A stretch of DNA of 64,000 bases from the sequence record OR525698.1; one strand, given 5' to 3'. This document shows positions 1 to 64,000 of this stretch, piece after piece. The notes below the pieces were generated by a model. The model saw only the letters and a program-made list of their open reading frames with translations. It had not been told where the DNA came from and did no database searches. The translations under genes were made by a program, and so were the position numbers. The stretch comes from Escherichia phage vB-Eco-KMB43. The stretch's first letter is position 1. Each line of letters begins with the position of its first letter.

Positions 1-589
1 ATTGCTTTAAAAGTGCTTCCAGAAACTGCTGACGGGCTTTAGGCGTTACATAGTGTAAGTTAAGACCCAGCATTACAGTATTACCCGCCTTTGTCTTAGA
101 ATCACCCAGACAAATGATCAGCGGGAAAACATCCCAATATGGCAAAGTGTCTTTATACTTCGCATCATACATAAAGGTATAGATTCGCCCTACTTGCGGT
201 TTTACAATCTGGTGTCCCTTTATTCCCGCTTTTATTGTTTTAGTAAACCACTCCTGTGATTTTTCTTTAGGACGACTCTTTGATACAGCACGCATAGACG
301 CACGAAAATCATTAATCATCATCATTGCGCGTTGCTGCTTATTGAGACCCTTTGCGCCTTTCCCTTTTAGTTTTTCAACTTCTATTGCTGTTTTAATTTC
401 GCTTGCATAACGAGACATACTTTTAGTGAAAGTCGCATAGGCTATTCCCTTAGAATCTGCAAATGCTTTAGCTGTCATGCCTTTGGCTTTTGCTTTCGCA
501 AATTCTACACCCAATTCGACCCACTGTTTAGACTTTCTTTTTTGGGGAGACGGCTTTTCGTCTTCTGTGATTATTTCAAATACGCTCAT
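1..589 (-). CDS. gp2: DNA end-protector gp2-like protein, N-terminal ~196 codons; gene runs off the window start
   Basis: ATG at 589 (minus) with open frame to position 1 (translation MSVFEIITEDEKPSPQKRKSKQW...); located next to gene 4 and upstream of gene 53 as in T4. Confidence 0.45.
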   Translation of the reverse strand, partial: MSVFEIITEDEKPSPQKRKSKQWVELGVEFAKAKAKGMTAKAFADSKGIAYATFTKSMSRYASEIKTAIEVEKLKGKGAKGLNKQQRAMMMINDFRASMRAVSKSRPKEKSQEWFTKTIKAGIKGHQIVKPQVGRIYTFMYDAKYKDTLPYWDVFPLIICLGDSKTKAGNTVMLGLNLHYVTPKARQQFLEALLKQ

Positions 590-600
590 AATATTATCCT

Positions 601-1077
601 CTATTTGTTAAGCCCTTTAAAGCCAAACACTTTCTTTAATGCATGTTCGGTGATGATCTTAAACTCCATGTTATGCTTTTGGCACAAATCAACCGCAGCT
701 TTCCACTTTTCCGTGTTTACAGTATATGTGTAACACTCTTGCATGTATCTTTGCTTAGTCTTAGTGGTTATTCTTTTTGGCCTTTCCGGTGGCCGTGTCT
801 CTTTTGCCGGTTTAACTTCCCATAAGAACTCTTTACCATCTACAAATTTCACCCAAAAATCCATATGATACTTTCTGGATCGTTTATCTGCGCTAGACCA
901 GTAAGGTATAATCACACACTCAGAGTTCCATTTAGACACGCTAGGACTACGGTCCAAAAATTTCATTATGTGCAATTCCCAGCTTGATCTATAAGTGATT
1001 TTATGCAAGTTGTTTCCTTTGTACTTCTCAGGATTTTCTGGCTTGAACTTGCCCTTATAAGTGTTAGATCCTCCCAT
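601..1077 (-). CDS. gp4: head completion protein gp4-like
   Basis: 158-aa ORF; synteny between gene 2 and gene 53 as in T4 (gp4 is 150 aa); no motif-level confirmation. Confidence 0.45.
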   Translation of the reverse strand: MGGSNTYKGKFKPENPEKYKGNNLHKITYRSSWELHIMKFLDRSPSVSKWNSECVIIPYWSSADKRSRKYHMDFWVKFVDGKEFLWEVKPAKETRPPERPKRITTKTKQRYMQECYTYTVNTEKWKAAVDLCQKHNMEFKIITEHALKKVFGFKGLNK

Positions 1078-1092
1078 TTTAGCACCCTTTAT

Positions 1093-1100
1093 TATAAATA
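1093..1100 (+). promoter_or_regulatory. T4-type late promoter TATAAATA upstream of gene 53
   Basis: exact TATAAATA about 33 nt upstream of ATG 1133. Confidence 0.5.
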
Positions 1101-1132
1101 CATAATACTATTTATCAATTGAGGGTGCTAAA

Positions 1133-1687
1133 ATGCTCTTTTCTTTCTTCCCTGCCATTGAATACAACGGCAAGATGATTACTGACATTGTGCGCAATTA
1201 CCGCGCCTATTTCAACGCAATAATTTCTGATTATAACATACAAACATATTACATTCAAGGTAGTCCACGACCGGAACAAGTTGCATATGAAGTATACGGA
1301 AACCAACAACTTTATTGGATCTTGCTGATGCTTAATGACGTATACGATCCGTTCCATGACTGGATCACCGATCAAGAGACAGCATATGAATCAGCCGAAC
1401 AGCGATATGCAAATGTAGGAGGAAATCAAGTATTATACCACGTTGATATTGACGGAAACAAGTATTGGAATCTTACCGAATATCCGAAAGGATCAAGCAA
1501 TTGGTATGATAAAGGGGATATTCATCATCGTCATTTGCAGTTTCAAGGTGCACTATCGGCAGTAGACACACTGGAAGATGCGATCCTCCGTAATGAGGAA
1601 CGACGCAAGATCAAGATCATAGATCCTACACAAATTAAACAATTTATTAACGCATTCATTCGAGAAATGGAAAAGGCTGATGTGTAA
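1133..1687 (+). CDS. gp53: baseplate wedge protein gp53
   Basis: 184-aa ORF directly upstream of gp5; T4 gene order 53-5. Confidence 0.6.
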   Translation: MLFSFFPAIEYNGKMITDIVRNYRAYFNAIISDYNIQTYYIQGSPRPEQVAYEVYGNQQLYWILLMLNDVYDPFHDWITDQETAYESAEQRYANVGGNQVLYHVDIDGNKYWNLTEYPKGSSNWYDKGDIHHRHLQFQGALSAVDTLEDAILRNEERRKIKIIDPTQIKQFINAFIREMEKADV

Positions 1688-1698
1688 GGTGATTAATT

Positions 1699-3498
1699 AT
1701 GCTAATGTTTAATAACTCCGTTAAATGGTTTACCGGAATTGTAGAAAACAGGGAAGACCCATTAATGCTGGGGCGTGTTCAGGTTAGGATTCATGGTATA
1801 CATCCCTCGCTATCCGCACACGGTGACATTCAAGGTCTCCCAACCGAAGATCTATTATGGATTACGCCAGTACAAGATATTACAAGCGCGGCGATCTCCG
1901 GTATAGGTCAAAGCCCTACTGGTATTGTTGAAGGTTCAATGGTATTTGGTTTGGCTTTAGATGAACGTTATTTAAACTGCGTTATTCTGGGTACTATTGC
2001 CGGACAATATACAGAGAAACCACTCACTACAGAAGGTTTTTGCGACCCTTCTGGTGCATATCCTCGTTATATTGGTAATGATGTTAATATTCTTGCTCGT
2101 GGCGGTATTAACCCAGAAACCGGACAAACAACAAAACCTGATAGTGTCTATATTCGAGATGAAAACACTGGAGTTGCAGTAAATCCAGACGACGAGCCAT
2201 TAGACCAAATTCCGGTTGATGATAATCCTGATTTTACAATAGAAAAAATGCTGCGGGGCGATGAGGGATATCGCGAGAAATGGTATCTTGATTCAGAAGG
2301 ATATCCGACAATAGGCATCGGGCATTTGATCATTTATAAGAAAACCAGTGATCTGGGTATTATCAATAATGAACTTTCTAAGCTGGTAGGGCGTGAAGTT
2401 ACAAACGGAAGACTTACCGCCGAAGAAGTTAGTAAAGTATTTGCCGACGATATAGAAAAGACTCGTCGTGATATGCGCAAACATCCACGAATTGCACCTG
2501 TCTATAATAAATGTAATGCTTCTCGTCGTATGGCATTAGAAAATATGGCGTTTCAAATGGGTGTTGGTGGATTGGGTAAATTTAAGAATAGTCTTGCTGC
2601 GATGTTAGCGGAAGAATGGAAACAAGCCTATGATGGATTACGTCAATCTGTATGGGCTAACCAAACTCCAGGACGATCCAGCCGTGTTTCTAAAATTATT
2701 TTAACTGGTAACTTAGAATCATATGGCGTAATTGCTCCAAAGAAAGATGAATCTGTTTCTGATGATCCGCGAGCACGTTTGAGAAATGCCCGTATTGCTG
2801 CCTATAAGACGCAGAGAGCAGAAGAAGACCCAGAAGCACCGTTTACCCCACAAGACACACGAATCATGTTTAAAGAGCCTAAGAGTTCGTATTCTGCGAG
2901 GTATCCTTATAACCATGTGTACGAGTCAGAGAGCGGTCATATTATCGAGATTGATGATACTCCTTCTCACGAACGTTATCACCGCAAACATCCTTCTGGT
3001 ACATTTGAAGAAACCAGACCGGACGGAACGAGGGTAGAAAAGATTGAGGGTGATGATTATCTGATCGTTAAGCAAGGCCGGAAAGTCAACGTTAAGGGTA
3101 ATTTGCAAGTTGTTGTTGAAGGTGACGCGCAAGTTTATTATATGGGTAATGTAATGCAAACCGTTGATGGTAACGTCACTGAATTTATTCGTGGCAATGT
3201 TAATCAGACCGTTGAAGGTACTGCTAACATGCATGTTGTAGGTGATGTTACCGCTCAGCTTGACGCTAATTTAACGGCTAATGTCAAGGGTAATGCTGAA
3301 TTAATGATCGAGGGTAACACTACCGAAACAATTAAAGGTAACTATGATTTAACCGTTGAGGGTAATTTTAATATGACCGTCAATGGCACTAAATCAGATC
3401 AGGTTAATGGTGACTGGTCCCGTAATTGTGGTGCAAGCGTTAAAGATATTGCATCTGGTACAGTTAAAATTGATGGTAGCCGTATTGATCTTGGGTGA
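1699..3498 (+). CDS. gp5: baseplate hub/cell-puncturing protein gp5 with lysozyme domain
   Basis: 599 aa; internal T4-lysozyme-like segment YLDSEGYPTIGIGHL; C-terminal octapeptide-like beta-helix repeats (VxGNxxxxV pattern, e.g. VKGNLQVVVEGDAQV, VEGTANMHVVGDV). Confidence 0.85.
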   Translation: MLMFNNSVKWFTGIVENREDPLMLGRVQVRIHGIHPSLSAHGDIQGLPTEDLLWITPVQDITSAAISGIGQSPTGIVEGSMVFGLALDERYLNCVILGTIAGQYTEKPLTTEGFCDPSGAYPRYIGNDVNILARGGINPETGQTTKPDSVYIRDENTGVAVNPDDEPLDQIPVDDNPDFTIEKMLRGDEGYREKWYLDSEGYPTIGIGHLIIYKKTSDLGIINNELSKLVGREVTNGRLTAEEVSKVFADDIEKTRRDMRKHPRIAPVYNKCNASRRMALENMAFQMGVGGLGKFKNSLAAMLAEEWKQAYDGLRQSVWANQTPGRSSRVSKIILTGNLESYGVIAPKKDESVSDDPRARLRNARIAAYKTQRAEEDPEAPFTPQDTRIMFKEPKSSYSARYPYNHVYESESGHIIEIDDTPSHERYHRKHPSGTFEETRPDGTRVEKIEGDDYLIVKQGRKVNVKGNLQVVVEGDAQVYYMGNVMQTVDGNVTEFIRGNVNQTVEGTANMHVVGDVTAQLDANLTANVKGNAELMIEGNTTETIKGNYDLTVEGNFNMTVNGTKSDQVNGDWSRNCGASVKDIASGTVKIDGSRIDLG

Positions 3499-3506
3499 GG
3501 TAACTA

Positions 3507-4073
3507 ATGGTTGAAATTCTTCCGATGAGTTCAAAATTGGAGGATATCAGCGAGCGAGAAATCTTTGAGGTGGTGTTCTCTTATAAAGCAACGCCACCGG
3601 ATGCAAATACCACATACACGATTAAAGAGTTTAAGATCAGCGAGTATCGCCCTAATAAGGGCGTTACCGTTGAAGAAACTAAAATATCTGGTGAGTATCG
3701 GGATAGTTTTTCGCTTGGCGCGGATTCTCTTAAATATATAACGAAAGATAGAATTAAAAAATCTGCCGGAAGTTTTGATGATTTACCAGATCCAACTACC
3801 GCAGATCTATATTATTTTAACGCTCCTACACGTCTACAGGAGGTTTATACTTATAAAGTAACCCTAACCTATATCCAATCTGTTTCAGAGTCTTCTGGTG
3901 GTTCTGATGAAGGAAATAGTGGTGGTTCCAATAGCCGAGAGGGTGCTGGTGAAACTAATCCGCCTCCGGTAGTAACCGAGCACACAATAGAGAAAGTTTA
4001 TACTCAAACCGTTTTTGGAAATTGGGATGTGTGGGCGCAGCAACTAAGAGATTATGTACATAGGGGTGTTTAA
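3507..4073 (+). CDS. 5.1: gp5.1-like hypothetical protein
   Basis: 188-aa ORF in the 5.1 position between gene 5 and the PAAR-like 5.4 ORF. Confidence 0.4.
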
Positions 4074-4366
4074 TGGCTGGATTATCCTACGATAAAGCTA
4101 AAACTACAGGGCACGGAAACTACCCACCTACGGTAATTAATGCAACTCAATCTAAGGTATTTGTTGAGGGTATCCCTGTATTAGTCGAAGGAGACCCAAT
4201 TACACCACATACAAAAACAACAAAGCCTTATGATACACACGGGGGAACTACGGTCGCCAGTACCCCGAAAGTATTTGTTACCGGAAAGAAAGCAATTCAA
4301 ATGGCAGATCGTATTAGCTGTGGCGATACCGTCGCTATGGCATCACCGAAGGTATTCATAAAATGA
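4073..4366 (+). CDS. 5.4: gp5.4-like spike-tip (PAAR-type) protein
   Basis: 97-aa ORF, same length and position as T4 gp5.4; start overlaps the 5.1 stop. Confidence 0.55.
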
Positions 4367-6267
4367 CAAAGCAAAAGATTACACAAATTCCTGATATTTT
4401 TAATGCTGCTACATTCGATGAAATTAAAAGCGCATTAACAGACTGGATGAGAAACCAGGAAGAATTTAAAGATTTTGATTTTAATGGTGCTGGTATTAAC
4501 GTATTGATGGACTTGCTCGCATATAATACCCTTTATATTCAGCAATTCGCCAACGCCGCGCTATATGAATCTTTTATCAGAACGGCAATTAAGCGTAGTT
4601 CAGTTGTTCAAGCCGCGCAAGATTTAGGATATTTGCCAGCAAGTAAAACTAGTGCATCGACTACAATTATGTTGCACGTATCCCATCCGCGAAATCCGGC
4701 AAGTATTCGAATCCCACGAGGAACTAAATTTATTGCAAGTGTGGATCGCCAGACGTCTTACCCGTTTGTGACTACAGAAGACGTTGTGAGCGTTTTAGGT
4801 TCAAATGGTTTATATACGCCCATGCTTAAAGTCGCACAAGGTCGTATTGTTCGTACAGAAATGTTATTTGATCCGAAGAAACAAATTCTGATCCGTGATC
4901 CTGATATTGACCGCGCTCAGGTTAAGTTGTGGGTAGACGGTGCTGAATGGAAAGACTGGACGCGAGAAAGCATTGTTAATGCAACTGGCGCTAGTAATAT
5001 TTTCTATATGCGTGAAACCGTAGACGGACATACTGAAATTTTCTTTGGTGAGGGCGAATCAACTTTATCTGCTGCTGGTGGGGCGCTGGAAGCAAATTAT
5101 ATTGGTGGACTTAAGCCGTCAACTGGTGCTAATATTGTTATCGAATATATCAGCACTAAGGGCGCGGAAGCAAACGGTTCAGTTAATTTCACATACGCGG
5201 ATACCCTTGCATCTATCTCTATTGTTAAAATTATTGAGAATCCGACAAATGATCGTGATTATGTCGGTGCAGATGGTGGTGGTGATCCTGAATCAATCGA
5301 ACGTATCCGTGAACTTGCTCCGGTAATGCGTGAATCTCAGCGTCGTTGTGTAACTGCTTCCGACTACGAGGCTTTTGTATCTAGCCGTTTTGGTAGTATT
5401 GTTCAGGCGGTACAATGTTTCACCGACCGAGAAAAACCAGGTTATGCTTTTGTTGCTGTTAAGCCTAAATCTGGCTTGCGCTTGACAACTGTTCAAAAAG
5501 AAGATATGCGGGATTATCTGGCAAAATATAACCTTGCCCCTATCACGCCGAGCATCATTGACCCTAACTATCTGTATATTAAACAGAATATTAAAGTTTC
5601 CTATTCAATCAATGACTTGTCAGAATCAGAGCAGTGGTTGCGAGGTGCGGTTATTGATCAGATTGATGCATATTATACCGACGAAGTGGAAATTTTTAAC
5701 CAGACATTTAGTAAGTCTAAAATGCTTGCTCGTATTGACAAAGCTGATGTATCTGTGATAGGTTCTAGTGCAGAAATCGAGATGGTGCGAGAGATCGACA
5801 ACTTCTATAAAGCACCGATGGCGGGAATCAAGTTTTTAAACCAGTATAAGAGCGGAATCAAGTCTAGTTCATTCAACTTCGAAAAGGACGACAAGCAATA
5901 TCCGATCCATTATGTAAGTACAGAAATGAACAAAGAATCCGGTTTAGCTAAATTGTTGGTTGGACCTTTCCCTGTTGATTCTACAATCGCTTTACCGCAC
6001 TATTCCGGCACTGATTTTGATAAAGAGGTTATTGACGGGGCGGACCTATACTTTGAGGTTGGAGAGGTTCAGCATTATGACGACCTTATTTCATGGGATC
6101 TGGGTAAACTGAATATCAATAGCGATCGCTTTACTGGTTCATATATTGAGTTGACAGCTAAACCGATTGCTGATAACATCTTTACTAAAGACGGTTCTTT
6201 GATCGTGTTTGAAAACGATCTCCGTCCTCAGTACACAACTATTAGTCTGGAGGCAATTGCTCAATGA
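4363..6267 (+). CDS. gp6: baseplate wedge protein gp6
   Basis: 634 aa; synteny and size (T4 gp6 ~660 aa); ATGA-type overlap with neighbours. Confidence 0.7.
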
Positions 6268-9200
6268 TTAAAGCGCCTAGTGTAACTAGCTTGACAATAG
6301 AAAAATTGTCTGCTAATCAGGCGTATATCACATGGGATGACGTAGGCGAAAACTTCTTTTATTTTGTGGAGTTAGCCGAAACCAGAACACGAGACGGGGA
6401 GATCATCCCCGTCGATGAGTTAAGCTGGGTAAACCTGGGATATACTGCCGACCAAAACTGGTTTGAGGATAAAAACCTTTTTCCAGAATATTATTACAAA
6501 TTTCGTGTAGCAGTAGCCGCAGAAGGATTTGAACAAAGTAAATGGATTGAAACCGAAGAGTTTCAGACATTTAAAACAAACGCATATAATTTTTCTATGA
6601 TGCGAGAGTTCAACCTTGCAAACGAGTTTATAAAGGAAAAATTTACATACGATAATCGAGAGTATGTCAAGTTTAATACCGACCTTATTCAAGCATCATT
6701 GATGAAGGAAGATTTTGTCTTTAGTCCTGAATATGCAAACATGACAAATATCTCAAACTACATTGTAGTTGATGAGAACTTTCATGAAATACAGGATCAC
6801 ATAGAAAAAGTTTGTATTGATATAAACCGCACTATGTTAGCGGAAATGAACGGTGTTTTGTACCTTTTCGAACGGTTCCAGCCGATTGTGAAAGTGTCAA
6901 ATGATAAAGGTCAATCATGGAAAGCATACAAGGCTTTTAATGACCGTGTAGGAAATCCGGTTTCCCGCACATGCGTTTATCAGTCTAAAACCACTACTTA
7001 CGTTTTAGGATATGACCGAATCTTTTACGGACGACAAGCTAGCGATACTCGATGGAGCGCGGACGATGTTCGATTTAGTGATGATACGATCACTTTTGCA
7101 AAGGTTGGTGACGAGAACGATTTAGGCTTTGACGTTGAGGTCTTTGGTGTATTTTCCAGATTAACAGGGGACACCACAAAATACGCCGAAGCTATGGCGT
7201 GCAGTGATGACTATTTGTGGGTTGGTGCTAAAGATGTTATTCGCCGGATTCGTCTTAAGAATACTCCAGTTGATACCGTACAGGGTTCGCCTACGTTTGG
7301 AGAAAAAATATTCGATCCTGATGTTATCCGAGTAACAGGAAATGATAAAGCTGTCATTCAGAAAATGGATGTGATCGACGGTAAATTGCTTGTATTTGTT
7401 ACTGGTGAAGTTAAACAGCGTTATCAAGATCCAACCAAACCAGAAAACGTTGTTCCGTCAGATGATGCGGGTGTATACTTAATAGGGAGTGATGGTCTGT
7501 CTTTTCAGAGAGTATTTGGCAACACTCCGCAGGAAAGGGAATATATTCAGCATGGGTTCAGTAATATGTCAACCAATGGTGATGAGGTGTTCATAAGCCA
7601 TTATAATCATCACTTCGAAAGCATTTTACCTGATCCAGAAACTGCCGAGAAATATGAATTGGGCGAAGCTGTAAAATATTCTCAGGAGCCAACTTATCTA
7701 ACTGATAAGAAAATACATCAAACGACTTTCAGAGCAAGTTATGATGATTTGCGTATTTGGGAATTAGGACCGCAAGCGTATTATAATGAGGCTGATTATA
7801 CATGGATGCGTCGAAACGGTGTTCGTGTATGGATCACAAATGATAATCGCCCGTTGGTTGTTTATCCAGAGGTTATCTATACTCAAGAAGTTGATACTTC
7901 CGGCATTCTTGATAAAAACAGAATTAACCGTGAAGTTTATGATAAAGGGACCGTGACCTGTTATCTTAACAATGTTAAATTTGAAGGATTTAAACAATAT
8001 GCATCCGGTGTAATGTTCCATAAAAACACGGGAGAGATCATAGGATTCTATCAATTTAACTATCGCGTTCGTGATCAGGTTGGTGTATATTGGAAACCTA
8101 CAAATGTAGCATTTGTTGCTGAATTGCAAAATCAGGTTCGAGAGGTTCCCTGGGTTCCGGTTCACTACGATCGAGAACAAGACCCAGATTTGCGACCTTT
8201 ACTGAATAAGATGACACCTGATAGCTTTTTACTTGAGAACGAAAATTTCAGAAAATTCTCTGAATATTATCTGCAATTCTTAAGTGATGGTTCAGGAACA
8301 TATTATAATAAACTAAAAAATCTGATTAAAAACAAATATCCACGCGAGCAAGATGCATATGAGTATCTTTGGTCAGAGATGAACAAACGAAACATCTATG
8401 CAGATAAAAACAAGCGAGATGCGGTCGTAAGATTCTTTGAATCCCGCAAATCAGATTTTTATTCCACTAAGGGCGTGGAGGCTTCTTATAAGTTCTTGTT
8501 TAAGTTACTTTATAATGAAGATGTGGAAATTGAGGTTGAATCACAAGCCGGACTAGAGTATGATATTGTTGTTAGTTCAACGAACATTGACGAGGATATC
8601 GTAGGTCGCACGATTTATACCACGACCGGACGGGCTAACGTGACTTATCTTGAAAGGGAATATGAAGGTGGACGTCTACGCTGGCGAGTAACCATTCATA
8701 ACCTGATCGGGCGGTTCGAAGAAGGTCAAGTGATCAAATCAGAGAAAACAGCGTTTGAAGGGATGATCCTTGTTGGTGTACGTGGTAAAGAGTTGCTGAG
8801 TAGTTCAATCGACTATATCAACCGATCACGAAGCCAATACACCATGAAGATTAAAAGTGCATTGCCAGTTTCGCGCTATGCAAATGATGTAATGCGATTC
8901 GTTCATCCTGTCGGCTTTGGGTTTATCGGTGTTACCCTGCTTACGATGTTCATTAACAGCGGGTTGAGCATGAAGCACACCGAGACTATAATTCAATCTC
9001 TGAAAAATTATAAGTTTGACAGCGGATTGCCTAGCGTGTATCCTGATCGGGTGGCAGACCTTGATGTTGATGGAAATATTAAGATTGACCCACTAACAGG
9101 GAAACCATTATACTTAACGTCACCGACAATTGGCGAAGAGTTCCCTGTTCCTCCTGAATATGATCAGGAGAACAGCGAATTGTTCCACGGACTTAAAGCA

Positions 9201-9350
9201 AGCGAACGAAGATTTGCAATGAGTCCACTGTTTGACCAGTCGGCGGTAACATTCTCTATGTTCCGTGAACTTGTAGATAAAAGGTTGAAGGATAATATAG
9301 GGAATCCACGCGATCCGAAGAATCCGACACAGAGGAAAATTAATGGCTAA
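6264..9350 (+). CDS. gp7: baseplate wedge protein gp7
   Basis: 1028 aa; size and position match T4 gp7 (~1032 aa). Confidence 0.7.
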   Translation: MIKAPSVTSLTIEKLSANQAYITWDDVGENFFYFVELAETRTRDGEIIPVDELSWVNLGYTADQNWFEDKNLFPEYYYKFRVAVAAEGFEQSKWIETEEFQTFKTNAYNFSMMREFNLANEFIKEKFTYDNREYVKFNTDLIQASLMKEDFVFSPEYANMTNISNYIVVDENFHEIQDHIEKVCIDINRTMLAEMNGVLYLFERFQPIVKVSNDKGQSWKAYKAFNDRVGNPVSRTCVYQSKTTTYVLGYDRIFYGRQASDTRWSADDVRFSDDTITFAKVGDENDLGFDVEVFGVFSRLTGDTTKYAEAMACSDDYLWVGAKDVIRRIRLKNTPVDTVQGSPTFGEKIFDPDVIRVTGNDKAVIQKMDVIDGKLLVFVTGEVKQRYQDPTKPENVVPSDDAGVYLIGSDGLSFQRVFGNTPQEREYIQHGFSNMSTNGDEVFISHYNHHFESILPDPETAEKYELGEAVKYSQEPTYLTDKKIHQTTFRASYDDLRIWELGPQAYYNEADYTWMRRNGVRVWITNDNRPLVVYPEVIYTQEVDTSGILDKNRINREVYDKGTVTCYLNNVKFEGFKQYASGVMFHKNTGEIIGFYQFNYRVRDQVGVYWKPTNVAFVAELQNQVREVPWVPVHYDREQDPDLRPLLNKMTPDSFLLENENFRKFSEYYLQFLSDGSGTYYNKLKNLIKNKYPREQDAYEYLWSEMNKRNIYADKNKRDAVVRFFESRKSDFYSTKGVEASYKFLFKLLYNEDVEIEVESQAGLEYDIVVSSTNIDEDIVGRTIYTTTGRANVTYLEREYEGGRLRWRVTIHNLIGRFEEGQVIKSEKTAFEGMILVGVRGKELLSSSIDYINRSRSQYTMKIKSALPVSRYANDVMRFVHPVGFGFIGVTLLTMFINSGLSMKHTETIIQSLKNYKFDSGLPSVYPDRVADLDVDGNIKIDPLTGKPLYLTSPTIGEEFPVPPEYDQENSELFHGLKASERRFAMSPLFDQSAVTFSMFRELVDKRLKDNIGNPRDPKNPTQRKING

Positions 9351-10338
9351 TGAAAATAGTGTGATCTATCGCTCAATCATTACTAGCAAATTCAGAACAG
9401 AAAAACTTCTGAACTTCTATAATTCTGTAGGCGATGGAGCAAATCAAATTACAATTTATGGAACGTTTGGACGTTCGGAGCCGTGGTCAGAAAACGAAAA
9501 AGAGGTGGGCTTTGCCCCACCTTATCCGACCGATTCAACGGCTGGTGTTGTTGACATGTGGACCCATATGATGGGGGCGGTTAAGATTAACAAATCACTT
9601 CTTGATGCGGTTATCCCTCGTAAAGATTGGGGTGATACCGGACAGGATAACCCGCGCACGTTCTTTATCAATGACATTGTTGTCGTAAACTCAGCACCAT
9701 ATAACCGTACAGATGTTGGTAGCGGCTGGATGGTTTACCGTGTAACTGATGTTCCTGATCGCGGTTACTGCTCGATTTCAAGCATTGACGCTAAAGTAGA
9801 GTGTTTGAAGTTGGGCGGAAAGTGGACACCTACCCATGAATCAATTGCGCCACCTGTAGGAAAGGGCGATTCTATTGATATGGGTGATGGGTATCGTTGG
9901 GAATATCTGTACACAATTCCGCCTGATGCGGCGATCAACCGTTGCACCAATGAACATATTGTTGTACCGTTCCCCGATGAACTGCGACAAGATCCGGCGC
10001 GTTGGGGCTATGACAATGTGATCACCTGGTATAATGACTATAATCTGCTTTATCGGCTGAAAGTAGTAACTTTGCGTTTTCAGGCTTATATGGACTCTGC
10101 GCAATTCCCAACTACCGCGTTAGTGGGTAATACTGGTTTCCGTCAGTTAAGCATTATCCTTAACCCATTGGAAAAGAAAGCACGCCCTAGCGATCCAGAC
10201 GTTAAAGCGGTTAAATATAAGTACCGACCGCAAGACTTAGAGCCACACTCAGGAGAAATGATCTACATGGAAAACCGACAACCTATCGTTCGGTCATTAG
10301 ACCAAACAGAACTTGTTTCTGTATTGTTTGAGTTCTAA
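9343..10338 (+). CDS. gp8: baseplate wedge protein gp8
   Basis: 331 aa; size and position match T4 gp8 (334 aa). Confidence 0.7.
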   Translation: MANENSVIYRSIITSKFRTEKLLNFYNSVGDGANQITIYGTFGRSEPWSENEKEVGFAPPYPTDSTAGVVDMWTHMMGAVKINKSLLDAVIPRKDWGDTGQDNPRTFFINDIVVVNSAPYNRTDVGSGWMVYRVTDVPDRGYCSISSIDAKVECLKLGGKWTPTHESIAPPVGKGDSIDMGDGYRWEYLYTIPPDAAINRCTNEHIVVPFPDELRQDPARWGYDNVITWYNDYNLLYRLKVVTLRFQAYMDSAQFPTTALVGNTGFRQLSIILNPLEKKARPSDPDVKAVKYKYRPQDLEPHSGEMIYMENRQPIVRSLDQTELVSVLFEF

Positions 10339-10350
10339 GTGTATGATTTT

Positions 10351-10385
10351 AAAAGCCAATTCGAGAGAGTTGGCTTTTTCCATTT
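10351..10385 (+). terminator. rho-independent terminator after gene 8
   Basis: perfect inverted repeat AAAAGCCAA...TTGGCTTTT followed by T-rich tract. Confidence 0.6.
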
Positions 10386-10391
10386 TTGGTG

Positions 10392-10420
10392 TTGACAATA
10401 TTATTTGGTAAGGTATAATG
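10392..10420 (+). promoter_or_regulatory. sigma70-type (early-like) promoter
   Basis: TTGACA (10392-10397), 17-bp spacer, TATAAT (10415-10420); GGAGGA Shine-Dalgarno before ATG 10449. Confidence 0.6.
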
Positions 10421-10448
10421 CTCACATCTAAACAACGGAGGATAAATT

Positions 10449-10706
10449 ATGGCACGTCGTAAATTTACAGATAATTGTGAAGCAATTCAGGTATCCCCTT
10501 GCGGTTGGTATGTGATCGCGAACGGTGAAAAGATCGGAGAGATCATCGATCATACTCATTCATCACTAGCCGATTACACCGATGAACTATGGGAGGGTAT
10601 CAACTTCATGAATGACACTAAACGATTCAAGACTATCGACGAAGCTATCTATTTTGTGTATAATCCAACTTTCGGTATGTGGGGAACTAGAAAATGGCAC
10701 GCGTAA
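10449..10706 (+). CDS. hypothetical small protein (85 aa)
   Basis: ORF with strong SD (GGAGGA) downstream of a consensus promoter. Confidence 0.45.
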   Translation: MARRKFTDNCEAIQVSPCGWYVIANGEKIGEIIDHTHSSLADYTDELWEGINFMNDTKRFKTIDEAIYFVYNPTFGMWGTRKWHA

Positions 10707-11023
10707 ATATTAAACTGCATTATACAATGGGTAAACCAAAACATCCAATGCATAAAGTGTTTTGGGGCTTGCATCTTCAAGAAAAATGGCATGATAACTA
10801 TTGGTTTTGTGACCATGATAAGAAGTGGCATTCTCAAGATGAAGTTAATGCGATGATGGAACATGGTATAAAATTTAATTACTCTAATTATGACCATAGC
10901 ATTACTTGTATTCGAAAATTGAAACGGTTTATTCGAAAGAATCCGCAATTTAAAAACTTTGTGTTCTTTATGTCTCATGTTTATTTGGGGCATAGCGTTA
11001 CCGTAACAGCAAAGGTTAAATAA
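10694..11023 (+). CDS. hypothetical His/Trp-rich protein (109 aa)
   Basis: ORF overlapping neighbours; begins ATGGCACG like both flanking ORFs. Confidence 0.4.
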   Translation: MARVNIKLHYTMGKPKHPMHKVFWGLHLQEKWHDNYWFCDHDKKWHSQDEVNAMMEHGIKFNYSNYDHSITCIRKLKRFIRKNPQFKNFVFFMSHVYLGHSVTVTAKVK

Positions 11024-11862
11024 TGGCACGACTTTCTAAACAAGAGCAAAAATTACACGATCGGGCGATGGAGCTAATCAATTCAGATCGCCCATTGACC
11101 TATGAAGAAAAAGAATTTTGCTATAACAACTATCATGGCGATGGGCTAGGTGGTTCCGGTGCATTCTTTACCCCAGAAGGGCTTGCCTGGGATTTTACCA
11201 TTGATGCACACTGCACCGGAAAAGTATTGGACCTTTGTGCTGGGATCGGTCGTTTATCTTTTTGTATGTTGCATCGCTGTAAGCCAGAAAAGATCGTATG
11301 CGTCGAACTCAATCCAGAATTTGCGAGGATTGGCAAGCGACTATTACCGGAGGCAGAATGGATCACCAGCGATGTATTCGAATTTGAGTCAAACGAGAAA
11401 TTCGATGTTGTAATTAGCAATCCACCTTTCGGGAAAATCAATACAACCGACACAAAGGATGTATTTGAGTACACTGGCGGCGAATTTGAATTTAAGGTTA
11501 TGACATTAGGCCAGAAGTTTGCCGATGTAGGTTATTTTATTGTTCCTACTGGTTCCGCTGGTTTTGCCTATTCCGGTAGACCTTATTATGATGGATCAGT
11601 GAAGTCTAATAAATATCTAAAATGGAGCAAACAAACTGGTTTGGTGACTTATGCCGGATGTGGGATCGATACATCAATCTATCGCGATGAATGGCACAGT
11701 ACCAACGTTTTAACAGAAGTGGTTGAGGTTCGGTATTACGAGAAAGAAGCCGTAGAAGCGCCTAAATCGCGTCCTAACGAACAAATAGAAGAAAGTAAGG
11801 AGATTACCTTACCGGAACAAGAAACAGCGTCTGGGACGCTCTCAGACTTGTTTGACATTTAA
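11023..11862 (+). CDS. SAM-dependent N6-adenine (gamma-class, M.TaqI-like) methyltransferase
   Basis: motif order GAFFTPEGLAWDF (motif X), VLDLCAGIGRLS (motif I), VISNPPFG (motif IV NPPF/Y). Confidence 0.65.
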   Translation: MARLSKQEQKLHDRAMELINSDRPLTYEEKEFCYNNYHGDGLGGSGAFFTPEGLAWDFTIDAHCTGKVLDLCAGIGRLSFCMLHRCKPEKIVCVELNPEFARIGKRLLPEAEWITSDVFEFESNEKFDVVISNPPFGKINTTDTKDVFEYTGGEFEFKVMTLGQKFADVGYFIVPTGSAGFAYSGRPYYDGSVKSNKYLKWSKQTGLVTYAGCGIDTSIYRDEWHSTNVLTEVVEVRYYEKEAVEAPKSRPNEQIEESKEITLPEQETASGTLSDLFDI

Positions 11863-11867
11863 TTATA

Positions 11868-11892
11868 AGCCGTCCTCGTGGGCGGCTTTTTT
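11868..11892 (+). terminator. rho-independent terminator after methyltransferase gene
   Basis: AGCCGTCC..GGGCGGCT hairpin followed by TTTTTT. Confidence 0.55.
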
Positions 11893-11902
11893 GTATGTAT
11901 TT

Positions 11903-11910
11903 TATAAATA
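11903..11910 (+). promoter_or_regulatory. late promoter TATAAATA upstream of gene 9
   Basis: exact TATAAATA about 28 nt upstream of ATG 11938. Confidence 0.5.
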
Positions 11911-11937
11911 ATACATCATAACATGAGGAATTAAACA

Positions 11938-12792
11938 ATGGCACAAGTTCCAAAGAAAAGAATAGACACAGGTACGGTCGGCAATCCATCGACTGGCGAT
12001 ATCTTATATGATGGCGGTAATAAAATTAACGATAACTTTGATTCAATATATGACGCATTTGCTGATCAACGTCTAAAAGAGATTGATCATGGTGCTGGTC
12101 GAATGATTATTCATGCCACGGGATACTATCAGAAACACCCACGACAAAGCTATGCAGGATCGGCGGTAGAGATTGGTAGCTTACATGATATTGACACAAC
12201 TCAAGGCGCATTAATAGCAATTCTTCCTAAAGCTAAAGTTGGTGAGGGTGTTGTGTTCATAAATAGTAACGGTAGCTTTTCGGCAACAACACCACTAAAC
12301 ATTAGAACTCAAGCAGGAGATTCTATTAGCGGGTATTCCGGTGACGCGGTAATAACTCAACCTTTCTCAAAAGTCACCGTCTGGTGTACTGCCGTCGAAG
12401 GTAGTAGAGTTACCTGGCGGCTGGGCATCGAAAGTATGTTTACCGACACAACCACACCACTAGATAGGACAGTTAATGTAACTGGAGTTGCAACCAACGT
12501 TGCTATTGCAGCAAAAACAGAATATGTATCAATTAAACTATTAACAACCGCTAGCAATACGACGGGTTCAAAAATGCGCTCAAGCGAAACTCTATTGATG
12601 ATTGATGCCAGAGCCGGAAAAGTTTACGCGACAGAATATGCGGTTTTACAGAAAACAGAAGACGAATTATACACGGTTCGTTATTTCATTGGTTCCGGCG
12701 ATAAAGTATATGCAGAGTATAAGGCTACTGGCGAAAATATTCGTTTAGCAGTTAAAGCCACAGACACTATTAAAATCGGGGTTGCTACATGA
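11938..12792 (+). CDS. gp9: baseplate wedge / long-tail-fibre socket protein gp9
   Basis: 284 aa; size and position match T4 gp9 (288 aa). Confidence 0.7.
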   Translation: MAQVPKKRIDTGTVGNPSTGDILYDGGNKINDNFDSIYDAFADQRLKEIDHGAGRMIIHATGYYQKHPRQSYAGSAVEIGSLHDIDTTQGALIAILPKAKVGEGVVFINSNGSFSATTPLNIRTQAGDSISGYSGDAVITQPFSKVTVWCTAVEGSRVTWRLGIESMFTDTTTPLDRTVNVTGVATNVAIAAKTEYVSIKLLTTASNTTGSKMRSSETLLMIDARAGKVYATEYAVLQKTEDELYTVRYFIGSGDKVYAEYKATGENIRLAVKATDTIKIGVAT

Positions 12793-14591
12793 AACAATTA
12801 ATTAATATCGGTAACGTTGTTGATGACGGTACTGGTGATTATCTAAGAAAAGGCGGTCAAAAGATCAACGACAACTTTTCTGAACTTTATACTAAGCTGG
12901 GGGACGGCGATACCCCCCACGCATCCGGTGCATGGAAAACGCATACAGCGCCATTATTAAAGCCTAATTTTGGGGATGCGTGGGCTATCAATACAACAAA
13001 CAACGCGGTGTCGGTAGAGCTTCCTAAAGGTGGAGTTGGTGATTATAACAAGACAATTAAACTTCGTGATGTTTGGCGCTCGTGGGCGTCTCATAACGTA
13101 ACACTTAAGCCAGCACAAGGCGATACAATTAAAGGATCACCAATTGACCGAGAATTGTATAAAGATTTTATGGATGTTGAACTGGTTTATTGTGCGCCTG
13201 GGCGCTGGGAATATATCGAAAACAAGCGAGTTGACACGATCACCACGTCTGACCTAAGCACAGTAGCTAAGGAAGTTTATATTGCCACAGAAGGGCAAAC
13301 AGATTTCCCTAATGTATTTGGTTCTAACACATATAACACTCGAAATGTTGAAGTATATTATCGAGGAAACCTTTTATATTATGGTAAGTCTTTTAGTAAT
13401 GACTCTAACTACGGTTCAATTGGTGAGGATGGATCACTTGTTGAACTTGATGGCAAAAGCATAAAACTTCGTTTTCCTTGTTCGGCTGGGGACACCGTTC
13501 AAATTATTACATACATGGACGGAATTGCATCATTCCGATCTAGTTATATCACACACACAATTAGAGTGTATGATACCGGAATGACAGCACTAGAAACTAT
13601 TCCGGGTGAAGTGTGGGTAGGTGATTTATCGACGAAAAAAGAATTTACCAATGCTGATTTGGGAGTTAGTAAACGTGATATAATTAACCCAAATTCATTT
13701 GAGTTATTAATAAATGGTACTCAAATGATTAAAGCTGGTGATGCTGATCTTCCTTCGTTTGTCTGTGAAGGTGCTGACGGAGAAACCGAAGAGAGTTGCG
13801 CACTTGCTGGCGGTCAGTGGGTACAGTCTGGAGAAGATTATTCACTGGTATTTGATGAGAATAGCATTGTAACAGGGATTAAATTAGCTAAAGCGTTGGA
13901 CAATAGAGATACTATAACAATTCGTTGGTTTAATAACGATATCGGAACTCTATTAGAATGGGATGGTGTCGGCGGAATTAAAGAAAAAGCAGACAAGATT
14001 TATCTCAATAACGAAGACGAAGTTAATTTAACAAAACAAATTGAATATACAGACTTCCAGAATCCTAGTCAGAAAAACACTCGTCCGGCAGAAGAGTATT
14101 CAGGTCGAATTATGGATATATATTCACTGTTTGATATTTTTCATCCGGTCGGCACGATATACGAAAACGCACATAACCCAGCTAACCCAGCGACCTATAT
14201 GGGGTTTGGTATCTGGGTTCGGTATGCGGAAGGAGAATTTCTTGCTGGTTGGTCTTCCGATGCCAGCGACCAGAATTTTGCATTAAACAATAACGATCTT
14301 GATATTCATGGACAACCTACACACACCGCTGGTGGTACTGGTGGTGAAGTTGCCTATCAAATCAAGAAAGATATGATTCCTGAATTACAATCCAGCGATC
14401 GTGTTTTGGTGAAAGACGATACAGGGTCAATTATCATTGGTGGCTGTCAAGTTGATCCTGATGCGGCAGGTCCAGCGTTTACGAAATATAGAGAGGATAT
14501 CGTAAAAGTTAATTCTGGAAATGCCGATCCATCAATGATGGGTATTCTTCCTCCATATCGCACCGTTCATCGCTGGTTAAGGGTAGGTTAA
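12789..14591 (+). CDS. gp10: baseplate wedge / tail pin protein gp10
   Basis: 600 aa; size and position match T4 gp10 (602 aa). Confidence 0.7.
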   Translation: MKQLINIGNVVDDGTGDYLRKGGQKINDNFSELYTKLGDGDTPHASGAWKTHTAPLLKPNFGDAWAINTTNNAVSVELPKGGVGDYNKTIKLRDVWRSWASHNVTLKPAQGDTIKGSPIDRELYKDFMDVELVYCAPGRWEYIENKRVDTITTSDLSTVAKEVYIATEGQTDFPNVFGSNTYNTRNVEVYYRGNLLYYGKSFSNDSNYGSIGEDGSLVELDGKSIKLRFPCSAGDTVQIITYMDGIASFRSSYITHTIRVYDTGMTALETIPGEVWVGDLSTKKEFTNADLGVSKRDIINPNSFELLINGTQMIKAGDADLPSFVCEGADGETEESCALAGGQWVQSGEDYSLVFDENSIVTGIKLAKALDNRDTITIRWFNNDIGTLLEWDGVGGIKEKADKIYLNNEDEVNLTKQIEYTDFQNPSQKNTRPAEEYSGRIMDIYSLFDIFHPVGTIYENAHNPANPATYMGFGIWVRYAEGEFLAGWSSDASDQNFALNNNDLDIHGQPTHTAGGTGGEVAYQIKKDMIPELQSSDRVLVKDDTGSIIIGGCQVDPDAAGPAFTKYREDIVKVNSGNADPSMMGILPPYRTVHRWLRVG

Positions 14592-14592
14592 T

Positions 14593-15237
14593 ATGATTTC
14601 TAAAACACGTTCTAAAGCAAGCGTATTTTCTAGCGACGCAGCATTCATTTCATACGATCCGGGGTCGAAAGACCCCATTATTGGTGACATTCGCCCAATT
14701 GGTGGATTAAACGTAGACCAATCTCGCAAAGGTTCTTTTATTAACAACGTACAATCAGCCATTGATGATTTGTATAGCATTTCTATGCTTAATGTCGGTG
14801 ATGTATTGGTAACTACAAATTCAACTCCACCGGAAGCGGCGGGACAAATAGAAACTCTTTCTTTCACTGGAACGGTAACAAATAAACACGATCCAGCCGC
14901 GACAAAAGTTGTAATTGAAGTTTTGGGTTATCCATTTGTTGTTAATGTTGGAACATCGAATGTTGCATTATGCGAAATGGTCACAACAAAATTTACTGAA
15001 TTGAAAGACAAAAGTATCTTATTCTCTAGAGTTGAGAGGAAAGGTACTGGCAACGATAAAATAGAGATTCAGTATATTGATTCAAATGCACACGAAGCAA
15101 CGGTCGTAGAAAAATATGGTATTAGCGTTCGTGGGGAAATAAATTCCCCTGCTCGTTATGGTTATGGTGCATGGTCCAGAATGGGAACGGAAGAAAAATT
15201 TGGTTCAACACTATTTTATTTTAAGCGTATTGCGTAA
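14593..15237 (+). CDS. gp11: baseplate wedge / tail pin protein gp11
   Basis: 214 aa; size and position match T4 gp11 (219 aa). Confidence 0.65.
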   Translation: MISKTRSKASVFSSDAAFISYDPGSKDPIIGDIRPIGGLNVDQSRKGSFINNVQSAIDDLYSISMLNVGDVLVTTNSTPPEAAGQIETLSFTGTVTNKHDPAATKVVIEVLGYPFVVNVGTSNVALCEMVTTKFTELKDKSILFSRVERKGTGNDKIEIQYIDSNAHEATVVEKYGISVRGEINSPARYGYGAWSRMGTEEKFGSTLFYFKRIA

Positions 15238-15247
15238 GGTGTAAATT

Positions 15248-16651
15248 ATGAATAACACTATTAATCACGTAAAAGACGATGCACAGTATGTTAAGTTTGA
15301 CCCTACCGGAAATTGGCCTAGCAATATAAAAAACGTACAAGCGGCATTAGCCGCTATTCAGGGGTTTGCTATTGCAGGTCTTCCAACGGCAACCGAAGAA
15401 ACAGCGGGTATTGCTGAAATTGCTACTCAAAAAGAAGTAGATGATGGGTTGGATGGAACTAAAATTGTTACCCCAAAAACATTGGCTGTTAAGCTGTCAA
15501 GACCGGACGCAACAAAACTTGTCAAAGGGATCACTCGCTATGCTAATAACGATGAAGCTATGGGCGATACTCCAAATATTGCAATTGGTCCTGATACATT
15601 AACCCATGTATTCGAGAAGAAGAAGGCAACGGAAACCGTACAGGGTACAATTAAAATTTGTTCTATGGATGCGGCAAAAATAGGTAGCGATGACACTATG
15701 GCAGTAACGCCTAAAAAGATGCACGCTGCGATTGCTCAGATTGTTCCTGGATTGATCCCAGAGCAAAATACCGCTTCCGAATCCCGTGAGGGTCTAGTTA
15801 GGCTGGCAACAAGCCAACAAACGCTTGCTGGTACTATCAGAGAAGGATTTGCCGTTAGCCCATATGCATTTTCCAACGCAAGAGCCAATGAAAATCAGGC
15901 GGGTACTGTTAAAATTGCGTCATCCCAACAAATGATTGACGGTAATGACAACACAGTAGTAGTATCAGCACAAAAATTTGCGAACACTAAAGCAACCACT
16001 GGACAATTCGGTGTTGTTAAGCTAACAGATAATCCCGGTTCCGGTGAAGCAAATGCTGCGTTATCTGCAAATGCTCGTGTATTGCCTCTAAGCGGTGGTG
16101 TCGTTACTGGTGATGTGTATCGTCATAGTGGAGGTGACGGAAACCAGTTTACCACTAAAAACGAAATGGATGCATGGTGTATGCCAATTGGTGCAATTAT
16201 TCTAACTGCATTCAATAGCAATGATCACGGTGCATTTAAAATTTGTAACGGGCAATGGTTGAATAAACACCAATATCCTACGCTATTTGCTCGCATCGGA
16301 TTTACATATGGTGGTGACGGTGGAGATCATTTCGCTGTTCCAGATATGCGCGGTCTTGTTGCTCGTGGGTGCGATTGGGGAAGAGGTTTAGACCCAGGTC
16401 GTGGATTTGGTACTTATCAAGACGACACCATGCAACATATGACAGGTAACTTCCCTGTAGCTAACCGTTGGCGCGGTTGGACTGGTGGTGCATTTGCTAT
16501 CACAGGTGGTCAATGGAGCACGAACTATAAAAACGGTGGTGGTGATGATTGGGGTAGTATTGTTAACTTTGACAGCGCAAGACAGGTTAGAACGTCTGGC
16601 GAAACTCGCGTTAAAAGCCTTGCATTAAACTACGTTATAAGGGTACAATAA
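15248..16651 (+). CDS. gp12: short tail fibre protein gp12
   Basis: 467 aa; position after gp11; Gly-rich C-terminal region typical of fibre tips. Confidence 0.6.
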   Translation: MNNTINHVKDDAQYVKFDPTGNWPSNIKNVQAALAAIQGFAIAGLPTATEETAGIAEIATQKEVDDGLDGTKIVTPKTLAVKLSRPDATKLVKGITRYANNDEAMGDTPNIAIGPDTLTHVFEKKKATETVQGTIKICSMDAAKIGSDDTMAVTPKKMHAAIAQIVPGLIPEQNTASESREGLVRLATSQQTLAGTIREGFAVSPYAFSNARANENQAGTVKIASSQQMIDGNDNTVVVSAQKFANTKATTGQFGVVKLTDNPGSGEANAALSANARVLPLSGGVVTGDVYRHSGGDGNQFTTKNEMDAWCMPIGAIILTAFNSNDHGAFKICNGQWLNKHQYPTLFARIGFTYGGDGGDHFAVPDMRGLVARGCDWGRGLDPGRGFGTYQDDTMQHMTGNFPVANRWRGWTGGAFAITGGQWSTNYKNGGGDDWGSIVNFDSARQVRTSGETRVKSLALNYVIRVQ

Positions 16652-18420
16652 TGATCGAACAATTAAACATTCGAAAGATCCCTAACGTCGATGGTGTCCC
16701 TGGAGAGGGACAACATTCTATTAGCTGGATTAAAAATGGTGAATGTCTAAGCGCAGCAACCACAGAAACAGGACACGAGGGGACGCTTAACCGCGCCCCT
16801 TATGCGATTCAAGAAAATATTGTTCGTTTGGATGAAAATTCTAAGACAACGGTAACAAAAGTTAACGAAGTTGTTACAGCAGTTAATGATATTAAAACTA
16901 CTTTAGGCGCGGTTGCTGATGGTAGTATTATTGATATTGTCAATCAAACTATTGCAAAGGTTGAGTCTGTAGAAGAAAATTTAGGAGAAACTTCAAGGAC
17001 ATTACAAACCACAGTAGATGAACTGGCGGAGACAGGAAAGAAAATTGGTGTTCGTCCGGCAGCAGATCCGAGTACACGAACAATATATGATGATATTTCT
17101 TTCATCAAACAAGAATTGGGCGCTTTCCCTAACTTCAATATCAACGGTTATCCAGATCCAGGTAGTTCCGGTTCCGGTATCAAATATCGAGTTATCCAGA
17201 ATACGGAAGCATTAAACAACCACGGTCAGCGAATCCGCCAACTAGAAAACGACTGGCAAGATTCTGACGTTGGAGAGCTAACAGAACAAGTTAACAAAAT
17301 GCGAAGCGAGCTAGGAGACACATCACTAGCAACACAGGACAATGTTTATCTTCGTCTTCGCACAAACACTCGCAATATCGCTAGTATATCAAACGAAGTT
17401 CAGGAAGTAAAGAAAGCGATTCTATTTGAATCAATTCCCGATATCGGGACTAAAGTAACTAAGCTACAATCTGATTATACACAGCTTAATGATGAAGTCA
17501 ACGGCTTTGACGCTGGTATCCGTCCTCGTTTAACTCTTCTGGAAAATAAGATCGGCAATCCTCAAGCCGCTGGAAGTATTGATTATCGATTGACCAATCA
17601 AGAACTGGAATTTGTAGATCTTAAATCTATTGTCGGTGTCAGTGGTGCTGATGGCCTACGTGGTGAGGTTGCACGAATCTCTAACACAGTTGGTACTGAC
17701 AGTGAGCGTCATACTATCGCAGGTCGTCTAAAAATTGTAGAAAACACACAGGGACGACTAGAAGCTAGCGTACAGGATATCGAGCAAATGATCGGCGATC
17801 GAGATTCCGGTCTAACCGCCGGGGTTATTAAGCTGTCAAGCGACATGTACGGCAATCCAGAAGGAAGCACGCAGCTTGAACAAGATGGGATCGTGAAAAC
17901 TGTTAAGGAATTGAGCACATCAAATGCAAGCAAGGTAACAGACGTTCCTGATGATGGTTTCCATTATCTACGTAAGCACGGGGAATGGGTTCAGGTCGCA
18001 TGGGCGGCTGGTGCATTTAAAAACACCGCTCAGATTGATATTACTCTCGACGGACAAGATCAATACAAAGGAATCCCGCTAAACGATATGACCGAAGAAG
18101 TTCCTGCGCGTGGAATGGTTAAGAGCGAATCTCTTGTTACGGTTAACGACAAAGGCTTATTCCGTTGTGTTTTCCGTTGTTCTGTAAATGCGGCACATAA
18201 CGCTACTTTCGTAGTCGGTATTGCTAAAAATGGTCAGATTGTACATGAGGTACGACATGGTCATTATGGAACTGATGATTTAATTAGCTATTCTACCAGT
18301 GCTTTCCTAAATATTGAAAAGGGCGACCGGATCGATATTCGCATTAAGGGCGTATCCGAAGAAGCATTAGCGCAACAGCTACAAATTAAAGAGTTCCTCT
18401 TTGGGATTTCTCCGGTATAA
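16651..18420 (+). CDS. wac: fibritin (whisker) Wac-like with C-terminal extension
   Basis: 589 aa; coiled-coil-like segmented sequence; foldon-like segment DGFHYLRKHGEWVQV followed by ~150 extra residues. Confidence 0.55.
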   Translation: MIEQLNIRKIPNVDGVPGEGQHSISWIKNGECLSAATTETGHEGTLNRAPYAIQENIVRLDENSKTTVTKVNEVVTAVNDIKTTLGAVADGSIIDIVNQTIAKVESVEENLGETSRTLQTTVDELAETGKKIGVRPAADPSTRTIYDDISFIKQELGAFPNFNINGYPDPGSSGSGIKYRVIQNTEALNNHGQRIRQLENDWQDSDVGELTEQVNKMRSELGDTSLATQDNVYLRLRTNTRNIASISNEVQEVKKAILFESIPDIGTKVTKLQSDYTQLNDEVNGFDAGIRPRLTLLENKIGNPQAAGSIDYRLTNQELEFVDLKSIVGVSGADGLRGEVARISNTVGTDSERHTIAGRLKIVENTQGRLEASVQDIEQMIGDRDSGLTAGVIKLSSDMYGNPEGSTQLEQDGIVKTVKELSTSNASKVTDVPDDGFHYLRKHGEWVQVAWAAGAFKNTAQIDITLDGQDQYKGIPLNDMTEEVPARGMVKSESLVTVNDKGLFRCVFRCSVNAAHNATFVVGIAKNGQIVHEVRHGHYGTDDLISYSTSAFLNIEKGDRIDIRIKGVSEEALAQQLQIKEFLFGISPV

Positions 18421-18426
18421 GAAATT

Positions 18427-18449
18427 AAAGGGGCGTTAAGCCCCTTTTC
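18427..18449 (+). terminator. hairpin terminator after wac
   Basis: GGGGCGTTAAGCCCC palindrome followed by TTTTCC. Confidence 0.5.
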
Positions 18450-18466
18450 CGTTTATAGGTGATATT

Positions 18467-19399
18467 ATGTCAGGATATGTAACCAATAACCCAAGAGAAT
18501 TAAAAGACGCTATTCTGCGTCGTTTAGGCGCACCAGTAATTAACGTAGAAGTCACAGAAGACCAGATTTACGATTGTATTCAGAGAGCACTAGAACTCTA
18601 TGGGGAATATCATTTCGATGGTGTGAATAAAGGATATAAAGTATTTCGTGTTAGTGCAGAGCAAGCGCAACACGGGGTATTTGATTTAAGCGATTCTGGA
18701 GTATTCGCAGTAACTAAAATAATTCGAACAAACGTAGGTAGCGCGGCTACGATGGATGGCACTGCCGTTTATCCGTGGTTTACTGACTTTCTGTTGGGTT
18801 TAGCGGGTGTAAATGGCGGTTTAGGATCTGGCTGTAGTAAATTTTATGGTCCAAATGCAATGGGTGGTGATCTAGGATATTTCGAACAGCTTATGAGCTA
18901 TCGAGCCACTATGCAAAATATGCTCAATCCGCTGCCAGACTATTGGTATAATAGCGCAAACGGACAACTTAAGATTACAGGAAACTTCCGAGAAGGTGAT
19001 CTCATTGTTGTTGAATTATATGTTAAAAGCTATATAGACGTTCCTGACATGATCGGCGCGGTTGCTGGTTATGCTCATGCAGGAGGATGTTCTACCGCTG
19101 GCGGGATTAGCGCCGTTTATGATAATCCAACTGCTGGTTTAAGCGGGATTGTTGCTGGAATGGGACCGATCCGTGATAACAAGCAGGGCGCATATAATAA
19201 CCGTTGGGTTAAAGACATGGCAACCGCTTTCACTAAGGAGGTGTGGGGGTCCATCATGGCTAAACATCAAGGTCTGCAATTACCCGGCGGTGTCACTGTT
19301 GATGGTATCCGAATCATTGAAGAAGCACGCGCCGACATTGAGAAATTGCGACAAGAACTAGAATTATTAGATCCTCCGTTCGGCATCCTCATGATTTGA
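18467..19399 (+). CDS. gp13: neck protein gp13
   Basis: 310 aa; size and position match T4 gp13 (309 aa). Confidence 0.65.
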
Positions 19400-19405
19400 T
19401 TTATT

Positions 19406-19421
19406 GGGGGAGTATTCCCCC
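19406..19421 (+). other. stem-loop between genes 13 and 14
   Basis: GGGGGAGTATTCCCCC palindrome; weak T tract. Confidence 0.35.
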
Positions 19422-19435
19422 ATTTGGAGTAACAT

Positions 19436-20176
19436 ATGTTTAACAACACTCTTTTTGCTCGCCTTGAATCGCAGAAGGACTACGAGAATACACGACAAAC
19501 AGAGATTCTTAATCCTTATGTGAACTTTCACAAATATACAAATACTCAGACGTTAGCCGACGTTATGGTCGCCGAAGCTATTCAGATGCGAGGTGTAGAA
19601 TTATATTACATCCCTCGTGAATTTGTCAAACCAGATATGATCTTTGGTGAGGATGTTCAAAGCAAATTTACTAAAGCATGGAAATTTGCGGCTTATATTA
19701 ACTCATTTGATGGGTATGAAGGAGCGGGTAATTTCTTCTCTAGTTTCGGGTATCAAGCTAATGATGAACTAACTTTTACGGTTAACCCCAACCTATTCAA
19801 GCATCAAGTAGATGATCAAGAGCCAAAATCAGGTGACTTAATTTATATTCCTATGAGCAATGATTTATTTGAAATCTCATATGTAGAGCCATATCAGCCG
19901 TTTTTTCAGGCTGGCAAAAATGCCATGCGTAAAATTATTGCAGAGAAATTCGTGTATAGCGGTGAGGAATTGCGACCAGAATTACAACGCAATGAGGGAA
20001 TTAATGTTGATGAGTTTGCGGATCTGGATCTTGCACCGATCACTAATCTGGACGGGTTAACAGATATCAACTTAGATCAGTACAAAGAAGATAAGCAATT
20101 CAGAAGCGAAGGACAAGATTTTATTGATCCGTTTGATCCTATTAATGGCAAGGGTTCACCTTTCGCCGATTTTTGA
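19436..20176 (+). CDS. gp14: neck protein gp14
   Basis: 246 aa; synteny. Confidence 0.65.
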
Positions 20177-21036
20177 TAAATACTCATAAACAAGGGGGTC
20201 AAATGTTCGGTTGGCACTATAATTCGTCAATTAGAAGGTATATTGTATTGCTGGGTAATTTATTCTCCGGCGTACAAATTAAAAGGGTGCGTAGTGACGG
20301 TGAGCGTTTTATTAAAGTTCCTATCACCTACGCAAAGAAAGAAAAATTCATGATGAGTCTGGACAAATATAACAATATCTTAAGCGAGGAAGACGTAGCA
20401 AAGGTAGAAACTATTTTACCTCGTATGTGTCTTTCTTTGATTGATATGACATACGCCCAGAACTTTAAAACCAATATTGCAAATAAGACAGTACCAAAAT
20501 ATACAGAGGATGGAATCAGGAGCGTAACACAATATAATCCTGTACCATATAAGTTTACTTTCGAGTTAGGGATTTATACGCGTAACGAAGATGATATGTT
20601 TCAGATAATTGAACAGATTCTTCCTTACTTCCAGCCTCATTTTAACTGTAAGATTAAAGAACTACACGGTAATGATGTATGGATTGATCGAGATATTCAG
20701 GTCACAATTAGTTCTATTACTCCAGATGAACAGGTAGGCGAAGATAAGTTTTCTCGTCGTCGTCTTGAGTGGACCATTATGTTCGAATTTATCGGGTTTA
20801 TATATCCTCCAGCTACCGACGTTAAGGGGGAAATCAGAACGATTTATCTTGATTTTCATGCTAATTCTCGTGAATTGAATCCTAGCGGTAATTTTGAATC
20901 AGTGGATCACGAGGTCGTTAAACGTGACGTCGAGCAAGAAGATTGGGACGGAACTATCAAAGAATCATATTCTAGTGATATTCCAATACCAGTTGCACCG
21001 ACTCCACCGGGTCCACGTAGTGTAAGAGAATTTTAA
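20173..21036 (+). CDS. gp15: tail sheath stabiliser/terminator gp15
   Basis: 287 aa; synteny. Confidence 0.65.
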
Positions 21037-21049
21037 GAGGTAATTTATT

Positions 21050-23370
<2,321 letters not shown>

Positions 23371-23401
23371 CGATAATGCATAAAAAGATGAGGAAATTCT
23401 A

Positions 23402-25402
23402 ATGACTCTATTATCACCGGGTTTCGAAACGAAAGAAACTACTCTCTCCACTACCATTGTGCAATCTGCGACTGGTCGCGCGGCGCTGGTAGGTAAATTT
23501 CAATGGGGTCCAGCTTTCCAGATTGTTCAAGTAACTAATGAAGTTGAATTAGTTAATAAATTTGGTCAGCCGGATAATAACACCGCAGACTATTTCATGA
23601 GCGGGGCTAACTTCCTCCAGTATGGCAATGACCTGCGTGTTGTTCGTGTACTCAATAAAGAAAAAGCAAAAAACGCAACCGCACTGGCTGGTAACGTCGA
23701 GTTTGAAATCACAAACGAAGGTTCAAACTATGAAGTAGGCGATACCATCAAGATTAAACATAACCGTCAAGATATTGAAACGGCAGGTAAAGTAACTAAA
23801 GTTGATGGTGATGGTAAAGTTAAGGGAGTATTTATCCCAACTGGTAAAATTATCGCTCACGCTAAAGCAATTGGTGTTTATCCAGAACTTGATGGCGATT
23901 GGACGGCAGAGTTCACTTCTTCGTCAGGTAACGGCAGTGCGGCGCTGTCAGTAACTAAAATTGTTACTGATTCCGGTCTTCTGTTAACGGATCTGGAAAC
24001 TTCCCGCGCCAATATCACAAATCAAACTTTCTTGACTAAACTCCAGAAGTATGATATGCCAGCGGTAAGCGCGATCTATGCTGGTGAGATTGGCAACTCG
24101 CTGGAAGTGGAAATTCTGGCGCGTAGTGCGTTTAAGAACACTGCACCGGATCTGACCATATATCCTTATGGTGGCGAGCGCACCGCAGCACGCAACCTGA
24201 TTCCATATGCACCGCAGAATGATAATCAATATGCGTTTATTGTTCGTCGTGATGGTGTTGTGGTAGAATCCTATGTACTGTCTACTCTGAAAGGGGATAA
24301 AGACGTATACGGCAATTCTATCTATATGGACGACTTCTTTGCTCGTGGTTCTAGCCAGTACATCTATGCAACCGCTCAGGGCTGGGTAGATGGTTTCAGT
24401 GGCATTATCTCTCTTGCTGGTGGCGTTTCTGCTAACGAATCCGCAACTGCTGGTGTTGGTGCTGATCCGTTCATCGGTGCGATGATGCAAGGATGGGATC
24501 TGTTTGCTGAACGTGAATCTATTCACGTAAACCTGTTGATTGCTGGTGCATGTGCTGGCGAAGGCGATGCGTTCTCTACCGTACAGAAACATGCTGTTTC
24601 CATCGGTGACGAGCGTCAGGATTGCTTAGTAATGGTTTCTCCGCCGCGTAGCACTGTTGTTAATATTCCGGTGACTACCGCAATTGATAACCTGATTGCA
24701 TGGCGCGAAGGTTCAGGAAACTATAATGAAAACAACATGAACATTAATACCACTTACGCGGTTATTGATGGTAACTACAAATATCAGTATGACAAATACA
24801 ACGACGTAAACCGTTGGGTTCCGTTGGCTGCTGATATTGCTGGTTTATGTGCTCGAACTGATGTGGTATCTCAACCGTGGATGAGTCCGGCAGGTTATAA
24901 CCGTGGTCAGGTCATGAACGTGGTTAAACTGGCAATTGAGCCTCGCAAGGCGCACCGCGATCGTCTGTATCAGGCCGCAATTAACCCGGTAATCGGTGCT
25001 GGTGGTGAAGGGTTTATCCTGATGGGTGATAAAACCGCTACGACTGTTCCTAGCCCGTTTGACCGCATTAACGTTCGTCGTCTGTTTAACATGCTGAAAA
25101 AGAATATCGGCGATTCAAGCAAATACAAACTGTTTGAAAACAACGATAACTTTACTCGCGCTTCCTTCCGTATGGAGGTTTCGCAATATCTCAGCACGAT
25201 TCGCTCTCTTGGTGGCATTTATGACTTCCGAGTACAATGCGACACCACGAACAACACGCCTGATGTAATTGATCGTAATGAATTTGTTGCTAGCATGTTC
25301 ATCAAACCGGCAAAATCGATCAACTATATCATGCTCAATTTCACTGCTGTTGCAACTGGTGCTGATTTTGACGAAATTATCGGTCCAGCTAACCAGGCAT
25401 AA
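23402..25402 (+). CDS. gp18: tail sheath protein gp18
   Basis: 666 aa; position and size (T4 gp18 659 aa). Confidence 0.85.
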   Translation: MTLLSPGFETKETTLSTTIVQSATGRAALVGKFQWGPAFQIVQVTNEVELVNKFGQPDNNTADYFMSGANFLQYGNDLRVVRVLNKEKAKNATALAGNVEFEITNEGSNYEVGDTIKIKHNRQDIETAGKVTKVDGDGKVKGVFIPTGKIIAHAKAIGVYPELDGDWTAEFTSSSGNGSAALSVTKIVTDSGLLLTDLETSRANITNQTFLTKLQKYDMPAVSAIYAGEIGNSLEVEILARSAFKNTAPDLTIYPYGGERTAARNLIPYAPQNDNQYAFIVRRDGVVVESYVLSTLKGDKDVYGNSIYMDDFFARGSSQYIYATAQGWVDGFSGIISLAGGVSANESATAGVGADPFIGAMMQGWDLFAERESIHVNLLIAGACAGEGDAFSTVQKHAVSIGDERQDCLVMVSPPRSTVVNIPVTTAIDNLIAWREGSGNYNENNMNINTTYAVIDGNYKYQYDKYNDVNRWVPLAADIAGLCARTDVVSQPWMSPAGYNRGQVMNVVKLAIEPRKAHRDRLYQAAINPVIGAGGEGFILMGDKTATTVPSPFDRINVRRLFNMLKKNIGDSSKYKLFENNDNFTRASFRMEVSQYLSTIRSLGGIYDFRVQCDTTNNTPDVIDRNEFVASMFIKPAKSINYIMLNFTAVATGADFDEIIGPANQA

Positions 25403-25436
25403 TCAGTAAATTAGCATAGATTAAAAGTTAAATCAA

Positions 25437-25455
25437 GCGGGGAGAAAATCCCCGC
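25437..25455 (+). terminator. hairpin/attenuator after gene 18
   Basis: GCGGGGAGAAAATCCCCGC palindrome. Confidence 0.45.
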
Positions 25456-25475
25456 TCTATTAAGGAATATCAATT

Positions 25476-25970
25476 ATGGCACTCGATTTGAATGATATTA
25501 CACGCGGTTTCGAGTCTGGCGATTTTGCTCGTCCTAACCTGTTTGAAGTTGAGATCCCGTATCTGGGGCAAAACTTTAAGCTGATGTGTAAGGCTGCGAC
25601 CGTCCCGGCTGCGACCGTAGAAAAAATTGCTATAGGTTATCAAAACCGTAAAATTAACATCGCTGGCGACCGTGTATACGACGACTGGACCATCACTGTA
25701 TTCAACGATGACGCACACAAGATCCGTGATGCTATCGTTGCATGGAGCGATCAGACACACGGCACTGGTTCGGCGATCACTGGCGCAACTCCTGCACAGT
25801 ATAAGAAACAAGCTATTGTTCGTCAACTTAACCGTAACACCGAATCAACTAGCGAAAAAACATTGTACGGTATTTTCCCGACCAACGTAGGTGAAGTAAC
25901 CCTCGATTGGGAACAAAACAACGAAGTTGAAACGTTTGAAGTTACTTTTGCTATCGATTGGGTAGAATAA
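25476..25970 (+). CDS. gp19: tail tube protein gp19
   Basis: 164 aa; N-terminal NLFEVEIP and C-terminal TFEVTFAIDW tube motifs; synteny. Confidence 0.85.
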   Translation: MALDLNDITRGFESGDFARPNLFEVEIPYLGQNFKLMCKAATVPAATVEKIAIGYQNRKINIAGDRVYDDWTITVFNDDAHKIRDAIVAWSDQTHGTGSAITGATPAQYKKQAIVRQLNRNTESTSEKTLYGIFPTNVGEVTLDWEQNNEVETFEVTFAIDWVE

Positions 25971-25982
25971 ATATATTATCAT

Positions 25983-26001
25983 GCGGGGAGAAGTTCCCCG
26001 C
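25983..26001 (+). terminator. hairpin after gene 19
   Basis: GCGGGGAGAAGTTCCCCGC palindrome, near-copy of the one at 25437. Confidence 0.45.
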
Positions 26002-26028
26002 CTAATTTCTCCCAATTCGAGGTGAATA

Positions 26029-27594
26029 ATGTTTAGTAGATTAAAAATGCTTGCGCGTTGGGCTGATTTTGACAACGACAAATACGAAGAACAAATTAAA
26101 GATAAAGCAGAGTCTATCGCCGCACCTAAAAACAATGATGGTGCTACGGAAGTAGAAATTAATGATAATTTACCTGCTAGCGCGTGGAACTCTCTTACCC
26201 AGCAATTTTACAGCACCGACCAGAAAATCAGCACAACTAAGCAATTAGTTAACACATATCGCGGTTTGATGAATAACCATGAAGTCGAAAACGCTGTACA
26301 AAATATCGTTAACGATGCGATTGTATTTGAAGAAGGTCATGAAGTTGTTTCATTAAATCTTGAGGCGACTGGTTTTAGTGAATCTGTAAAAGAGCGCATT
26401 CATGAAGAATTTAAAGATCTTTTAAACACTATCCAGTTTGATAAGCGTGGTCAGGATATGTTCCGTCGCTGGTATGTCGATTCGCGTATTTTCTTCCATA
26501 AGATCATCGGTAAAAATCCAAAAGATGGTATCGTAGAATTACGCCAGCTTGATCCACGAAATCTTGAATATGTTCGCGAGATCATTACAGAAGACACCCC
26601 GGAAGGTAAAATTTATAAAGCAACGAAAGAATATTTCATTTACACCGTAGGCAATAGTTCTTATTGCGCGGGCGGTCAAGTATTCTCTCCTAATAGTCGC
26701 GTTAAAATCCCGCGTAGTGCTATTACATACGCTCACAGCGGCTTGATGGATTGCGATGATAAATATATCATTGGTTATTTGCATCGGGCTGTTAAGCCAG
26801 CAAACCAGCTTAAATTGTTGGAAGACGCAATGGTCGTTTATCGTATCACGCGTGCACCGGAACGCCGAGTGTTCTTTATTGATACCGGAAACATGAACAA
26901 CCGCAAGGCTGCACAGCACATGAACTCAGTGGCACAGTCTTTTAAAAACCGCGTTGTTTATGATGCATCGACTGGTAAACTTAAAAACCAGCAAGCAAAC
27001 CTATCAATGACAGAGGACTACTGGTTACAGCGTAGAGATGGTAAAGCAATCACCGATGTTACTACTTTACCCGGTGCATCCGGTATGAGTGATATCGATG
27101 ATATTCGCTACTTTAACCGTAAATTGTATGAAGCGTTGCGTGTGCCATTGTCACGTAGCAATCTCTCCGATGCTAATATGGTGATCGGTGGTGACGGTTC
27201 AGAAATTACTCGCGATGAGTTGGAATTTTCGAAATTCATTAGAACTCTGCAATCACAGTTTTCGGAAGTATTGCGCGATCCGCTTAAATATAATCTGATT
27301 CTCAAAAATGTAATTACGGAAGACGATTGGGATCGTGAAATAAATAATATCAAGGTGGTTTTCCATCGGGACTCTTACTATACAGAAGTTAAAGACGCGG
27401 AAATTTTAGAACGTCGAATCGGTCTAATCGAACGTATTACACCTTACATTGGTAAATATTTCTCTAACCAGACAGTGATGCGTGACATTCTGAAATATAC
27501 CGATGACCAGATGGACACCGAGAAGAAACAGATCGAAGAAGAAGCGAACGATCCGCGCTTTAAACAAACTCCCGATGAAATAGAGGATTTTTAA
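26029..27594 (+). CDS. gp20: portal vertex protein gp20
   Basis: 521 aa; size and position match T4 gp20 (524 aa). Confidence 0.85.
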   Translation: MFSRLKMLARWADFDNDKYEEQIKDKAESIAAPKNNDGATEVEINDNLPASAWNSLTQQFYSTDQKISTTKQLVNTYRGLMNNHEVENAVQNIVNDAIVFEEGHEVVSLNLEATGFSESVKERIHEEFKDLLNTIQFDKRGQDMFRRWYVDSRIFFHKIIGKNPKDGIVELRQLDPRNLEYVREIITEDTPEGKIYKATKEYFIYTVGNSSYCAGGQVFSPNSRVKIPRSAITYAHSGLMDCDDKYIIGYLHRAVKPANQLKLLEDAMVVYRITRAPERRVFFIDTGNMNNRKAAQHMNSVAQSFKNRVVYDASTGKLKNQQANLSMTEDYWLQRRDGKAITDVTTLPGASGMSDIDDIRYFNRKLYEALRVPLSRSNLSDANMVIGGDGSEITRDELEFSKFIRTLQSQFSEVLRDPLKYNLILKNVITEDDWDREINNIKVVFHRDSYYTEVKDAEILERRIGLIERITPYIGKYFSNQTVMRDILKYTDDQMDTEKKQIEEEANDPRFKQTPDEIEDF

Positions 27595-27828
27595 ATGAAA
27601 CAATTTATCGAAGCAATTAAAACTCGCGATCTAACGCTGATCGAAAAAGAATTTGATAAGATCATGGAGGCTAAAAAAGCCCAGATCATCGAATCCCAGC
27701 GTGTCGAAATCGCATCCAGTATCATGATCGAAGGTGAAGAAGAAAAAGACCGCGATGATGAAGATATGGAAGATGAGGACGACGAAGATCGCAAAGACGA
27801 TAAAAAAGACAAAGAAGACGACGAATAA
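27595..27828 (+). CDS. gp67: prohead core protein gp67 (acidic)
   Basis: 77 aa, highly acidic C-terminus (EDMEDEDDEDRKDDKKDKEDDE); position after portal. Confidence 0.55.
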   Translation: MKQFIEAIKTRDLTLIEKEFDKIMEAKKAQIIESQRVEIASSIMIEGEEEKDRDDEDMEDEDDEDRKDDKKDKEDDE

Positions 27829-27840
27829 TAGGAAGCCAAC

Positions 27841-28248
27841 ATGATTAAAGATTTTACTCCTAAAGCTGACTTAGAAACTTTTCTGCCGGAAGCACAGGAA
27901 AAATTGGACATGTTGGCTATGTTTGAGTCAGAAGAACTATTGAAAATCGTTGAAGGTATCTCCGAGGATGAGCCGGAACTGGCGGTAGCAATGCTGTCTA
28001 TCATCGACGGAATTACTGTAAATGAAGCAATGGTTAAACATGTAAACGCACGCGGGGAAGTTGCACGTAAGAAAGATCGCAAAACCCGTGAGCGTAATGC
28101 TTACATGACTACTGGCCTAAGCAAAGCTAAACGCCGTCAAATTGCCCGTCGTGCTGCAAAAACCAAACGTGCAAATCCATCTATAGAACGTCATGCGGAA
28201 CGTAAGCGCAAAAAAGCAATGCGTAAACGTAAGGCGTTAGGATTATAA
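27841..28248 (+). CDS. gp68: prohead core protein gp68
   Basis: 135 aa, basic C-terminus; synteny. Confidence 0.55.
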   Translation: MIKDFTPKADLETFLPEAQEKLDMLAMFESEELLKIVEGISEDEPELAVAMLSIIDGITVNEAMVKHVNARGEVARKKDRKTRERNAYMTTGLSKAKRRQIARRAAKTKRANPSIERHAERKRKKAMRKRKALGL

Positions 28249-28259
28249 CAGGAAACAAC

Positions 28260-28955
28260 ATGGAAAAGAACGAATTACTGATCGAACAATGGGGCGTTCC
28301 TTGTGCTCGCGGTAGTTCGTCATTGCTTGAATCATTTGATGATAAGGCTACAGGAAATCTCTATATTCAAGGGATTTTCCTGCAAGCCGAAACGGTAAAC
28401 CGCAATAAACGCTGGTATCCTCGCAGTGTTCTAGAAAATGCGGTTACTAAATACATACATGAACAAGTTGAGACACATCAAGCTCTAGGCGAACTTAATC
28501 ACCCAGCAAGAGCAATGCCAGATCCATCTAATGCTTGCATCATAATTGAAAAATTATGGTGGGAAGGTAATAACGTGATGGGTAAAGCCCGTGTTATTGA
28601 AGGGGATAAAGGCGCAGGTGATAAACTTGCTGCACTGATTCGCGCTGGCTGGATTCCTGGCGTTTCCTCCCGTGGGTTGGGTCGTTTGAAAGACTCAGGT
28701 CGCGGATACAATATTGTACAGGAAGGTTTTGTGTTGACGGTTGGTGTTGATGTTGTATGGGGTCCGAGCGCACCTGATGCGTGGGTAACTCCGGTGGTTG
28801 AGTCAACGGATAGCGATTCTAGCGCGTCAGACGCACCAGAAAGCGATAAAACCGAAAAAGTGACTAACCCTACAGCCTCGCAACAAAACATCGTAGAATC
28901 GAATAATAGCGCGTTTATGGCGCTCGCAGAAGCGTTATCTAAACGCTATAAATAA
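28260..28955 (+). CDS. gp21: prohead core scaffold/protease gp21
   Basis: 231 aa; synteny between 68 and 22. Confidence 0.7.
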   Translation: MEKNELLIEQWGVPCARGSSSLLESFDDKATGNLYIQGIFLQAETVNRNKRWYPRSVLENAVTKYIHEQVETHQALGELNHPARAMPDPSNACIIIEKLWWEGNNVMGKARVIEGDKGAGDKLAALIRAGWIPGVSSRGLGRLKDSGRGYNIVQEGFVLTVGVDVVWGPSAPDAWVTPVVESTDSDSSASDAPESDKTEKVTNPTASQQNIVESNNSAFMALAEALSKRYK

Positions 28956-28986
28956 TAACGTCGTTATCAACAAGAAGGTTATAACC

Positions 28987-29781
28987 ATGCTTAAAGAAAT
29001 GCTGCTCGAAGAAGCAAAACAGATCACCGTAGACCTTGCTCTCGATGACCTGTTTGAATCCGTCGAACTGTCGCCGGAAGTAAAAGAAAATTTTGGTACT
29101 ATCTACGCTCAGGCGGTAAAAGCTAATGCTGTTGCACTGGCAGAAAGCCACATTGAAAAAATCGCCGCTAAAGCCGATGAACTGGTAGAATCAAAGGTCG
29201 AAGAAGCACGCACCGAGATTGAAACCAAACTGTACGAAGATGCAGATAAATTCCTGAATCACTTAGGCGCTAAATGGCTGGCAGAAAATAAAGAAGCCGT
29301 TACCCGTAATATTAAAGCGGATCTGTGCGAATCCCTGATTGGTTCTCTGAAAGATGTTTTCGTTACTCACAATGTTGTAGTACCGGAAGAATCTGTAGAC
29401 GTTGTTGCTGAACTTGACGAAGCACTCAAAGAAGAAAAAGAAAAAACCTCCGAACTCTTTGATGCCAAACTGCAACTTGAAAGCGAAATTCGTGGCATGA
29501 AGCGCGAACAAGCGATCAATGAAAGCACTCGTGATCTTTCCGATACTCAGAAAGAAAAAGTAACCGCGCTGATTGAAGGTCTGGAATATAGCGAAACTTT
29601 CGATAAGAAATTAACTGCAATTGTCGAAATGGTTGCTAAGAAAGAAGACAAACCAGCGAAGATTGAAGAATCACTAAATACTGATGCCGACAAGCTGAAT
29701 GTTATTGCAGAAGCTGTCGAAGAATCAGAGAAAAAGGCAACTGTAGATTCCGGCGTATCCCGCTACCTGAATTTCATCTAA
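28987..29781 (+). CDS. gp22: prohead core scaffolding protein gp22
   Basis: 264 aa, acidic/helical composition; synteny. Confidence 0.65.
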   Translation: MLKEMLLEEAKQITVDLALDDLFESVELSPEVKENFGTIYAQAVKANAVALAESHIEKIAAKADELVESKVEEARTEIETKLYEDADKFLNHLGAKWLAENKEAVTRNIKADLCESLIGSLKDVFVTHNVVVPEESVDVVAELDEALKEEKEKTSELFDAKLQLESEIRGMKREQAINESTRDLSDTQKEKVTALIEGLEYSETFDKKLTAIVEMVAKKEDKPAKIEESLNTDADKLNVIAEAVEESEKKATVDSGVSRYLNFI

Positions 29782-29799
29782 TGTAATTCAAATCTACTT

Positions 29800-29807
29800 T
29801 ATAAATA
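29800..29807 (+). promoter_or_regulatory. late promoter TATAAATA upstream of gene 23
   Basis: exact TATAAATA about 34 nt upstream of ATG 29841. Confidence 0.55.
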
Positions 29808-29840
29808 CTTTAGGTTAACAACAAACAAGGTTTAAAGAAC

Positions 29841-31439
29841 ATGAAAACTACCAAAGAACTGATGGAAAAATGGTCCCCGCTGCTGGAGAACGAAAAACTG
29901 CCGGAAATCGCAACTGCGTCTAAGCAGAAACTGGTTGCTAAAATTCTGGAATCTCAGGAAGCGGATTTTGCTGTAGACCCGATCTATAAGGATGAAAAAG
30001 TTGTTGAAGCATTCGGTGGCTTTATCGTAGAAGCCGAAGTTGCTGGCGACCACGGTTATGACGCATCTCAGATCGCGGCTGGTCAGACTACTGGTGCAAT
30101 CACTAACGTAGGTCCGGCTGTTATCGGTATGGTTCGCCGTGCTATCCCTAACCTGATCGCATTTGATATTTGTGGTGTTCAGCCGATGAGCACTCCGACT
30201 AGCCAGATCTTTGCAATCCGTTCTGTATACGGTCCAGATCCGCTGGCAGGTGGCAATGCTCAGAATGTTCGTGAAGCATTCCATCCGATGTATGCACCTG
30301 ATGCGTTCCATAGCTCTCTTGCTGCTAAAGGTGCAACTGTAGGTTCACCAACTGGTACTGCATTCGCTAAACTAACTCTCAGTACTCCGATTGCTGCAGG
30401 TGATATTGTACACCACACCTTCGCAGAAACTGGCATTGCATATCTGCAAAACGTTACCTCAGGACAAGTAACCCCGACCAAATCTGGCAGCGAGTCAGAT
30501 GATGAAGTTGTCATGAAGCTGATTGAAGAAGGTAAACTGGCTGAAATCGCTTTCGGTATGGCGACTTCCATTGCCGAAATTCAGGAAGGATTTAACGGTT
30601 CCAGCAATAACCCGTGGGCTGAAATGTCAATGCGTATTGACAAACAGGTTGTTGAAGCGAAATCTCGCCAACTGAAAGCCCGTTACTCTATCGAAGTTGC
30701 GCAGGATCTGCGTGCTGTACACGGTATGGATGCTGACGCTGAACTGAATGCTATCCTGGCTAACGAAGTTCTGCTGGAAATCAACCGTGAAATCGTTGAC
30801 GTCATCAACTTTACCGCTCAGGTTGGTAAGACTGGTATGACTCAGACCGTTGGTTCTAAAGCTGGTGTATTTGACCTGCAAGACCCGATCGATACTCGCG
30901 GTGCTCGTTGGGCTGGTGAATCCTTCAAATCTCTGATCTACCAGATCGACAAAGAAGCTGCTGAAATCGCTCGTCAGACTGGTCGCGGTGCTGGTAACTT
31001 TGTTATCGCTTCCCGTAACGTTGTAAACATTCTGGCTTCTGCTGATCAGGGTATCAGTCTTGCTATGCAGGGTGCTGCAAAAGGTCTGAACACCGACACC
31101 ACTAAAGCTGTTTTCGCTGGTGTTCTGGCTGGTAAGTACAAAGTGTTCATCGACCAGTATGCTCGTCAAGACTACTTCACCGTAGGTTACAAAGGCGACA
31201 ACGAAATGGATGCTGGTATCTACTATGCTCCGTATGTTGCTCTGACTCCGCTGCGTGCAACTGACCCGCAGTCTTTCCACCCGGTTCTGGGCTTCAAGAC
31301 TCGCTATGGCATCGGCATTAACCCGTTTGCAGACAGCAAATCCCAGGCACCGTCCGCTCGCATCACCTCCGGTATGTTGAGCAAAGACAGCGTAGGTAAA
31401 AACGCATACTTCCGTCGTGTATGGGTTAAGGGTTGCTAA
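29841..31439 (+). CDS. gp23: major capsid protein gp23
   Basis: 532 aa; size and position match T4 gp23 (521 aa); highly biased codon usage typical of a highly expressed gene. Confidence 0.9.
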   Translation: MKTTKELMEKWSPLLENEKLPEIATASKQKLVAKILESQEADFAVDPIYKDEKVVEAFGGFIVEAEVAGDHGYDASQIAAGQTTGAITNVGPAVIGMVRRAIPNLIAFDICGVQPMSTPTSQIFAIRSVYGPDPLAGGNAQNVREAFHPMYAPDAFHSSLAAKGATVGSPTGTAFAKLTLSTPIAAGDIVHHTFAETGIAYLQNVTSGQVTPTKSGSESDDEVVMKLIEEGKLAEIAFGMATSIAEIQEGFNGSSNNPWAEMSMRIDKQVVEAKSRQLKARYSIEVAQDLRAVHGMDADAELNAILANEVLLEINREIVDVINFTAQVGKTGMTQTVGSKAGVFDLQDPIDTRGARWAGESFKSLIYQIDKEAAEIARQTGRGAGNFVIASRNVVNILASADQGISLAMQGAAKGLNTDTTKAVFAGVLAGKYKVFIDQYARQDYFTVGYKGDNEMDAGIYYAPYVALTPLRATDPQSFHPVLGFKTRYGIGINPFADSKSQAPSARITSGMLSKDSVGKNAYFRRVWVKGC

Positions 31440-31524
31440 TATAAGCCAATTCCTGAAAACTCCGGTCGGGTGCAATACCCGACTTATCATAAACCTTATG
31501 ACAGTGTAAAGTGTTAATTCCAAA

Positions 31525-31553
31525 GGGAAGACTCGAAAGGGTCTTCCCTTTTT
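31525..31553 (+). terminator. rho-independent terminator after gene 23
   Basis: GGGAAGAC..GTCTTCCC hairpin followed by TTTTT. Confidence 0.65.
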
Positions 31554-31569
31554 GCGTATTATAACCAGT

Positions 31570-31577
31570 TATAAATA
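31570..31577 (+). promoter_or_regulatory. candidate late promoter TATAAATA in the 23-24 intergenic region
   Basis: exact TATAAATA; no long ORF immediately downstream. Confidence 0.35.
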
Positions 31578-31938
31578 AGGTTGCAAGCCTATATTCTATT
31601 GGGAGCGAAAATAGATACACACAACAAAGACAGGAAGATGCAGAACATCGGTGGGTTGCTAGCCTAAATCCGGTGGCTATGATATGTGATTGATTTTGAT
31701 GCTGGATTTATTAAAACACAACAAACAATTCCACCAATTTTCGTAGTAACTGCATGGCAAAGGGACCAATGAATGAAATGAGCGTTCATGTTGATATTGG
31801 GTCGGATAGATTTGGTAGATATACAGATCTGGTGTCTGCCGACCTTGTTATGACATTCCAGTGTGACGCTAGCGGTAATTTTTGGTTTTGGTACGCTGTT
31901 CCCCGAATTAACCCAAAATTCTCCATAAGGAGGAATGC

Positions 31939-32091
31939 ATGAGTAAGAAAGAAAACAGCTATGTTATGACTCGTAAGGAATACAACGAATTGATGTTAGC
32001 ATTAGCTTATGCAATTATTCGTTCTGATCATGCAATTAATCTGGTAAACAAAGTTAACCGTAGCGTTGATAATGTTTCTAGGAAGAAGTAA
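31939..32091 (+). CDS. hypothetical small protein (50 aa)
   Basis: ATG preceded by AAGGAGG at 5-nt spacing; below the 60-aa cutoff of the ORF track. Confidence 0.4.
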   Translation: MSKKENSYVMTRKEYNELMLALAYAIIRSDHAINLVNKVNRSVDNVSRKK

Positions 32092-32130
32092 GTTTATTTT
32101 TGGAATCCTTTGGATTCCTTTTTCTTTTTG

Positions 32131-32138
32131 TATAAATA
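32131..32138 (+). promoter_or_regulatory. late promoter TATAAATA upstream of gene 24
   Basis: exact TATAAATA about 38 nt upstream of ATG 32176. Confidence 0.5.
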
Positions 32139-32175
32139 TGATATATCCATTAAGGCAAATACAGGATTCATAAAC

Positions 32176-33417
32176 ATGACTCATATTTTTACTGAACTGT
32201 TGCGGGAATCTACTTCCTCAGTAGCTAACCAGACAGCGCGACCGCAACTATTATCATTAACTCGCGCGGTAAACAACCTGATTTTCTCTGATCTGGTAGC
32301 AATCCAGCCAACGGATCAACCAGTATCTGCATTGTACGGCCTACGTTATCTTAATCATGATGGTCAGATGACTTTCCGAACTGCTGCAACCTACGGTGGT
32401 GCGGTTGGTGATCGCACAGAGATTGAAGAGTTTTCAAAAGAAAAATCTTATGACGAAGGCGCACTATTCAAATCAGGCGATGTTGTATACGAAGTTGTGA
32501 CCGCTGGTACAGTCGGTGAAGATGCCGAAACTCCAGAAGCTGCGATCTTTAAAGGCGTAATGACAAACAAAATTCGTTTCTATAGCGATTGTGCATCGGT
32601 AGAATACTTTGAAGATAAAAACACCGAAATTGCGTCTACCTCTATGCAGTTTGACAAGTGGCAAGTTAATGTAGGTTCTCGTAAACTGAAAACCTCGTTC
32701 ACCACTGAATTAATGCAGGATCTTGAGGCAAGCCAAATCAACTCTGAAAACTCTGTAATTGATCTTCTGGCTACTGTTGCTTCAGAAGAGATCAACAAAG
32801 ATATTATTCAGAAGTTGATCACTGTATCATCTCGCTATAAAATTAAAGGGATCACCCCTGATGGCGTACTTTCTCTCGTTAGCGTTCAGGATGCACCAAC
32901 ACAAGCGCGTGAACTTTACCGCTATGCTTGCGAGATGAGCAATCAAATGTTGCGGACTTCCTCCTTTGCTGGTACATACGTTTTGGCGTCTTCTCGCGTG
33001 GTTGGCCTCCTGCAATCTTCCGGTTGGATGGAAGAAACCGACAATGCTCTAAGCGAAGGTCGTCTACGTTGCGGTCTGGAAGTGTACGCAGACACGACAA
33101 CACCTTTCGATTATATGCTCGTTGGTTGTAAGCACATGATCGGTGATATGGAGAGTGTCGGTTCTCTGTTCTACTCCCCATATACAGAAGCCGACGGCGC
33201 TGGCGCGTATAAGAGCGTAATTGACCCTAATAGCTTCCAGCATCATGTAGCTATTATGAATCGTTATTCACTCTCTGTCAACCCATATACATCAAAAGTT
33301 GATCAGGAAGAACACCAGGTCATCAAGGGTGACGATTGGGGTAAAATGGCTGGACGTTCAGAAATGTCCTACATTTTAGGAATCGAACTGCCACCGCTTG
33401 AGATTGACAACGCTTAA
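32176..33417 (+). CDS. gp24: head vertex protein gp24
   Basis: in-frame ATG 32176 (MTHIFTELL) downstream of the late promoter; the ORF-track start at 32110 would place the promoter inside the gene; gp23-paralogue position. Confidence 0.8.
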   Translation: MTHIFTELLRESTSSVANQTARPQLLSLTRAVNNLIFSDLVAIQPTDQPVSALYGLRYLNHDGQMTFRTAATYGGAVGDRTEIEEFSKEKSYDEGALFKSGDVVYEVVTAGTVGEDAETPEAAIFKGVMTNKIRFYSDCASVEYFEDKNTEIASTSMQFDKWQVNVGSRKLKTSFTTELMQDLEASQINSENSVIDLLATVASEEINKDIIQKLITVSSRYKIKGITPDGVLSLVSVQDAPTQARELYRYACEMSNQMLRTSSFAGTYVLASSRVVGLLQSSGWMEETDNALSEGRLRCGLEVYADTTTPFDYMLVGCKHMIGDMESVGSLFYSPYTEADGAGAYKSVIDPNSFQHHVAIMNRYSLSVNPYTSKVDQEEHQVIKGDDWGKMAGRSEMSYILGIELPPLEIDNA

Positions 33418-34005
33418 CTAAATATCTAACCAAGACAAGTCAGATCCGCCCAAGATTTTTTCGACGGCGGATCTATTTTCTTGATGATATAAGTTAAAAC
33501 ATGGTATCCCATGTCTACGGGCAACATAAACAGCAATTCTAGTTCCTCCCGAAACGATTCCATTAACTTCTTTCGCCCAAAATATCACACAATCTACCGG
33601 ATCATCAAGTGTCTCACCTAAGACTTGAGCAACATTTCTAGAAAACAGATTTTGCATGTATAACGGTATAGAACGAGGATTATCATAAACATGTTCTAAT
33701 TCATCCATCGCCAGATTTTTTTGTTCTAAGGTTTGCCATGCAATCACATCATGACCGTTATGCTTGTGGTCATAAAACTTCCAATTTGGAATGAAAATTT
33801 TTCTATAATCTGGATCGTAATACTTCATGAAAGCATTGTCCATACCGTAAGCCCCTCCAGAATGCGCTACAACGCGATTTTCTGACAATACCCTCCCAAT
33901 GGTACTAGCCATTATCAAAATGTCGCTAGGCGCTTTTCTAGAGCCGATTAAAGCACATCTACGAAGTGGTTTTACTCCAAATAGATCTTGTAACTGGTCA
34001 AACAT
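33418..34005 (-). CDS. DprA/Smf-like (SLOG-type Rossmann) domain protein
   Basis: 195 aa; motifs LIGSRKAP, HSGGAYGMD, LFSRNVAQVLG, SGGTRIAVYVARRHGIP matching the DprA core pattern GSR / SG.A.G.D / RNR / SGS..TA. Confidence 0.45.
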   Translation of the reverse strand: MFDQLQDLFGVKPLRRCALIGSRKAPSDILIMASTIGRVLSENRVVAHSGGAYGMDNAFMKYYDPDYRKIFIPNWKFYDHKHNGHDVIAWQTLEQKNLAMDELEHVYDNPRSIPLYMQNLFSRNVAQVLGETLDDPVDCVIFWAKEVNGIVSGGTRIAVYVARRHGIPCFNLYHQENRSAVEKILGGSDLSWLDI

Positions 34006-34158
34006 AATATTTCCTCCATAGAAAGCAATATCATACTACAAGTTAATAACAAATACAAGTATCCGCGTAGCGGAAGCGAGCACAGCGAGCATTAAAAACA
34101 CTTCCAGTAATTGATTAATAAATGTTCGAAACAAATTTTTATTATTTTATAAGATAAG

Positions 34159-34329
34159 TCTTCGTTTTGATCATAATTTAAACATACATGTAAAACTACA
34201 CAAAAGGATATCGCTTCGCGAACTCCTACGGAGTATAACATTTGTGTTACAATATGTAGTGATTAATAATTAACCAAAGATACATTTTCTATGTTCTAAA
34301 GATCTTTCTTCGTTTTGATCATAATTTAA
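34159..34329. repeat. pair of direct repeats (23-bp core TCTTCGTTTTGATCATAATTTAA at 34159-34181 and 34307-34329) in AT-rich non-coding region
   Basis: two identical 23-mers plus shared downstream CATGTAAA(A)CT about 148 bp apart. Confidence 0.6.
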
Positions 34330-34385
34330 TCAAACAGTATTAATATTGTGCACATGTAAACTAAAATTATGTTAATAATAGATAC

Positions 34386-34410
34386 AAAAAAGCCGCCCAG
34401 AAGGACGGCT
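34386..34410 (-). terminator. rho-independent terminator (minus strand)
   Basis: AGCCGCCCAGAAGGACGGCT hairpin with T-run on the minus strand, just downstream of the ORF ending at 34419. Confidence 0.6.
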
Positions 34411-34418
34411 AATGTTAA

Positions 34419-34856
34419 TTATTTGTTGATAACGATCTGATTTCGGCGAATGGTAACATTACTCTTAGAGATGATCAGATCATCCGGCACTACGTTAGTT
34501 TTGTATGGTTGGAATCGAACAAGCATCTGATTGCGTTTAGACCCTTCCTTAATCTTGATTTCCATCTGGATATTGTTGCCTACGTGAGCAACCGCAATTT
34601 CACCTTTATTCTCATAGACCCACTTGCTGGTAACGTCTCCAGCAAAAGCCTTAATAACTTGCAATGCTTCGTCGTATGCGGTAGAGCTGTGAACTTTCAG
34701 AAGGCCAGCCGTAGCAAGACGGGAGCAGGTGATCGCCGGAGATTGCCAAACATCAACATTAATTTGCTCAATCATAGTAACACCGCCCTGATCAACTGCT
34801 TTGAATGCTTCGAACATTGCCTTTTTCATTGCTACGTGGTTTTTACGGAATTTCAT
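34419..34856 (-). CDS. hypothetical protein (145 aa)
   Basis: ORF in the 24.x position; no recognised motifs. Confidence 0.4.
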   Translation of the reverse strand: MKFRKNHVAMKKAMFEAFKAVDQGGVTMIEQINVDVWQSPAITCSRLATAGLLKVHSSTAYDEALQVIKAFAGDVTSKWVYENKGEIAVAHVGNNIQMEIKIKEGSKRNQMLVRFQPYKTNVVPDDLIISKSNVTIRRNQIVINK

Positions 34857-34902
34857 AATTATTCACCTCTATTGATTAGTTATTCAGAATATTAATTACA
34901 AA

Positions 34903-35178
34903 TTAGGACATTGCCCGTTTGAATGCGTCCATTATAACAGTGTTATTTGGCTTGTCAACACGTTTTTGAACTTTATTTTTAAATTTTTTGTTGATGTGGT
35001 GTTTACGATAAACAACCTTTTCACGGCTGGCGTAAGCCTCGCGTGCATCTTTTACCATCAACCATTCCTTAGCCGCATCTTGTCCGCTGATCCCGCCAAT
35101 CTTCTTAGCAATATCAACAAAATTAAGACCGTGGTCTTCGCGTAGCATGTAAACCATTAACGCTGTTTTCTTGTCCAT
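34903..35178 (-). CDS. hypothetical basic protein (about 91 aa from ATG 35178; alternative start 35286)
   Basis: ATG overlapping the stop of the upstream ORF (TGATG coupling); basic C-terminus. Confidence 0.35.
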   Translation of the reverse strand: MDKKTALMVYMLREDHGLNFVDIAKKIGGISGQDAAKEWLMVKDAREAYASREKVVYRKHHINKKFKNKVQKRVDKPNNTVIMDAFKRAMS

Positions 35179-35375
35179 CACTTCGCCCCATTGACGATTA
35201 ACAGGATAGTGATCAGTACCGGAAACTGGATCATGACAGTACCAAAAAACCGGATAAACGCATTTTCCGACTTCCACACATGACATGCGACTAGCTGATA
35301 GACCATTGTTGCAACCAAAGCCAGAAAATACATCTCGATTGGTGCTTCTTTGATCAATCGTACAACCTCATTCAT
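35178..35375 (-). CDS. small hydrophobic (membrane) protein, 65 aa
   Basis: strong SD GAGGTGA 5 nt upstream of ATG 35375; two hydrophobic stretches. Confidence 0.4.
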   Translation of the reverse strand: MNEVVRLIKEAPIEMYFLALVATMVYQLVACHVWKSENAFIRFFGTVMIQFPVLITILLIVNGAK

Positions 35376-35569
35376 ACTTCACCTCATACATTCATAAACA
35401 CAACAACGAATAGGACAGTAACAGTTATTAAAGCCATTTTCAACCCCATATTCATAATATTTTCCTCATAGGGTAACGCCCTGTCGATGCGTGCCATTAT
35501 AGGCATCTAAATCGCTCTGTCAAGCACAAAAACAAAAAAGCCACCCCGAAGGATGGCTGATAGATTTCA

Positions 35570-36784
35570 TTAAGCAGGATGCGTTTCACGAATGCGTAGA
35601 ACTCGCTCTAACGTCTCTCGGTCCAGTTTATGTAACTTTTTGGACTGATACATGAAACCATTGCGAGATTCCATGCAAGTGCAATCACTATATTTTTCTT
35701 CCGCTGCCGCGATTGTCTCCAGATCTTTGGCGTACTTGCTGGTTGAATAAACTTCTCGGTTACGCCACTCTAACCCAGCCTCATTGAATTTAACAATCTC
35801 GTCAAATACCCACCATCCAATGTAGATAAATGAAGTTTTGCGCCACGGGATCGGGTGTACGTAACGAAACATTTTAACAACTTCCATTGAACATTTTCTA
35901 CTTGTACTTGTTGCAACTTCTACTGTTTCATCTTCGATCTGTTGATATAGTTTAGCAACACACCAGAATTTGGCTGTGTCATCGTAAGTAGCACTCTCTT
36001 TGAACAGATGACCGTCTGGCATGATAGAAAATCCTTCCTGTGCTTCGCCGACCTCACTACCGATCAGAGTCGGTGACAGTTGCCCTTCGCGCTGCAAATA
36101 CCAGTTATATTTGATCGTCAATTCAGGCATACCGCTAGAATCGCCTACAATGTTCTCTGACACAACATAATTAAGTAAGATCTCATTACCTAGTGCCACG
36201 GTCTTTGATTCCACCACATCCTGATCTACGTTCATTGTTGCCAGCATGATTTTAGTCGATGCGCTAGCGGCTGAATCTTCCGACTCACCCCACACTTTTA
36301 CAGTATACACGCCGTTTTTATCTGCTGTAAATTTTTGGATCGTAATATCCTGTGTTGTGTCTATAACGTCTTCGCCCTTACTCCAACTATAATGTAGTTC
36401 ATAGTTGTCTGCTGGAGTATTCCCACCAGAAAATTTTACTGTTGCATGTAATTCTACGTCTGTTTGTGATGATACGTAGAAATGCTGCGGTTCGGTGATA
36501 TTTACGATTAATTCAGCTTCTTCCATGAGGAAAACTTCAGATTCTACTGATTCCGTCGTATCGGTATCTTGTACCGTTACTTTATAGCTACCCGCATTTT
36601 CACTTGTTGCACCTACTACAGATAGCGTAGCTGTGCTATTTTCATGTGGTTGGTCGTCTTTTGTCCATGTATATGTCAAATTGCTGGGTAATGGTTCGTC
36701 ACCCGCTACAGTCGCCGTTAAGGTGAAACCATCTCCAGCAAGAAAACATCTTTTGTCAGATTTAATTGATACTGTGAAAGTCAT
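35570..36784 (-). CDS. hoc: Hoc-like outer capsid decoration protein with Ig-like domains
   Basis: 404 aa; repeated Ig-like segments (LTYTWTKDD..., GSYKVTV, YTVKVWG); hoc position upstream of inh on the minus strand. Confidence 0.6.
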   Translation of the reverse strand: MTFTVSIKSDKRCFLAGDGFTLTATVAGDEPLPSNLTYTWTKDDQPHENSTATLSVVGATSENAGSYKVTVQDTDTTESVESEVFLMEEAELIVNITEPQHFYVSSQTDVELHATVKFSGGNTPADNYELHYSWSKGEDVIDTTQDITIQKFTADKNGVYTVKVWGESEDSAASASTKIMLATMNVDQDVVESKTVALGNEILLNYVVSENIVGDSSGMPELTIKYNWYLQREGQLSPTLIGSEVGEAQEGFSIMPDGHLFKESATYDDTAKFWCVAKLYQQIEDETVEVATSTSRKCSMEVVKMFRYVHPIPWRKTSFIYIGWWVFDEIVKFNEAGLEWRNREVYSTSKYAKDLETIAAAEEKYSDCTCMESRNGFMYQSKKLHKLDRETLERVLRIRETHPA

Positions 36785-36953
36785 ATAAAGCCACTCCCAT
36801 AGAAAATCCGAATTTAATTAATTGAAATAGTTGATTGCCATCAACCAGATAACCATTGCGAGATTCCAATACATGAGTATTAGAATAGTGATGTAACGAG
36901 GCCGAAATAGTATCGATCTCGTCTGGGTATTTGTTCTGTTTGATGTAATACAT
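36762..36953 (-). other. short ORF resembling the Hoc C-terminal segment (possible duplicated fragment or mini-gene)
   Basis: 63-aa ORF; peptide NKYPDEIDTISASLHHYSNTHVLESRNGYL parallels Hoc SKYAKDLETIAAAEEKYSDCTCMESRNGFM; 18-nt identity AACCATTGCGAGATTCCA at 36852-36869 and 35656-35673; no SD. Confidence 0.3.
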
Positions 36954-37049
36954 TGATTTTGTTAGAAATGTAGTATCCTCTTTTTAATTGCATAACGGAA
37001 CTACAATTAAAATTATAACAAATATTTCACAACTTTTATCACCCAAAAA

Positions 37050-37775
37050 TTACTTGAGTGTGTGGAATTGGCTGTGTTTAGTCTCTCGCACCTTGACAGA
37101 CCCATCGCGTTTGATATAATAGATCAGCGACTTGAGGGTGTCGTGTACATACGCGTGCGGGAAACGTTCTGGATACTTCTTCCAATCTGGAGTATTAACG
37201 ATCCAGTCGAAAATCCACCACGGGCAGGAGTAGTAACCACGACCGCCACCGATCAAGCAAATGGTCGGACGGAAGCCAGTAAGATCGCAAAATGAATCAG
37301 TGTCATGTGCTGGGGAACGATGCTCTGCTTCGTTAGAGAAAATGTTGGCTACCGGAGATTCCACTTTAACTTCCGGTGCTTCTTCAACATCTGACTTAAC
37401 TTCTTCGACCACTGGTTCAACTGCCGGAGATTCTTCTTTTGTTTCTTCAATGACGATCTCAGGTTCTTTCATTGCTTCAACCAGAGACGGATCAACTTCG
37501 TCGAATACCACTTTATCATCTGCGGTGTCTGCTGCCAGAATAAGATCGTTAATACTGGTTCCTTCTGCCGGAGTTTCTTCTTCCATTTCGGAAGCCAGTT
37601 TAGTTAATTCTGTTTCTACGAACTCGATCATGTTCTCTAGCGAGAGCGTCTTTTTGACCTTTATATCAAATTGTTTTGCGTAGTCCGCTAATTCTGTTTT
37701 AGCGGCTTTCTGTGATTCTTTGTCGTCGGACGCCGCAATAGCGCGGAGTTCTTCGAAATATTCTTTATCAAACAT
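37050..37775 (-). CDS. inh: Inh-like protein (inhibitor of prohead protease), by position only
   Basis: 241 aa; acidic central region; location adjacent to hoc as in T4. Confidence 0.3.
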   Translation of the reverse strand: MFDKEYFEELRAIAASDDKESQKAAKTELADYAKQFDIKVKKTLSLENMIEFVETELTKLASEMEEETPAEGTSINDLILAADTADDKVVFDEVDPSLVEAMKEPEIVIEETKEESPAVEPVVEEVKSDVEEAPEVKVESPVANIFSNEAEHRSPAHDTDSFCDLTGFRPTICLIGGGRGYYSCPWWIFDWIVNTPDWKKYPERFPHAYVHDTLKSLIYYIKRDGSVKVRETKHSQFHTLK

Positions 37776-37801
37776 GTTATTCTCCTGATTGGGGGTGTTT
37801 G

Positions 37802-37809
37802 TATAAATA
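37802..37809 (+). promoter_or_regulatory. late promoter TATAAATA upstream of uvsW
   Basis: exact TATAAATA 37 nt upstream of ATG 37846. Confidence 0.5.
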
Positions 37810-37845
37810 TTTGTATACTGTATTTATTGAGTGAGGCTATTCGCT

Positions 37846-39330
37846 ATGCAAGATATTAAAATTCACTTTCTGAACTATTCCCATGTTCAAATTGAATGTA
37901 GCGATTCAATTTTATTAGAAATGCGAGATTATTTTAGTTTTGAAGTCGAGGGAGCGCGGTTTCAAAAAAGATTTAAGTATGGTGGATGGGATGGGCGTAT
38001 TCGTCTTTTAGACTACAACGGAAAGTTGCCTATCGGCCTAACTAAAACCGTGGGAATCTTCGCTAAAAATATGGGCTATAGCGTATGGGTAGATCCTCGC
38101 TTATTCGAAAAAGAACAAGTTACAGAAGAAGAAATTACAAAATGGTGTAATGACTTAGAATTATATTCCGGTGCTAACAGGATCACCCCGCACTGGTATC
38201 AATCAAAGGCTGTCTTTGAAGGTATCCATCATAAACGCCGTATGTTAGTTTTGCCTACGTCCGCTGGTAAATCTGCGATTGCTTGTATGTTGTCTCGCTG
38301 GTACTTAGAGAACTACGAAGGGAAAGTGCTGATCATCGTTCCTACCACGTCGCTAGTGCTGCAAATGCGTGATGACTTTGTTGATTATCGCCAGTTTCCT
38401 TATGAAGCAATTCATACTATCATGAGCGGTACTAGTAAACACGTAGGTGATCGCCTGATCGTTGTTAGTACGTGGCAATCAGCATGTAAACAGCCTCGTG
38501 AGTGGTTCCAACAATTCGGGATGGTTATTGTTGACGAATGTCACAAAGCCACTGCTAAAAACCTGCTAAACATCGTTACTGATATGGATCATTGCCAATT
38601 TAAGATCGGTATGACTGGTTCCCCTCGTGACGGGAAAGCTAACATGATGCAGTATGTCGGGCTTTTCGGTGATATTTCTAAGATCGTGAGTATTGACCGC
38701 CTGATGGAAGAAGGGCAGGTGACAAAACTGAAAATTAACTGTCTTTTCCTTCGTTATACCGATGAGGAATGTAGCGCGGTTAAGGGTAGAGAATATGCGG
38801 AAGAGATCAAGTATATTACGTCTAACCCACGACGAAATAAGTTTGCTTGTAATTTGGCGCTAAAACTCGCTAAGAAGGGCGAAAACGTATTCCTTATGTT
38901 CCGCAATACTAAGCACGGAAAACTTATGTATGACGCGTTACAGAAGGTACACGACAAGGTTTATTATATTGACGGTGGAGTTAAGACAGAAGAACGTGAT
39001 GAATTTAAGAAATTAGCGGAAGGGGAAACCGGGATCATTTGCGTTGCATCCTATGGTGTGTTCTCTACTGGTGTTTCAATTAAGAATTTGCACCATGTTA
39101 TTTTCGGTCATCCAGTGAAGGAATCAACTATCGTTCGTCAGAGTATCGGTCGTGCATTGCGTAAACATGGTTCTAAGGATATTGCAACGGTCTGGGATCT
39201 TATAGATCATCTGGCGGTGAAGACAAAGAGCAAGAATGCTAAGAAACAGTTTAGTCACCTTAATTATGCTCTTAAACACGCGCTTTTGAGGATACAGCTT
39301 TACAATACCGATAAATTTGAGTATGCTTAA
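37846..39330 (+). CDS. uvsW: UvsW SF2 DNA helicase
   Basis: helicase motifs LPTSAGKSAI (Walker A-like) and DECHK (DExH); ATG 37846 (MQDIKIHF) downstream of the promoter; T4 UvsW is about 500 aa. Confidence 0.75.
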   Translation: MQDIKIHFLNYSHVQIECSDSILLEMRDYFSFEVEGARFQKRFKYGGWDGRIRLLDYNGKLPIGLTKTVGIFAKNMGYSVWVDPRLFEKEQVTEEEITKWCNDLELYSGANRITPHWYQSKAVFEGIHHKRRMLVLPTSAGKSAIACMLSRWYLENYEGKVLIIVPTTSLVLQMRDDFVDYRQFPYEAIHTIMSGTSKHVGDRLIVVSTWQSACKQPREWFQQFGMVIVDECHKATAKNLLNIVTDMDHCQFKIGMTGSPRDGKANMMQYVGLFGDISKIVSIDRLMEEGQVTKLKINCLFLRYTDEECSAVKGREYAEEIKYITSNPRRNKFACNLALKLAKKGENVFLMFRNTKHGKLMYDALQKVHDKVYYIDGGVKTEERDEFKKLAEGETGIICVASYGVFSTGVSIKNLHHVIFGHPVKESTIVRQSIGRALRKHGSKDIATVWDLIDHLAVKTKSKNAKKQFSHLNYALKHALLRIQLYNTDKFEYA

Positions 39331-39380
39331 ACACGCGCTTTTGAGGATACAGCTTTACAATACCGATAAATTTGAGTATG
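39271..39380 (+). repeat. perfect tandem duplication, 2 x 55 bp, spanning the uvsW stop codon
   Basis: CTTAAACACGCGCTTTTGAGGATACAGCTTTACAATACCGATAAATTTGAGTATG at 39271-39325 and again at 39326-39380. Confidence 0.9.
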
Positions 39381-39446
39381 TCACGAAAACCATCGAGATT
39401 TAATAAATAGGGGCTTTAATGCCCCTTTATTCTACGGAGATTAAAA

Positions 39447-39683
39447 ATGATTAGCTTTAAACGTTTTTTGGTTGAGGCCGCTATTGACGGTTTCATGCGT
39501 AAGATTTATTCTTGTAATACTATCGAGGGATTAAATGAACTTGAGGCATATTATGAGAAGCGCAAGAAAGAAACAGAATTGAAACCTGCTGATGATATTT
39601 CGATCCGTGATGCCATCGCTGGACGCCGTAAGCAACTGGAAGCGGACAACGAGCCAGAAGATGAGCCGGAAGAGGATTTTTAA
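39447..39683 (+). CDS. uvsW.1: UvsW.1-like small protein
   Basis: 78 aa (T4 UvsW.1 76 aa) immediately downstream of uvsW; acidic C-terminus. Confidence 0.55.
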   Translation: MISFKRFLVEAAIDGFMRKIYSCNTIEGLNELEAYYEKRKKETELKPADDISIRDAIAGRRKQLEADNEPEDEPEEDF

Positions 39684-39689
39684 GATATA

Positions 39690-39713
39690 AAAAAGCCCCA
39701 TCATTGATGGGGC
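39690..39713 (-). terminator. hairpin terminator at convergence of uvsW.1 and the uvsY operon
   Basis: GCCCCATCATTGATGGGGC palindrome with T-run on the minus strand. Confidence 0.55.
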
Positions 39714-39746
39714 AAAATAAACCAATTAAAATCGGTTATCAACAAA

Positions 39747-39923
39747 TTACATTAACAGCATTGTTTGCTCTACGAGTTGTTCTTGTTCTTCGCCGTTCGC
39801 ATCTTCACTAATCGAACGTTCTGTTACTAGCTGTAAGCAGTAGCCAGTGTGAACAACGCCGTTTTCTGTCTGGACGGATAACGCATCCTCGACAGGTTGT
39901 TTACAACAAATACAGATTTTCAT
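39747..39923 (-). CDS. small Cys-rich protein (58 aa), uvsY.-1/-2 position
   Basis: AGGAGG SD 7 nt upstream of ATG 39923; MKICICCKQP...GYCLQ cysteine cluster; not in ORF track (<60 aa). Confidence 0.45.
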   Translation of the reverse strand: MKICICCKQPVEDALSVQTENGVVHTGYCLQLVTERSISEDANGEEQEQLVEQTMLLM

Positions 39924-39944
39924 AAAAATTCCTCCTGCATGTAT

Positions 39945-40352
39945 TTAGCGACCAGATTCCAGCATACGCAATTCTATAGCATTCTTGATCGCAAAGCCAC
40001 GAGATTTAACGATATCAAGTGCGCGACCAGCAAAATCCATTACCATCTGGTAATATGCAATTTTCGTATCAAGTGGTAAGATCTCGTCGTCTGCTGCCAT
40101 GACAACTTTCAATTCTGATTTCTCATATTCAGCACGACACCAGTCATCACTACGGTTAGTGTAAAAATCAAGACGATTTTTCATAGCCTTTTTCTTTTTA
40201 GCCTCAAGAGCAATCGTCTCTCTTTTCGCCTCGCTGTAAATCCTTAACCACTTTGAGTATACTACCGGATTATTCAGCGCCTCCCATTGCAACTTAGTCG
40301 CATCGATCTTCATGTCAGCTTCTAATTGTTCTTTCAAATCGTTTAGGTCCAT
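39945..40352 (-). CDS. uvsY: UvsY recombination mediator
   Basis: 135 aa; strong resemblance to T4 UvsY as recalled (DLKEQLEADMKIDATKLQWEALNN..., C-terminal VKSRGFAIKNAIELRMLESG). Confidence 0.8.
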   Translation of the reverse strand: MDLNDLKEQLEADMKIDATKLQWEALNNPVVYSKWLRIYSEAKRETIALEAKKKKAMKNRLDFYTNRSDDWCRAEYEKSELKVVMAADDEILPLDTKIAYYQMVMDFAGRALDIVKSRGFAIKNAIELRMLESGR

Positions 40353-40399
40353 AATATCCCCTTATTCACACTAAGACCTATATCATATCACACACAAAA

Positions 40400-40786
40400 T
40401 CACTTTGCAAGTCTTATGCGTAGTTGTTCAAGATCATCTGGGTTATCTATTACTGAAAAGTAGATTGATACTATGATTGAGTTATCGTCGTACTGCGGAG
40501 TTACTTCTACTGTCAGGTTTCGGACCCGTGGTTCATAGTTTCGGATCGCCTCATTGATGTTTTTTGATAAGGTGTCCACTGTCAGTGGGTTCATGTTCTC
40601 AAACAGTGATTTATTGAGATCGCATCCAAACAGTGGATCAAATGGACGAGATCCCTTGCGAGTAGTCACGATCAGTAGAATAGAATCCTTAACCGCTTTA
40701 ATCCCTATGTTCTTTTTAACGTCGTTATTCCACGATCTGGATATATTGAGATCCAAATCAGTATACATCTGATTAATAGTTGCCAT
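40400..40786 (-). CDS. gp25: baseplate wedge protein gp25
   Basis: matches T4 gp25 as recalled (TTRKGSRPFDPLFGCDL, FSVIDNPDDLEQ); ATG 40786 with GAGGT SD; ORF-track start 40798 is a TTG. Confidence 0.8.
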   Translation of the reverse strand: MATINQMYTDLDLNISRSWNNDVKKNIGIKAVKDSILLIVTTRKGSRPFDPLFGCDLNKSLFENMNPLTVDTLSKNINEAIRNYEPRVRNLTVEVTPQYDDNSIIVSIYFSVIDNPDDLEQLRIRLAK

Positions 40787-40794
40787 GTTATACC

Positions 40795-41424
40795 TCAAAG
40801 AATTTTAAGGAAACTGGATAGACCTGATAATGAATATACACCAGATTCCCCGCATTCGCACTTGATCGGTACTGCCAGCGTGATTTGATTTCTTGTTAGC
40901 TCGTCGATCACTTCTTCCACTTTATCCGTGGTAAGCATATCCAGCACACGGTCAAAGTCCTGTGCGTTCAGGTCGTCTATATTGAATTGCTGATCGCCGA
41001 TCACGATATATTCGATACATGCAATTACCATCTGCATAATATCAACATCTTCTGTAAATTTAGGTTGACGAAACTTGATTTTTACTTGTCCTAAGTCTAG
41101 AATATATGGTTCAACTTCTGGTATCTGTGTGCGTGAAACATCAAGAGAATATACTTTCTCTTTATTGCATACACCACACACCCAAGTAGCATCAATTTTC
41201 ATCTTATTGAGGCTGTGACACCATAAGAGAAGAAAAATATATTCTGCTTCGCATTTCTCTAGCTCTAATGCATTGATCCCCGTACATTCATGTATGATCT
41301 CTATAACAACCTCTGACAGCTTGCCAGTCTCTTTTGCTGCTACCAGTTTTTGAAATTCGCCGAAGGTGAAAGCACGGGCGTGTATCAACTTTTCGCCTAA
41401 TTGGATCTTGAAAAAGTATTGCAT
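40795..41424 (-). CDS. gp26: baseplate hub protein gp26
   Basis: 209 aa (T4 gp26 208 aa) upstream of gp25 on the minus strand; CGVCNKEK zinc-ribbon-like motif. Confidence 0.6.
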   Translation of the reverse strand: MQYFFKIQLGEKLIHARAFTFGEFQKLVAAKETGKLSEVVIEIIHECTGINALELEKCEAEYIFLLLWCHSLNKMKIDATWVCGVCNKEKVYSLDVSRTQIPEVEPYILDLGQVKIKFRQPKFTEDVDIMQMVIACIEYIVIGDQQFNIDDLNAQDFDRVLDMLTTDKVEEVIDELTRNQITLAVPIKCECGESGVYSLSGLSSFLKIL

Positions 41425-41466
41425 AATAAAACACCCTTTATAAACACATAGAATTATTTAGTATTT

Positions 41467-41474
41467 TATAAATA
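41467..41474 (+). promoter_or_regulatory. late promoter TATAAATA upstream of gene 51
   Basis: exact TATAAATA about 21 nt upstream of ATG 41495. Confidence 0.5.
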
Positions 41475-41494
41475 CCCGAAAGGGGGATTATACC

Positions 41495-42265
41495 ATGAAT
41501 ATTATCCGAATAAAACTACCGGAAGGTGTGCAGAGATTTAAACCCTTCACGGTAAAAGATTATAGAGATTTCCTTCTGGTGTCAACTGAAATTAAGATGA
41601 ATCCAGAAGAAGAACAAACGATTCTGGATGAGCTATTAGAAGAAATATATCCAGAAGTAGATCCGGCATTTCGTGAATATATTTTCCTGAATGTCTTTAC
41701 TAGTTCAATTGGTAAAACTAAGATACCGCTTTGTTTTACTTGCCCGACTTGCAACAAAGAAAGAAAAATGTTGCTTAACTTACAGGTTGAAGCACTAAAA
41801 CCAATCGTTCTAGAGGCCGCAGGGCTTAAAATAACTTTCCGGTATGTTAAACCATCAACCGACTATGCAAAAACGTTTCTGGATGCGATAGAGCGTGTAT
41901 CTGATGGTATTAATGATTATCTATGGACTGAATTACCGGAAGAAGTTAGAGAACAGGTTATCGATTCAATCTCATTTGCTGAATTTGAAGAAGTTGTTAA
42001 GCAGATGCACACAATCAAGATCGAACAAAAGATATCTTGTTGTGAAAGTCATGACCTGAAATACATAGGTCTTCTTCCATTGTTCAAATTGTTGTTGAAT
42101 CCAGATGAGTTATTCATCTTTTATCGAATAAACCATCTATTGGCAAAATCAAATTATTCTATCAGTGATCTTATGGACATGTTACCCGTCGAGAGAAACA
42201 TTGCACTGACACTGGTCGAGAAAGACGTAAAAGAGGCAAACAATGCAAAGAACGGGGTTTCCTAA
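41495..42265 (+). CDS. gp51: baseplate hub assembly protein gp51
   Basis: 256 aa (T4 gp51 249 aa); divergent from gp26; CPTCNKERK motif. Confidence 0.5.
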   Translation: MNIIRIKLPEGVQRFKPFTVKDYRDFLLVSTEIKMNPEEEQTILDELLEEIYPEVDPAFREYIFLNVFTSSIGKTKIPLCFTCPTCNKERKMLLNLQVEALKPIVLEAAGLKITFRYVKPSTDYAKTFLDAIERVSDGINDYLWTELPEEVREQVIDSISFAEFEEVVKQMHTIKIEQKISCCESHDLKYIGLLPLFKLLLNPDELFIFYRINHLLAKSNYSISDLMDMLPVERNIALTLVEKDVKEANNAKNGVS

Positions 42266-43352
42266 TGTCTCAATAAAACTTTATCAGGATTATGAGGCAT
42301 TTCTAAATCATCGCTTTATAGAATTGGGTGCTACCTTTGTTACAATGACTCTGCGTGATTCGATTCGTGGGGTGAACGAAGGATTGTTGCAATTCTATGA
42401 TAATAAGGCGATGCATACAAAATTAAACGGGAGAGAGATCATTCAGATTTCTCTATCCACTGCTAATACAGATGAAGTGTTTAACCGAATCTATGGGATC
42501 TCTCATAGTAATGTAACAATTGACCAAAAATCAGACAACATTTTAACATTCCAGTTAAAGAGTTATCATGAAACCCTAAACCTTAAATTTTCTAGCTCAT
42601 TGACAAATAACGCTGTTAATAACGTAACTAGTATGATTGATGCCATCTATAAGGAAGTTCCTTTATGGAAACCTACTATAAAGGGTGATAACGTTGTTAT
42701 TCCTCGTTGTCCGTGGGTTAGTACCATAAATGACTATATGGATTTTGTTAGGGCATACGGGCAAAGCGTAGAAACCGAGTCTTTCGTGTATTGCTGGGAA
42801 GATTTTGATGGTATAACGATCGCTGGACACGATACAATATTAAAAAATGAGCCAATACCAGCTATAATCTGTGAGCCTAGACTCATGGGGCAATTTATTG
42901 ATATGTCGCCTAATCTGATGGTTTTTAATTTCGAGTGGCAGACTAAGAGCAATGCTAAAGTTAAAAATTCATTTAGCAATGTGACATACACAACTATTGA
43001 TTTTGTTACTAAGCAGTATAATAAAATTATTGTTGGTAATGGGGATAATATTGCACACTTTGCTCATGGCGGCGCTTATGGCGATTTAACTTATAAGAAT
43101 GCGTTTTTGGAAGGTTCTAAACTTGCCACAATAGAACAATATGATTCATATGCTACCGCCGTGTGTCACGGTAATTTTTCGTTGCGCCCTGGTATGGTTA
43201 TTCGATTCTTTGATGAGAAGCAACAAGCACGCAATGATTTTATTGTTGACGAAGTTGTGCATGAAATTAGCCGAGAGCAATCATTAACTCACCTGTATAT
43301 GATCGGTAACAGCGAAGAATTACAGGAAGTCAAATTTGAAGGTAAGATATAA
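42243..43352 (+). CDS. gp27: baseplate hub protein gp27
   Basis: 369 aa; position before gp29-like ORF. Confidence 0.6.
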   Translation: MQRTGFPNVSIKLYQDYEAFLNHRFIELGATFVTMTLRDSIRGVNEGLLQFYDNKAMHTKLNGREIIQISLSTANTDEVFNRIYGISHSNVTIDQKSDNILTFQLKSYHETLNLKFSSSLTNNAVNNVTSMIDAIYKEVPLWKPTIKGDNVVIPRCPWVSTINDYMDFVRAYGQSVETESFVYCWEDFDGITIAGHDTILKNEPIPAIICEPRLMGQFIDMSPNLMVFNFEWQTKSNAKVKNSFSNVTYTTIDFVTKQYNKIIVGNGDNIAHFAHGGAYGDLTYKNAFLEGSKLATIEQYDSYATAVCHGNFSLRPGMVIRFFDEKQQARNDFIVDEVVHEISREQSLTHLYMIGNSEELQEVKFEGKI

Positions 43353-45058
43353 TGACAGAAACTAAACCTATGTTAAAATTTGTTGTTCCTGTAAAAAAAT
43401 TAGAGATAAACGGGAAACATATCAAGATCCCAAAAATGGGGATTAAGCAACATCGATTATTAAAAGATGTTCGTAGCTGTGATGAAACATTAAAGATTCT
43501 TCTTGATTCAATCTGTCCTGGGTTAAACGCTGCCGAGTCTGAATTGGTTATGCTTAACCTTTGTGCGTATGAAGAATTGCAAAAACTCAATAATTTCTCT
43601 TCTCAGATGAATGAGAAATTACGTGGTTTTGGTGTTATGATGGAACGTAGATTTGGTGTTGTCAGTAAAATGGCTAGCGGTATTGGTGCGATTGAAGAAG
43701 CACTGAAAAAACCGGAACAACCGCAAACAATGCCATCACCTCAGCCAGTTTTGCCTACTGTACCGGAACAGCCTAATAATGACAACTATCAAGGTCTTCC
43801 AAAGAAAAAACCAGATGTTGAGGAACGGAAGAAAAAGAACGCCGCAGATAAGCGCAATGCGGATTCTATGGAAAATCTTCTTAAAGTTGTTCGTGGAGGA
43901 TTTAAAGAAACCATAGGTATCTCTAATAAGGTCTTAGGGATGTTATTTAAGATCACCTTGACCGCTATGGCAGAAGCCGCAAAATGGGGCGCTATTTTGA
44001 TGGGTATTGTTTTTGCCATTGATACCCTTATGATTCATTTCAGATATTGGAGTGATTTATTCGAAACAAAATTTGATGAATTTATGGATAAAGCCGGAGA
44101 ATGGGCTGGACCCATTAGTGATATTCTAACAACTATTCGTCAAGTTCGAGATTATTGGTCTAAAGGTGAATATGGAGAATTAATTAAATCTCTTGTTATG
44201 GGTATTGGTGATGCATTCTATAAAACCTTTATCCAACTTGATCGAATTATCACTACTGGTATTGCTAAAATTCTTCGCATGATCCCTGGTATGGGTGATT
44301 ATGCCGATAAGTTAGAATATGGTGCTTTAAAATCTGCTGTCGCTCAAGGTTATACGCCAAATGAAAGAGAACTCGAATTAATGGATAAGGTCGAGTCTGA
44401 ACACGAAGAGGACAAATACGGGGAGCGTACTGGTTGGACCGGAAAAGCCCGTGATATTGGTGAGGCTATCGGTGACTCCATTAAAGATAAAGTTAACGAG
44501 GGTCTTGTTAGTCTGGGTTGGAGAGATCAAAAGGATGTTGACGCAGAGAAGCGACAAGAAGAATTAAAGCGCGGAGAATATGAGTCTGTTTCTGCTGAAC
44601 AACGATCTGCTAGTCGTAAACTTAGAATTAAAAGTGAGGGCGCGATCAACAATATTAATGAAGTTATGGAGAATTTGAGCGGTGACTATGACAAAGAAAG
44701 AATGGGAGAGTTGAAAAAGGATATTGATGTTTACCGTGAGCAAGTTCAAGATCCTACATTAGTTGAAAGTGATCGTTCTCAGTTAGAGCGTCTTATTGAA
44801 AAATTTGATGAGATGTATGCTGATAAAACTAAGGGTGTTGTGCAAACACAGCCGGTTCCTGCAACTGAAACGGAAACAGCAAAACAAGCGGAACGTACTG
44901 AACAAATGCAGAAACAAGCTGCAATCCAGAAACAAACGACAAATCAGACCTCAAACGTAAATAATACACAAATTGTAACAAACAATAGAACTATTAAACA
45001 GGGTGCACCAACAACTAGAATTGATGCCCCCGGTACAATTAATATGGGGAACTTTTAA
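43352..45058 (+). CDS. gp29: baseplate hub / tail-length determinant gp29-like protein
   Basis: 568 aa with central hydrophobic/helical segments; position between gp27 and gp48; no separate gp28-sized ORF present. Confidence 0.5.
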   Translation: MTETKPMLKFVVPVKKLEINGKHIKIPKMGIKQHRLLKDVRSCDETLKILLDSICPGLNAAESELVMLNLCAYEELQKLNNFSSQMNEKLRGFGVMMERRFGVVSKMASGIGAIEEALKKPEQPQTMPSPQPVLPTVPEQPNNDNYQGLPKKKPDVEERKKKNAADKRNADSMENLLKVVRGGFKETIGISNKVLGMLFKITLTAMAEAAKWGAILMGIVFAIDTLMIHFRYWSDLFETKFDEFMDKAGEWAGPISDILTTIRQVRDYWSKGEYGELIKSLVMGIGDAFYKTFIQLDRIITTGIAKILRMIPGMGDYADKLEYGALKSAVAQGYTPNERELELMDKVESEHEEDKYGERTGWTGKARDIGEAIGDSIKDKVNEGLVSLGWRDQKDVDAEKRQEELKRGEYESVSAEQRSASRKLRIKSEGAINNINEVMENLSGDYDKERMGELKKDIDVYREQVQDPTLVESDRSQLERLIEKFDEMYADKTKGVVQTQPVPATETETAKQAERTEQMQKQAAIQKQTTNQTSNVNNTQIVTNNRTIKQGAPTTRIDAPGTINMGNF

Positions 45059-46116
45059 TGAAAATTAGTGTTATCAATGATGCCGTTGATAGCTTTAAAG
45101 CGGGGGTTAAAACCTCCGCTGGTTTTACCTCAAAAAATAAAGGGAAAACATTAACCGCTCAATTCCCCGCTGAACGTGCTAGCGGTAATGATGCTAGCGG
45201 TTATTATATCAACGACTTATATAATAATGGTCTGTTATTCACTGCATACGATTACACCTCTCGTACTACTGGATCGCTGCGTGATTTCAGGAAAAAGAAA
45301 AATGTTGCTAGCGGTTTTGGTGGTAGCGTTAATATCGCTGGTTTTGATTTAAATTTGGGTGGGAGAAATGCTGCATTTGACCGAGAGGCAATTGCTAATA
45401 TTCTTCTTCCTCGTAGTCAATCTGACGTTGACGCTGCCAGCCATAAGTTTAATGATGTTGGTGAATCTGTTATTTCTCGCGGCGGTGGTACTTTAGGCGG
45501 TGCTCTTTCTAATATGGCATCTACTGCCGTTTTTGGTGGTATCGAAAGTATTACTGGTGGATACCTTGCCGATCACGGTGAACAGATTTATAATACTGCG
45601 CGAAGCATGTATGCGGGTGCTGATGCACGAACTAAAAACTACGTATGGCATCTAACCCCACGTAGTATTGAAGACCTTCGCAATATTCTGATCATATACG
45701 AAACGTTTTTAGAATTGTCTTATGGTTCTAGTGGCATTTCCAGCACCGCAAAAGAATTAAAAGCGGAAGTTGATGCGTGGTATAAAAATACACTATTGAG
45801 AAAATCCACCCCAGAGGAAGCGAAGAGAAATGATACTCTGTTTGAAGGGATCACCGATTTTCTATCAAACGTAATTACTGTATCTAACCCGACAATATGG
45901 ATGATCTCTAACTTCGGCAAGCGTACATCGTTTGAAGGGCGTAGCGATGCATTTGGTCCCGCTCAGATCTCAAGTGTACGTCTGGACAAGTCGCCTGATG
46001 GTAAGTTTAATGGCCTTGCTATTTCTCCTAACTTGCCGAGTACCTTTGTTCTGGAAGTATCATTTAGAGAGATCTTGACACTTTCCCGTGGTACTATATT
46101 TGGGAGTGCGGCATAA
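45058..46116 (+). CDS. gp48: baseplate tail-tube junction protein gp48
   Basis: 352 aa; C-terminal tube-like motif TFVLEVSFREI; synteny. Confidence 0.6.
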   Translation: MKISVINDAVDSFKAGVKTSAGFTSKNKGKTLTAQFPAERASGNDASGYYINDLYNNGLLFTAYDYTSRTTGSLRDFRKKKNVASGFGGSVNIAGFDLNLGGRNAAFDREAIANILLPRSQSDVDAASHKFNDVGESVISRGGGTLGGALSNMASTAVFGGIESITGGYLADHGEQIYNTARSMYAGADARTKNYVWHLTPRSIEDLRNILIIYETFLELSYGSSGISSTAKELKAEVDAWYKNTLLRKSTPEEAKRNDTLFEGITDFLSNVITVSNPTIWMISNFGKRTSFEGRSDAFGPAQISSVRLDKSPDGKFNGLAISPNLPSTFVLEVSFREILTLSRGTIFGSAA

Positions 46117-46646
46117 TGTTTGATTTAAATGACTTTAACGAACAAGCCGCTAACCTTGACTTTCAGCGATCGAACTTATTCAGCGTGGCATTTGCCACCA
46201 CTCCAAGTAATAAGACACAAGCGATCCTAGAAAGTATGGGTGGTGCGGTATATGATATTATACCAAATGCATTAAATGACTATTTCGGGATTACTCGTGG
46301 TGATTATACTGACGCATTAACAAATCTTGCTGTGCAGGGTGTTAGGCGTGCTGTTGATTCATCTGGTGTCAAAAAGTATCTTTTAGGTGCAATGTCATCC
46401 CGCGTAGTTCAATCTCTTCTGGGGCAATTTGATGTTGGTACATATGCGCTTGACTGGTTCAATCTGGCATATAAGACAAGCGGTCTTCTGGTGTATGCTG
46501 TTAAGGTTCCAGAAAACAGATTGAATTATGAAATGGACCGTAACCACAATGCGCCAAACATTCGATTAATGGTAAGTGTCTGGAAGAAAAAGATGGTCTT
46601 AAGCTGTCTGATGTGTATATTTGTACAGAGACTGAATTTACTTTAA
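46116..46646 (+). CDS. gp54: gp54-like tail-tube initiator, N-terminal segment (frame interrupted)
   Basis: N-terminus MFDLNDFNEQAANLDFQRSNLFSVAF parallels gp19 N-terminus; last ~18 codons look like out-of-frame read-through. Confidence 0.45.
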   Translation: MFDLNDFNEQAANLDFQRSNLFSVAFATTPSNKTQAILESMGGAVYDIIPNALNDYFGITRGDYTDALTNLAVQGVRRAVDSSGVKKYLLGAMSSRVVQSLLGQFDVGTYALDWFNLAYKTSGLLVYAVKVPENRLNYEMDRNHNAPNIRLMVSVWKKKMVLSCLMCIFVQRLNLL

Positions 46647-46867
46647 ATGGTAAAGTCTTTAAATTTAAAAATCCAATGTATACTTCTGACCCCATTATCG
46701 ATGACGCTGATTTCTTGAGTCATCATTATCACGATCCTAGTGTAGACTTCCATGATTTCCCAGCTTTTATTATGGATTGGGCTACAGGATTAAGAAAAAC
46801 TATTGCACTGGATACACCGGAAGGTACTATCTATGGTGGAATTAACATATTGGATCGCCTATCATGA
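46613..46867 (+). other. middle open frame within the gp54 region (frame 2, GTG-initiated in ORF track)
   Basis: frame open from 46544 to 46867, overlapping the 3' end of the previous segment by ~100 nt. Confidence 0.3.
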
Positions 46868-46972
46868 ATGACGCATTAACATCATTTCGCGGGATGCGCA
46901 AGGAAGCGGAAGAAAACCCGATTGATAAACTTAACAAATTAGATAAACGGACGTGATTTCGATCCGCTTGTA

Positions 46973-47425
46973 TTGAGCTTTAGAATGGACTCTAGCGCAT
47001 CAAACTATCGAGCAATGCAGGATTGGGTTAACTCAGTAGAAGACCCCGTTACAGGGCTTCGTGCGCTTCCTGTTGACGTTGAAGCAGATATTCAGGTTAA
47101 CTTACATAACCGAATGGGAGTTCCTCACACGATCATGATGTTTAATGGTTGTGTTCCTGTTGGTGTGAGTGCACCGGAATTAACCTATGAAAATAACAAC
47201 GAAATAACAACATTCGATGTTACTTTCGCATATCGTTCTATGCAAACTGGTGCTGTAGGAGAGCAAGCCGCGCGAGAATGGATTGAGGATAAGGCAATAA
47301 ACGCAATAACAAACACTTTCGGCAATAATTTACTTGATAGTGGGTTATCTGCTGCTGGTAATGCTTTATCGCGTCTAAATGGCGTTGGTGGGCGTGTGGT
47401 GAATACTGTCACTAACTGGTTCTGA
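46973..47425 (+). CDS. gp54: gp54-like tail-tube initiator, C-terminal segment
   Basis: contains tube C-terminal motif PELTYENNNEITTFDVTFAY paralleling gp19 EVTLDWEQNNEVETFEVTFAI; frame open from 46943. Confidence 0.45.
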   Translation: MSFRMDSSASNYRAMQDWVNSVEDPVTGLRALPVDVEADIQVNLHNRMGVPHTIMMFNGCVPVGVSAPELTYENNNEITTFDVTFAYRSMQTGAVGEQAAREWIEDKAINAITNTFGNNLLDSGLSAAGNALSRLNGVGGRVVNTVTNWF

Positions 47426-47433
47426 TAATCGAA

Positions 47434-47460
47434 AGGCGGGGATTATCCCCGCCTTTTTAT
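47434..47460 (+). terminator. rho-independent terminator after gene 54
   Basis: AGGCGGGGATTATCCCCGCCT hairpin followed by TTTTTATTTT. Confidence 0.65.
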
Positions 47461-47942
47461 TTTGCTAAATCATTGCAATATTTTAGTGCCTTAGTTTGAA
47501 ATTCTGCGCTGTTAAGTTCTTCATAACGGTCATAATCACCGTTTAATGCTGCTTTTCTTGCTTCTTGCTCTATCTGCATGTCAGACATGATAATACAGCG
47601 ATCCCGTGCTTTCATCTTCTCAAGTTGTATAAACTCTTCTTTCTGTTTGCGCAATTCTTCTTGACGCTTCTTTTCTTCTCGTGCTTTCTCTTCCCGCGCT
47701 TCTTTGATTGCATCCTTGAACATCTGCGTTTGTGGTGCTAAACCAACTTTAACGCGACCCACGTCTCGACGTTCCATTTTAGAAATAAAGCATGATTCGA
47801 TCTGATCATCACTTGCATATGCTGCTTTACATTCACGAAGCAAGAAAACCGGATCTGATTTAGCATTCATCATAGCTTCCATGTTAGCACAACCAGTAAG
47901 CATGAATGCAGACGCAAGACCAATTAGTTTAATCATTTTCAT
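47457..47942 (-). CDS. predicted lipoprotein with charged coiled-coil region
   Basis: 161 aa; signal peptide plus lipobox LTGC (MKMIKLIGLASAFMLTGC); Lys/Glu-rich helical segment. Confidence 0.5.
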   Translation of the reverse strand: MKMIKLIGLASAFMLTGCANMEAMMNAKSDPVFLLRECKAAYASDDQIESCFISKMERRDVGRVKVGLAPQTQMFKDAIKEAREEKAREEKKRQEELRKQKEEFIQLEKMKARDRCIIMSDMQIEQEARKAALNGDYDRYEELNSAEFQTKALKYCNDLAK

Positions 47943-48763
47943 TTAGTCACCTCACCGAAAATTGTAAATTGTCTACGATTCTCATCGCCGAAAGATTCTA
48001 CTACGTCGTTTACCTTGACGCAAGTCCCGCGCGGTAAAATTACTTCACATTCGCAAGGATTCCATGCAATTGACCCAACAACAAAACCTTTATGATCTTT
48101 TACGTCAATTACCCACGATACATTACAAGAATGTTGCATCTTTCCGGTCATCGATTCATATCGATTCTCACAATAAAGGCTAGTGCTGTTTGATAGCCAT
48201 CCTCCAAAGATGATCGGTGTCATGCTGGTCGATACAAAGTTTTTAAAGGTAAACTCCTTATCTTCAATGATGCGCTCTATTGTCTGAATGTCAAGATGTT
48301 GACCGCGATAAAGAGTACCGTTTAACTTTTCGGTTTTATCCATGACACAATCCATCAAATCGACAATCTCTGATATCTCGTCGGTCATGTCTTCTTCCCC
48401 TAAGAGAGCACCATTTACCCATTCGTATTGTTCAGATACATAATCACAGATTGCATTATATTCTGCTGGGGTTATGTTGTTATGTTTGTAATGTTTGAAT
48501 ACATTATCTCCAAAGTCTTCGGAATGTACTTCATACATCACATTAATGATTTTCTTGACAAATCCATAATCTTGTGTCTCGCGCTCAAGGAAGCGGATAA
48601 CCTTCACATAATCATCAAAGTTAATCTGATCGCTGATCATCTCAGTGATCATGTAACCATTAATCCCCTCAATGTCATATGTTTCAATATAATTGTCCAT
48701 ACGTTCCATCATTGATTCGCGTGATTCTTCCGAAAGACGAAAATCCTGTAATTTCTTGAACAT
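47939..48763 (-). CDS. ADP-ribosyltransferase, Alt-like paralogue (short)
   Basis: 274 aa; R-S-ExE motifs TLYRGQHL, FVSTSMTP, CECEVILPRG shared with the Alt ORF. Confidence 0.55.
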   Translation of the reverse strand: MFKKLQDFRLSEESRESMMERMDNYIETYDIEGINGYMITEMISDQINFDDYVKVIRFLERETQDYGFVKKIINVMYEVHSEDFGDNVFKHYKHNNITPAEYNAICDYVSEQYEWVNGALLGEEDMTDEISEIVDLMDCVMDKTEKLNGTLYRGQHLDIQTIERIIEDKEFTFKNFVSTSMTPIIFGGWLSNSTSLYCENRYESMTGKMQHSCNVSWVIDVKDHKGFVVGSIAWNPCECEVILPRGTCVKVNDVVESFGDENRRQFTIFGEVTK

Positions 48764-48842
48764 TTTAAACCTCCCATATAACAGAAAACGGGGCTAGTAT
48801 AAAACTAGTCCCCGTTTGAGTCAACCATTATTTCTTAAAAAA
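48764..48842 (-). promoter_or_regulatory. intergenic hairpin plus sigma70-like promoter (minus strand) between alt and the alt-like gene
   Basis: on minus strand TTGACT (plus 48809-48814), 17-bp spacer, TATACT (plus 48786-48791); imperfect palindrome AACGGGGCTAGT..ACTAGTCCCCGTT. Confidence 0.4.
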
Positions 48843-50894
48843 TTACATTTTAAATTTATCTGGCATTGCGTCTACAGATACCAGATCAGCGATAAGCTGA
48901 CGTAGAGTTGCCTTATCTGCTTTCTTACGTTCGGTTTTAGCTTCGCTAATGAAGCTGGAGAAAGACAGGTCAGAAGCAGGTTTAATAACACCTTCACGGA
49001 TGAATGCATCACCGTCTGCGATCATCTCGCCAGATTCTTGTAATGCTGCCAGTTCATTTTTGTTCATAATATGTGCCTCAATGTAATAAGTTTCTTGTGA
49101 ATCCGTCGATGCCGTAGCACGAGTTACCGTATCAAAGGATAACACAACACCGCGAGGAAGTAAAATCTCGCATTCTTTGTAAGCAAATGCTTTGTTACCT
49201 ACTGGCAACACAGGGATGTTTTCCGCGCCAGCAATGGAGAAAGCAACATTAGCGCCACCTTCACCGCGAGAGCCAGCCATAGAATCAACACCAGCAACGG
49301 CACTAGCCACGTTTGCATTCCAGCCGCCAAAAATGTTAGGTGCAAGGGAAGTGCTCACATAGTTTTTAAAGTAAAACGCTTTTTGCTTACGTGCAGTTTC
49401 CCACATTTGAGTCCGGAAGTCCATACCACGATACAGAATAGTACCCGGATCAAGTTTAACGCCATAGTTGGAGAAGGCATTATCCAGTGCATCGCACATC
49501 TTGACCAATTCTTCTGGATCTGCGATGCCTTCAAACTCTTCCAGCTTACGATCAGTTAGGAAGTTGTTCATATTGATGTATGCTGCATCGGCATATTCGC
49601 TCAATACAAAACCTTCCGCGCCCGGCAGATCAAGATCAATATCTGCCATCATTTCACCCATGTTGCTAGCAATTGCTTCAAACATACCGGAAGCAACATT
49701 ACGTAGGGCATCGGTTTTAATCTGGGTGATATGACTACGCAGCATTTCAGCTTTTACATCTGCTGGCATAGACTGGTCTACTCGATCCATTGCCAGGGCG
49801 GTGATCTTGTTTTCGAATACTTCCTCGCTCATGATTTCTTTTAAGCGTTTGATTGATGCTGCGATAACTTCCGCAGACAACGGATCATATTGATCCTGAA
49901 CTTTTACCAGTTCGCTTACTGCGTATTTTGCATCTGCTTCGCTTTCAAAAATAGTACGCATGAAACCATAGCGAGTGATAATATCACTTGTCCAGTCATT
50001 CAGAGAACGGGCGGTTGAACGTTCTAATGCTTGACGATCAATCAGAGTATTAAACTGTTTCTTAGGTTCGGCTTCGGTGATATCTTCTTCCGGTTTAAGA
50101 TTAATTTTTTCTGGATGATTCACATAGTCGCTGTTATAGGTCGCTTGAGTTTTCAGCATTTCTTCTTTAGTCAAACGAGATTTAGCCGCTACGCGTTGTT
50201 CTGCTTCCGCGTTTCGTTCTTCTTCTGACACAAGACTAGCCGCATACGCCTCATCTTTAGTCAGAGATTCACCAGTAGCCTTAGATACCCAGCGATCACC
50301 TAAATCACTTTCTACTTTAGTGAACAAGGATTCATCAAGTTTAATCCCTTTAATCTTATCAATCGCCATCCCGCGACGCTTGACAACAACTAAAGCGATC
50401 TTTTTGCTGGTCATTACTTCCTGCTGGAATACTTCAAACTTCGGTGTACGACGCACCAAACGCTCTATAACGCGCTTAACCAGTTCGGTCTTACCTTTCA
50501 TGCGGGATACGTTAAAACGGAACATAACAGCGTCTAATTGCGCTTTACGGGCTGTTTCCATAACCACATCAAAAGCACTTGCCATAACTGCAATCGGGTT
50601 ATCTCCTAGACCATTTTTAAGCTGTACAATACGACCGCTTTTGTTCATTTCGCACAGTACAACATGTGCGGTCTTGTCACCCATACGAATGATTTTAGGT
50701 GTTTTGTTGGTGAAGTTACAAAGACGGACAATCACATCTTTATCGCGTGTCTGTACTGCAAAAAGCTGTTTAGGATTCTGCTTAGGCTTTAAGCACTGTA
50801 CCGGAGCAATACTGCCAAAGTTTTCTTCCTCTTCCGTCAACAGCCATTTCTCGAAAGATTCAATCATTAGATCGTCGATTTCTAAGTTAAACAT
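48843..50894 (-). CDS. alt: Alt ADP-ribosyltransferase
   Basis: 683 aa (T4 Alt 682 aa); ART motifs ILYRGMDF, YVSTSLAP, KECEILLPRG near C-terminus. Confidence 0.7.
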   Translation of the reverse strand: MFNLEIDDLMIESFEKWLLTEEEENFGSIAPVQCLKPKQNPKQLFAVQTRDKDVIVRLCNFTNKTPKIIRMGDKTAHVVLCEMNKSGRIVQLKNGLGDNPIAVMASAFDVVMETARKAQLDAVMFRFNVSRMKGKTELVKRVIERLVRRTPKFEVFQQEVMTSKKIALVVVKRRGMAIDKIKGIKLDESLFTKVESDLGDRWVSKATGESLTKDEAYAASLVSEEERNAEAEQRVAAKSRLTKEEMLKTQATYNSDYVNHPEKINLKPEEDITEAEPKKQFNTLIDRQALERSTARSLNDWTSDIITRYGFMRTIFESEADAKYAVSELVKVQDQYDPLSAEVIAASIKRLKEIMSEEVFENKITALAMDRVDQSMPADVKAEMLRSHITQIKTDALRNVASGMFEAIASNMGEMMADIDLDLPGAEGFVLSEYADAAYINMNNFLTDRKLEEFEGIADPEELVKMCDALDNAFSNYGVKLDPGTILYRGMDFRTQMWETARKQKAFYFKNYVSTSLAPNIFGGWNANVASAVAGVDSMAGSRGEGGANVAFSIAGAENIPVLPVGNKAFAYKECEILLPRGVVLSFDTVTRATASTDSQETYYIEAHIMNKNELAALQESGEMIADGDAFIREGVIKPASDLSFSSFISEAKTERKKADKATLRQLIADLVSVDAMPDKFKM

Positions 50895-50940
50895 TTTATA
50901 TCCTCTAGTTGATAACCTATAAACCTATATTTATGAAAAA

Positions 50941-50955
50941 GGGGCTTAACGCCCC
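50941..50955 (-). terminator. hairpin terminator (minus strand)
   Basis: GGGGCTTAACGCCCC palindrome with T-run on the minus strand. Confidence 0.5.
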
Positions 50956-50961
50956 CATTTA

Positions 50962-51174
50962 TTATAATGCACCATCGAGCAATTGCTCTAAGGTGTATCC
51001 TGAATAGTCTTTTTCAATCAGGATATATTTTCCTACTCGTTTAATACAACCGCGCATTTCAACGTATTCTGCGTAGTTGATGGTGCGAGTTGTTCCATCT
51101 TCCAGTAATGCAGTACCGATTTCGTTAATGCGGTCATAAGTTACGTCGGTAATGATGATTTCGATGTTAGCCAT
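50962..51174 (-). CDS. hypothetical small protein (70 aa)
   Basis: ORF preceded by cassette copy 1 with AAGGAG SD. Confidence 0.45.
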   Translation of the reverse strand: MANIEIIITDVTYDRINEIGTALLEDGTTRTINYAEYVEMRGCIKRVGKYILIEKDYSGYTLEQLLDGAL

Positions 51175-51245
51175 TTGATACTCCTTAGTAGTTCGTTTCG
51201 GTATGGGTGTATTATGATATACACCCTCTGTTATGTCAACAACTT
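51175..51245 (-). promoter_or_regulatory. promoter/5'UTR cassette copy 1 (PeSL-like)
   Basis: minus-strand TTGACA (plus 51234-51239), 17-bp spacer, CATAAT, conserved UTR ...ACACCCATACCGAAACGA..AAGGAG. Confidence 0.6.
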
Positions 51246-51425
51246 TTAGAACATTTTTGAAATCAATTCTGCTTTGATTTCGCAGAGAACATCTAAAGAT
51301 TTCTCGTCACCTGCTTTTGCTGCTTCTGCTTGCATTTTTGAAATGGCTTCAATGTCGGTGCAATTATAAGCCGCTTGAACTTTAGCGATTGCGATGATTG
51401 CCGATTCGATGGTTAAGTGTTTCAT
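51246..51425 (-). CDS. hypothetical small protein (59 aa)
   Basis: ATG 51425 directly downstream of cassette copy 2; not in ORF track. Confidence 0.4.
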   Translation of the reverse strand: MKHLTIESAIIAIAKVQAAYNCTDIEAISKMQAEAAKAGDEKSLDVLCEIKAELISKMF

Positions 51426-51495
51426 GTTTGATTCCCCTTTCGTTTCGGTATGTGTGTATTATAGGGGATCACCGATCCCCCTGTCAACAACTTTT
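51426..51495 (-). promoter_or_regulatory. promoter/5'UTR cassette copy 2 (PeSL-like)
   Basis: TTGACA (plus 51482-51487), palindromic spacer GGGGGATCGGTGATCCCC, TATAAT, conserved UTR. Confidence 0.65.
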
Positions 51496-51498
51496 TAG

Positions 51499-52014
51499 TT
51501 ATTTTTTTAATTGCTCATCTTGCAATAGGGCAATCACATGCTGGCGATGTTCTTCCGATTGAGGCACACCGAAAAAGTTTGTTTTGTAGAAATACTCTAA
51601 TCGGTCTTCTCGTGTGCTCTCTTCCATCATGATCGCGGGTAGTCCGAGATTTCGGAAACGTCGCTTTTCTGCTGGCGTAAAATCACTGTAATACAACATA
51701 GAATCATCATTACCAGCAATGCTAAACTCATCCTTCATAAAGGAGAATATTGCGTTTAAACGCTGTTTACCGTCCACGATTTCGATCTCATAGCGAGAGC
51801 CATCATCAATCTTAGCCATTGCGATAGCACCGACCGGAAAATCATTAATCAGGTTTTCGATAAACATACGTTTGTTTTCGGTGTCCCATACCAAAGGACG
51901 CTGATAATCTGGGTTCATGTTGATATAGCCATCTTCTAACCATGCTTCGTAAACAGAGATGACAAAGTTTTTAGTATTGGTATAGTAACGGCGTTTAGGC
52001 GTTAAACGGTTCAT
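51499..52014 (-). CDS. DUF262 / ParB-like nuclease-domain protein
   Basis: motifs DYQRPLVW and VDGKQR; ATG 52014 with AGGAGA SD, 1 nt after the upstream stop; ORF-track alternative start 52050. Confidence 0.55.
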   Translation of the reverse strand: MNRLTPKRRYYTNTKNFVISVYEAWLEDGYINMNPDYQRPLVWDTENKRMFIENLINDFPVGAIAMAKIDDGSRYEIEIVDGKQRLNAIFSFMKDEFSIAGNDDSMLYYSDFTPAEKRRFRNLGLPAIMMEESTREDRLEYFYKTNFFGVPQSEEHRQHVIALLQDEQLKK

Positions 52015-52015
52015 G

Positions 52016-52348
52016 TTATAGTCTCCTGAATGGATCATCACGTAAATCAATATCTTTTAAGAACTCATCCCATGAATGGCGGATATTGTTCTTAATTCTC
52101 CAGATAAGCGCAGGGATTGAACGCTCTCCCATCTGGAAGTATGGATCATATGATCCGTATGCCCAATATGCTACTACAATTCCACAATCAGCGCAATAGT
52201 ATTCTATTTCACTTGCTGGCGACCAAAGTCCATCAATATGATCGGTGATCTTGCTTTCGATGTTATGGCTATGACAATCAGGGCAACGGATGCAATGACC
52301 TTGTTTATCGTAATTTGACGTTAGCGAATACTTAAACAATCTCATCAT
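52016..52348 (-). CDS. zinc-ribbon protein (two CxxC pairs)
   Basis: 110 aa; CIRCPDC ... CADCG; start overlaps upstream stop (ATGA). Confidence 0.45.
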   Translation of the reverse strand: MMRLFKYSLTSNYDKQGHCIRCPDCHSHNIESKITDHIDGLWSPASEIEYYCADCGIVVAYWAYGSYDPYFQMGERSIPALIWRIKNNIRHSWDEFLKDIDLRDDPFRRL

Positions 52349-53061
52349 AGATCCTTATTTGCTTCAAATACTGCCTTTGCGAATCCTCGCGGGGTAAGTG
52401 ACCTGATAGTCTTTGTTTTCGTTCCTTTCCCGCCTAGCTTAGAATGCTGTTTACTGTACCCTTTATTAATCTGCAAAGGTTTCTTTTCTGGCATTATAAA
52501 GCCTTGTCCGGTCCATAAGCAAGTCTTTTTCGGGTACATATCACGGGCGGCGATATACTCAGGAAAAGTAGGATGTTTATCATCTTCCGGCAAATAACCG
52601 CCATATTCCCACGGATGGAACATATAATCAGGCTTACGCCACATGCTAGAGATAACGCTTACAGGATTCTCTATCATGTAGGGAACTCCTAGCCATTCAC
52701 CCAAATAAGCGGTTATTTTAGCTGCCCGTACATCATGAACTTGAATCAATGGTCCTTGCTCTCGTTTCTTTCGTTCAAAGTGTGCAGCGCCACTAACAGC
52801 TAAATTGGTGCACGGTGGGAATGCAAAGATAATATCCGGTTTCCCCCATTCAAGGTCCATTGCTCTTTCCAGCCAGTTCAAATCAATCCAGGTGTTTACA
52901 TAGGTAATGTTTGGATGTTCAAATCTGGTATTATACTTTTTGTATGTACCGTGGTCGGCGTCATCCGCATTAAAGCAGACTACCTTATGACCTGCTTTAG
53001 CCCATTCTAGCCCCATTATCCCCGATCCGTCAAAGTTACAGAATATTAATTTTTGTTTCAT
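52345..53061 (-). CDS. C5-cytosine methyltransferase-fold protein (atypical PCT motif)
   Basis: 238 aa; motif I-like FCNFDGSGIMG, motif IV-like DIIFAFPPCTNLAVSGA, motif VI-like MIENP; no obvious target-recognition domain. Confidence 0.5.
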   Translation of the reverse strand: MKQKLIFCNFDGSGIMGLEWAKAGHKVVCFNADDADHGTYKKYNTRFEHPNITYVNTWIDLNWLERAMDLEWGKPDIIFAFPPCTNLAVSGAAHFERKKREQGPLIQVHDVRAAKITAYLGEWLGVPYMIENPVSVISSMWRKPDYMFHPWEYGGYLPEDDKHPTFPEYIAARDMYPKKTCLWTGQGFIMPEKKPLQINKGYSKQHSKLGGKGTKTKTIRSLTPRGFAKAVFEANKDL

Positions 53062-53303
53062 ATACGCCCCTTTAATCCAACACAGATTTTAGAAGGTTCT
53101 TTGCCGTGCCACATTAAGTAAAGTCCATTAATGCGGCCTTGTTTTGTATATGATTCTTTTCTGATCTTCTTATAGTGTCGTGCTTCCTCAGCCGATTGTT
53201 TAGAATACCAATCATAAAGGAAGAGGCACAAAGGCCAACCATTAGCGGCCTTAATGCAGTTATTAAGAAATTCCTTATTGCGTTTAATTAATTTTCTTTT
53301 CAC
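53058..53303 (-). CDS. hypothetical basic protein (81 aa)
   Basis: ORF with overlapping start/stop in the operon. Confidence 0.4.
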   Translation of the reverse strand: MKRKLIKRNKEFLNNCIKAANGWPLCLFLYDWYSKQSAEEARHYKKIRKESYTKQGRINGLYLMWHGKEPSKICVGLKGRI

Positions 53304-53551
53304 GCTGCCCCCATTGGTTTGATAGTAACAGAATCTAAAAGACCTTTGTTAGCCAGTTCGCGGCAAGTTTTCAGATCCGCAACTTCCCAGCCAGCCGCAA
53401 TCAGGTTATCGATGAGGCTGTTAGCAACTTCTTCGCTCATGAAAGAGCACTGTTTGCCGATGGTGTAGCGTACACGCTGTAATTTCAGTTTACGGAAGCC
53501 TTTAACGTTCAGGTCTTTAGCGATTTTCTTTGCGGTTTCGATGTTAGCCAT
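53300..53551 (-). CDS. hypothetical protein (83 aa), first gene of the operon
   Basis: ATG directly downstream of cassette copy 3 (AGGAGAATCAAACAATG). Confidence 0.45.
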   Translation of the reverse strand: MANIETAKKIAKDLNVKGFRKLKLQRVRYTIGKQCSFMSEEVANSLIDNLIAAGWEVADLKTCRELANKGLLDSVTIKPMGAA

Positions 53552-53628
53552 TGTTTGATTCTCCTAAGTGGTATCTAGTCTTGATGGTTGTATTGTAGGG
53601 GAGTTATCCTCCCCTGTCAACACTTTTT
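53552..53628 (-). promoter_or_regulatory. promoter/5'UTR cassette copy 3 (PeSL-like)
   Basis: TTGACA (plus 53615-53620), palindromic spacer GGGGAGGATAACTCCCC, TACAAT, conserved UTR. Confidence 0.6.
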
Positions 53629-53634
53629 ATAAAA

Positions 53635-53802
53635 TTATTTGTTAATTTCCGGTGCGTTGCTAGGATAGTAACCTTCTTTAACTCCGAGGTATTTCGCAAC
53701 CATCCCTACAATCTTCTGTGCTACTACAATGTCAAATTTCAGATAATCTTCGCCGTGGGTTTCAATGATATATGCTTCACATGCTGCTTTAGTCTCGAAC
53801 AT
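53635..53802 (-). CDS. hypothetical small protein (55 aa), paralogue of 57256-57423
   Basis: ATG after cassette copy 4; about 87% amino-acid identity to the second copy. Confidence 0.5.
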   Translation of the reverse strand: MFETKAACEAYIIETHGEDYLKFDIVVAQKIVGMVAKYLGVKEGYYPSNAPEINK

Positions 53803-53873
53803 TTTGATTCTCCTATTTCGTTTCGGTATGTGTGTATTATAGGGGATCTCCCGATCCCCGTCAACAACTTTTT
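53803..53873 (-). promoter_or_regulatory. promoter/5'UTR cassette copy 4 (PeSL-like)
   Basis: TTGACG (plus 53860-53865), palindromic spacer GGGATCGGGAGATCCCC, TATAAT. Confidence 0.6.
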
Positions 53874-53880
53874 TTTAAAA

Positions 53881-54162
53881 TTATTCGTGATTAGTTTCGA
53901 TGTTGTGCATTTTGCACCAGTTCAGCCAATCACCCAGATCCTGATAGTTAATGCTTTTATCTGCTGCCATCGTTTTTGTCTTGATACCCATATGTGCGTT
54001 ATGAGTAAGCATTTTTACAGTGAACTCAATTTTATCACCTTTAGCTTTAACATCAACCAGTTTGGTCCACTGGCTACCAGCGCCGCGAATGTTCATACCA
54101 ACGATGTTTCCGATGTATGCTTCTTTGTTTTTCAGGATTTCGGTTGCTTTGATGAATTTCAT
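53881..54162 (-). CDS. hypothetical protein (93 aa)
   Basis: ORF downstream of cassette copy 5. Confidence 0.45.
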   Translation of the reverse strand: MKFIKATEILKNKEAYIGNIVGMNIRGAGSQWTKLVDVKAKGDKIEFTVKMLTHNAHMGIKTKTMAADKSINYQDLGDWLNWCKMHNIETNHE

Positions 54163-54232
54163 TTTTGATTCTCCAGTTCGTTTCGGTATGTGTGTATTAT
54201 GCTATTTTCTTACTTTGGTGTCAACAACTTTT
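54163..54232 (-). promoter_or_regulatory. promoter/5'UTR cassette copy 5 (PeSL-like)
   Basis: TTGACA (plus 54219-54224), CATAAT, conserved UTR. Confidence 0.55.
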
Positions 54233-54233
54233 T

Positions 54234-54503
54234 TTAGATATTTTCAGAAATAAATTTTAAAACTTGACGTAAATGTTTCTCATCTTTGATAGTCGCCGGA
54301 AGTTCTTCTTTTACTTCCTGTGCAAGATAGATATTTCCGTTCCAAGTGAAAGATCCGTCTTCGTTTACGCGATAGCTGAACATCCACTCGCAATCATTTT
54401 CGATTTCATATACACACAGAAGAGTGTAATCTTCAAAGCTATTGATTTCAAGGTCGAAGCCGTGACGTTTTGCAAAGTTGGTAGTGGTTTTAGTCAGTGC
54501 CAT
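54234..54503 (-). CDS. hypothetical protein (89 aa)
   Basis: ORF downstream of cassette copy 6. Confidence 0.45.
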   Translation of the reverse strand: MALTKTTTNFAKRHGFDLEINSFEDYTLLCVYEIENDCEWMFSYRVNEDGSFTWNGNIYLAQEVKEELPATIKDEKHLRQVLKFISENI

Positions 54504-54580
54504 TGTTTGATTCTCCTAAGTGGTATCTCGTCTTGATGGGTGTATTATGCTATAGGCGTGATCTGGTGTCAATGCTTTTT
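54504..54580 (-). promoter_or_regulatory. promoter/5'UTR cassette copy 6 (PeSL-like)
   Basis: TTGACA (plus 54567-54572), 17-bp spacer, CATAAT. Confidence 0.55.
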
Positions 54581-54820
54581 TTAATTTTATGCAATAAAAA
54601 GACGACACTAAGGTCGGCACATTTTAAAAATTCTTGCCATATATGCAAGCCTCATAATCTAGAGGATGACCGCCAATCCTACCCGGCTTAATATTCCAAC
54701 CGCATCGATATTTGCTGACCATGCTAACAGTTTCGGTTCTTAGAGCATTTTCTTTGCAAATCATACCCCATAAATTCTTTTCTATAAGGACAGTCCGCTT
54801 TGCAAGTTGGCGGTTCTACG

Positions 54821-55012
54821 TCATTTAGCGGGTCGGAAGCAGTTGGCTTTATTATCAATTCTTTGTTTGCAATAATCATAAGCACATCCCATTGAAGACA
54901 ATTTAACATCTTCGCAATAAGTGTTGAATCCGTCAAACACGGTCACTTCGTATTTGACTCCATCAGCGATAGCTTTTACTTTATACCATCCATGCTTGTA
55001 TAAAATCTTCAT
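54821..55012 (-). CDS. hypothetical Cys-rich protein (63 aa)
   Basis: ATG directly downstream of cassette copy 7; overlapped out of frame by ORF 54724-54936. Confidence 0.4.
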   Translation of the reverse strand: MKILYKHGWYKVKAIADGVKYEVTVFDGFNTYCEDVKLSSMGCAYDYCKQRIDNKANCFRPAK

Positions 55013-55082
55013 CTTTATTTCCTCAATCTCGTTTCGATGGGTGTATTATGCTATAGGCTAGACCAGGTTGTCAACAACTTTT
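55013..55082 (-). promoter_or_regulatory. promoter/5'UTR cassette copy 7 (PeSL-like)
   Basis: TTGACA (plus 55069-55074), CATAAT, conserved UTR. Confidence 0.55.
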
Positions 55083-55103
55083 TTAATTTTTTGGAAATAA
55101 AAA

Positions 55104-55124
55104 AGCCGACGCTAAGGTCGGCTA
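55104..55124 (-). terminator. rho-independent terminator (minus strand)
   Basis: AGCCGACGCTAAGGTCGGCT hairpin with TTTTTT on the minus strand; degenerate copy at 54597-54620. Confidence 0.6.
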
Positions 55125-55130
55125 ATAAAA

Positions 55131-55439
55131 TCATTTAGACAAATAATCATTCTGTGCAATCCGGTCGGCGTATGCTGGTGTTACGTCAATCGCCAACACT
55201 TTAACGCGTGCTTTCTTGCGACCTGGGTTTTCTCGTAACCAGTGCTCATGACCGTGCACATTTTTATATTTTGATGCGGTTTCGAAGGTACGGATCGGAC
55301 CTGGATAATCTGCGTAAAGGATCTCTAGGTCTTCGGTGATGTAAAAATATACATCATAATTACTGTTCTCTAGTTTAAGCAGAGAATTGCGAAATTGTGG
55401 TAAATTCTCGCGGGTAAATTCAACTACAAGATTTTTCAT
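55131..55439 (-). CDS. small protein, paralogue family A (HxHW ... AxDV.P..AD), member 1
   Basis: ATG 55439 with GAGGA SD; HEHW and VLAIDVTPAYAD motifs. Confidence 0.5.
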   Translation of the reverse strand: MKNLVVEFTRENLPQFRNSLLKLENSNYDVYFYITEDLEILYADYPGPIRTFETASKYKNVHGHEHWLRENPGRKKARVKVLAIDVTPAYADRIAQNDYLSK

Positions 55440-55468
55440 AGTGATATCCTCATTCAGATAGATTAAAA

Positions 55469-55483
55469 GGGGCTTAACGCCCC
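55469..55483 (-). terminator. hairpin terminator (minus strand)
   Basis: GGGGCTTAACGCCCC palindrome, identical to 50941-50955. Confidence 0.5.
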
Positions 55484-55488
55484 GTATA

Positions 55489-55776
55489 TTAAAACAGTCC
55501 TTCCTGTACACCGTAGTAGAGTTCGTCACTGATAATTTCATTAATGCGACGGTGTGCATATTCCTGATTTGCGAAGTTGTCAGCAAGTTCTACTTTAGTT
55601 TCGCCGTCATGAGTCCATTTAGTGATAACTTTACCATCTGCAAATTTGAAGTTGAACTCTTTAGCTACTGCATCGCGTACCAGACGTGCGAACTTGTTGT
55701 TACGGATTGCATTATCGGTTTCGTGTGCAGCGTGAGCAAATTTGTTAACTTTCAGAGTGATAGTAATGTATGCCAT
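55489..55776 (-). CDS. small protein, paralogue family B, member 1
   Basis: 95 aa; LVRDAVAKEFNFK shared with 58658-58969 (LIREVRKALAKEFNTK). Confidence 0.5.
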   Translation of the reverse strand: MAYITITLKVNKFAHAAHETDNAIRNNKFARLVRDAVAKEFNFKFADGKVITKWTHDGETKVELADNFANQEYAHRRINEIISDELYYGVQEGLF

Positions 55777-55859
55777 AATTTGATTCTCCTAGTTAGAAAG
55801 TGTATCTCGTTTCGATGGGTGTATTATGCTATACACCCGATCCATTGTCAACGCCTTTT
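55777..55859 (-). promoter_or_regulatory. promoter/5'UTR cassette copy 8 (PeSL-like)
   Basis: TTGACA (plus 55846-55851) overlapping the stop codon of the upstream ORF; CATAAT. Confidence 0.55.
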
Positions 55860-56183
55860 TATAAAATAATTTTCGATATCTTTATGATGTTTTTCTCGTG
55901 CTTGGTCTGCCTCGGCTGGCGATACGTTGGAAGCGATAATCTTCACTACTGTTGCACCTTTTTCGGTGTCCGACACCCAATGATTATGGAAACCGCTATT
56001 ATTAAACACTTGATAAGAAAATGATTTAATGCTAGGGAAATTATATGTGTAATAGCGTACCTTTAATTCTGAATCTATGTATAGATAGATCACCGCACCT
56101 AGATAGACCGTCTCACTCGTTCCATCAACTAACAGTAGAGTATTTCGCAATTCTTCTAAATTGTCTTTTGTAAGAAAAATCAT
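55848..56183 (-). CDS. small protein, paralogue family A, member 2
   Basis: 111 aa; LYIDSELKVRYY, HNHW, IIASNVSPAEAD. Confidence 0.5.
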   Translation of the reverse strand: MIFLTKDNLEELRNTLLLVDGTSETVYLGAVIYLYIDSELKVRYYTYNFPSIKSFSYQVFNNSGFHNHWVSDTEKGATVVKIIASNVSPAEADQAREKHHKDIENYFIKRR

Positions 56184-56197
56184 AGTATAATCCTCAA

Positions 56198-56533
56198 TTA
56201 AACCAAATTAACTTTGGTGTTGTGGTGTTTTTCTCGTGCTTCGTCCGCTTCTTCCGGTGTCACGTTACGAGCGACTACAATAACACTTGCTGCCTCTCCG
56301 TGATGAGAGATCTCTACCCAATGGTTATGATTTGTGAATCCGTGTTTTATTGCGTAAGCGAACGGCTTGGACGTCCAGTAGTTACTATAATATCGTACAT
56401 TTAGATCGCTATCAATGTACAAATATGTGCTGTCGTTTACATTGCCACTAACAACAAAAACAAGACAATTGCGAAGATCTGGCAATATTTTGTCTGTCAA
56501 TTTTATAATGTGACTGTTCATAATTAACACCAC
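56198..56533 (-). CDS. small protein, paralogue family A, member 3
   Basis: 111 aa; LYIDSDLNVRYY, HNHW, VVARNVTPEEAD. Confidence 0.5.
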   Translation of the reverse strand: MVLIMNSHIIKLTDKILPDLRNCLVFVVSGNVNDSTYLYIDSDLNVRYYSNYWTSKPFAYAIKHGFTNHNHWVEISHHGEAASVIVVARNVTPEEADEAREKHHNTKVNLV

Positions 56534-56733
56534 TCAAGAGTTTTTGAAAACACATCTATCCATTGTTGAGTATATGCAGTTTCTTTCCACGAGACAATAC
56601 CAGTAGAATAATGATTCTTGTTTCCAGAAAAGGACGGGCATTTTGATGCATCTTCCATCATCTTTTCGGCGAACTCTGGTTCGTATACTCGCAAGATCTG
56701 TTGATATGCTTTGTAGTCTTTAAATTTGCTCAT
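56524..56733 (-). CDS. hypothetical small protein (69 aa)
   Basis: ORF between family A members. Confidence 0.4.
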   Translation of the reverse strand: MSKFKDYKAYQQILRVYEPEFAEKMMEDASKCPSFSGNKNHYSTGIVSWKETAYTQQWIDVFSKTLEWC

Positions 56734-56998
56734 AATCGTTAACTACCTTATCAGCTTCTTTTATTGTTTTTACATCAACTGCGATAACCCGTAAAGGTTC
56801 GTCGTGGTTCCACCAATGATCGTGAATATCAGCTTGTGATTTATCACCAAAGGAATCACGAATATCATTTTTACATTTATAGCTAATGTGACCGTCATAG
56901 TCAACATAAAGGTAATTATCGAAAATCGGCGTTTTTAAGATCATGCCGAAAAATCTTTCTTTGTGTGTCTTATCCAGTGTTGCAGTAATTCGCATCAT
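56720..56998 (-). CDS. small protein, paralogue family A, member 4
   Basis: 92 aa; HDHW, VIAVDVKTIKEAD; AGAGGAA SD. Confidence 0.5.
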   Translation of the reverse strand: MMRITATLDKTHKERFFGMILKTPIFDNYLYVDYDGHISYKCKNDIRDSFGDKSQADIHDHWWNHDEPLRVIAVDVKTIKEADKVVNDYEQI

Positions 56999-57010
56999 AA
57001 TATATTCCTC

Positions 57011-57190
57011 TTAGAAAGGGATGGTCATTTCTTGAGCTTGTACATTCTCGTTAGGATTAAACTTCATCCAACCGATATTGTCTACCAGCATATGCACATT
57101 TTTATCATATCCTACGTGAGTAGTCAATACTAAATGTGCTTTACCTTCAACGATGATTTCCATGTACTTCTGAACTTCGATAGCTTTCAT
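57011..57190 (-). CDS. hypothetical small protein (59 aa)
   Basis: ATG directly downstream of cassette copy 9; not in ORF track. Confidence 0.4.
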   Translation of the reverse strand: MKAIEVQKYMEIIVEGKAHLVLTTHVGYDKNVHMLVDNIGWMKFNPNENVQAQEMTIPF

Positions 57191-57191
57191 T

Positions 57192-57255
57192 TTTGATTCT
57201 CCGTTTGTTGTCTTGATGGGAGTATATTACTACTCCCTTTAATCATTGTCAACTA
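57192..57255 (-). promoter_or_regulatory. promoter/5'UTR cassette copy 9 (PeSL-like)
   Basis: TTGACA (plus 57247-57252), 17-bp spacer, TAATAT; palindrome GGGAGTA..TACTCCC. Confidence 0.5.
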
Positions 57256-57423
57256 TTATTTGTTAATTTCCGGTGCGTTGCTCGGATAGTAACCTTCTTT
57301 AACACCCAGATATTTTGCGACCATTCCGGTGATCTTCTGTGCTACTACAATGTCAAATTTCAGGTAGTCTTCACCGTGGTTTGCTACAATGTATGCTTCG
57401 CATTCTGCTTTAGTCTGGAACAT
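57256..57423 (-). CDS. hypothetical small protein (55 aa), paralogue of 53635-53802
   Basis: near-identical nucleotide and protein sequence to the first copy; ATG after cassette copy 10. Confidence 0.5.
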   Translation of the reverse strand: MFQTKAECEAYIVANHGEDYLKFDIVVAQKITGMVAKYLGVKEGYYPSNAPEINK

Positions 57424-57493
57424 TTTTGATTCTCCTATATCTCGTTGGTATGTGTGTAGTATAGGGGATCACCGATCCCCTGTCAACAACTTT
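57424..57493 (-). promoter_or_regulatory. promoter/5'UTR cassette copy 10 (PeSL-like)
   Basis: TTGACA (plus 57481-57486), palindromic spacer GGGGATCGGTGATCCCC, TATACT. Confidence 0.6.
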
Positions 57494-57802
57494 TTATTCT
57501 TCATCTTCATCTTTATCTTGATATGCGTACGTCATAAATTTGTCTGCTACTTTGTCCGCGTTTTCAGGTTCTACGTCTGACGCTAGGACAACAGCTAGTT
57601 CTGTTTTGTCGTTTCCATCATACCAATGATTATGAGTGTCGTTTTCTTCGATATAAAACGAATCATTTGGAGTTGTGCGACAATATACGTCTAAATTCCC
57701 ATCGATATAAAAGATCCAATCCGAATACAAAATGATTGTTTTAGCAAGATTTTTATTGCCTTCAACGAAAGGTTCGGCTACAAACAAATTAGTATGTTCC
57801 AT
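57494..57802 (-). CDS. small protein, paralogue family A, member 5
   Basis: ATG 57802 with GAGGA SD; HNHW, LAVVLASDVEPENAD. Confidence 0.5.
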   Translation of the reverse strand: MEHTNLFVAEPFVEGNKNLAKTIILYSDWIFYIDGNLDVYCRTTPNDSFYIEENDTHNHWYDGNDKTELAVVLASDVEPENADKVADKFMTYAYQDKDEDEE

Positions 57803-57819
57803 AGTATTTTTCCTCAAAA

Positions 57820-58011
57820 TTATACAGCTTCGTAAACTTCCCAATGTCCAACACCAGCACGCTTAACGAAAAGGTTTTCTTTTATGTTATTCATAAACGT
57901 CTGGATGGATTTAATTCGTTTGGAAGGTTTCCAGTCTTCGTTGGTATTGCGTCGATACATCATAACATTACCAGACCGCTTATATTCAGCAACCATTTTA
58001 AGACCACACAT
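57820..58011 (-). CDS. hypothetical small protein (63 aa)
   Basis: ATG 58011 with GAGGA SD downstream of cassette copy 11. Confidence 0.4.
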   Translation of the reverse strand: MCGLKMVAEYKRSGNVMMYRRNTNEDWKPSKRIKSIQTFMNNIKENLFVKRAGVGHWEVYEAV

Positions 58012-58090
58012 AATATTATCCTCAATTTGTGGGAGAGTATTACCCTCCCGATTATTGTTATACTACATTACGCAAAATGGCGTGTCAATG
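58012..58090 (-). promoter_or_regulatory. promoter cassette copy 11 (divergent variant)
   Basis: TTGACA (plus 58083-58088, inside the 3' end of the upstream ORF), TAGTAT; palindrome GGGAG..CTCCC. Confidence 0.4.
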
Positions 58091-58388
58091 CTTCTTTTGC
58101 TGTTCCGCTAAGATTCTCTATCTCTCCTGGCATAACATCAACCGCCAGAACTTCTACAACATCCTCTGATCCTAACCAGTGAGTATGACCTTTGTAGAAC
58201 TTGATAATCAGACTACCTTCCTCATCCCATTTAACGCTATCGCTAGCCCACCACACATCACCGTCGATAAAGTTGATGTAAAGCACACTACGCCACATTG
58301 AATTAATTACTTTCAATACTGCGCCTTTCATATCTTCCACGGTGTGGTCTTCCATTTTGAAGACCTCGCCTACCTGAACTTTTGCCAT
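58068..58388 (-). CDS. small protein, paralogue family A, member 6
   Basis: 106 aa; HTHW, VLAVDVMPGEIEN. Confidence 0.5.
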   Translation of the reverse strand: MAKVQVGEVFKMEDHTVEDMKGAVLKVINSMWRSVLYINFIDGDVWWASDSVKWDEEGSLIIKFYKGHTHWLGSEDVVEVLAVDVMPGEIENLSGTAKEALTRHFA

Positions 58389-58405
58389 TTAGTCACCTCT
58401 CTTTA

Positions 58406-58585
58406 TTACATAACAATTACGCCAGCCGTTGAAAGTTGATGTTTCAACTGAGCATTTTCTGCTACTGTCAAATCAATGATTTCTTGTGACGCTGCAATCA
58501 TATAGCCATTGGTGATATTGTTTTGCATCAGTTCAATGGTTTCTTCGTTGTAGCGGATTTTAGCGATGATTTCGTTGAAGTTCAT
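58406..58585 (-). CDS. hypothetical small protein (59 aa)
   Basis: ATG 58585 directly downstream of cassette copy 12; not in ORF track. Confidence 0.4.
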   Translation of the reverse strand: MNFNEIIAKIRYNEETIELMQNNITNGYMIAASQEIIDLTVAENAQLKHQLSTAGVIVM

Positions 58586-58657
58586 AATTGATTCTCCTAG
58601 TTCGTTTCGGTATGTGTGTATTATAGGGGAGTTTAACCTCCCCTGTCAACAACTTTT
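58586..58657 (-). promoter_or_regulatory. promoter/5'UTR cassette copy 12 (PeSL-like)
   Basis: TTGACA (plus 58645-58650), palindromic spacer GGGGAGGTTAAACTCCCC, TATAAT. Confidence 0.6.
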
Positions 58658-58969
58658 TTAAAGTTTTTCCATGATAACGGTCATAATTACATCTTCTGCG
58701 CGAGCGGTCAGATTATCAGCGTCAGCATGTGGGCGGTTGGTTGTTACAGAGATAACACCGTTGCGCACTGGTTTGATATTGATATCAAGATGATCCGCGA
58801 AACGTTCGCCAGTTACAGAATGAATTTTGGTGTTAAATTCTTTTGCCAGTGCCTTGCGAACTTCACGAATCAGGATAGCGTTTTTCAGTTGGTTCTCCGC
58901 GCTCATGGTCTTCTGAGTGTTCATGGTTCCGTCGAAGTCAATCATTGGCAGCGTTACGATGTATTTCAT
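58658..58969 (-). CDS. small protein, paralogue family B, member 2
   Basis: 103 aa; LIREVRKALAKEFNTK. Confidence 0.5.
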   Translation of the reverse strand: MKYIVTLPMIDFDGTMNTQKTMSAENQLKNAILIREVRKALAKEFNTKIHSVTGERFADHLDINIKPVRNGVISVTTNRPHADADNLTARAEDVIMTVIMEKL

Positions 58970-59056
58970 TTTTGATTCTCCGTTTAAGAAAGTGTGTTTC
59001 GTTTTGATGTGTGTAGTATAGGGGATACGTGATCCCCTGTCAACAACTTTTTTGAA
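58970..59056 (-). promoter_or_regulatory. promoter/5'UTR cassette copy 13 (PeSL-like)
   Basis: TTGACA (plus 59038-59043), palindromic spacer GGGGATCACGTATCCCC, TATACT. Confidence 0.6.
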
Positions 59057-59401
59057 TTATTTTTTCATGAGCTTAATGGCTTCTTCCATAGCCAGCACAT
59101 TTCGATAGTTAGGGTATCGTGTTAGATCGTCATACATTCGCTTAAGGGTGGAAACTTCCTCAAACTCTGGGTTTTCTAGATACAGTTGAACAAATTGTTT
59201 CTCTACCATCTCGGCTTTTAGCTTGTCTGCTTGTTCCTGTTCATATGATTTCGTTGGACCCAACACCAACAAAATGATAAAGGTGATCAACGGGCTAATG
59301 ATCAATGATAGGATAACATAACCAATAACGCTACGGTTTAAACGGCTTGCGTACATGCCTACAAGGAAAACAAAAAGGATATAGATAAACAGAAAGAACA
59401 T
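59057..59401 (-). CDS. small inner-membrane protein (two predicted TM helices)
   Basis: 114 aa; N-terminal hydrophobic segments MFFLFIYILFVFLVGMYA and VIGYVILSLIISPLITFIILLVLG. Confidence 0.5.
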   Translation of the reverse strand: MFFLFIYILFVFLVGMYASRLNRSVIGYVILSLIISPLITFIILLVLGPTKSYEQEQADKLKAEMVEKQFVQLYLENPEFEEVSTLKRMYDDLTRYPNYRNVLAMEEAIKLMKK

Positions 59402-59408
59402 ATAATGG

Positions 59409-59882
59409 TTACTCCTTATTTTCGCGCTCGTACTTTTCGAAATAAAATTCTACTGGCTGGTCGTGGATTGACAGCAAGCCAAAGCGTTTAGCCGCTCGCA
59501 ATCCCATATTGCGCTGAATGTACTTCTGGAAGTTCTCGCGTATACACTTACGCCAGGATTCTAAGCCCATGCAGCTTTTATAAAGATTGCATTGCACACA
59601 TGCCGGATTCATGTTATCAAGTATATCATGCTCCGGTTTATGCATTCCTACAACCTTATACTTCCACGATCCATCATCATTACGGACAATTCGTCCATTT
59701 TCATCATAGACTACCTTTGAGCGTCGCAATACTGGTTTGATGTGGTCTGCGTGCCAGCGATCCCCTAGTTCCTCGCCACAATAGGCACAACGTCCACCAT
59801 ATTTCATTTTCAGGATCTGGCGTTGCTCTTTCTTTGACAATTTTTTAGGTTTAGGGGCTTTCGCCCCTTCATTATCACACAT
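59409..59882 (-). CDS. HNH endonuclease (candidate homing endonuclease)
   Basis: 157 aa; CAYCGEEL...HADHIKPV...NMNPACVQCN (CxxC-H-N-H-CxxC arrangement); start overlaps ligase stop region. Confidence 0.6.
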   Translation of the reverse strand: MCDNEGAKAPKPKKLSKKEQRQILKMKYGGRCAYCGEELGDRWHADHIKPVLRRSKVVYDENGRIVRNDDGSWKYKVVGMHKPEHDILDNMNPACVQCNLYKSCMGLESWRKCIRENFQKYIQRNMGLRAAKRFGLLSIHDQPVEFYFEKYERENKE

Positions 59883-61377
59883 CGAATACCTCTTTTACTG
59901 TATTTGCAGTGGTCTTGTCGTAGCGAATACGTTTGATGATTGGGAGAAATAAAGAGAACTCCGGTTCATCTTCTTTACGTGATTTGCTGCGAATGTACCC
60001 GTTGCATGTCATCTCAATGACTTTTCCAATCAGGTTATGACGGTCAGCCCATAACATTTCTCGGTCGAGTTCATTTCGACGATCGAACGGAATTACACGT
60101 TCAGTACCATCATCACCTTTTTCGGTTGTAGTGTCGGTTAATCCCGATCCGGTGTTAGTCATCATTCGTCCGCACGCACTACGGACAGTAAAACCGCCTA
60201 CCTTATTGGGGTCTTTACTATGCGGATATACATCAACAATTTCCGCGTCGAAGTCAATCACTTCTTTAAATTTAACCTGATCTTTACTACGGCGATCTTC
60301 AAATACACCATGTAAATTTTTAAGGATAATACCTTCTAAGCCCATGTTGACATAACGATGATATACTTCGCGAGCTTCATCGATATTGTTAACTACAGTG
60401 TTTTCTATGATCTGAACACGAGGATCGTTAAGTTCTTCAACAATCTGTTTTAGTTCTTCGAATCGATCTTTATATTGCTTCGTTGCTTTCTCGTTTCCGT
60501 AATACACATCACGGTCGATAACATCCCAGACAGTGTAAACAATACATTGGGCTTCTTCTTTTGGAATAGTTCCTTTAAGTGATTTGTTGAGGATACCATT
60601 TCCGGTCTGACGATCTGCAACAACGGATTCTTTCACTGCTTCCGCTACTGGCGTTAATGGCATTTCCTCTTCTTCAAATATCCATGACAGAGTACCATCA
60701 TAAACGCTTTCAACGAAGTTCTGCGCTGGTGTTTGCGAAAGGGTAGGCATATATACCAATTCGCCATCTAGAACAATTCCACGGCCTCGTAGACGCTCTA
60801 AAACCGCAAACAAATCATCAAGCCCTTGATAGGTATTACCTGAGCGGGTATAGATTGCTAATGTTTCCCCGTCAATATCAGCCATACCACGAGCGCCATC
60901 GCTTTTAAGTTGTGCATACGCCGGATACTTGATATTAGCAATAGTCTTATCAGAACATGACGATGCAAGGTGGCACGGTTGCTGGGGGATCAGTTTCTTC
61001 CATACCTTGTTTGCAGTGGTAGCGGAACAGCCGCATTCCAGATCACGATTCAGGACCATCATTGCAACTTTAGCATCATCCTCTGACAAGCAAGTCAGAG
61101 TATCGGTAACTAGCTGTAATGCTGCATTACCAGTTACTTGACGCGTGGCAAGTTTATTTTTAAAGACCTGTAATGCACCGGATAAAGACAATACAGACGA
61201 ATAGCGAGACGGTTTATCGTATTTCTTTACGCCAAACGTAACCTGTTTGCAATATGCCAGATAAAAGCATTCTTTCAGCGTTTCATTGCTCGCGGATTCT
61301 TTCAGAATCTTTTCTTTCAGCGATGTTTTGTCTGTTGCTGCAAGCTGATTAATGATATTAAGAATTGACATTTTCAC
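59875..61377 (-). CDS. gp30: ATP-dependent DNA ligase (gene 30)
   Basis: 500 aa; adenylation motif AQLKSDGARG (KxDGxR); size matches T4 ligase (487 aa). Confidence 0.85.
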   Translation of the reverse strand: MKMSILNIINQLAATDKTSLKEKILKESASNETLKECFYLAYCKQVTFGVKKYDKPSRYSSVLSLSGALQVFKNKLATRQVTGNAALQLVTDTLTCLSEDDAKVAMMVLNRDLECGCSATTANKVWKKLIPQQPCHLASSCSDKTIANIKYPAYAQLKSDGARGMADIDGETLAIYTRSGNTYQGLDDLFAVLERLRGRGIVLDGELVYMPTLSQTPAQNFVESVYDGTLSWIFEEEEMPLTPVAEAVKESVVADRQTGNGILNKSLKGTIPKEEAQCIVYTVWDVIDRDVYYGNEKATKQYKDRFEELKQIVEELNDPRVQIIENTVVNNIDEAREVYHRYVNMGLEGIILKNLHGVFEDRRSKDQVKFKEVIDFDAEIVDVYPHSKDPNKVGGFTVRSACGRMMTNTGSGLTDTTTEKGDDGTERVIPFDRRNELDREMLWADRHNLIGKVIEMTCNGYIRSKSRKEDEPEFSLFLPIIKRIRYDKTTANTVKEVFDV

Positions 61378-61837
61378 CTCGTTTTGTTAAACGTTCACGA
61401 ATATCATTGAGGATACTACAAAATTCCGATTCAGTCAATATAGTCTTTAACGGATCAGTTCCACCTATGCTATGACGTAATTTCTTATTTCCGGTAGCAA
61501 GTAATGCTTTACAAAATTCTGGGTTATTCCGTGCCATCGTAACAAATGCCAGATGTACCAGTCTGTAATAATGCTCACTCATTCGATGAATCGGGCGACC
61601 CTGAAAATATAACATGTGATTCTCAATCTTTTCAGTTCTTCCGGTTCTTTTTGCTTTGCCACCGTGCATCAAAAAGATTTCTCTTTGTCTCTGAGGGTTC
61701 TTAAATCTTAGCCCCTGTAAAAATCCTTCTGTGCTGTTAATATCGCAGCCAAATAAACGGAATGGTCTTTTATTGAAATTACTCAATTCACCCGATGGAT
61801 AAGGTCCACCCGCATAGATATCAATTTCAGAAGTCAT
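61358..61837 (-). CDS. NADAR / YbiA-like domain protein
   Basis: 159 aa; GELSNF...STEGFLQGLRF and ALLATGNKKL paralleling E. coli YbiA as recalled (GDFSNF...TSEHYFQAQKF, ALLATAPAKL). Confidence 0.6.
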   Translation of the reverse strand: MTSEIDIYAGGPYPSGELSNFNKRPFRLFGCDINSTEGFLQGLRFKNPQRQREIFLMHGGKAKRTGRTEKIENHMLYFQGRPIHRMSEHYYRLVHLAFVTMARNNPEFCKALLATGNKKLRHSIGGTDPLKTILTESEFCSILNDIRERLTKRGENVNS

Positions 61838-61991
61838 TGAAACTAATCTCGCTAATCAGAGAGAACGGATCATAATCGTCATTAGGAATATCGATAGTAA
61901 TCGAATGAGGATTTACCCATACACCAAACTGGTCTTCTTCGGTGAATACTTCGGTATGGATTTCGTGGATGTTTACATTCATAGTTTTCAT
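61827..61991 (-). CDS. hypothetical small protein (about 54 aa)
   Basis: ATG 61991 with AAGGA SD; overlaps the start of the NADAR ORF; not in ORF track. Confidence 0.3.
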   Translation of the reverse strand: MKTMNVNIHEIHTEVFTEEDQFGVWVNPHSITIDIPNDDYDPFSLISEISFNDF

Positions 61992-62045
61992 AATAAAATT
62001 TCCTTAATAATCAATAACTTACAAAATCATATAGCCAAAATATAG

Positions 62046-62064
62046 GCGGGATTATTTCCCGCCG
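62046..62064 (-). terminator. hairpin terminator after gene 31 (minus strand)
   Basis: GGCGGGATTATTTCCCGCC palindrome with T-rich tract on the minus strand. Confidence 0.5.
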
Positions 62065-62074
62065 TTTAAAATCA

Positions 62075-62398
62075 TTAACCGTAAACTACCACAATATTCT
62101 GTTTGTGTGTTACAGTCCATTTCAGGTCGATCTCTTCTTCCTTCTTAACGCCGTTAATAACGTCTGGATGAGGAACTTTATTCATCTTGCCATGTGGCAG
62201 TAAAACAGTTTTACCCAGCAATTCTTTATCTACCGTTTCACCGATATCAATAATCTTACCTACCAGCGGAATCTCGCCCATAGTGCGCTTTTGCTCAATA
62301 ATGATCCCCATAGAGCTTTTTACTTCTGTCCCTGCGCTTTCTGCTTTAGCTTCAATGATCACATAGTCACCAAGTGCTTTAGGAGTTTTAACGGTCAT
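62075..62398 (-). CDS. gp31: GroES-like co-chaperonin gp31
   Basis: 107 aa; GDYVIIEAK and KVPHPDV paralleling T4 gp31; position between ligase and cd. Confidence 0.6.
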   Translation of the reverse strand: MTVKTPKALGDYVIIEAKAESAGTEVKSSMGIIIEQKRTMGEIPLVGKIIDIGETVDKELLGKTVLLPHGKMNKVPHPDVINGVKKEEEIDLKWTVTHKQNIVVVYG

Positions 62399-62439
62399 AA
62401 TTTTATTACCTCTTCAAATCAATACAGTTTAATGATGAA

Positions 62440-62760
62440 TTATTTATAAATTTCGACGATCTGCGCTGGAGTCAGCCCGTCTACATTAATCAGACTATCA
62501 AGCCCAAAACTACGGAAACCTTCAACTGCAATTTCATATACTGGCAAAGATGTTTCTGATTCTTTACGCGGTTTTTCAACATTCGGAACTAACCACTTTT
62601 CGTATGTTTCAAACGGCATCAGTGCCGGATCTCGCGTGGCGATCATCTCACGGACAGTACCATCTTTCTTAGTAAACTGCAAAGAGTGAGTACCGACCGA
62701 AAACATTTTCTTTAGTGCTTCACGAAGTGCGATATTATCAACTTGTTCAGTCATTATCAA
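62440..62760 (-). CDS. hypothetical protein (31.1/31.2 position)
   Basis: 106-aa ORF between cd and gene 31. Confidence 0.4.
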   Translation of the reverse strand: MIMTEQVDNIALREALKKMFSVGTHSLQFTKKDGTVREMIATRDPALMPFETYEKWLVPNVEKPRKESETSLPVYEIAVEGFRSFGLDSLINVDGLTPAQIVEIYK

Positions 62761-63253
62761 TACCCTTCAAATCAGTCAATAATGCTTTTGGAATACGCGT
62801 GATTGTAATATCTGCATTATTCAGAATATCAGCCCAATCACGCCCACCATTTCGATCATATGTGTCGCAATAGTATAGATGTTTAATACCACTGTTTGCA
62901 ATTGCTTTAGCGCAATCTGGACACGGTGAAGCAGTACACCACATACTAGCGCCTTCAATCGATACACCGCTACGGGCAGCAAACAAAATAGCATTTAATT
63001 CAGCATGGATCTCGTTTTTCTGTGACCATGCACTATGCTCTGGTCGTTTTTCTGGGATCATTTTGCCGTCATCATCCAGCCAACCGTTTTTATGTGCATG
63101 ACAGCTACAATTTACTTGCCCTGCTGGAGTTCCGTTAAATCCAGTAGAAATGATTCGCCCGTCTTTTTCGATCAGTGCGCCTACCTTCCACGAAACGCAT
63201 TTAGAGTTCTTTGCGATTAGATAGGCGATCTGCATGTAAGTTTGTGACAACAT
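62747..63253 (-). CDS. cd: dCMP deaminase
   Basis: 168 aa; zinc-binding motifs HAELNAI and PCPDCAKAI. Confidence 0.85.
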   Translation of the reverse strand: MLSQTYMQIAYLIAKNSKCVSWKVGALIEKDGRIISTGFNGTPAGQVNCSCHAHKNGWLDDDGKMIPEKRPEHSAWSQKNEIHAELNAILFAARSGVSIEGASMWCTASPCPDCAKAIANSGIKHLYYCDTYDRNGGRDWADILNNADITITRIPKALLTDLKGIDND

Positions 63254-63274
63254 AATATAATCCTCACATAGTAA

Positions 63275-63478
63275 TTAACCGTATACGCGAAAGTATTCTA
63301 CTGATCCGTCGCTATACTGTTTTACATTGAATGTATTCACACCATGATTATTTCTCATGATGACATATACACTGCGACGTTCATCGCTAAACGGCATAAC
63401 TGGCGCTGGTTCAATATCAACACTAAAACCACGTTTAGCAAGTGCTTCGCCTAATTGCTTGAGTTTATCGGTAAACAT
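63275..63478 (-). CDS. hypothetical small protein (67 aa)
   Basis: ORF in the cd.x position. Confidence 0.4.
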   Translation of the reverse strand: MFTDKLKQLGEALAKRGFSVDIEPAPVMPFSDERRSVYVIMRNNHGVNTFNVKQYSDGSVEYFRVYG

Positions 63479-63954
63479 TAAAAGTCTCCGTAGTTAACCT
63501 GAAAACATTCTACACCAATTGAGCGGTACATGTCAACCACTTGATCACGGTCATCTACCGCCAAAACAACATGATAACGCGGTGCAATTTCAGAGAAGAA
63601 GATCTCTTTCTTCACTTCATGATCAGGACGACGATCATTAGTTTCACGTTGAAAGTGATCACTCGGTTCAATACCCTGTTCACGCAACCATTGCAGAGTA
63701 TCTTCTTCGCAAACATCCTCACGCCCTGAGCATGTAATGATACGATAACCATTATCACGATACAGTTTAAGCATTTCGACCACTTGCGGACGAGGTTTAT
63801 CTTCTTTGACCTTTGTCCAGTCAAACGGATGACGACCGCCCTTATCCGCTAATGTCCCATCAATATCAAAGATCACTGCCTTTGGCAGCATGGTATTCGG
63901 TTTGTATACTTCTTGACCCATATATTCCTGCATCAGATAAAATTGGTTGCGCAA
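63478..63954 (-). CDS. HAD-superfamily phosphatase-like protein
   Basis: 158 aa; HAD motif I VIFDIDGTLAD; C-terminal acidic motif VLAVDDRD. Confidence 0.55.
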   Translation of the reverse strand: MRNQFYLMQEYMGQEVYKPNTMLPKAVIFDIDGTLADKGGRHPFDWTKVKEDKPRPQVVEMLKLYRDNGYRIITCSGREDVCEEDTLQWLREQGIEPSDHFQRETNDRRPDHEVKKEIFFSEIAPRYHVVLAVDDRDQVVDMYRSIGVECFQVNYGDF

Positions 63955-64000
63955 ATGAGAAAGTGGAATTGCTTTCTCACCGCGATATAAATTACGTTTC

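What the first reader, a model, noticed from the sequence alone, without database searches (positions are those of the whole stretch)
39271..39380. Perfect 55-bp tandem duplication that creates the uvsW stop codon
The 55-mer CTTAAACACGCGCTTTTGAGGATACAGCTTTACAATACCGATAAATTTGAGTATG occurs twice back to back. Because 55 is not a multiple of three, the second copy is read out of frame and supplies the TAA that ends UvsW. Without the duplication the frame would continue a few codons to the TAA at 39401-39403, ending ...EYVTKTIEI. A perfect repeat implies a very recent event or an assembly artefact.
Basis: seen in the sequence. Interest (0 to 1): 0.45.

Follow-up and report, generated by a model that had tools for sequence, protein, structure and literature searches.

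The report
Untrimmed 55-base assembly overlap in uvsW
The perfect 55-base tandem repeat that cuts the phage helicase gene uvsW short is most likely left over from genome assembly (an untrimmed 55-base contig overlap), so it is an annotation and quality problem rather than new biology.

Summary
A perfect 2 x 55-bp head-to-tail repeat lies at 39271-39380. Its junction (GAGTATG|CTTAAAC) creates the TAA at 39328-39330, so uvsW ends ...EYA* instead of the conserved ...EYVTKTIEI*.

The repeat is unique to this sequence. All 55 Krischvirus GenBank records and about 20 independent NCBI, ENA and Logan contigs have one copy. The junction is absent from the viral, metagenome and genome collections.

The best explanation is an untrimmed de Bruijn graph overlap (k = 55, a SPAdes-type value) at a contig junction, made internal when the contig was re-opened or concatenated. 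The supporting points are:
- The length equals k, there are exactly 2.0 copies at 100% identity, and there is no border microhomology or notable structure.
- The unit is exactly the 55-mer before a natural branch point at 39381, which is both a SNP and a homing-endonuclease mosaic breakpoint.
- A T4-like phage assembled with SPAdes had 55-bp overlapping ends.
- Two of 8 sampled Krischvirus records keep 127-bp end overlaps, one documented as a SPAdes assembly.
- Similar ~79-bp repeats in other phages were disproved by Sanger sequencing in most cases.

A real recent duplication cannot be excluded without reads (about 12%). Interest is low.

The parts
37846..39330 (+). uvsW as it reads in this sequence (494 aa, SF2 helicase), ending ...DKFEYA*
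   Evidence: Aligns 99-100% with the 500-aa UvsW of RB49, LF73P4, Makalu_002 and kvi from MQDIK onward. The close homologue from LF73P4 matches T4 UvsW structure 2OCA at E = 1e-196.
39271..39325 (+). repeat copy 1, read in frame (LKHALLRIQLYNTDKFEY plus the first base of the next codon)
39326..39380 (+). repeat copy 2, the probable surplus copy; read out of frame, after the stop it lies in the 3' untranslated stretch
   Evidence: absent from all relatives
39328..39330 (+). TAA stop created by the copy1/copy2 junction (G|CT TAA)
39381..39381 (+). first base after the unit; a natural branch point (T here and in RB49, LF73P4 and kvi; C in Makalu_002 and G2494; C followed by a recoded tail in Whisky and JK32)
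   Evidence: alignments
39401..39403 (+). native uvsW stop codon, used if only one copy is present (...EYVTKTIEI*)
   Evidence: same position as the stop in 14 of 14 related loci
39409..39426 (.). G+C-rich hairpin (AGGGGC-loop-GCCCCT) between uvsW and uvsW.1, terminator-like on both strands
   Evidence: conserved in relatives
39447..39683 (+). uvsW.1 (78 aa), intact; the gap from the uvsW stop is 116 nt here against 43-44 nt in relatives
   Evidence: (PF11637 UvsW-1)

Best explanation
The second 55-bp copy is not in the phage. It is an untrimmed de Bruijn graph overlap. Krischvirus genomes are circularly permuted and terminally redundant, so short-read assemblers return a circular-looking contig, or adjacent contigs, whose ends share exactly k bases. 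Here k = 55, which is a default largest k of SPAdes/metaSPAdes for short reads and one of Shovill's k values. In such a graph, contigs end at branch vertices. The unit is exactly the 55-mer that precedes base 39381, a site where related phages branch three ways. A minor variant or cross-sample reads would therefore place a contig end precisely there. When the contig was re-opened at a reference start, or contigs were concatenated, without trimming the overlap, the 55-mer ended up twice in tandem inside uvsW. Because 55 is not a multiple of three, the annotated gene picks up a false early stop. The true gene has one copy and encodes a 500-aa UvsW ending ...EYVTKTIEI. Shown: the anatomy of the repeat, its uniqueness, the polymorphism at 39381, and the existence of this artefact class in the same genus. 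Inferred: that this particular record was assembled at k = 55 and was rotated or joined.
For: 1. Anatomy. There are exactly 2.0 copies at 100% identity, with 0 bp of border microhomology. Single-strand folding is no better than shuffles, z = -0.11.
2. The length of 55 matches a documented case. T4-like phage 132, assembled with SPAdes 3.12 at default settings, gave a contig with 55-bp overlapping ends. The authors trimmed one end before 're-opening' the contig at the T4 start (PMC8483715).
3. Same genus. Two of 8 sampled Krischvirus GenBank records (ELT3, SSG23), both flagged circular, keep an exact 127-bp end/start overlap. SSG23 was assembled with SPAdes in metaviral mode (PMC12533011).
4. 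Repeats of ~79 bp from short-read Shovill/SPAdes assemblies appeared in 7 of 10 przondoviruses and were shown by Sanger sequencing to be artefacts in most (PMC10438801). The Phage Annotation Guide warns of duplicated regions in contigs that exceed 100% of the genome length (PMC8785237).
5. Uniqueness. All 55 phage records are single-copy, as are about 20 further independent contigs. The junction is absent from IMG/VR, JGI metagenomes and GTDB genomes.
6. The right edge of the unit abuts a natural three-way branch point at 39381. This is what a k = 55 graph vertex predicts.
7. The lost tail is conserved in T4 (...YVMKTVN), in all Krischvirus loci checked, and in a distant prophage homologue (...YATKTIAI).
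8. Window base 1 maps to RB49 position 63,455 and to 63-65.8 kb in RB49-collinear records. This fits the window being bases 64,001-128,000 of a record rotated to the RB49 convention.
Against: No reads, assembly metadata or independent assembly of this isolate could be found. Its Hoc-like protein and its truncated UvsW are not on record, so the artefact is inferred rather than observed. The unit lies in a hyper-divergent mosaic patch: only 0.07-0.6% of 55-bp windows nearby are as divergent. A purely random contig end would not explain that, so the account needs the added assumption of a heterogeneous sample. The same patch is a homing-endonuclease-associated recombination hot spot, where a real repair error is conceivable. 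uvsW is non-essential in T4 (established knowledge), so a truncated gene would be viable. Sf20 carries a perfect 74-bp tandem duplication in its alt-like gene, and 74 is not an odd k value, so not every such repeat in this genus is explained by a k-mer overlap.
Confidence: 0.8

Rival explanations
1. The duplication is real and very recent. It arose in this phage stock by illegitimate recombination or an error in double-strand-break repair at the homing-endonuclease-associated hot spot at the 3' end of uvsW. UvsW then truly lacks its last six residues, and the gene is followed by a 116-nt untranslated spacer before uvsW.1.
For: The unit coincides with a hyper-divergent co-conversion patch. Its 3' edge is the natural recombination breakpoint next to the endonuclease cassette insertion site seen in Whisky and JK32. 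uvsW is dispensable in T4 (established knowledge). Perfect identity of the two copies fits a recent event. Sf20 shows another out-of-frame perfect duplication, in a different gene that is dispensable in T4.
Against: A length of exactly 55 would be a coincidence with a standard assembler k. There is no microhomology at the borders. The nearby TATG and TATGCT repeats would predict a 57-bp period, not 55 (reading). No secondary structure favours slippage. The repeat is absent from every one of about 75 relatives. It removes a tail conserved from T4 to a prophage homologue. The duplication leaves the original unit-to-tail sequence intact, so it would give no protection from an endonuclease that targets that sequence.
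Confidence: 0.12
2. It is an artefact of another kind. One possibility is reference-guided consensus calling or polishing that handled the hyper-divergent patch (14-15 mismatches in 55 bp against RB49-type references) as an insertion, later homogenised by further polishing. Another is a join made across the ends of a record treated as circular by a downstream pipeline rather than by the submitter.
For: The unit coincides with the most divergent patch in the neighbourhood, where mapping-based methods fail most often. Records flagged circular that still carry overlapping ends exist in this genus.
Against: A polishing route gives no reason for a length of exactly 55, nor for the right edge falling exactly at 39380. 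The wrap-around variant has the same root cause as the best explanation and differs only in who made the join. The window start maps where base 64,001 of an RB49-collinear record would lie, which argues against a window that wraps a raw contig.
Confidence: 0.07

Closest known systems
k-mer-length overlapping ends of SPAdes contigs from circularly permuted phages (for example T4-like phage 132, PMC8483715)
   Same: A T4-type, circularly permuted genome with an exact 55-bp repeat. The phage 132 workflow included re-opening the contig at a reference start.
   Different: In phage 132 the overlap sat at the two contig ends and was trimmed before re-opening. Here the two copies are already adjacent and internal, and the assembly history is unknown.
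Untrimmed 127-bp end/start overlaps in deposited Krischvirus records ELT3 (PQ368571.1) and SSG23 (PQ351811.1)
   Same: Same genus. Exact repeat whose length equals a SPAdes k value. SSG23 is documented as a SPAdes assembly.
   Different: Their overlap is 127 bp and still lies at the record ends, so it would become a tandem duplication only if the record were joined or rotated.
~79-bp assembly-introduced repeats in short-read przondovirus assemblies (PMC10438801)
   Same: Internal short perfect repeats made by Shovill/SPAdes short-read assembly, with a length equal to a Shovill k value (my own knowledge). They were unsupported by read depth, and Sanger sequencing confirmed most as artefacts.
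   Different: A different phage group with defined terminal repeats. Those repeats lay near the genome termini rather than in a core gene.
Historical T4 uvsW / uvsW.1 sequencing error
   Same: The same locus. An error at the 3' end of uvsW changed the annotated C-terminus (PMC1524935).
   Different: In T4 the error fused uvsW with uvsW.1 into a 587-aa ORF. Here the gene is shortened by six residues and uvsW.1 is untouched.
Real microhomology-mediated tandem duplications in T-even phages
   Same: Head-to-tail duplication of unique sequence in a gene that is dispensable in T4.
   Different: These typically have short direct repeats at the end points (established knowledge), and none is present here. 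Their lengths also bear no relation to assembler k values.

Membership tests
Assembler k-mer overlap artefact (untrimmed de Bruijn contig overlap) | Two copies only, head to tail, 100% identical | tested here: met
Assembler k-mer overlap artefact (untrimmed de Bruijn contig overlap) | Repeat length equals a k value used by common assemblers | tested here: met
   The length is 55. SPAdes at default settings gave 55-bp overlapping ends in a T4-like phage. That 55 is a default k of SPAdes, metaSPAdes and Shovill is my own knowledge of those programs.
Assembler k-mer overlap artefact (untrimmed de Bruijn contig overlap) | The repeated k-mer is a graph vertex, that is, it directly abuts a site where sequences in the sample could branch | tested here: inconclusive
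   Base 39381, directly after the unit, is polymorphic and a mosaic breakpoint among relatives. Whether this particular sample was polymorphic there cannot be seen without reads.
Assembler k-mer overlap artefact (untrimmed de Bruijn contig overlap) | Genome type that assembles as a circle, and a record re-opened or joined after assembly | tested here: inconclusive
   The window is a Krischvirus, and T4-type phages are circularly permuted (established knowledge). The window start maps to RB49 position 63,455, which fits a record collinear with RB49. The window's offset within its record is not known.
Assembler k-mer overlap artefact (untrimmed de Bruijn contig overlap) | Absent from independent sequences of the same or closely related genomes | tested here: met
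   None of 55 phage records and none of about 20 other contigs has two copies. No independent assembly of the same isolate was found.
Assembler k-mer overlap artefact (untrimmed de Bruijn contig overlap) | No reads span the copy1/copy2 junction, and read depth drops over the repeat | not testable with these tools
   No read data are available.
Real slipped-strand or microhomology-mediated tandem duplication | Short direct repeat at the two end points in the ancestral sequence | tested here: not met
   There is 0 bp of extension on either side. The nearby TATG/TATGCT repeats would give a period of 57, not 55.
Real slipped-strand or microhomology-mediated tandem duplication | Hairpin or quasi-palindrome that promotes slippage | tested here: not met
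   The DNA fold is -10.9 kcal/mol against a shuffle mean of -10.6, z = -0.11.
T4 UvsW family (SF2 helicase) - identity of the affected gene | Full-length similarity to T4 UvsW, with uvsW.1 immediately downstream | tested here: met
   LF73P4 UvsW (99% identical to the window's) matches 2OCA at E = 1e-196 over residues 3-499. Relatives' products hit UvsW_N, ResIII and Helicase_C, and the neighbouring gene hits PF11637 UvsW-1.
T4 UvsW family (SF2 helicase) - identity of the affected gene | Conserved C-terminal tail (Y-x-T/M-K-T-I/V-x-x) | tested here: not met
   The window protein ends ...EYA. T4, 14 of 14 Krischvirus loci and a prophage homologue all keep the tail. The tail-coding bases are still present, out of frame, at 39381-39403.

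The most novel reading that the evidence does not exclude
The duplication is real. It would then be the scar of an imprecise repair of a double-strand break at a homing-endonuclease target site at the 3' end of uvsW. That would show that homing-endonuclease traffic in T4-like phages can generate homology-independent tandem duplications that remodel the C-terminus of a core recombination helicase.
Probability: 0.08. Interest if true: 0.3.

Novelty: not a real feature. Interest (0 to 1): 0.07.

Why it matters
If the repeat is an artefact, as argued, the practical consequences are these:
- The record should be corrected by deleting 55 bp.
- UvsW should be annotated as 500 aa ending ...EYVTKTIEI.
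- The genome length is overstated by 55 bp.
- Automated scans should treat unique, perfect tandem repeats whose length equals a common assembler k (such as 55, 77, 79 or 127) as suspect, especially in circularly permuted phages.

The case also shows a useful diagnostic. The repeated k-mer ends exactly at a site where related genomes branch, as expected for a de Bruijn graph vertex.

If the duplication were real, it would be a minor natural truncation of a helicase that is dispensable in T4, at a homing-endonuclease hot spot. That would be of modest interest.

Tried and rejected
1. Searches for the junction sequence, exact and degenerate, in viral contigs, metagenome contigs and genome contigs found nothing. 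Searches for the 55-mer unit in viral contigs and metagenome contigs also found nothing. So there is no independent occurrence, and the source contig is not held there.

2. Exact-protein look-ups of the truncated UvsW (494 aa and 499 aa) and of the window's Hoc-like protein found nothing on record. An independent assembly of the same isolate could therefore not be found. Look-ups of UvsW.1 and Inh returned only relatives up to 99.3% identical, all single-copy.

3. The E. coli genome and plasmid collections do not hold the source. The only hits were to a prophage helicase.

4. Microhomology-mediated slippage was rejected. The borders share 0 bp, and the candidate TATG/TATGCT repeats predict the wrong period (57 bp).

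5. Structure-driven slippage was rejected (z = -0.11).

6. A bubble between the RB49-type and LF73P4-type patches as the graph branch was rejected. Its vertices would be the 55-mers flanking the patch, not the unit itself. The branch that fits is at 39381.

7. Protection from endonuclease cleavage as a selective reason was rejected, because the original unit-to-tail sequence is still intact.

8. I did not run the large protein-homology searches or structure prediction. The question was settled at the DNA level and their cost was not justified.

Full report
**The observation.**
The window is part of a Krischvirus, an RB49-like T4-type phage of E. coli. Its nearest GenBank relatives are about 98-98.6% identical. 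At 39271-39380 the 55-mer CTTAAAC...GAGTATG occurs twice, head to tail, without a mismatch. Tandem Repeats Finder scores it 220, and no shuffle reproduces it. It is the only perfect tandem duplication with a period of 15 or more in the 64 kb. The repeat does not extend by a single base on either side.

By homology, uvsW starts at ATG 37846, not at the GTG at 37831 that the mechanical ORF list gives. Copy 1 begins in frame at codon 476, and the junction reads GAG TAT G|CT TAA. The gene therefore ends ...DKFEYA* at 39328-39330 (494 aa). With one copy removed it ends ...DKFEYVTKTIEI* at 39401-39403 (500 aa).

**Uniqueness.**
- All 55 Krischvirus records in the phage collection span 292-296 bp where the window spans 347-350 bp, which means one copy.
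- Alignment with RB49, LF73P4, Makalu_002, kvi, Whisky, JK32 and G2494 shows a clean 55-bp gap.
- About 20 further contigs from NCBI, ENA and Logan carry the identical UvsW.1 or Inh protein. All encode a 500-aa UvsW, and none contains the junction. In the 14 loci checked residue by residue, the protein ends ...TKTIEI and lies 43-44 nt before uvsW.1, against 116 nt here.
- The junction sequence is absent from IMG/VR, the JGI metagenomes and the GTDB genomes. The unit is absent from IMG/VR and the JGI metagenomes.
- The isolate itself is not in any collection I could query.

**What is lost.**
The six-residue tail is conserved. T4 UvsW (PDB 2OCA) aligns to the very end, with ...KFNYVMKTVN against ...KFEYVTKTIE. 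A prophage UvsW homologue in E. coli, only 52-82% identical in nucleotides over most of the gene, ends ...KFSYATKTIAI. A truncation would therefore remove residues under purifying selection. uvsW is dispensable in T4 (established knowledge), so this does not decide the matter.

**Why an assembly artefact is the best explanation.**
T4-type genomes are circularly permuted, so de Bruijn assemblers return a contig whose two ends repeat exactly k bases.
- The literature held here documents this for a T4-like phage. SPAdes 3.12 at default settings gave 55-bp overlapping ends, which the authors trimmed before re-opening the contig at the T4 start (PMC8483715). Skipping the trim yields an internal, perfect 55-bp tandem duplication.
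- As a positive control I compared the first and last 400 bases of eight Krischvirus GenBank records. Two (ELT3 and SSG23, both flagged circular) keep an exact 127-bp overlap. SSG23 was assembled with SPAdes (PMC12533011).
- Repeats of ~79 bp from short-read Shovill/SPAdes assemblies appeared in 7 of 10 przondoviruses, and Sanger sequencing confirmed them as artefacts in most (PMC10438801).
- The Phage Annotation Guide tells authors to look for such duplicated regions (PMC8785237).
- The anatomy here fits: the length equals k, there are exactly two copies, identity is perfect, there is no border microhomology, and no secondary structure favours slippage (z = -0.11).
- Window base 1 maps to RB49 position 63,455 and to 63.0-65.8 kb in the many RB49-collinear records. 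This is what one expects if the window is bases 64,001-128,000 of a record rotated to the RB49 convention, meaning it was manipulated after assembly. This step is an inference.

**An unexpected coincidence and what it means.**
The unit is not randomly placed. Against RB49-type relatives it carries 14-15 mismatches in 55 bp, while the 20-kb mean is 0.4-1.1. Only 0.07-0.6% of 55-bp windows are that divergent.

The reason is a mobile element. Whisky and JK32 carry a 361-aa ORF (PHROG 681 'endonuclease', E = 1e-36; nothing above threshold in Pfam or NCBIfam, and no PDB match) between uvsW and uvsW.1. It has its own hairpin and ribosome-binding site. The uvsW tail in those phages is synonymously recoded (GCT ACC AAG ACT ATA GAA ATC TAA, still ATKTIEI*). 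The 3' end of the inserted ORF merges into the native uvsW end. This looks like a free-standing homing-endonuclease cassette.

The window, LF73P4 and Makalu have the Whisky-type patch upstream of GAGTATG, the RB49-type tail downstream, and no cassette, so the patch is a co-conversion tract. Three different continuations are known directly after the unit: T-CACG, C-CACG and C-TACC.

In a de Bruijn graph with k = 55, a branch at 39381 makes the preceding 55-mer the vertex, and that 55-mer is the unit exactly. Contigs end and begin with the vertex sequence. So the artefact model explains both the length and the right-hand edge, provided the sample held a minor variant or cross-sample reads at this hot spot (inference). 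The left edge is then simply 55 bases upstream, and indeed no polymorphism is seen at the base before the unit.

A real event would explain the location (a repair hot spot) but not the length of 55 or the lack of any microhomology.

**Rivals.**
A real recent duplication remains possible (about 0.12). The hot spot, the dispensability of uvsW, and a second out-of-frame perfect tandem duplication in a finished record all keep it alive. That second case is 74 bp in the alt-like gene of Sf20, whose product is 589 aa against 683 aa in relatives. Another kind of finishing artefact, such as polishing at the divergent patch or a downstream circular join, gets about 0.07.

**Verdict.**
The most probable cause is an untrimmed 55-base assembly overlap (0.80, or about 0.87 for any artefact). 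It is not a biological feature, and interest is low. Read mapping or a single PCR would settle it.

Noticed in passing
window 39279-39381; L033 (Whisky MZ504878.1) 1378-2575; L034 (JK32 MK962753.1) 1378-2575: Whisky and JK32 carry a 361-aa endonuclease-family ORF (PHROG 681) between uvsW and uvsW.1, with a synonymously recoded uvsW tail. It looks like a free-standing homing-endonuclease cassette. The window, LF73P4 and Makalu keep the cassette-type patch (14-15 differences in 55 bp against RB49-type) but not the cassette, so the patch looks like a co-conversion tract ending at 39380/39381.
   Followed up: partly
window 38686-39213; L015 (E. coli NZ_CP042903.1) 7947-9437: Sixteen complete E. 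coli chromosomes matched a 314-bp part of this stretch (window 38900-39213) at 87-99% identity. In the one examined, the gene is a prophage-borne UvsW homologue of 496 aa, next to a recombinase-family gene, in a prophage beside a truncated ycdX. The gene as a whole is only 52-82% identical in nucleotides to the phage uvsW, but it contains a ~530-bp patch that is 95-100% identical. This suggests a recent exchange between a lytic Krischvirus and a temperate phage.
   Followed up: partly
L005 (Shigella phage Sf20 MF327006.1) 19979-20127, record ~49625-49773: A perfect 74-bp x 2 (+1 base) tandem duplication lies inside the alt-like ADP-ribosyltransferase gene. The product is 589 aa against 683 aa in relatives. 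This is a second out-of-frame perfect duplication in a finished Krischvirus record, and whether it is real or an artefact is unknown.
   Followed up: partly
PQ368571.1 (ELT3) and PQ351811.1 (SSG23), record ends (L021/L022, L029/L030): Both records, flagged circular, have an exact 127-bp overlap between their last and first bases. These are untrimmed assembler overlaps, so the stated genome lengths are 127 bp too long.
   Followed up: yes
L040 (Escherichia phage AV108 OR352938.1) 3197-3928: A 243-aa GIY-YIG (SegE-like, weak Pfam hits) gene sits between inh and uvsW in AV108 only. It is a second putative homing-endonuclease insertion flanking uvsW.
   Followed up: no
window 39651-39673 (inside uvsW.1): A 12-bp repeat (GAGCCAGAAGAT, 1.9 copies) lies in the acidic C-terminal part of UvsW.1. 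FL04 and a Logan contig (SRR9866666) encode a 74-aa UvsW.1 instead of 78 aa, a 12-nt difference. This may be real in-frame copy-number variation of the repeat, but I did not verify that.
   Followed up: no
window 37831-37846: The mechanical ORF list starts uvsW at GTG 37831 (MRLFAMQDIK...). All relatives start at the ATG that corresponds to 37846 (MQDIK...).
   Followed up: yes

What the first reader, a model, noticed from the sequence alone, without database searches (positions are those of the whole stretch)
46116..47425. Gene 54 (tail-tube initiator) is split across three reading frames
The gp54-like coding region starts in frame at 46116 with a tube-type N-terminus, and the tube-type C-terminal motif is in a different frame in the ORF starting near 46973. 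In between, the first frame degenerates into a hydrophobic tail after the lysine run AAG AAA AAG (46584-46592), while a second frame is open from 46544 to 46867 and reads like normal protein. A -1 shift at the AAAAAG run would join the first and second segments. The second and third segments are in the same frame but separated by stops at 46865 and 46877, with a 30-codon ORF (46864-46956) in another frame. Possibilities are sequencing indels, a pseudogene, programmed recoding (frameshift, or a bypass like T4 gene 60), or a short intervening sequence. Gene 54 is essential in T4, so a true pseudogene would be surprising.
Basis: seen in the sequence. Interest (0 to 1): 0.6.

Follow-up and report, generated by a model that had tools for sequence, protein, structure and literature searches.

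The report
Misplaced gene fragment interrupts gene 54
Tail gene 54 of this RB49-like coliphage is not recoded or spliced: it is cut in two by a 383-base piece of the phage's own genes 28 and 29, which is missing from its normal place 3 kb upstream, so this is a one-off rearrangement (probably an artefact) that breaks three essential genes.

Summary
Gene 54 (46116-47425) is interrupted and its two halves are in different frames.

The cause is ordinary. Window 46566-46948 (383 nt) is more than 99% identical to the 3' end of gene 28 plus the first 28 codons of gene 29. In all 58 related Krischvirus genomes that sequence lies about 3 kb upstream. In this window the native site (43567/43568) carries a 541-nt deletion. 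The deletion starts at exactly the base where the displaced piece starts. The other 158 nt are absent from the window.

- The "normal-looking" middle frame is the gp28 C-terminus (Pfam PF11110).
- The 30-codon ORF is the gp29 N-terminus.
- Removing the insert and restoring ATTAC gives a 310-aa gp54 that aligns without gaps to solved T4 gp54.
- Putting the insert back restores gp28 completely.
- The insert has no intron signature, no unusual RNA structure, no target-site duplication and no terminal repeats.
- The A AAA AAG frameshift would only fuse gp54 to gp28.
- No public assembly shares the junctions or the gp28::gp29 fusion.
- Every other conserved gene in the 64 kb is intact.

Three essential baseplate and tail genes are broken. 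The sequence is therefore most likely a chimera or assembly artefact (about 0.6), or else a defective molecule (about 0.3). Interest is low.

The parts
46116..46565 (+). Gene 54 (baseplate tail-tube initiator), 5' part, codons 1-150, ending ...N-I-R (CGA 46563-46565).
   Evidence: 98.7% aa identity to G5211 gp54 residues 1-151. DNA is colinear with 58 Krischvirus genomes up to this point.
46566..46948 (+). Displaced 383-nt fragment (each end ambiguous by 1 nt), equal to reference G5211 110057-110439. It replaces ATTAC(C) of gene 54. It has no target-site duplication and no terminal inverted repeat.
   Evidence: 99.2-99.7% identical to the gene 28/29 junction of 54 of the 58 relatives. There is 1 mismatch in 383 nt against L014 and L016. 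Junctions were read base by base. Repeat scan. RNA fold z = +0.50. No intron family at E <= 10.
46566..46867 (+). Within the fragment: gene 28 codons 73-172 plus the stop TGA (the first T of codon 73 was left behind at 43568).
   Evidence: Pfam PF11110 Phage_hub_GP28, profile positions 57-151, E = 4.4e-9. Joining 43352-43568 to 46566-46867 gives gp28 identical to G5211 at 173/173 positions (172 residues plus the stop).
46864..46948 (+). Within the fragment: gene 29 codons 1-28 (MNDALTSFRGMRKEAEENPIDKLNKLDK), with the native ATGA overlap with the gene 28 stop. As written, it runs out of frame into gene 54 and stops at 46954-46956.
   Evidence: Translation compared with G5211 gp29.
46949..47425 (+). 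Gene 54, 3' part, codons 153-310 plus the stop. It has no start codon of its own except the fortuitous TTG at 46973 and ATG at 46985.
   Evidence: 99.3% aa identity to G5211 gp54 residues 165-310. Pfam PF06841 tube fold. The repaired gene (46116-46565 + ATTAC + 46948-47425) gives 310 aa, matches G5211 at 309 of 311 positions (310 residues plus the stop; 2 substitutions), and aligns without gaps to solved gp54 chains 5iv5_W, 9ufn_C and 9f4a_BQ.
43352..43568 (+). Gene 28 (baseplate hub distal subunit), 5' part, codons 1-72. It is fused in frame to gene 29.
   Evidence: Pfam PF11110 positions 1-49 at residues 26-74 of the 568-aa ORF. 98.6% identical to G5211 gp28 residues 1-73.
43567..43569 (+). 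Deletion junction: 541 nt of the reference (G5211 110057-110597) are missing here, with 1-nt (T) microhomology. The first 383 nt of the missing stretch are the fragment now in gene 54. The last 158 nt (gp29 codons 29-81) are absent from the whole window.
   Evidence: A blastn-short search for the 158 nt in the window finds only chance matches of 10-14 nt.
43568..45058 (+). Gene 29 (tape measure / tail length determinator) from codon 82 to the stop. Together with the gene 28 stub it forms a 568-aa gp28(1-72)::gp29(82-577) fusion ORF.
   Evidence: Pfam PF25671 T4_Tape_measure, profile positions 144-585 of 590..
45058..46116 (+). Gene 48 (tail tube cap), intact at 352 aa. It lies inside the 2,997-nt block that now separates the fragment from its origin.
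   Evidence: The exact protein is found on 23 public contigs. All 10 shown have the canonical neighbours of 172, 577, 352 and 310 aa.
47427..47461 (.). Bidirectional hairpin terminator between gene 54 and the convergent ORF 47457-47942. It marks the normal end of the gene 54 transcription unit.
   Evidence: Inverted repeat I13. Weak Rfam hits here are all terminator-like hairpins. Annotated as a terminator in several relatives.

Best explanation
SHOWN. The window is a Krischvirus (RB49-like, T4-type) genome.

- Gene 54 is interrupted at codon 150/151 by a 383-nt piece of the phage's own DNA: the last 100 codons of gene 28 plus the first 28 codons of gene 29.
- That piece is single-copy in the window. 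At its native site, 2,997 nt upstream, there is a 541-nt deletion whose first base is exactly the first base of the displaced piece.
- The remaining 158 nt are gone, and 5-6 nt of gene 54 (ATTAC/C) are lost at the insertion point.
- Relative to every relative, the order A-B-C-D-x-E has become A-D-B-E.
- The three novel junctions share only 0-3 nt of homology.
- As written, the sequence encodes five products:
  - a gp28(1-72)::gp29(82-577) fusion;
  - a truncated gp54(1-150) with a 26-residue out-of-frame tail;
  - a start-less gp28 C-terminal fragment;
  - a 30-residue gp29 N-terminal peptide;
  - a start-less gp54 C-terminal half.
- Nothing in the sequence can rejoin the gp54 halves.

INFERRED. 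Genes 28, 29 and 54 are all needed for T4 hub and tail-tube assembly. The displaced copy has accumulated no changes. Nothing else in the 64 kb is damaged. So this is not a heritable feature of a propagating phage. Most likely it is a single cut-and-paste event introduced while the sequence was produced, through a chimeric template or read, an assembly or finishing error, or editing of the record.

My confidence that the structure is a displaced gene 28/29 fragment is about 0.98. The figure below is my confidence in the artefact origin specifically.
For: - All 58 related phage records join the two gene 54 flanks directly, spanning 1,124-1,125 nt against 1,501 nt in the window.
- All 58 carry the interrupting sequence at the gene 28/29 junction instead, 54 of them at 95% identity or more (43 of those at 99% or more).
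- Block order and junctions were read base by base.
- There is no second copy in the window.
- In silico reversal restores gp54 (identical to G5211 at all but 2 of its 310 residues) and gp28 (all 172 residues and the stop), and restores gp29 once the missing 158 nt are supplied from G5211 (572/578 positions).
- Pfam assigns the middle frame to gp28, and the upstream ORF to gp28 plus the tape measure.
- Repaired gp54 aligns end to end, without gaps at the junction, to solved gp54 of T4 and relatives.
- Of 81 reference ORFs of at least 90 aa, the only conserved genes not recovered intact are 28, 29 and 54.
- Twelve independent NCBI, ENA and Logan contigs carrying the identical gp48 or Alt protein were checked: eleven span the locus and have the canonical layout, and the twelfth ends inside gene 54, which is uninterrupted at the insertion site.
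- The gene 54/insert junction string is absent from IMG/VR, JGI metagenomes and GTDB genomes, and the 28/29 deletion-junction string is absent from IMG/VR.
- The fusion and truncated proteins are not on record.
- No protein among 5.8 billion clusters covers more than 46% of a query spanning the fusion point.
- The roles of gp28, gp29, gp48 and gp54 in hub and tube assembly are reviewed in PMC3004832.
Against: - No reads are available, so an artefact cannot be demonstrated directly.
- The junctions share only 0-3 nt. A de Bruijn-graph misjoin would normally need a shared k-mer, so an ordinary short-read misassembly is not a natural explanation.
- The rest of the window is clean, with no sign of a low-quality assembly.
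- Flanking polymorphism shows no switch of closest relative at the junctions, so this is not a two-strain chimera.
- The exact coincidence of the deletion start with the fragment start points to a physical or in silico cut-and-paste. That could equally have happened in a cell.
Confidence: 0.6

Rival explanations
1. The structure is the same but arose in vivo. A single illegitimate (non-homologous) recombination event occurred in an infected cell. Examples are excision of the gene 28/29 fragment by two breaks, resealing of the chromosome, exonucleolytic loss of about 158 nt and capture of the fragment in a third break in gene 54; or excision of a B-C-D circle and its reinsertion after opening at a different point. 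The result was a defective genome that was packaged and sequenced, carried by co-infecting wild type or sampled in a virome.
For: - Microhomologies of 0-3 nt and a small target-site deletion are typical of end joining or illegitimate recombination.
- The deletion start and the fragment start coincide to the base, as expected for one concerted physical event.
- The window is otherwise clean.
- RB49-type phages do produce small excised DNA circles during infection, although through PeSL repeats (PMC2839356).
- From general knowledge, T4-type phages recombine very actively and encode a ligase able to join ends.
Against: - Three essential genes are destroyed at once, so the molecule cannot propagate alone and should not dominate a consensus assembly.
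- No other public assembly shows any of the junctions or the fusion protein.
- No repeat or PeSL lies at any breakpoint.
- The event needs three or more breaks and joins in one molecule.
Confidence: 0.33
2. The phage is viable, and gp54 is made from the interrupted gene by programmed recoding. This would be a -1 frameshift at A AAA AAG (46586-46592) followed by readthrough or bypass of the stops at 46865 and 46877, or a long gene-60-like bypass of the whole insert.
For: An A-rich run of the dnaX type lies at 46584-46592. The middle frame and the C-terminal frame are the same frame.
Against: - The -1 product would be gp54(1-150) plus junk plus the gp28 C-terminus, not gp54.
- Homologues, including solved structures, run directly from NIR to ITGRDFDPL, so no gp54 segment is left for the middle frame to supply.
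- The lysine run is native gene 28 sequence found in all relatives.
- A bypass would have to skip 383 nt against 50 nt in T4 gene 60. There are no matching take-off and landing codons and no stop directly after the take-off codon.
- Recoding would not rescue genes 28 and 29.
Confidence: 0.01
3. The 383 nt are an intron or another self-removing intervening sequence, spliced out of the gene 54 mRNA (or an intein at protein level).
For: T-even phages carry group I introns in td, nrdB and nrdD (general knowledge). The insert length is in the range of small ORF-less group I introns.
Against: - No Rfam intron family matches at E <= 10, even with permissive filters.
- Folding energy is no better than shuffled sequence (z = +0.50).
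- The sequence is 99.7% identical to ordinary coding DNA of genes 28 and 29.
- The exon 1 end (A) and the insert end (A or C) do not fit the U...G rule for group I boundaries.
- Five to six exon nucleotides are missing, so precise removal would still leave gene 54 frameshifted.
- The net insertion of 377 nt is not a multiple of 3 and carries stops, which excludes an intein.
Confidence: 0.01
4. The phage is viable with genuinely split and permuted genes. The fragments of gp28, gp29 and gp54 would be expressed separately and would assemble by fragment complementation.
For: The gp28::gp29 fusion is in frame. The gp29 N-terminal peptide keeps its native start context.
Against: - The gp28 C-terminal fragment and the gp54 C-terminal half have no proper start codon or ribosome-binding site.
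- 53 codons of gp29 and 2 codons of gp54 are missing altogether.
- An in-frame fusion has a 1-in-3 chance expectation.
- No related genome shows any step towards such an arrangement.
Confidence: 0.03

Closest known systems
Illegitimate (short-homology or non-homologous) recombination and chimeric-template or assembly artefacts that relocate a DNA segment
   Same: A unique segment is removed from one place and joined into another. The junctions have 0-3 nt of homology and a few bases are lost at the target. There are no element-encoded functions.
   Different: Classic T4 cases (general knowledge) are simple deletions or tandem duplications in non-essential regions and are recovered in viable phage. 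Here three junctions and three essential genes are involved, and part of the moved segment is lost.
PeSL-mediated modular shuffling and mini-circles in RB49 and phi1 (Arbiol et al. 2010, PMC2839356)
   Same: The phage genus is the same. That mechanism excises short DNA segments as circles that could reinsert elsewhere. The A-D-B-E order here can formally be produced by excising and reinserting a permuted circle.
   Different: PeSL events are homologous exchanges between promoter/stem-loop cassettes in hyperplastic regions that flank non-essential ORFs. None of the breakpoints here lies in a PeSL or any repeat, and they fall inside core structural genes. The window's PeSL copies lie at 51190-59063.
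T4 gene 60 translational bypass
   Same: A T4-type phage gene whose coding halves are separated by non-coding-for-that-protein nucleotides.
   Different: Gene 60 has a 50-nt gap, matched GGA take-off and landing codons, a stop directly after take-off, a hairpin and a nascent-peptide signal (general knowledge). Here the gap is 383 nt of another gene, with none of those signals.
Group I introns and homing-endonuclease insertions that split T-even genes (td, nrdB, nrdD; gene 39/60 and split nrdA)
   Same: An essential phage gene is interrupted by a few hundred nucleotides.
   Different: There is no ribozyme core and no endonuclease ORF. The downstream half has no start or ribosome-binding site. 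The insert is a piece of neighbouring structural genes that is simultaneously deleted from its own locus.

Membership tests
Group I intron | Conserved P3-P9 catalytic core detectable by a covariance model (Rfam RF00028 and related families) | tested here: not met
   cmscan of 46000-47500 on both strands at E <= 10 gives no intron family. The only hits are terminator hairpins near 47430 and chance snoRNA matches.
Group I intron | The 5' exon ends in U (U-G pair in P1), the intron ends in G, and removal restores the reading frame | tested here: not met
   Exon 1 ends ...CGA and the insert ends ...GATAAA(C). Five to six exon nucleotides (ATTAC/C) are missing, so exact excision leaves a frameshift.
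Group I intron | Stable, conserved RNA structure | tested here: not met
   MFE is -83.7 kcal/mol against a shuffle mean of -86.6, z = +0.50.
Programmed -1 ribosomal frameshift | The shifted frame encodes the continuation of the same protein, as judged from homologues | tested here: not met
   The -1 frame after 46592 is the gp28 C-terminus (PF11110 positions 57-151). gp54 homologues need no such segment.
Programmed -1 ribosomal frameshift | Slippery heptamer X XXY YYZ in the zero frame, plus a downstream stimulatory structure | tested here: inconclusive
   The zero-frame codons are AAG AAA AAG, giving the heptamer G AAA AAG, an imperfect match to the A AAA AAG type. No stimulatory structure was examined because the product test already fails.
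Translational bypass (T4 gene 60 type) | Matching take-off and landing codons, a stop codon directly after take-off, and a short (about 50 nt) gap with a take-off hairpin | tested here: not met
   The gap is 383 nt. CGA (46563-46565) is followed by TTA ATG, not a stop. The codon before the resumption point is AAC or ATA, not CGA.
Intein | In-frame insertion without stops, with splice-junction residues (C/S/T ... HN + C/S/T) | tested here: not met
   The net insertion is 377 nt, not a multiple of 3. Stops occur in all three frames across the insert.
Homing-endonuclease-split gene | The intervening DNA encodes an endonuclease (GIY-YIG, HNH or LAGLIDADG), and each half has its own translation start | tested here: not met
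   Pfam finds only Phage_hub_GP28 in the insert. The downstream gp54 half has no ATG with a ribosome-binding site at its beginning.
Transposable element, MITE or IS | Terminal inverted repeats, target-site duplication, and multiple copies or a transposase | tested here: not met
   There are no inverted repeats at 46566/46948. A 5-6 nt target-site deletion is present instead of a duplication. The window holds a single copy. In 58 relatives the sequence is fixed core-gene DNA.
PeSL-mediated modular shuffling (RB49/phi1) | Breakpoints lie within PeSL cassettes (a sigma-70 promoter with an embedded stem-loop) flanking the mobilised segment | tested here: not met
   No repeat shared between breakpoints beyond 1-3 nt. 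The PeSL-like repeats are confined to 51190-59063.
T4-type gp54 (baseplate tail-tube initiator) | A continuous protein of about 310-320 aa, homologous end to end to T4 gp54 | tested here: not met
   As written, the gene yields only residues 1-150 plus a 26-aa tail. Only the in silico repaired gene matches 5iv5_W over residues 1-305 at E = 1.8e-115.

The most novel reading that the evidence does not exclude
The rearrangement is real and happened in a cell. It would be a single concerted, homology-independent cut-and-paste. Either a fragment was excised and recaptured 3 kb downstream, or a permuted 3.5-kb circle was reinserted. The event would have occurred inside the core structural module of a T4-type phage and been preserved in a packaged defective genome. 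This would be a direct snapshot of the illegitimate recombination that occasionally reshuffles phage core genes, independent of PeSL cassettes.
Probability: 0.3. Interest if true: 0.3.

Novelty: not a real feature. Interest (0 to 1): 0.1.

Why it matters
Mainly as a caution. A gene that looks "split over three frames" with a slippery A-run nearby invites a recoding or intron story. Here, comparison with close relatives shows in a few steps that the intervening sequence is a misplaced piece of two neighbouring genes.

Annotation pipelines would report a truncated gp54, a spurious gp28::gp29 fusion and several small "hypothetical proteins" from this record. The record should be corrected or flagged.

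If the rearrangement proved to be physical, it would be a modest example of non-homologous segment relocation in a T4-type genome. It would still be a dead-end molecule rather than a new biological mechanism.

Tried and rejected
- **Group I or II intron, or other structured RNA.** The Rfam scan with permissive filters was negative. Folding was no better than shuffles.
- **-1 frameshift at AAAAAG, or bypass.** Rejected because the target frame is gp28 and gp54 homologues lack any extra segment.
- **Duplication, with a second copy at the native site.** Rejected: the fragment is single-copy, and the native site carries a 541-nt deletion.
- **Mobile element.** There is no target-site duplication, no terminal inverted repeat and no extra copies.
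- **General poor sequence quality.** Rejected: all other conserved ORFs are intact.
- **Two-strain chimera with a switch at the junctions.** The mismatch maps against six relatives show no switch of nearest relative at 43568, 46566 or 46949.
- **Search for the missing 158 nt elsewhere in the window.** Only chance matches of 10-14 nt were found.
- **Search for the source record or an independent occurrence.** All of these were negative:
  - exact strings for the gene 54/insert junction (three DNA collections) and the 28/29 deletion junction (IMG/VR);
  - exact-protein look-ups of the fusion and of the truncated gp54;
  - a 5.8-billion-protein search with a query spanning the fusion point.
- **Common restriction site or motif at the breakpoints.** Inspection of the sequences showed nothing consistent.
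Full report
**What the window is.** Megablast of 46000-47500 and of 41500-48000 against 50,697 phage records finds 58-59 Krischvirus genomes (RB49, Phi1, JSE, GEC-3S, G5211, LF73P4 and others), nearly all (54-55) at 95-99% identity. A whole-window comparison with phage G5211 (MK327947.1) is colinear from gene 53 to pseT. The only differences are presence or absence of homing-endonuclease genes, a variable region, and one out-of-order block. The local gene order is 51-27-28-29-48-54, as in T4 and RB49.

**Checking the observation.**
- The frame that starts at 46116 reads a gp54-type N-terminus, then unrelated residues, and stops at 46644-46646.
- A second frame is open from 46544 to 46867.
- The same frame, after stops at 46865 and 46877, carries the gp54-type C-terminus from 46943 to 47425.
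- A 30-codon ORF lies at 46864-46956.
- One correction: homology to gp54 ends at 46565 (…N-I-R), six codons before the AAG AAA AAG run, not after it.

**What the intervening sequence is.**
- In all 58 relatives the two gene 54 flanks are directly adjacent. The matched stretch is 1,124-1,125 nt in the records against 1,501 nt in the window.
- The extra sequence, searched alone, matches every one of the 58 records (at 99.2-99.7% in the closest), but at a different place. That place is the 3' end of gene 28 (baseplate hub distal subunit) and the 5' end of gene 29 (tape measure / tail length determinator), about 3 kb upstream of gene 54.
- Block-by-block BLAST gives the following, in G5211 coordinates:

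| Window | G5211 reference |
|---|---|
| 39326-43568 | 105814-110056 |
| 43568-46568 | 110598-113599 |
| 46563-46948 | 110054-110439 |
| 46948-54618 | 113601-121268 |

- Reading the junctions base by base refines this. The displaced piece is 46566-46948, equal to reference 110057-110439 (383 nt).
- The native site has lost reference 110057-110597 (541 nt), so the deletion and the displaced piece begin at the same base.
- Reference 110440-110597 (158 nt, gp29 codons 29-81) is nowhere in the window.
- Gene 54 has lost ATTAC(C) at the insertion point.
- Each junction is ambiguous by one base. Shared homology is 0-3 nt.
- In block terms, every relative reads A-B-C-D-x-E and the window reads A-D-B-E.

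**Consequences for the genes.**
- Pfam assigns the "normal-looking" middle frame (46544-46867) to Phage_hub_GP28, profile positions 57-151.
- Pfam assigns the 568-aa ORF 43352-45058 to Phage_hub_GP28 positions 1-49 followed by T4_Tape_measure positions 144-585. This ORF is an in-frame gp28(1-72)::gp29(82-577) fusion.
- The 30-codon ORF is gp29 residues 1-28 running out of frame into gene 54.
- Reversing the rearrangement in silico restores the genes:
  - 43352-43568 plus 46566-46867 gives gp28 identical to G5211 at 173/173 positions (172 residues plus the stop);
  - 46116-46565 plus ATTAC plus 46948-47425 gives a 310-aa gp54 that differs from G5211 at only 2 residues;
  - gene 29 is restored (572/578) once the missing 158 nt are supplied from G5211.
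- The repaired gp54 aligns end to end, with no gap at NIR|ITGRDFDPL, to the solved gp54 chains 9f4a_BQ, 9ufn_C and T4 5iv5_W (E = 1e-115 to 1e-122). No part of gp54 is left for the insert to supply.

**Recoding, splicing and mobile-element readings.**
- A permissive Rfam scan of 46000-47500 finds no intron or other relevant family.
- The insert with its flanks folds no better than shuffled sequence (z = +0.50).
- The boundary nucleotides do not fit group I rules, and exact excision would still leave gene 54 five to six nucleotides short.
- A -1 shift at the A-run would fuse gp54(1-150) to the gp28 C-terminus. That run is native gene 28 sequence present in all relatives.
- A bypass would have to cover 383 nt without matching take-off and landing codons.
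- The net insertion (377 nt) is out of frame and full of stops, which excludes an intein.
- There is no target-site duplication, no terminal inverted repeat and no second copy. The only Pfam domain in the insert is gp28. A transposon, MITE or homing-endonuclease cassette is therefore excluded.
- RB49-type phages shuffle modules and form mini-circles through PeSL promoter/stem-loop cassettes (PMC2839356). None of the breakpoints lies in such a cassette or in any repeat. The window's PeSL copies are at 51190-59063.

**Is it a heritable feature of a real phage lineage?**
- Of 81 reference ORFs of at least 90 aa, the only conserved genes not recovered full-length in the window are 28, 29 and 54. 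The other misses are absent homing-endonuclease genes, antisense ORFs, variable-region ORFs or genes beyond the window end.
- In T4, gp29 and probably gp28 belong to the baseplate hub. gp48 and gp54 form the platform on which the tail tube polymerises (PMC3004832). That these genes are essential rests on classical T4 amber genetics, which I cite from general knowledge.
- The displaced copy differs from its closest relatives at 1 of 383 positions, and its gp28 part is 100% identical at protein level. The event has therefore had no time to decay.
- Twelve independent contigs from NCBI, ENA metagenomes and Logan assemblies encode the identical gp48 or the identical Alt protein. The eleven that span the locus have the canonical 172/577/352/310-aa layout, and the twelfth, which ends inside gene 54, is uninterrupted at the insertion site.
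- The gene 54/insert junction string is absent from IMG/VR, JGI metagenomes and GTDB genomes, and the 28/29 deletion-junction string from IMG/VR.
- The fusion protein and the truncated gp54 are not on record.
- No protein among 5.8 billion clusters covers more than 46% of a 160-aa query spanning the fusion point.
- The rearrangement is therefore private to this sequence.

**How it arose (inference).** The exact coincidence of the deletion start with the fragment start, together with near-coincidence at the gene 54 site, indicates one concerted cut-and-paste rather than independent mutations. A tandem duplication followed by two deletions would need an unlikely coincidence of breakpoints.
- Against a standard k-mer misassembly: the junctions share no k-mer.
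- Against a two-strain chimera: the nearest relative does not change at the junctions.
- What remains is either a chimeric template or read, a finishing error or an edit that entered the record, or a genuine illegitimate recombination event in a cell giving a defective, non-propagating genome.
- I weight these at about 0.6 and 0.3. A molecule lacking three essential genes should not dominate a consensus. Sequence alone cannot separate the two origins.
- Recoding, splicing and viable split-gene scenarios together get about 0.05.

**Verdict.** The recoding and intron interpretations are refuted. This is not a new biological feature, and interest is low (0.1). The most novel reading not excluded is a real in vivo, homology-independent segment relocation in a T4-type core module (probability about 0.3, interest if true about 0.3).

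Noticed in passing
window 51190-59063 (copies at about 51190, 51424, 53571, 53802, 54162, 54523, 55026, 55802, 57424, 58586 and 58994): A family of 45-75-nt intergenic repeats. Read on the minus strand they are TTGACA, then a GC-rich stem-loop (GGGGATC...GATCCCC), then TATAAT. They match the PeSL promoter-early stem-loop cassettes described for RB49 and phi1, which mediate modular shuffling in hyperplastic regions. A 172-nt repeat pair lies at 53634-53805 and 57255-57426 (87% identity).
   Followed up: partly
window 37829-39330: The GIY-YIG homing-endonuclease gene that G5211 carries upstream of uvsW (G5211 103653-104384) is absent here. The adjacent uvsW is only about 84.5% identical to G5211, against 97-99% elsewhere. 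This pattern fits endonuclease-associated allele divergence.
   Followed up: no
window about 4057-4060 and 19416-19499: Two more homing-endonuclease genes of G5211 are absent from the window: the HNH gene at 68699-69238 after gene 5.1, and the GIY-YIG gene at 84602-85246 between genes 13 and 14. The flanks are joined cleanly.
   Followed up: no
window 54618-55026, 55891-56515 and 57495-59422: Stretches of the hyperplastic region downstream of alt have no counterpart in G5211. They contain accessory ORFs that differ between Krischvirus strains and are bounded by the PeSL repeats.
   Followed up: no
window 47457-47942 (minus strand): The conserved hypothetical ORF convergent with gene 54 (the RB49 ORF182c homologue, 161 aa) begins MKMIKLIGLASAFMLTGC. 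This looks like a lipoprotein signal peptide with a lipobox cysteine, followed by a charged KE-rich region. It has no Pfam family in the precomputed annotations of its relatives.
   Followed up: no
window 47427-47461: A perfect GC-rich hairpin (AAAGGCGGGGAT/ATCCCCGCCTTT) flanked by A- and T-runs lies between the convergent gene 54 and ORF 47457-47942. It is a bidirectional intrinsic terminator and accounts for all the weak Rfam sRNA-type hits in the region.
   Followed up: partly

Follow-up and report, generated by a model that had tools for sequence, protein, structure and literature searches.

A tandem pair of Alt-family ADP-ribosyltransferase genes in Krischvirus separated by a composite PeSL-type promoter and stem-loop

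Two Alt-family ADP-ribosyltransferase genes of unequal length

We analysed a window of 64,000 nucleotides from Escherichia phage vB-Eco-KMB43 (OR525698.1), which belongs to Krischvirus, the RB49-like T4-type coliphages. Within it, two ADP-ribosyltransferase (ART) genes of the Alt family stand in tandem on the minus strand, at the coordinates that a preliminary description had given (47939-50894): alt (48843..50894), encoding 683 aa, and a short Alt-type gene (47939..48763), encoding 274 aa. The pair is real and, judging from its sequence, probably functional. On balance, we lean towards reading the two products as mono-ADP-ribosyltransferases with an R-S-ExE site, of which Alt would be made late and packaged, and the short enzyme early and kept within the cell.

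The pair itself is already known. The short gene carries the RefSeq label "ADP-ribosyltransferase" in Krischvirus phages and is the same gene (phrog_15144) as RB49ORF183c, shared by RB49, Phi1, JSE, GEC-3S and others and described as one of RB49's paralogous duplications of alt (Nolan et al., 2006). As a genome feature it is ordinary, with the gene annotated, the paralogy published in 2006 and the promoter/stem-loop class described in 2010. New here are the range over which the short protein matches Alt, the selection data, and the composite nature of the intergenic element. In the literature we found no functional study of RB49ORF183c or its phrog_15144 relatives, no data on transcripts, virion proteomes or enzyme activity from any Krischvirus, nothing specific on Alt packaging determinants and no solved Alt structure.

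Full-length Alt and its upstream signals

The 683-aa protein matched PF03496 (ADPrib_exo_Tox) over residues 425-610 with 37.5 bits, above the gathering cut-off of 23.4 bits, and phrog_802 over its full length (residues 16-683; E=3e-179). It is 99.6% identical to RB49 Alt and aligns over its full length with T4 and T2 Alt at 26-27% identity. The catalytic motifs, read from the translation, are Y488-R489-G, YVSTS (512-516) and E574-C-E576-ILLPRG, placing R489 at 49428..49430, E574 at 49173..49175 and E576 at 49167..49169 (minus strand), in addition to S514-T-S516. The Arg, the S-T-S and both Glu are invariant across an alignment of five Alt proteins. Alt had been described as ending with the catalytic motif; in fact, about 100 aa come after it. 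The Alt architecture of ~680 aa, with an N-terminal region and a C-terminal tail, was found in this ORF and not in the 274-aa ORF.

The alt gene lies between gene 30 and early ORFs on one side and genes 54 and 48 on the other, a synteny common to the window, GEC-3S, T2, T4 and the divergent relative L009. Full-length alignment and the shared place near genes 54 and 48 identify the 683-aa ORF and T4 gpAlt, an arginine mono-ADP-ribosyltransferase of the Alt/VIP2 family, as orthologues. [quoted passage not shown]

In both phages, alt is preceded by a terminator and a late motif. A scan of the window revealed a hairpin resembling an intrinsic terminator (GGGGGC-GTTAA-GCCCC + T5; 50940..50956, minus strand) upstream of alt, which should stop transcripts that start at the early promoters (51239 and 51487) from running into alt. 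L009 has the same terminator with its arms swapped (GCCCC-GTTAAA-GGGGC + T5), and an equivalent hairpin precedes alt in T4. The late-promoter-like motif CATAAATA (50928..50935, minus strand) follows, 34 nt before the ATG of alt; it reads AATAAATA at the same position in L009 and TATAAATA in T4, so that the promoter, known as a motif only, has the form (C/A/T)ATAAATA across the three. Its first base is C in the window, and the first base of RB49 late promoters is poorly conserved (Nolan, 2006). Late-type motifs number 14 on the late-gene plus strand of the window and 3 on the minus strand, counts that are not significant against the ~10 per strand predicted by base composition; the argument for the motif before alt consequently rests on position and conservation. 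Early-type promoters are concentrated on the minus strand between 51 and 64 kb.

The short protein corresponds to the catalytic module of Alt

The short ORF matched PF03496 more strongly than Alt did (59.3 bits, E=4e-16), so that both ORFs stand above the cut-off of this R-S-E clade (C2/C3/VIP2-like) family, as their proposed assignment to the ADP-ribosyltransferases implied. Against PHROG profiles, it matched phrog_15144 (E=3e-198) and phrog_802 (E=3e-45). Its translation contains Y152-R153-G, FVSTS (176-180) and E238-C-E240-VILPRG, with R153 at 48305..48307, E238 at 48050..48052 and E240 at 48044..48046 (minus strand), plus S178-T-S180. R153, S178, E238 and E240 are invariant in an alignment of 61 proteins. 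The catalytic arrangement of Arg, S-T-S and Glu-x-Glu is common to both ORFs, as had been noted; the LLPRG ending given for the two fits Alt, while the short ORF reads ECEVILPRG. Loss of the Glu pair, which would have spoken against the short ORF as an active paralogue, was not seen in the alignment: E238 and E240 are intact.

A sequence search of the PDB returned only marginal matches (Tre1, E=0.07; SpvB; Vis), which made a fold search necessary. The AlphaFold model is confident (pLDDT 93.4, pTM 0.89), and Foldseek matched it with probability 1.00 to Vis, C3bot, Certhrax, iota-Ia and CDTa; Vis, among the nearest solved folds, was crystallised with agmatine. By this model, the short ORF carries an ART fold. 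It has the fold and catalytic motifs in common with bacterial ART toxins of the C3, C2, iota and Vis types (PF03496), at 14-21% identity to solved toxins among the matches listed; the toxins are secreted, whereas the context of the short ART is phage host takeover. An ExE motif in place of QxE suggests arginine specificity, as in the iota and C2 enzymes compared with C3. Motif and model together predict that the short protein transfers ADP-ribose, with arginine as the probable acceptor.

Homology between the two window proteins was detected by BLASTP (37% identity over 109 aa, E=7e-17) and by hhalign, which aligned residues 65-273 of the short protein to Alt 394-610 (probability 100%, E=8e-42). 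Together with the intact Glu pair, this bears out the short ORF as an Alt paralogue. The PHROG Alt profile aligns to the short protein from residue 8 onwards, and the model, over all its 274 aa, can be superimposed on the C-terminal portion of a full-length Alt from BFVD (TMq 0.80). A different N-terminal region had been proposed for the short ORF, but all three comparisons place it within Alt; it is therefore not a new N-terminus joined to an Alt domain. By alignment and model, the short protein corresponds to the catalytic module of Alt (~394-610), without the ~390-aa N-terminal part and the ~75-aa C-terminal tail. Likewise, T4 gpAlt and the short ORF share the catalytic module with its R, STS and ExE residues, and differ in that the short ORF lacks these flanking parts and has an early-type promoter.

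A parallel with T4 ModA and ModB had also been drawn. It holds as a functional analogy at most: both are small proteins with a predicted R-S-ExE site and predicted early, intracellular synthesis, whereas no sequence or family relationship links them. BLASTP between the short ORF and ModA/ModB gave E>0.4, the short ORF did not match phrog_832, the family of the early, non-packaged T4 enzymes, and no Mod protein was among its top 50 structural neighbours. Nor does the short ART substitute for a missing Mod. RB49 has its own single Mod-family ORF (182 aa; phrog_832, 5e-21) beside the srd and dda homologues, which is the T4 mod position, while the short ART adjoins alt.

The short gene is maintained by selection

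The short protein is conserved at 97-100% amino acid identity across 58 phage genomes and is 100% identical to its counterparts in RB49, GEC-3S and Phi1. All nucleotide differences from GEC-3S (18 nt) and RB49 (15 nt) are silent, leaving 0 aa differences in each case. Compared with the 83%-identical relative L018, dN/dS was 0.088 overall (dS 1.27) and 0.037 in the catalytic half, and it stayed well below 1 in every measurable segment. Amino acid identity to a relative is 69-74% in the N-terminal half and 96% in the catalytic half. Homologues at 44-83% identity have the same length and always lie between full-length Alt and the lipoprotein ORF with gene 54. A tblastn search of the phage collection with a 264-aa relative (P0011) gave no match at E<=1e-30. 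The gene is clearly maintained by selection, as judged from these sequence comparisons.

A composite PeSL-type element between the two genes

The 79-nt spacer between alt and the short gene had been described as containing a hairpin and a sigma70-like promoter. Both are present, but as a single overlapping element rather than two separate features. Scanning and folding delimited a composite at 48787..48824 (minus strand), with a -35 box TTGACT (48824..48819), a 17-nt gap and a -10 box TATACT (48801..48796), together matching 10 of 12 consensus positions. An A-rich tract (48835..48827) lies 5' of the -35 box, giving the near-consensus arrangement AAGAAATAATGG-TTGACT-17-TATACT. The stem-loop AACGGGG-A-CTAG / TTTTATA / CTAG-CCCCGTT (48816..48787) overlaps the promoter such that the -10 box sits in the loop and 3' arm, and is followed by TTTTCTGTT. 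The spacer has a folding energy of -20.9 kcal/mol (z=-2.2), and the GEC-3S record annotates a promoter at this element. A Shine-Dalgarno sequence GGGAGG (48770..48775, minus strand) stands 6 nt before the ATG of the short ORF and is kept in relatives as GGGAG/GAGGA.

The element is nearly invariant in five relatives whose flanking proteins share 41-83% identity with the short ART of the window; the -35 box is TTGACA in four of the five. In the stem-loop alignment, 98.5% of cells are paired, and sliding the partners destroys the pairing. Two of the 11 stem pairs have changed on both sides (C-G/A-U/U-A and U-A/C-G), a covariation that supports the stem-loop.

Promoter-early stem-loop (PeSL) cassettes have been described in RB49 and phi1, with a proposed role as joints for the recombination of accessory genes (Arbiol et al., 2010; Comeau et al., 2014). 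In lacZ reporters, two other whole RB49/phi1 PeSLs had promoter activity and the stem-loop of a third had terminator activity. The alt/short-gene element resembles the published PeSLs in its sigma70 promoter, AT-rich tract, GGGG...CCCC stem-loop over the -10 box, Shine-Dalgarno sequence and ATG, and its layout agrees with that of other PeSLs in the window. We assign it to the class by this layout, and like PeSL cassettes it marks a mosaic boundary, seen in L018. It differs from canonical PeSLs in having a T-run and a longer, bulged stem extended by A-U pairs, and its flanks are unlike those of the very uniform canonical PeSLs of the window (AAAAAGTTG...ACACACATACCGAAACGAA).

A lipoprotein-like ORF ends the cassette

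Downstream, an ORF of 161 aa (47457..47942, minus strand) with a signal peptide and lipobox (L-T-G-C18) overlaps the short gene by ATGA (47939..47942) and is translationally coupled to it. In all relatives the ORF stands downstream of the short ART, and its lipobox Gly-Cys and four further Cys are invariant. It belongs to phrog_16112, which has no assigned function, and is named 'putative lipoprotein' in phage W115. A bidirectional terminator hairpin with a 12-bp stem (47431..47457), kept in relatives and annotated on both strands in the GEC-3S record, separates this early cassette from the convergent late gene 54. Identity between L018 and the window is ~94% in alt, 63-77% right after the PeSL and 32-50% in the lipoprotein ORF, and rises again at the terminator and gene 54.

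Gene 54 contains a 379-bp insertion, a piece of the gp28/gp29 junction that has moved there. An intron was considered and rejected, as the insertion had no Rfam match and its sequence was traced to that junction.

Discussion

The reading that we favour divides the pair by time and place. [quoted passage not shown] The short gene (274 aa) would be an old alt duplicate cut to its catalytic module and driven by the PeSL-type sigma70 early promoter. The stem-loop lies 5' of the predicted transcription start, and so should end late alt transcripts while being absent from the early transcript. With an early promoter and this insulation, the short enzyme would be made within minutes of infection together with the exported lipoprotein to which it is coupled. 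Rather than arriving in the capsid, it would act from the cytoplasm to modify host proteins. The different timing suggested earlier agrees with the sequence signals, a terminator and ATAAATA before alt and a PeSL-type promoter before the short gene. Three points temper this scheme. The short ART could be packaged despite its early promoter; synthesis before late times is also seen for internal proteins of T4. The bulged hairpin is followed by only four consecutive T, and some late transcription may run on into the short gene. Finally, the phage already has a Mod-family ART, and the role of an early ART is therefore not vacant.

It is improbable, though worth weighing, that the short ART is itself a head-internal, injected virion protein, taken into the head by a short targeting peptide at its N-terminus or in association with Alt. 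The phage would then inject two ARTs, as T2 probably does with its two full-length Alt copies. T2 and many other T-even phages have two tandem full-length Alt genes 3 nt apart, so the packaging of two Alt-type enzymes may be common, and many phage ARTs have been argued to be head-packaged (Iyer et al.). The N-terminus of the short protein (MFKKLQDFRLSE...) contains L-S-E, an L-x-E tripeptide. Such tripeptides are the type cut by the T4 prohead protease. However, this peptide is not conserved among family members, and the protein lacks the ~390-aa N-terminal part and C-terminal tail conserved in Alt proteins; its gene has a sigma70 early promoter, and a conserved stem-loop resembling a terminator sets it off from the late alt transcript; the gene is co-translated with that of an exported lipoprotein rather than with head genes. 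The second T2 copy lies downstream of alt and before gene 54, as the short ART does, but it encodes a full-length protein (685 aa) and directly adjoins alt, without an intervening promoter or terminator. In T4, the fragments alt.-1 and alt.-2 are N-terminal remains, without the catalytic domain, of the second Alt copy that is intact in T2. By this precedent and by its reduced length, the short ORF could be a decaying or catalytically dead remnant, as the preliminary description also considered. This we regard as extremely unlikely: Krischvirus keeps the catalytic part only, with its own promoter and a strong Shine-Dalgarno sequence, all catalytic residues are invariant in a confident and complete model, length and position are kept down to 44% identity, and the silent differences from GEC-3S and RB49, the dN/dS of 0.09 and the near-identity in 58 genomes contradict a truncated, non-expressed gene.

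The remaining alternatives concern the partner gene. The short ART and the lipoprotein may form an exchangeable accessory cassette, swapped at the PeSL, with a main role in host or phage conflict, such as superinfection exclusion or the inactivation of a defence or toxin protein of the host, instead of general RNA-polymerase takeover. The L018 identity drop confined to the segment from PeSL to terminator, the far more variable N-terminal half of the ART and the proposed function of PeSLs as joints all fit this. Yet the cassette shows almost no variation and is fixed in 58/58 sequenced Krischvirus genomes, unlike typical PeSL-flanked ORFans, dN/dS of the ART is low in each measurable segment, and no defence-related partner or target is indicated. 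We hold it to be unlikely as the main role; it is compatible with the explanation that we prefer. Very unlikely is an ART toxin neutralised by the downstream ORF as immunity protein. Although the tight ATGA overlap and the invariable co-occurrence of the two genes recall such pairs, and the ART of the Listeria ART-ARH effector-immunity pair (8za7_B) is among the good structural neighbours (TMt 0.75), the partner has a signal peptide, lipobox and conserved cysteines and, being predicted to be exported, cannot meet a cytoplasmic ART. It also lacks an ARH, macro or other ADP-ribose-removing domain, and it is not evident why a lytic phage would need to protect the cell that it infects.

Returning to the late Alt and early short enzyme, we suggest tentatively, and with less conviction than for the division of timing, that Krischvirus may have rebuilt the two-step strategy of T4. 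An alt duplicate would have been trimmed to the catalytic module and insulated by a PeSL, acquiring targets of its own through the fast-diverging N-terminal helical half, and would be exchangeable together with the exported lipoprotein. If true, the T4 scheme of an injected ART followed by early-made ARTs would have been reached by another route. Phage ADP-ribosyltransferases are of renewed interest in host takeover, RNAylation by ModB, and toxin-antitoxin and defence proteins. The 274-aa protein, a minimal Alt module predicted to fold stably, could serve studies of Alt-type target recognition, and the pair would allow a clean comparison of an injected and an early-made enzyme of one family.

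Two tandem ADP-ribosyltransferase genes with intact catalytic residues

The interval 47939..50894 contains two minus-strand ORFs, encoding the 683-aa Alt (48843..50894) and a 274-aa protein (47939..48763; RB49ORF183c), here called the short ART. Their preliminary description as ADP-ribosyltransferases (ARTs) proved accurate in coordinates and family: Alt and the short ORF score 37.5 and 59.3 bits, respectively, against the ADP-ribosyltransferase exoenzyme family PF03496 (Pfam), above the curated cut-off of 23.4 bits. In PHROGs, Alt is a full-length match to phrog_802 (E=3e-179). A separate family, phrog_15144, 'ADP-ribosyltransferase', has the short ORF as its type member (E=3e-198), and the Alt profile also matches this ORF strongly (E=3e-45; residues 8–268 against profile positions 330–602 of 674). 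The two proteins share 37% identity over 109 aa (E=7e-17).

The catalytic residues are Y-R489-G, YV-S514-T-S516 and E574-C-E576-ILLPRG in Alt, and Y-R153-G, FV-S178-T-S180 and E238-C-E240-VILPRG in the short ORF. The R, STS and ExE elements are shared as first described, but the short ORF has VILPRG rather than VLLPRG, and Alt does not end with the motif, as about 100 aa more lie C-terminal to it. These residues are unchanged in an alignment with T4 Alt and both T2 Alt copies, and all are kept in an alignment of the short family. Seven positions are invariant across 61 diverse relatives (Y108, D138, R153, S178, E238, E240 and R245, short ORF numbering), both members of the Glu pair among them. 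The short protein is very probably an active ART.

Krischvirus (RB49-like, 'pseudo-T-even') coliphages share the region: 58 of their genomes match it at 98–99% identity. All 58 encode the short protein at 97.1% identity or more, and in many, RB49, Phi1 and GEC-3S among them, it is the same residue for residue (100%). Its RefSeq label is already 'ADP-ribosyltransferase', and Nolan et al. (2006; PMC1524935) described RB49ORF183c, 44RRORF188c and T4 alt.-1 and alt.-2 as apparent paralogous duplicates of the neighbouring alt, so the pair itself was known before. It is real, well conserved and probably functional, an annotated, published feature assembled from known parts, an Alt/VIP2-family ART and a promoter-early stem-loop (PeSL).

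Relation of the short ART to Alt and Mod

In a profile–profile comparison with 27 full-length Alt proteins, residues 65–273 of the short family correspond to Alt 394–610 (probability 100%, E=8e-42). An AlphaFold model of the short ART, with a 61-sequence alignment as input, had a mean pLDDT of 93.4 and a pTM of 0.89, with 0 segments below 50. The nearest solved structures are R-S-E ARTs, namely Vis, C3 exoenzymes, Certhrax, iota-Ia, CDTa and C2-I. Among predicted viral structures, all 274 aa, N-terminal helices included, superimpose on the C-terminal part of full-length Alts (Shigella phage SP18 Alt: TMq 0.80, 294 columns, rmsd 3.7 Å). The alignment and the superposition thus argue against a foreign N-terminal domain, contrary to the different N-terminal region initially proposed. 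As judged from sequence and model, the short ART is the Alt catalytic module, without the ~390-aa N-terminal part and the ~75-aa C-terminal tail of Alt.

A relationship to T4 ModA/ModB was rejected: the short ART has no BLASTP match to either protein and no match to phrog_832 (the Mod family) in PHROGs, and Mod proteins are absent from its top 50 structural neighbours. The parallel drawn earlier with ModA/ModB may hold for early-type timing, to which the promoter points, but not for kinship. Krischviruses carry a Mod-family gene elsewhere, a 182-aa ORF (…YRG…ERE…) beside srd and dda homologues, which is the T4 mod position; it matches T4 ModB (E=1e-7) and phrog_832 (E=5e-21). In RB49 it lies outside the window, at 37698..38246 (−) of the stretch L006 (OZ035808, ~86.7–87.2 kb), between an srd-like ORF and another one downstream, close to dda. 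With this single Mod gene, against two in T4, a Krischvirus phage carries three ARTs: Alt, the short Alt-type enzyme and Mod, compared with Alt, ModA and ModB in T4.

A terminator-like hairpin overlaps the putative early promoter

The 79-nt spacer between the genes reads AAGAAATAATGG-TTGACT-CAAACGGGGACTAGTTT-TATACT-AGCCCCGTTTTCTG…GGGAGG…ATG. Its promoter hexamers, at 48824..48819 (TTGACT) and 48801..48796 (TATACT) on the minus strand, match at 10 of 12 positions and lie 17 nt apart, and the GEC-3S annotation places a promoter at the same position. At 48816..48787 (−), AACGGGG(A)CTAG pairs with CTAGCCCCGTT around the loop TTTTATA, followed by a T-run, so that the −10 hexamer sits within the loop and 3′ arm. 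The hairpin and promoter previously noted in the spacer are both present, but they overlap.

In plan, this element (48787..48824) matches the PeSL class of RB49 and phi1, which combines a near-consensus sigma70 promoter and AT-rich upstream tract with a G_n-loop-C_n stem-loop between the hexamers or over the −10 (PMC2839356, PMC4122927). In lacZ reporters, two other whole PeSLs had promoter activity and the stem-loop of a third had terminator activity; the same authors suggested that PeSLs serve as recombination joints (PMC2839356, PMC4122927). Other PeSLs of the window follow the same plan. The spacer element is nearly invariant in five relatives, where the proteins are only 41–83% identical. 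The stem varies at two pairs only, each of which changes on both sides (C-G / A-U / U-A in one, U-A / C-G in the adjacent one), and 98.5% of cells are paired, against 35–58% when the partners are slid. Six sequences thus give modest, though consistent, support for a structure under selection. An early promoter for the short ART is likely. An early transcript, starting ~7 nt past TATACT, would have its 5′ end where the 3′ arm finishes and would not contain the hairpin; one coming from alt would carry the hairpin and then U-rich sequence.

Upstream of alt, a terminator hairpin (50956..50940, −) is followed by the late-promoter-like motif CATAAATA (50928..50935, −), 34 nt before the alt ATG. A divergent relative (L009) has the same arrangement with the motif AATAAATA and the stem arms swapped (GCCCC…GGGGC at 5870..5890, against GGGGGC…GCCCC at 50940..50956 in the window; loop and T-run kept), and T4 alt has a hairpin and then TATAAATA. 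Such a fully compensatory exchange supports a functional hairpin. Because the late motif by itself is not rare by base composition, the case for it rests on position and conservation. The programme would then run: terminator, late promoter, alt, terminator within the early promoter, short ART and downstream ORF, bidirectional terminator, and convergent gene 54.

In the early region upstream of alt, a PeSL of highly uniform sequence, AAAAAGTTG-TTGACA-GGGGA…TCCCC-TATAAT-ACACACATACCGAAACGAA…GGAGAATCAAAATG, stands before each ORF. This region includes a 183-aa protein (51499..52050, −) with a GmrSD_N/DUF262 domain (Pfam E=5e-20, about half of the profile length) and a 238-aa ORF (52345..53061, −) annotated as a DNA methyltransferase in GEC-3S.

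Selection and the downstream predicted lipoprotein gene

The short gene differs from that of GEC-3S at 18 nt and from that of RB49 at 15 nt, with 0 aa changes in either case. Against an 83%-identical relative on a metagenome contig (L018), dN/dS is 0.088 at dS 1.27 (0.037 in the catalytic half, 0.10 in residues 65–145), and very large protein collections contain same-length relatives (271–288 aa) with identity down to 44–45%. These data contradict the suggestion that the short ORF is a dead remnant, which we regard as highly improbable. In every relative with flanking DNA, full-length Alt comes first, then the short ART, a ~160-aa ORF and convergent gene 54. The 161-aa ORF of the window (47457..47942, −; phrog_16112) overlaps the short ART stop codon at ATGA, and every relative has a counterpart 3′ of its own short ART (30–46% identity). 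It has a signal peptide, a lipobox (LTGC18), four further invariant Cys and a charged, coiled-coil-like middle, and could be a superinfection-exclusion or envelope-modifying lipoprotein. A toxin–immunity pair is an improbable reading: the partner is predicted to be exported, with its signal peptide, invariant lipobox Gly-Cys and additional Cys, and has no ADP-ribose-removing domain.

Comparison of L018 (SRR24907467_737586) with window 47100..50700 revealed a sharp mosaic boundary. Its alt is ~94% identical in nucleotides (99% in amino acids over the C-terminal 600 aa); immediately after the PeSL, identity is 63–77% in the short ART and 32–50% in the lipoprotein ORF, returning to 85–92% at the terminator and gene 54. 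Cassette exchange at the PeSL could account for this pattern. This drop and recovery, and an N-terminal half of the short ART far more variable than the catalytic half, would also suit an exchangeable conflict cassette of short ART and lipoprotein, a minority reading that is compatible with an early host-modifying enzyme. Packaging of the short ART in the virion as well is unlikely: an early promoter is no strict bar to it, but the protein lacks the Alt N-terminal part and shows no conservation of its own N-terminal peptide, and its gene appears to be under early-type control.

Gene 54 (46116..47425) is split in the window into ORFs 46116..46646 and 46973..47425 by a 386-bp piece (46563..46948). 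This piece is 99.7% identical to part of a 541-bp stretch that is missing from the gp28/gp29 junction (window 43568) relative to RB49 (OZ035808 22506..23046) and GEC-3S; the segment lies at that junction in the best hit of every matching record among 58 Krischvirus records. An intron was considered and rejected, given this origin and the lack of an Rfam match. As two essential baseplate genes would be broken, the insertion is probably a misassembly, an artefact or a non-viable variant.

Proposed roles and evolution of the pair

T4 alt.-1 (61 aa) and alt.-2 (67 aa), at 4817..5202 of the T4 stretch, are colinear with residues ~1–60 and ~70–130 of the second full-length Alt copy of T2 (2747..4804 of the T2 stretch). 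They are plainly decayed N-terminal pieces of a tandem paralogue that T2 retains in full, whereas the Krischvirus short ART is a conserved catalytic module. The site 3′ of alt thus holds a paralogue in three states by lineage: as a full-length gene, as N-terminal debris or as the catalytic module alone. T4-like phages of Acinetobacter and Aeromonas likewise have annotated Alt proteins that are short or 'split'.

About 40 copies of T4 gpAlt reside in the scaffolding core, where gp21 cuts off a small N-terminal peptide (PMC9958956), and the protein is injected with the DNA (PMC3014915). By homology, the 683-aa Alt would be synthesised late, packaged and injected. The early promoter and the missing Alt N-terminal part suggest that the short enzyme is most likely made early in the infected cell, modifying host proteins as an arginine-type (ExE) mono-ART. 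It would most likely have reached ModA/ModB-like timing by a different evolutionary route. We found no report for any Krischvirus on the activity, specificity, timing, virion exclusion or targets of the short ART, and favour this combined scheme, which spans all five, by a little.

What is added to the known pair is incremental: the exact domain correspondence, a separate Mod gene, an overlapping terminator and promoter with covariation, and an old conserved cassette, including a coupled lipoprotein, with a mosaic boundary at the PeSL.
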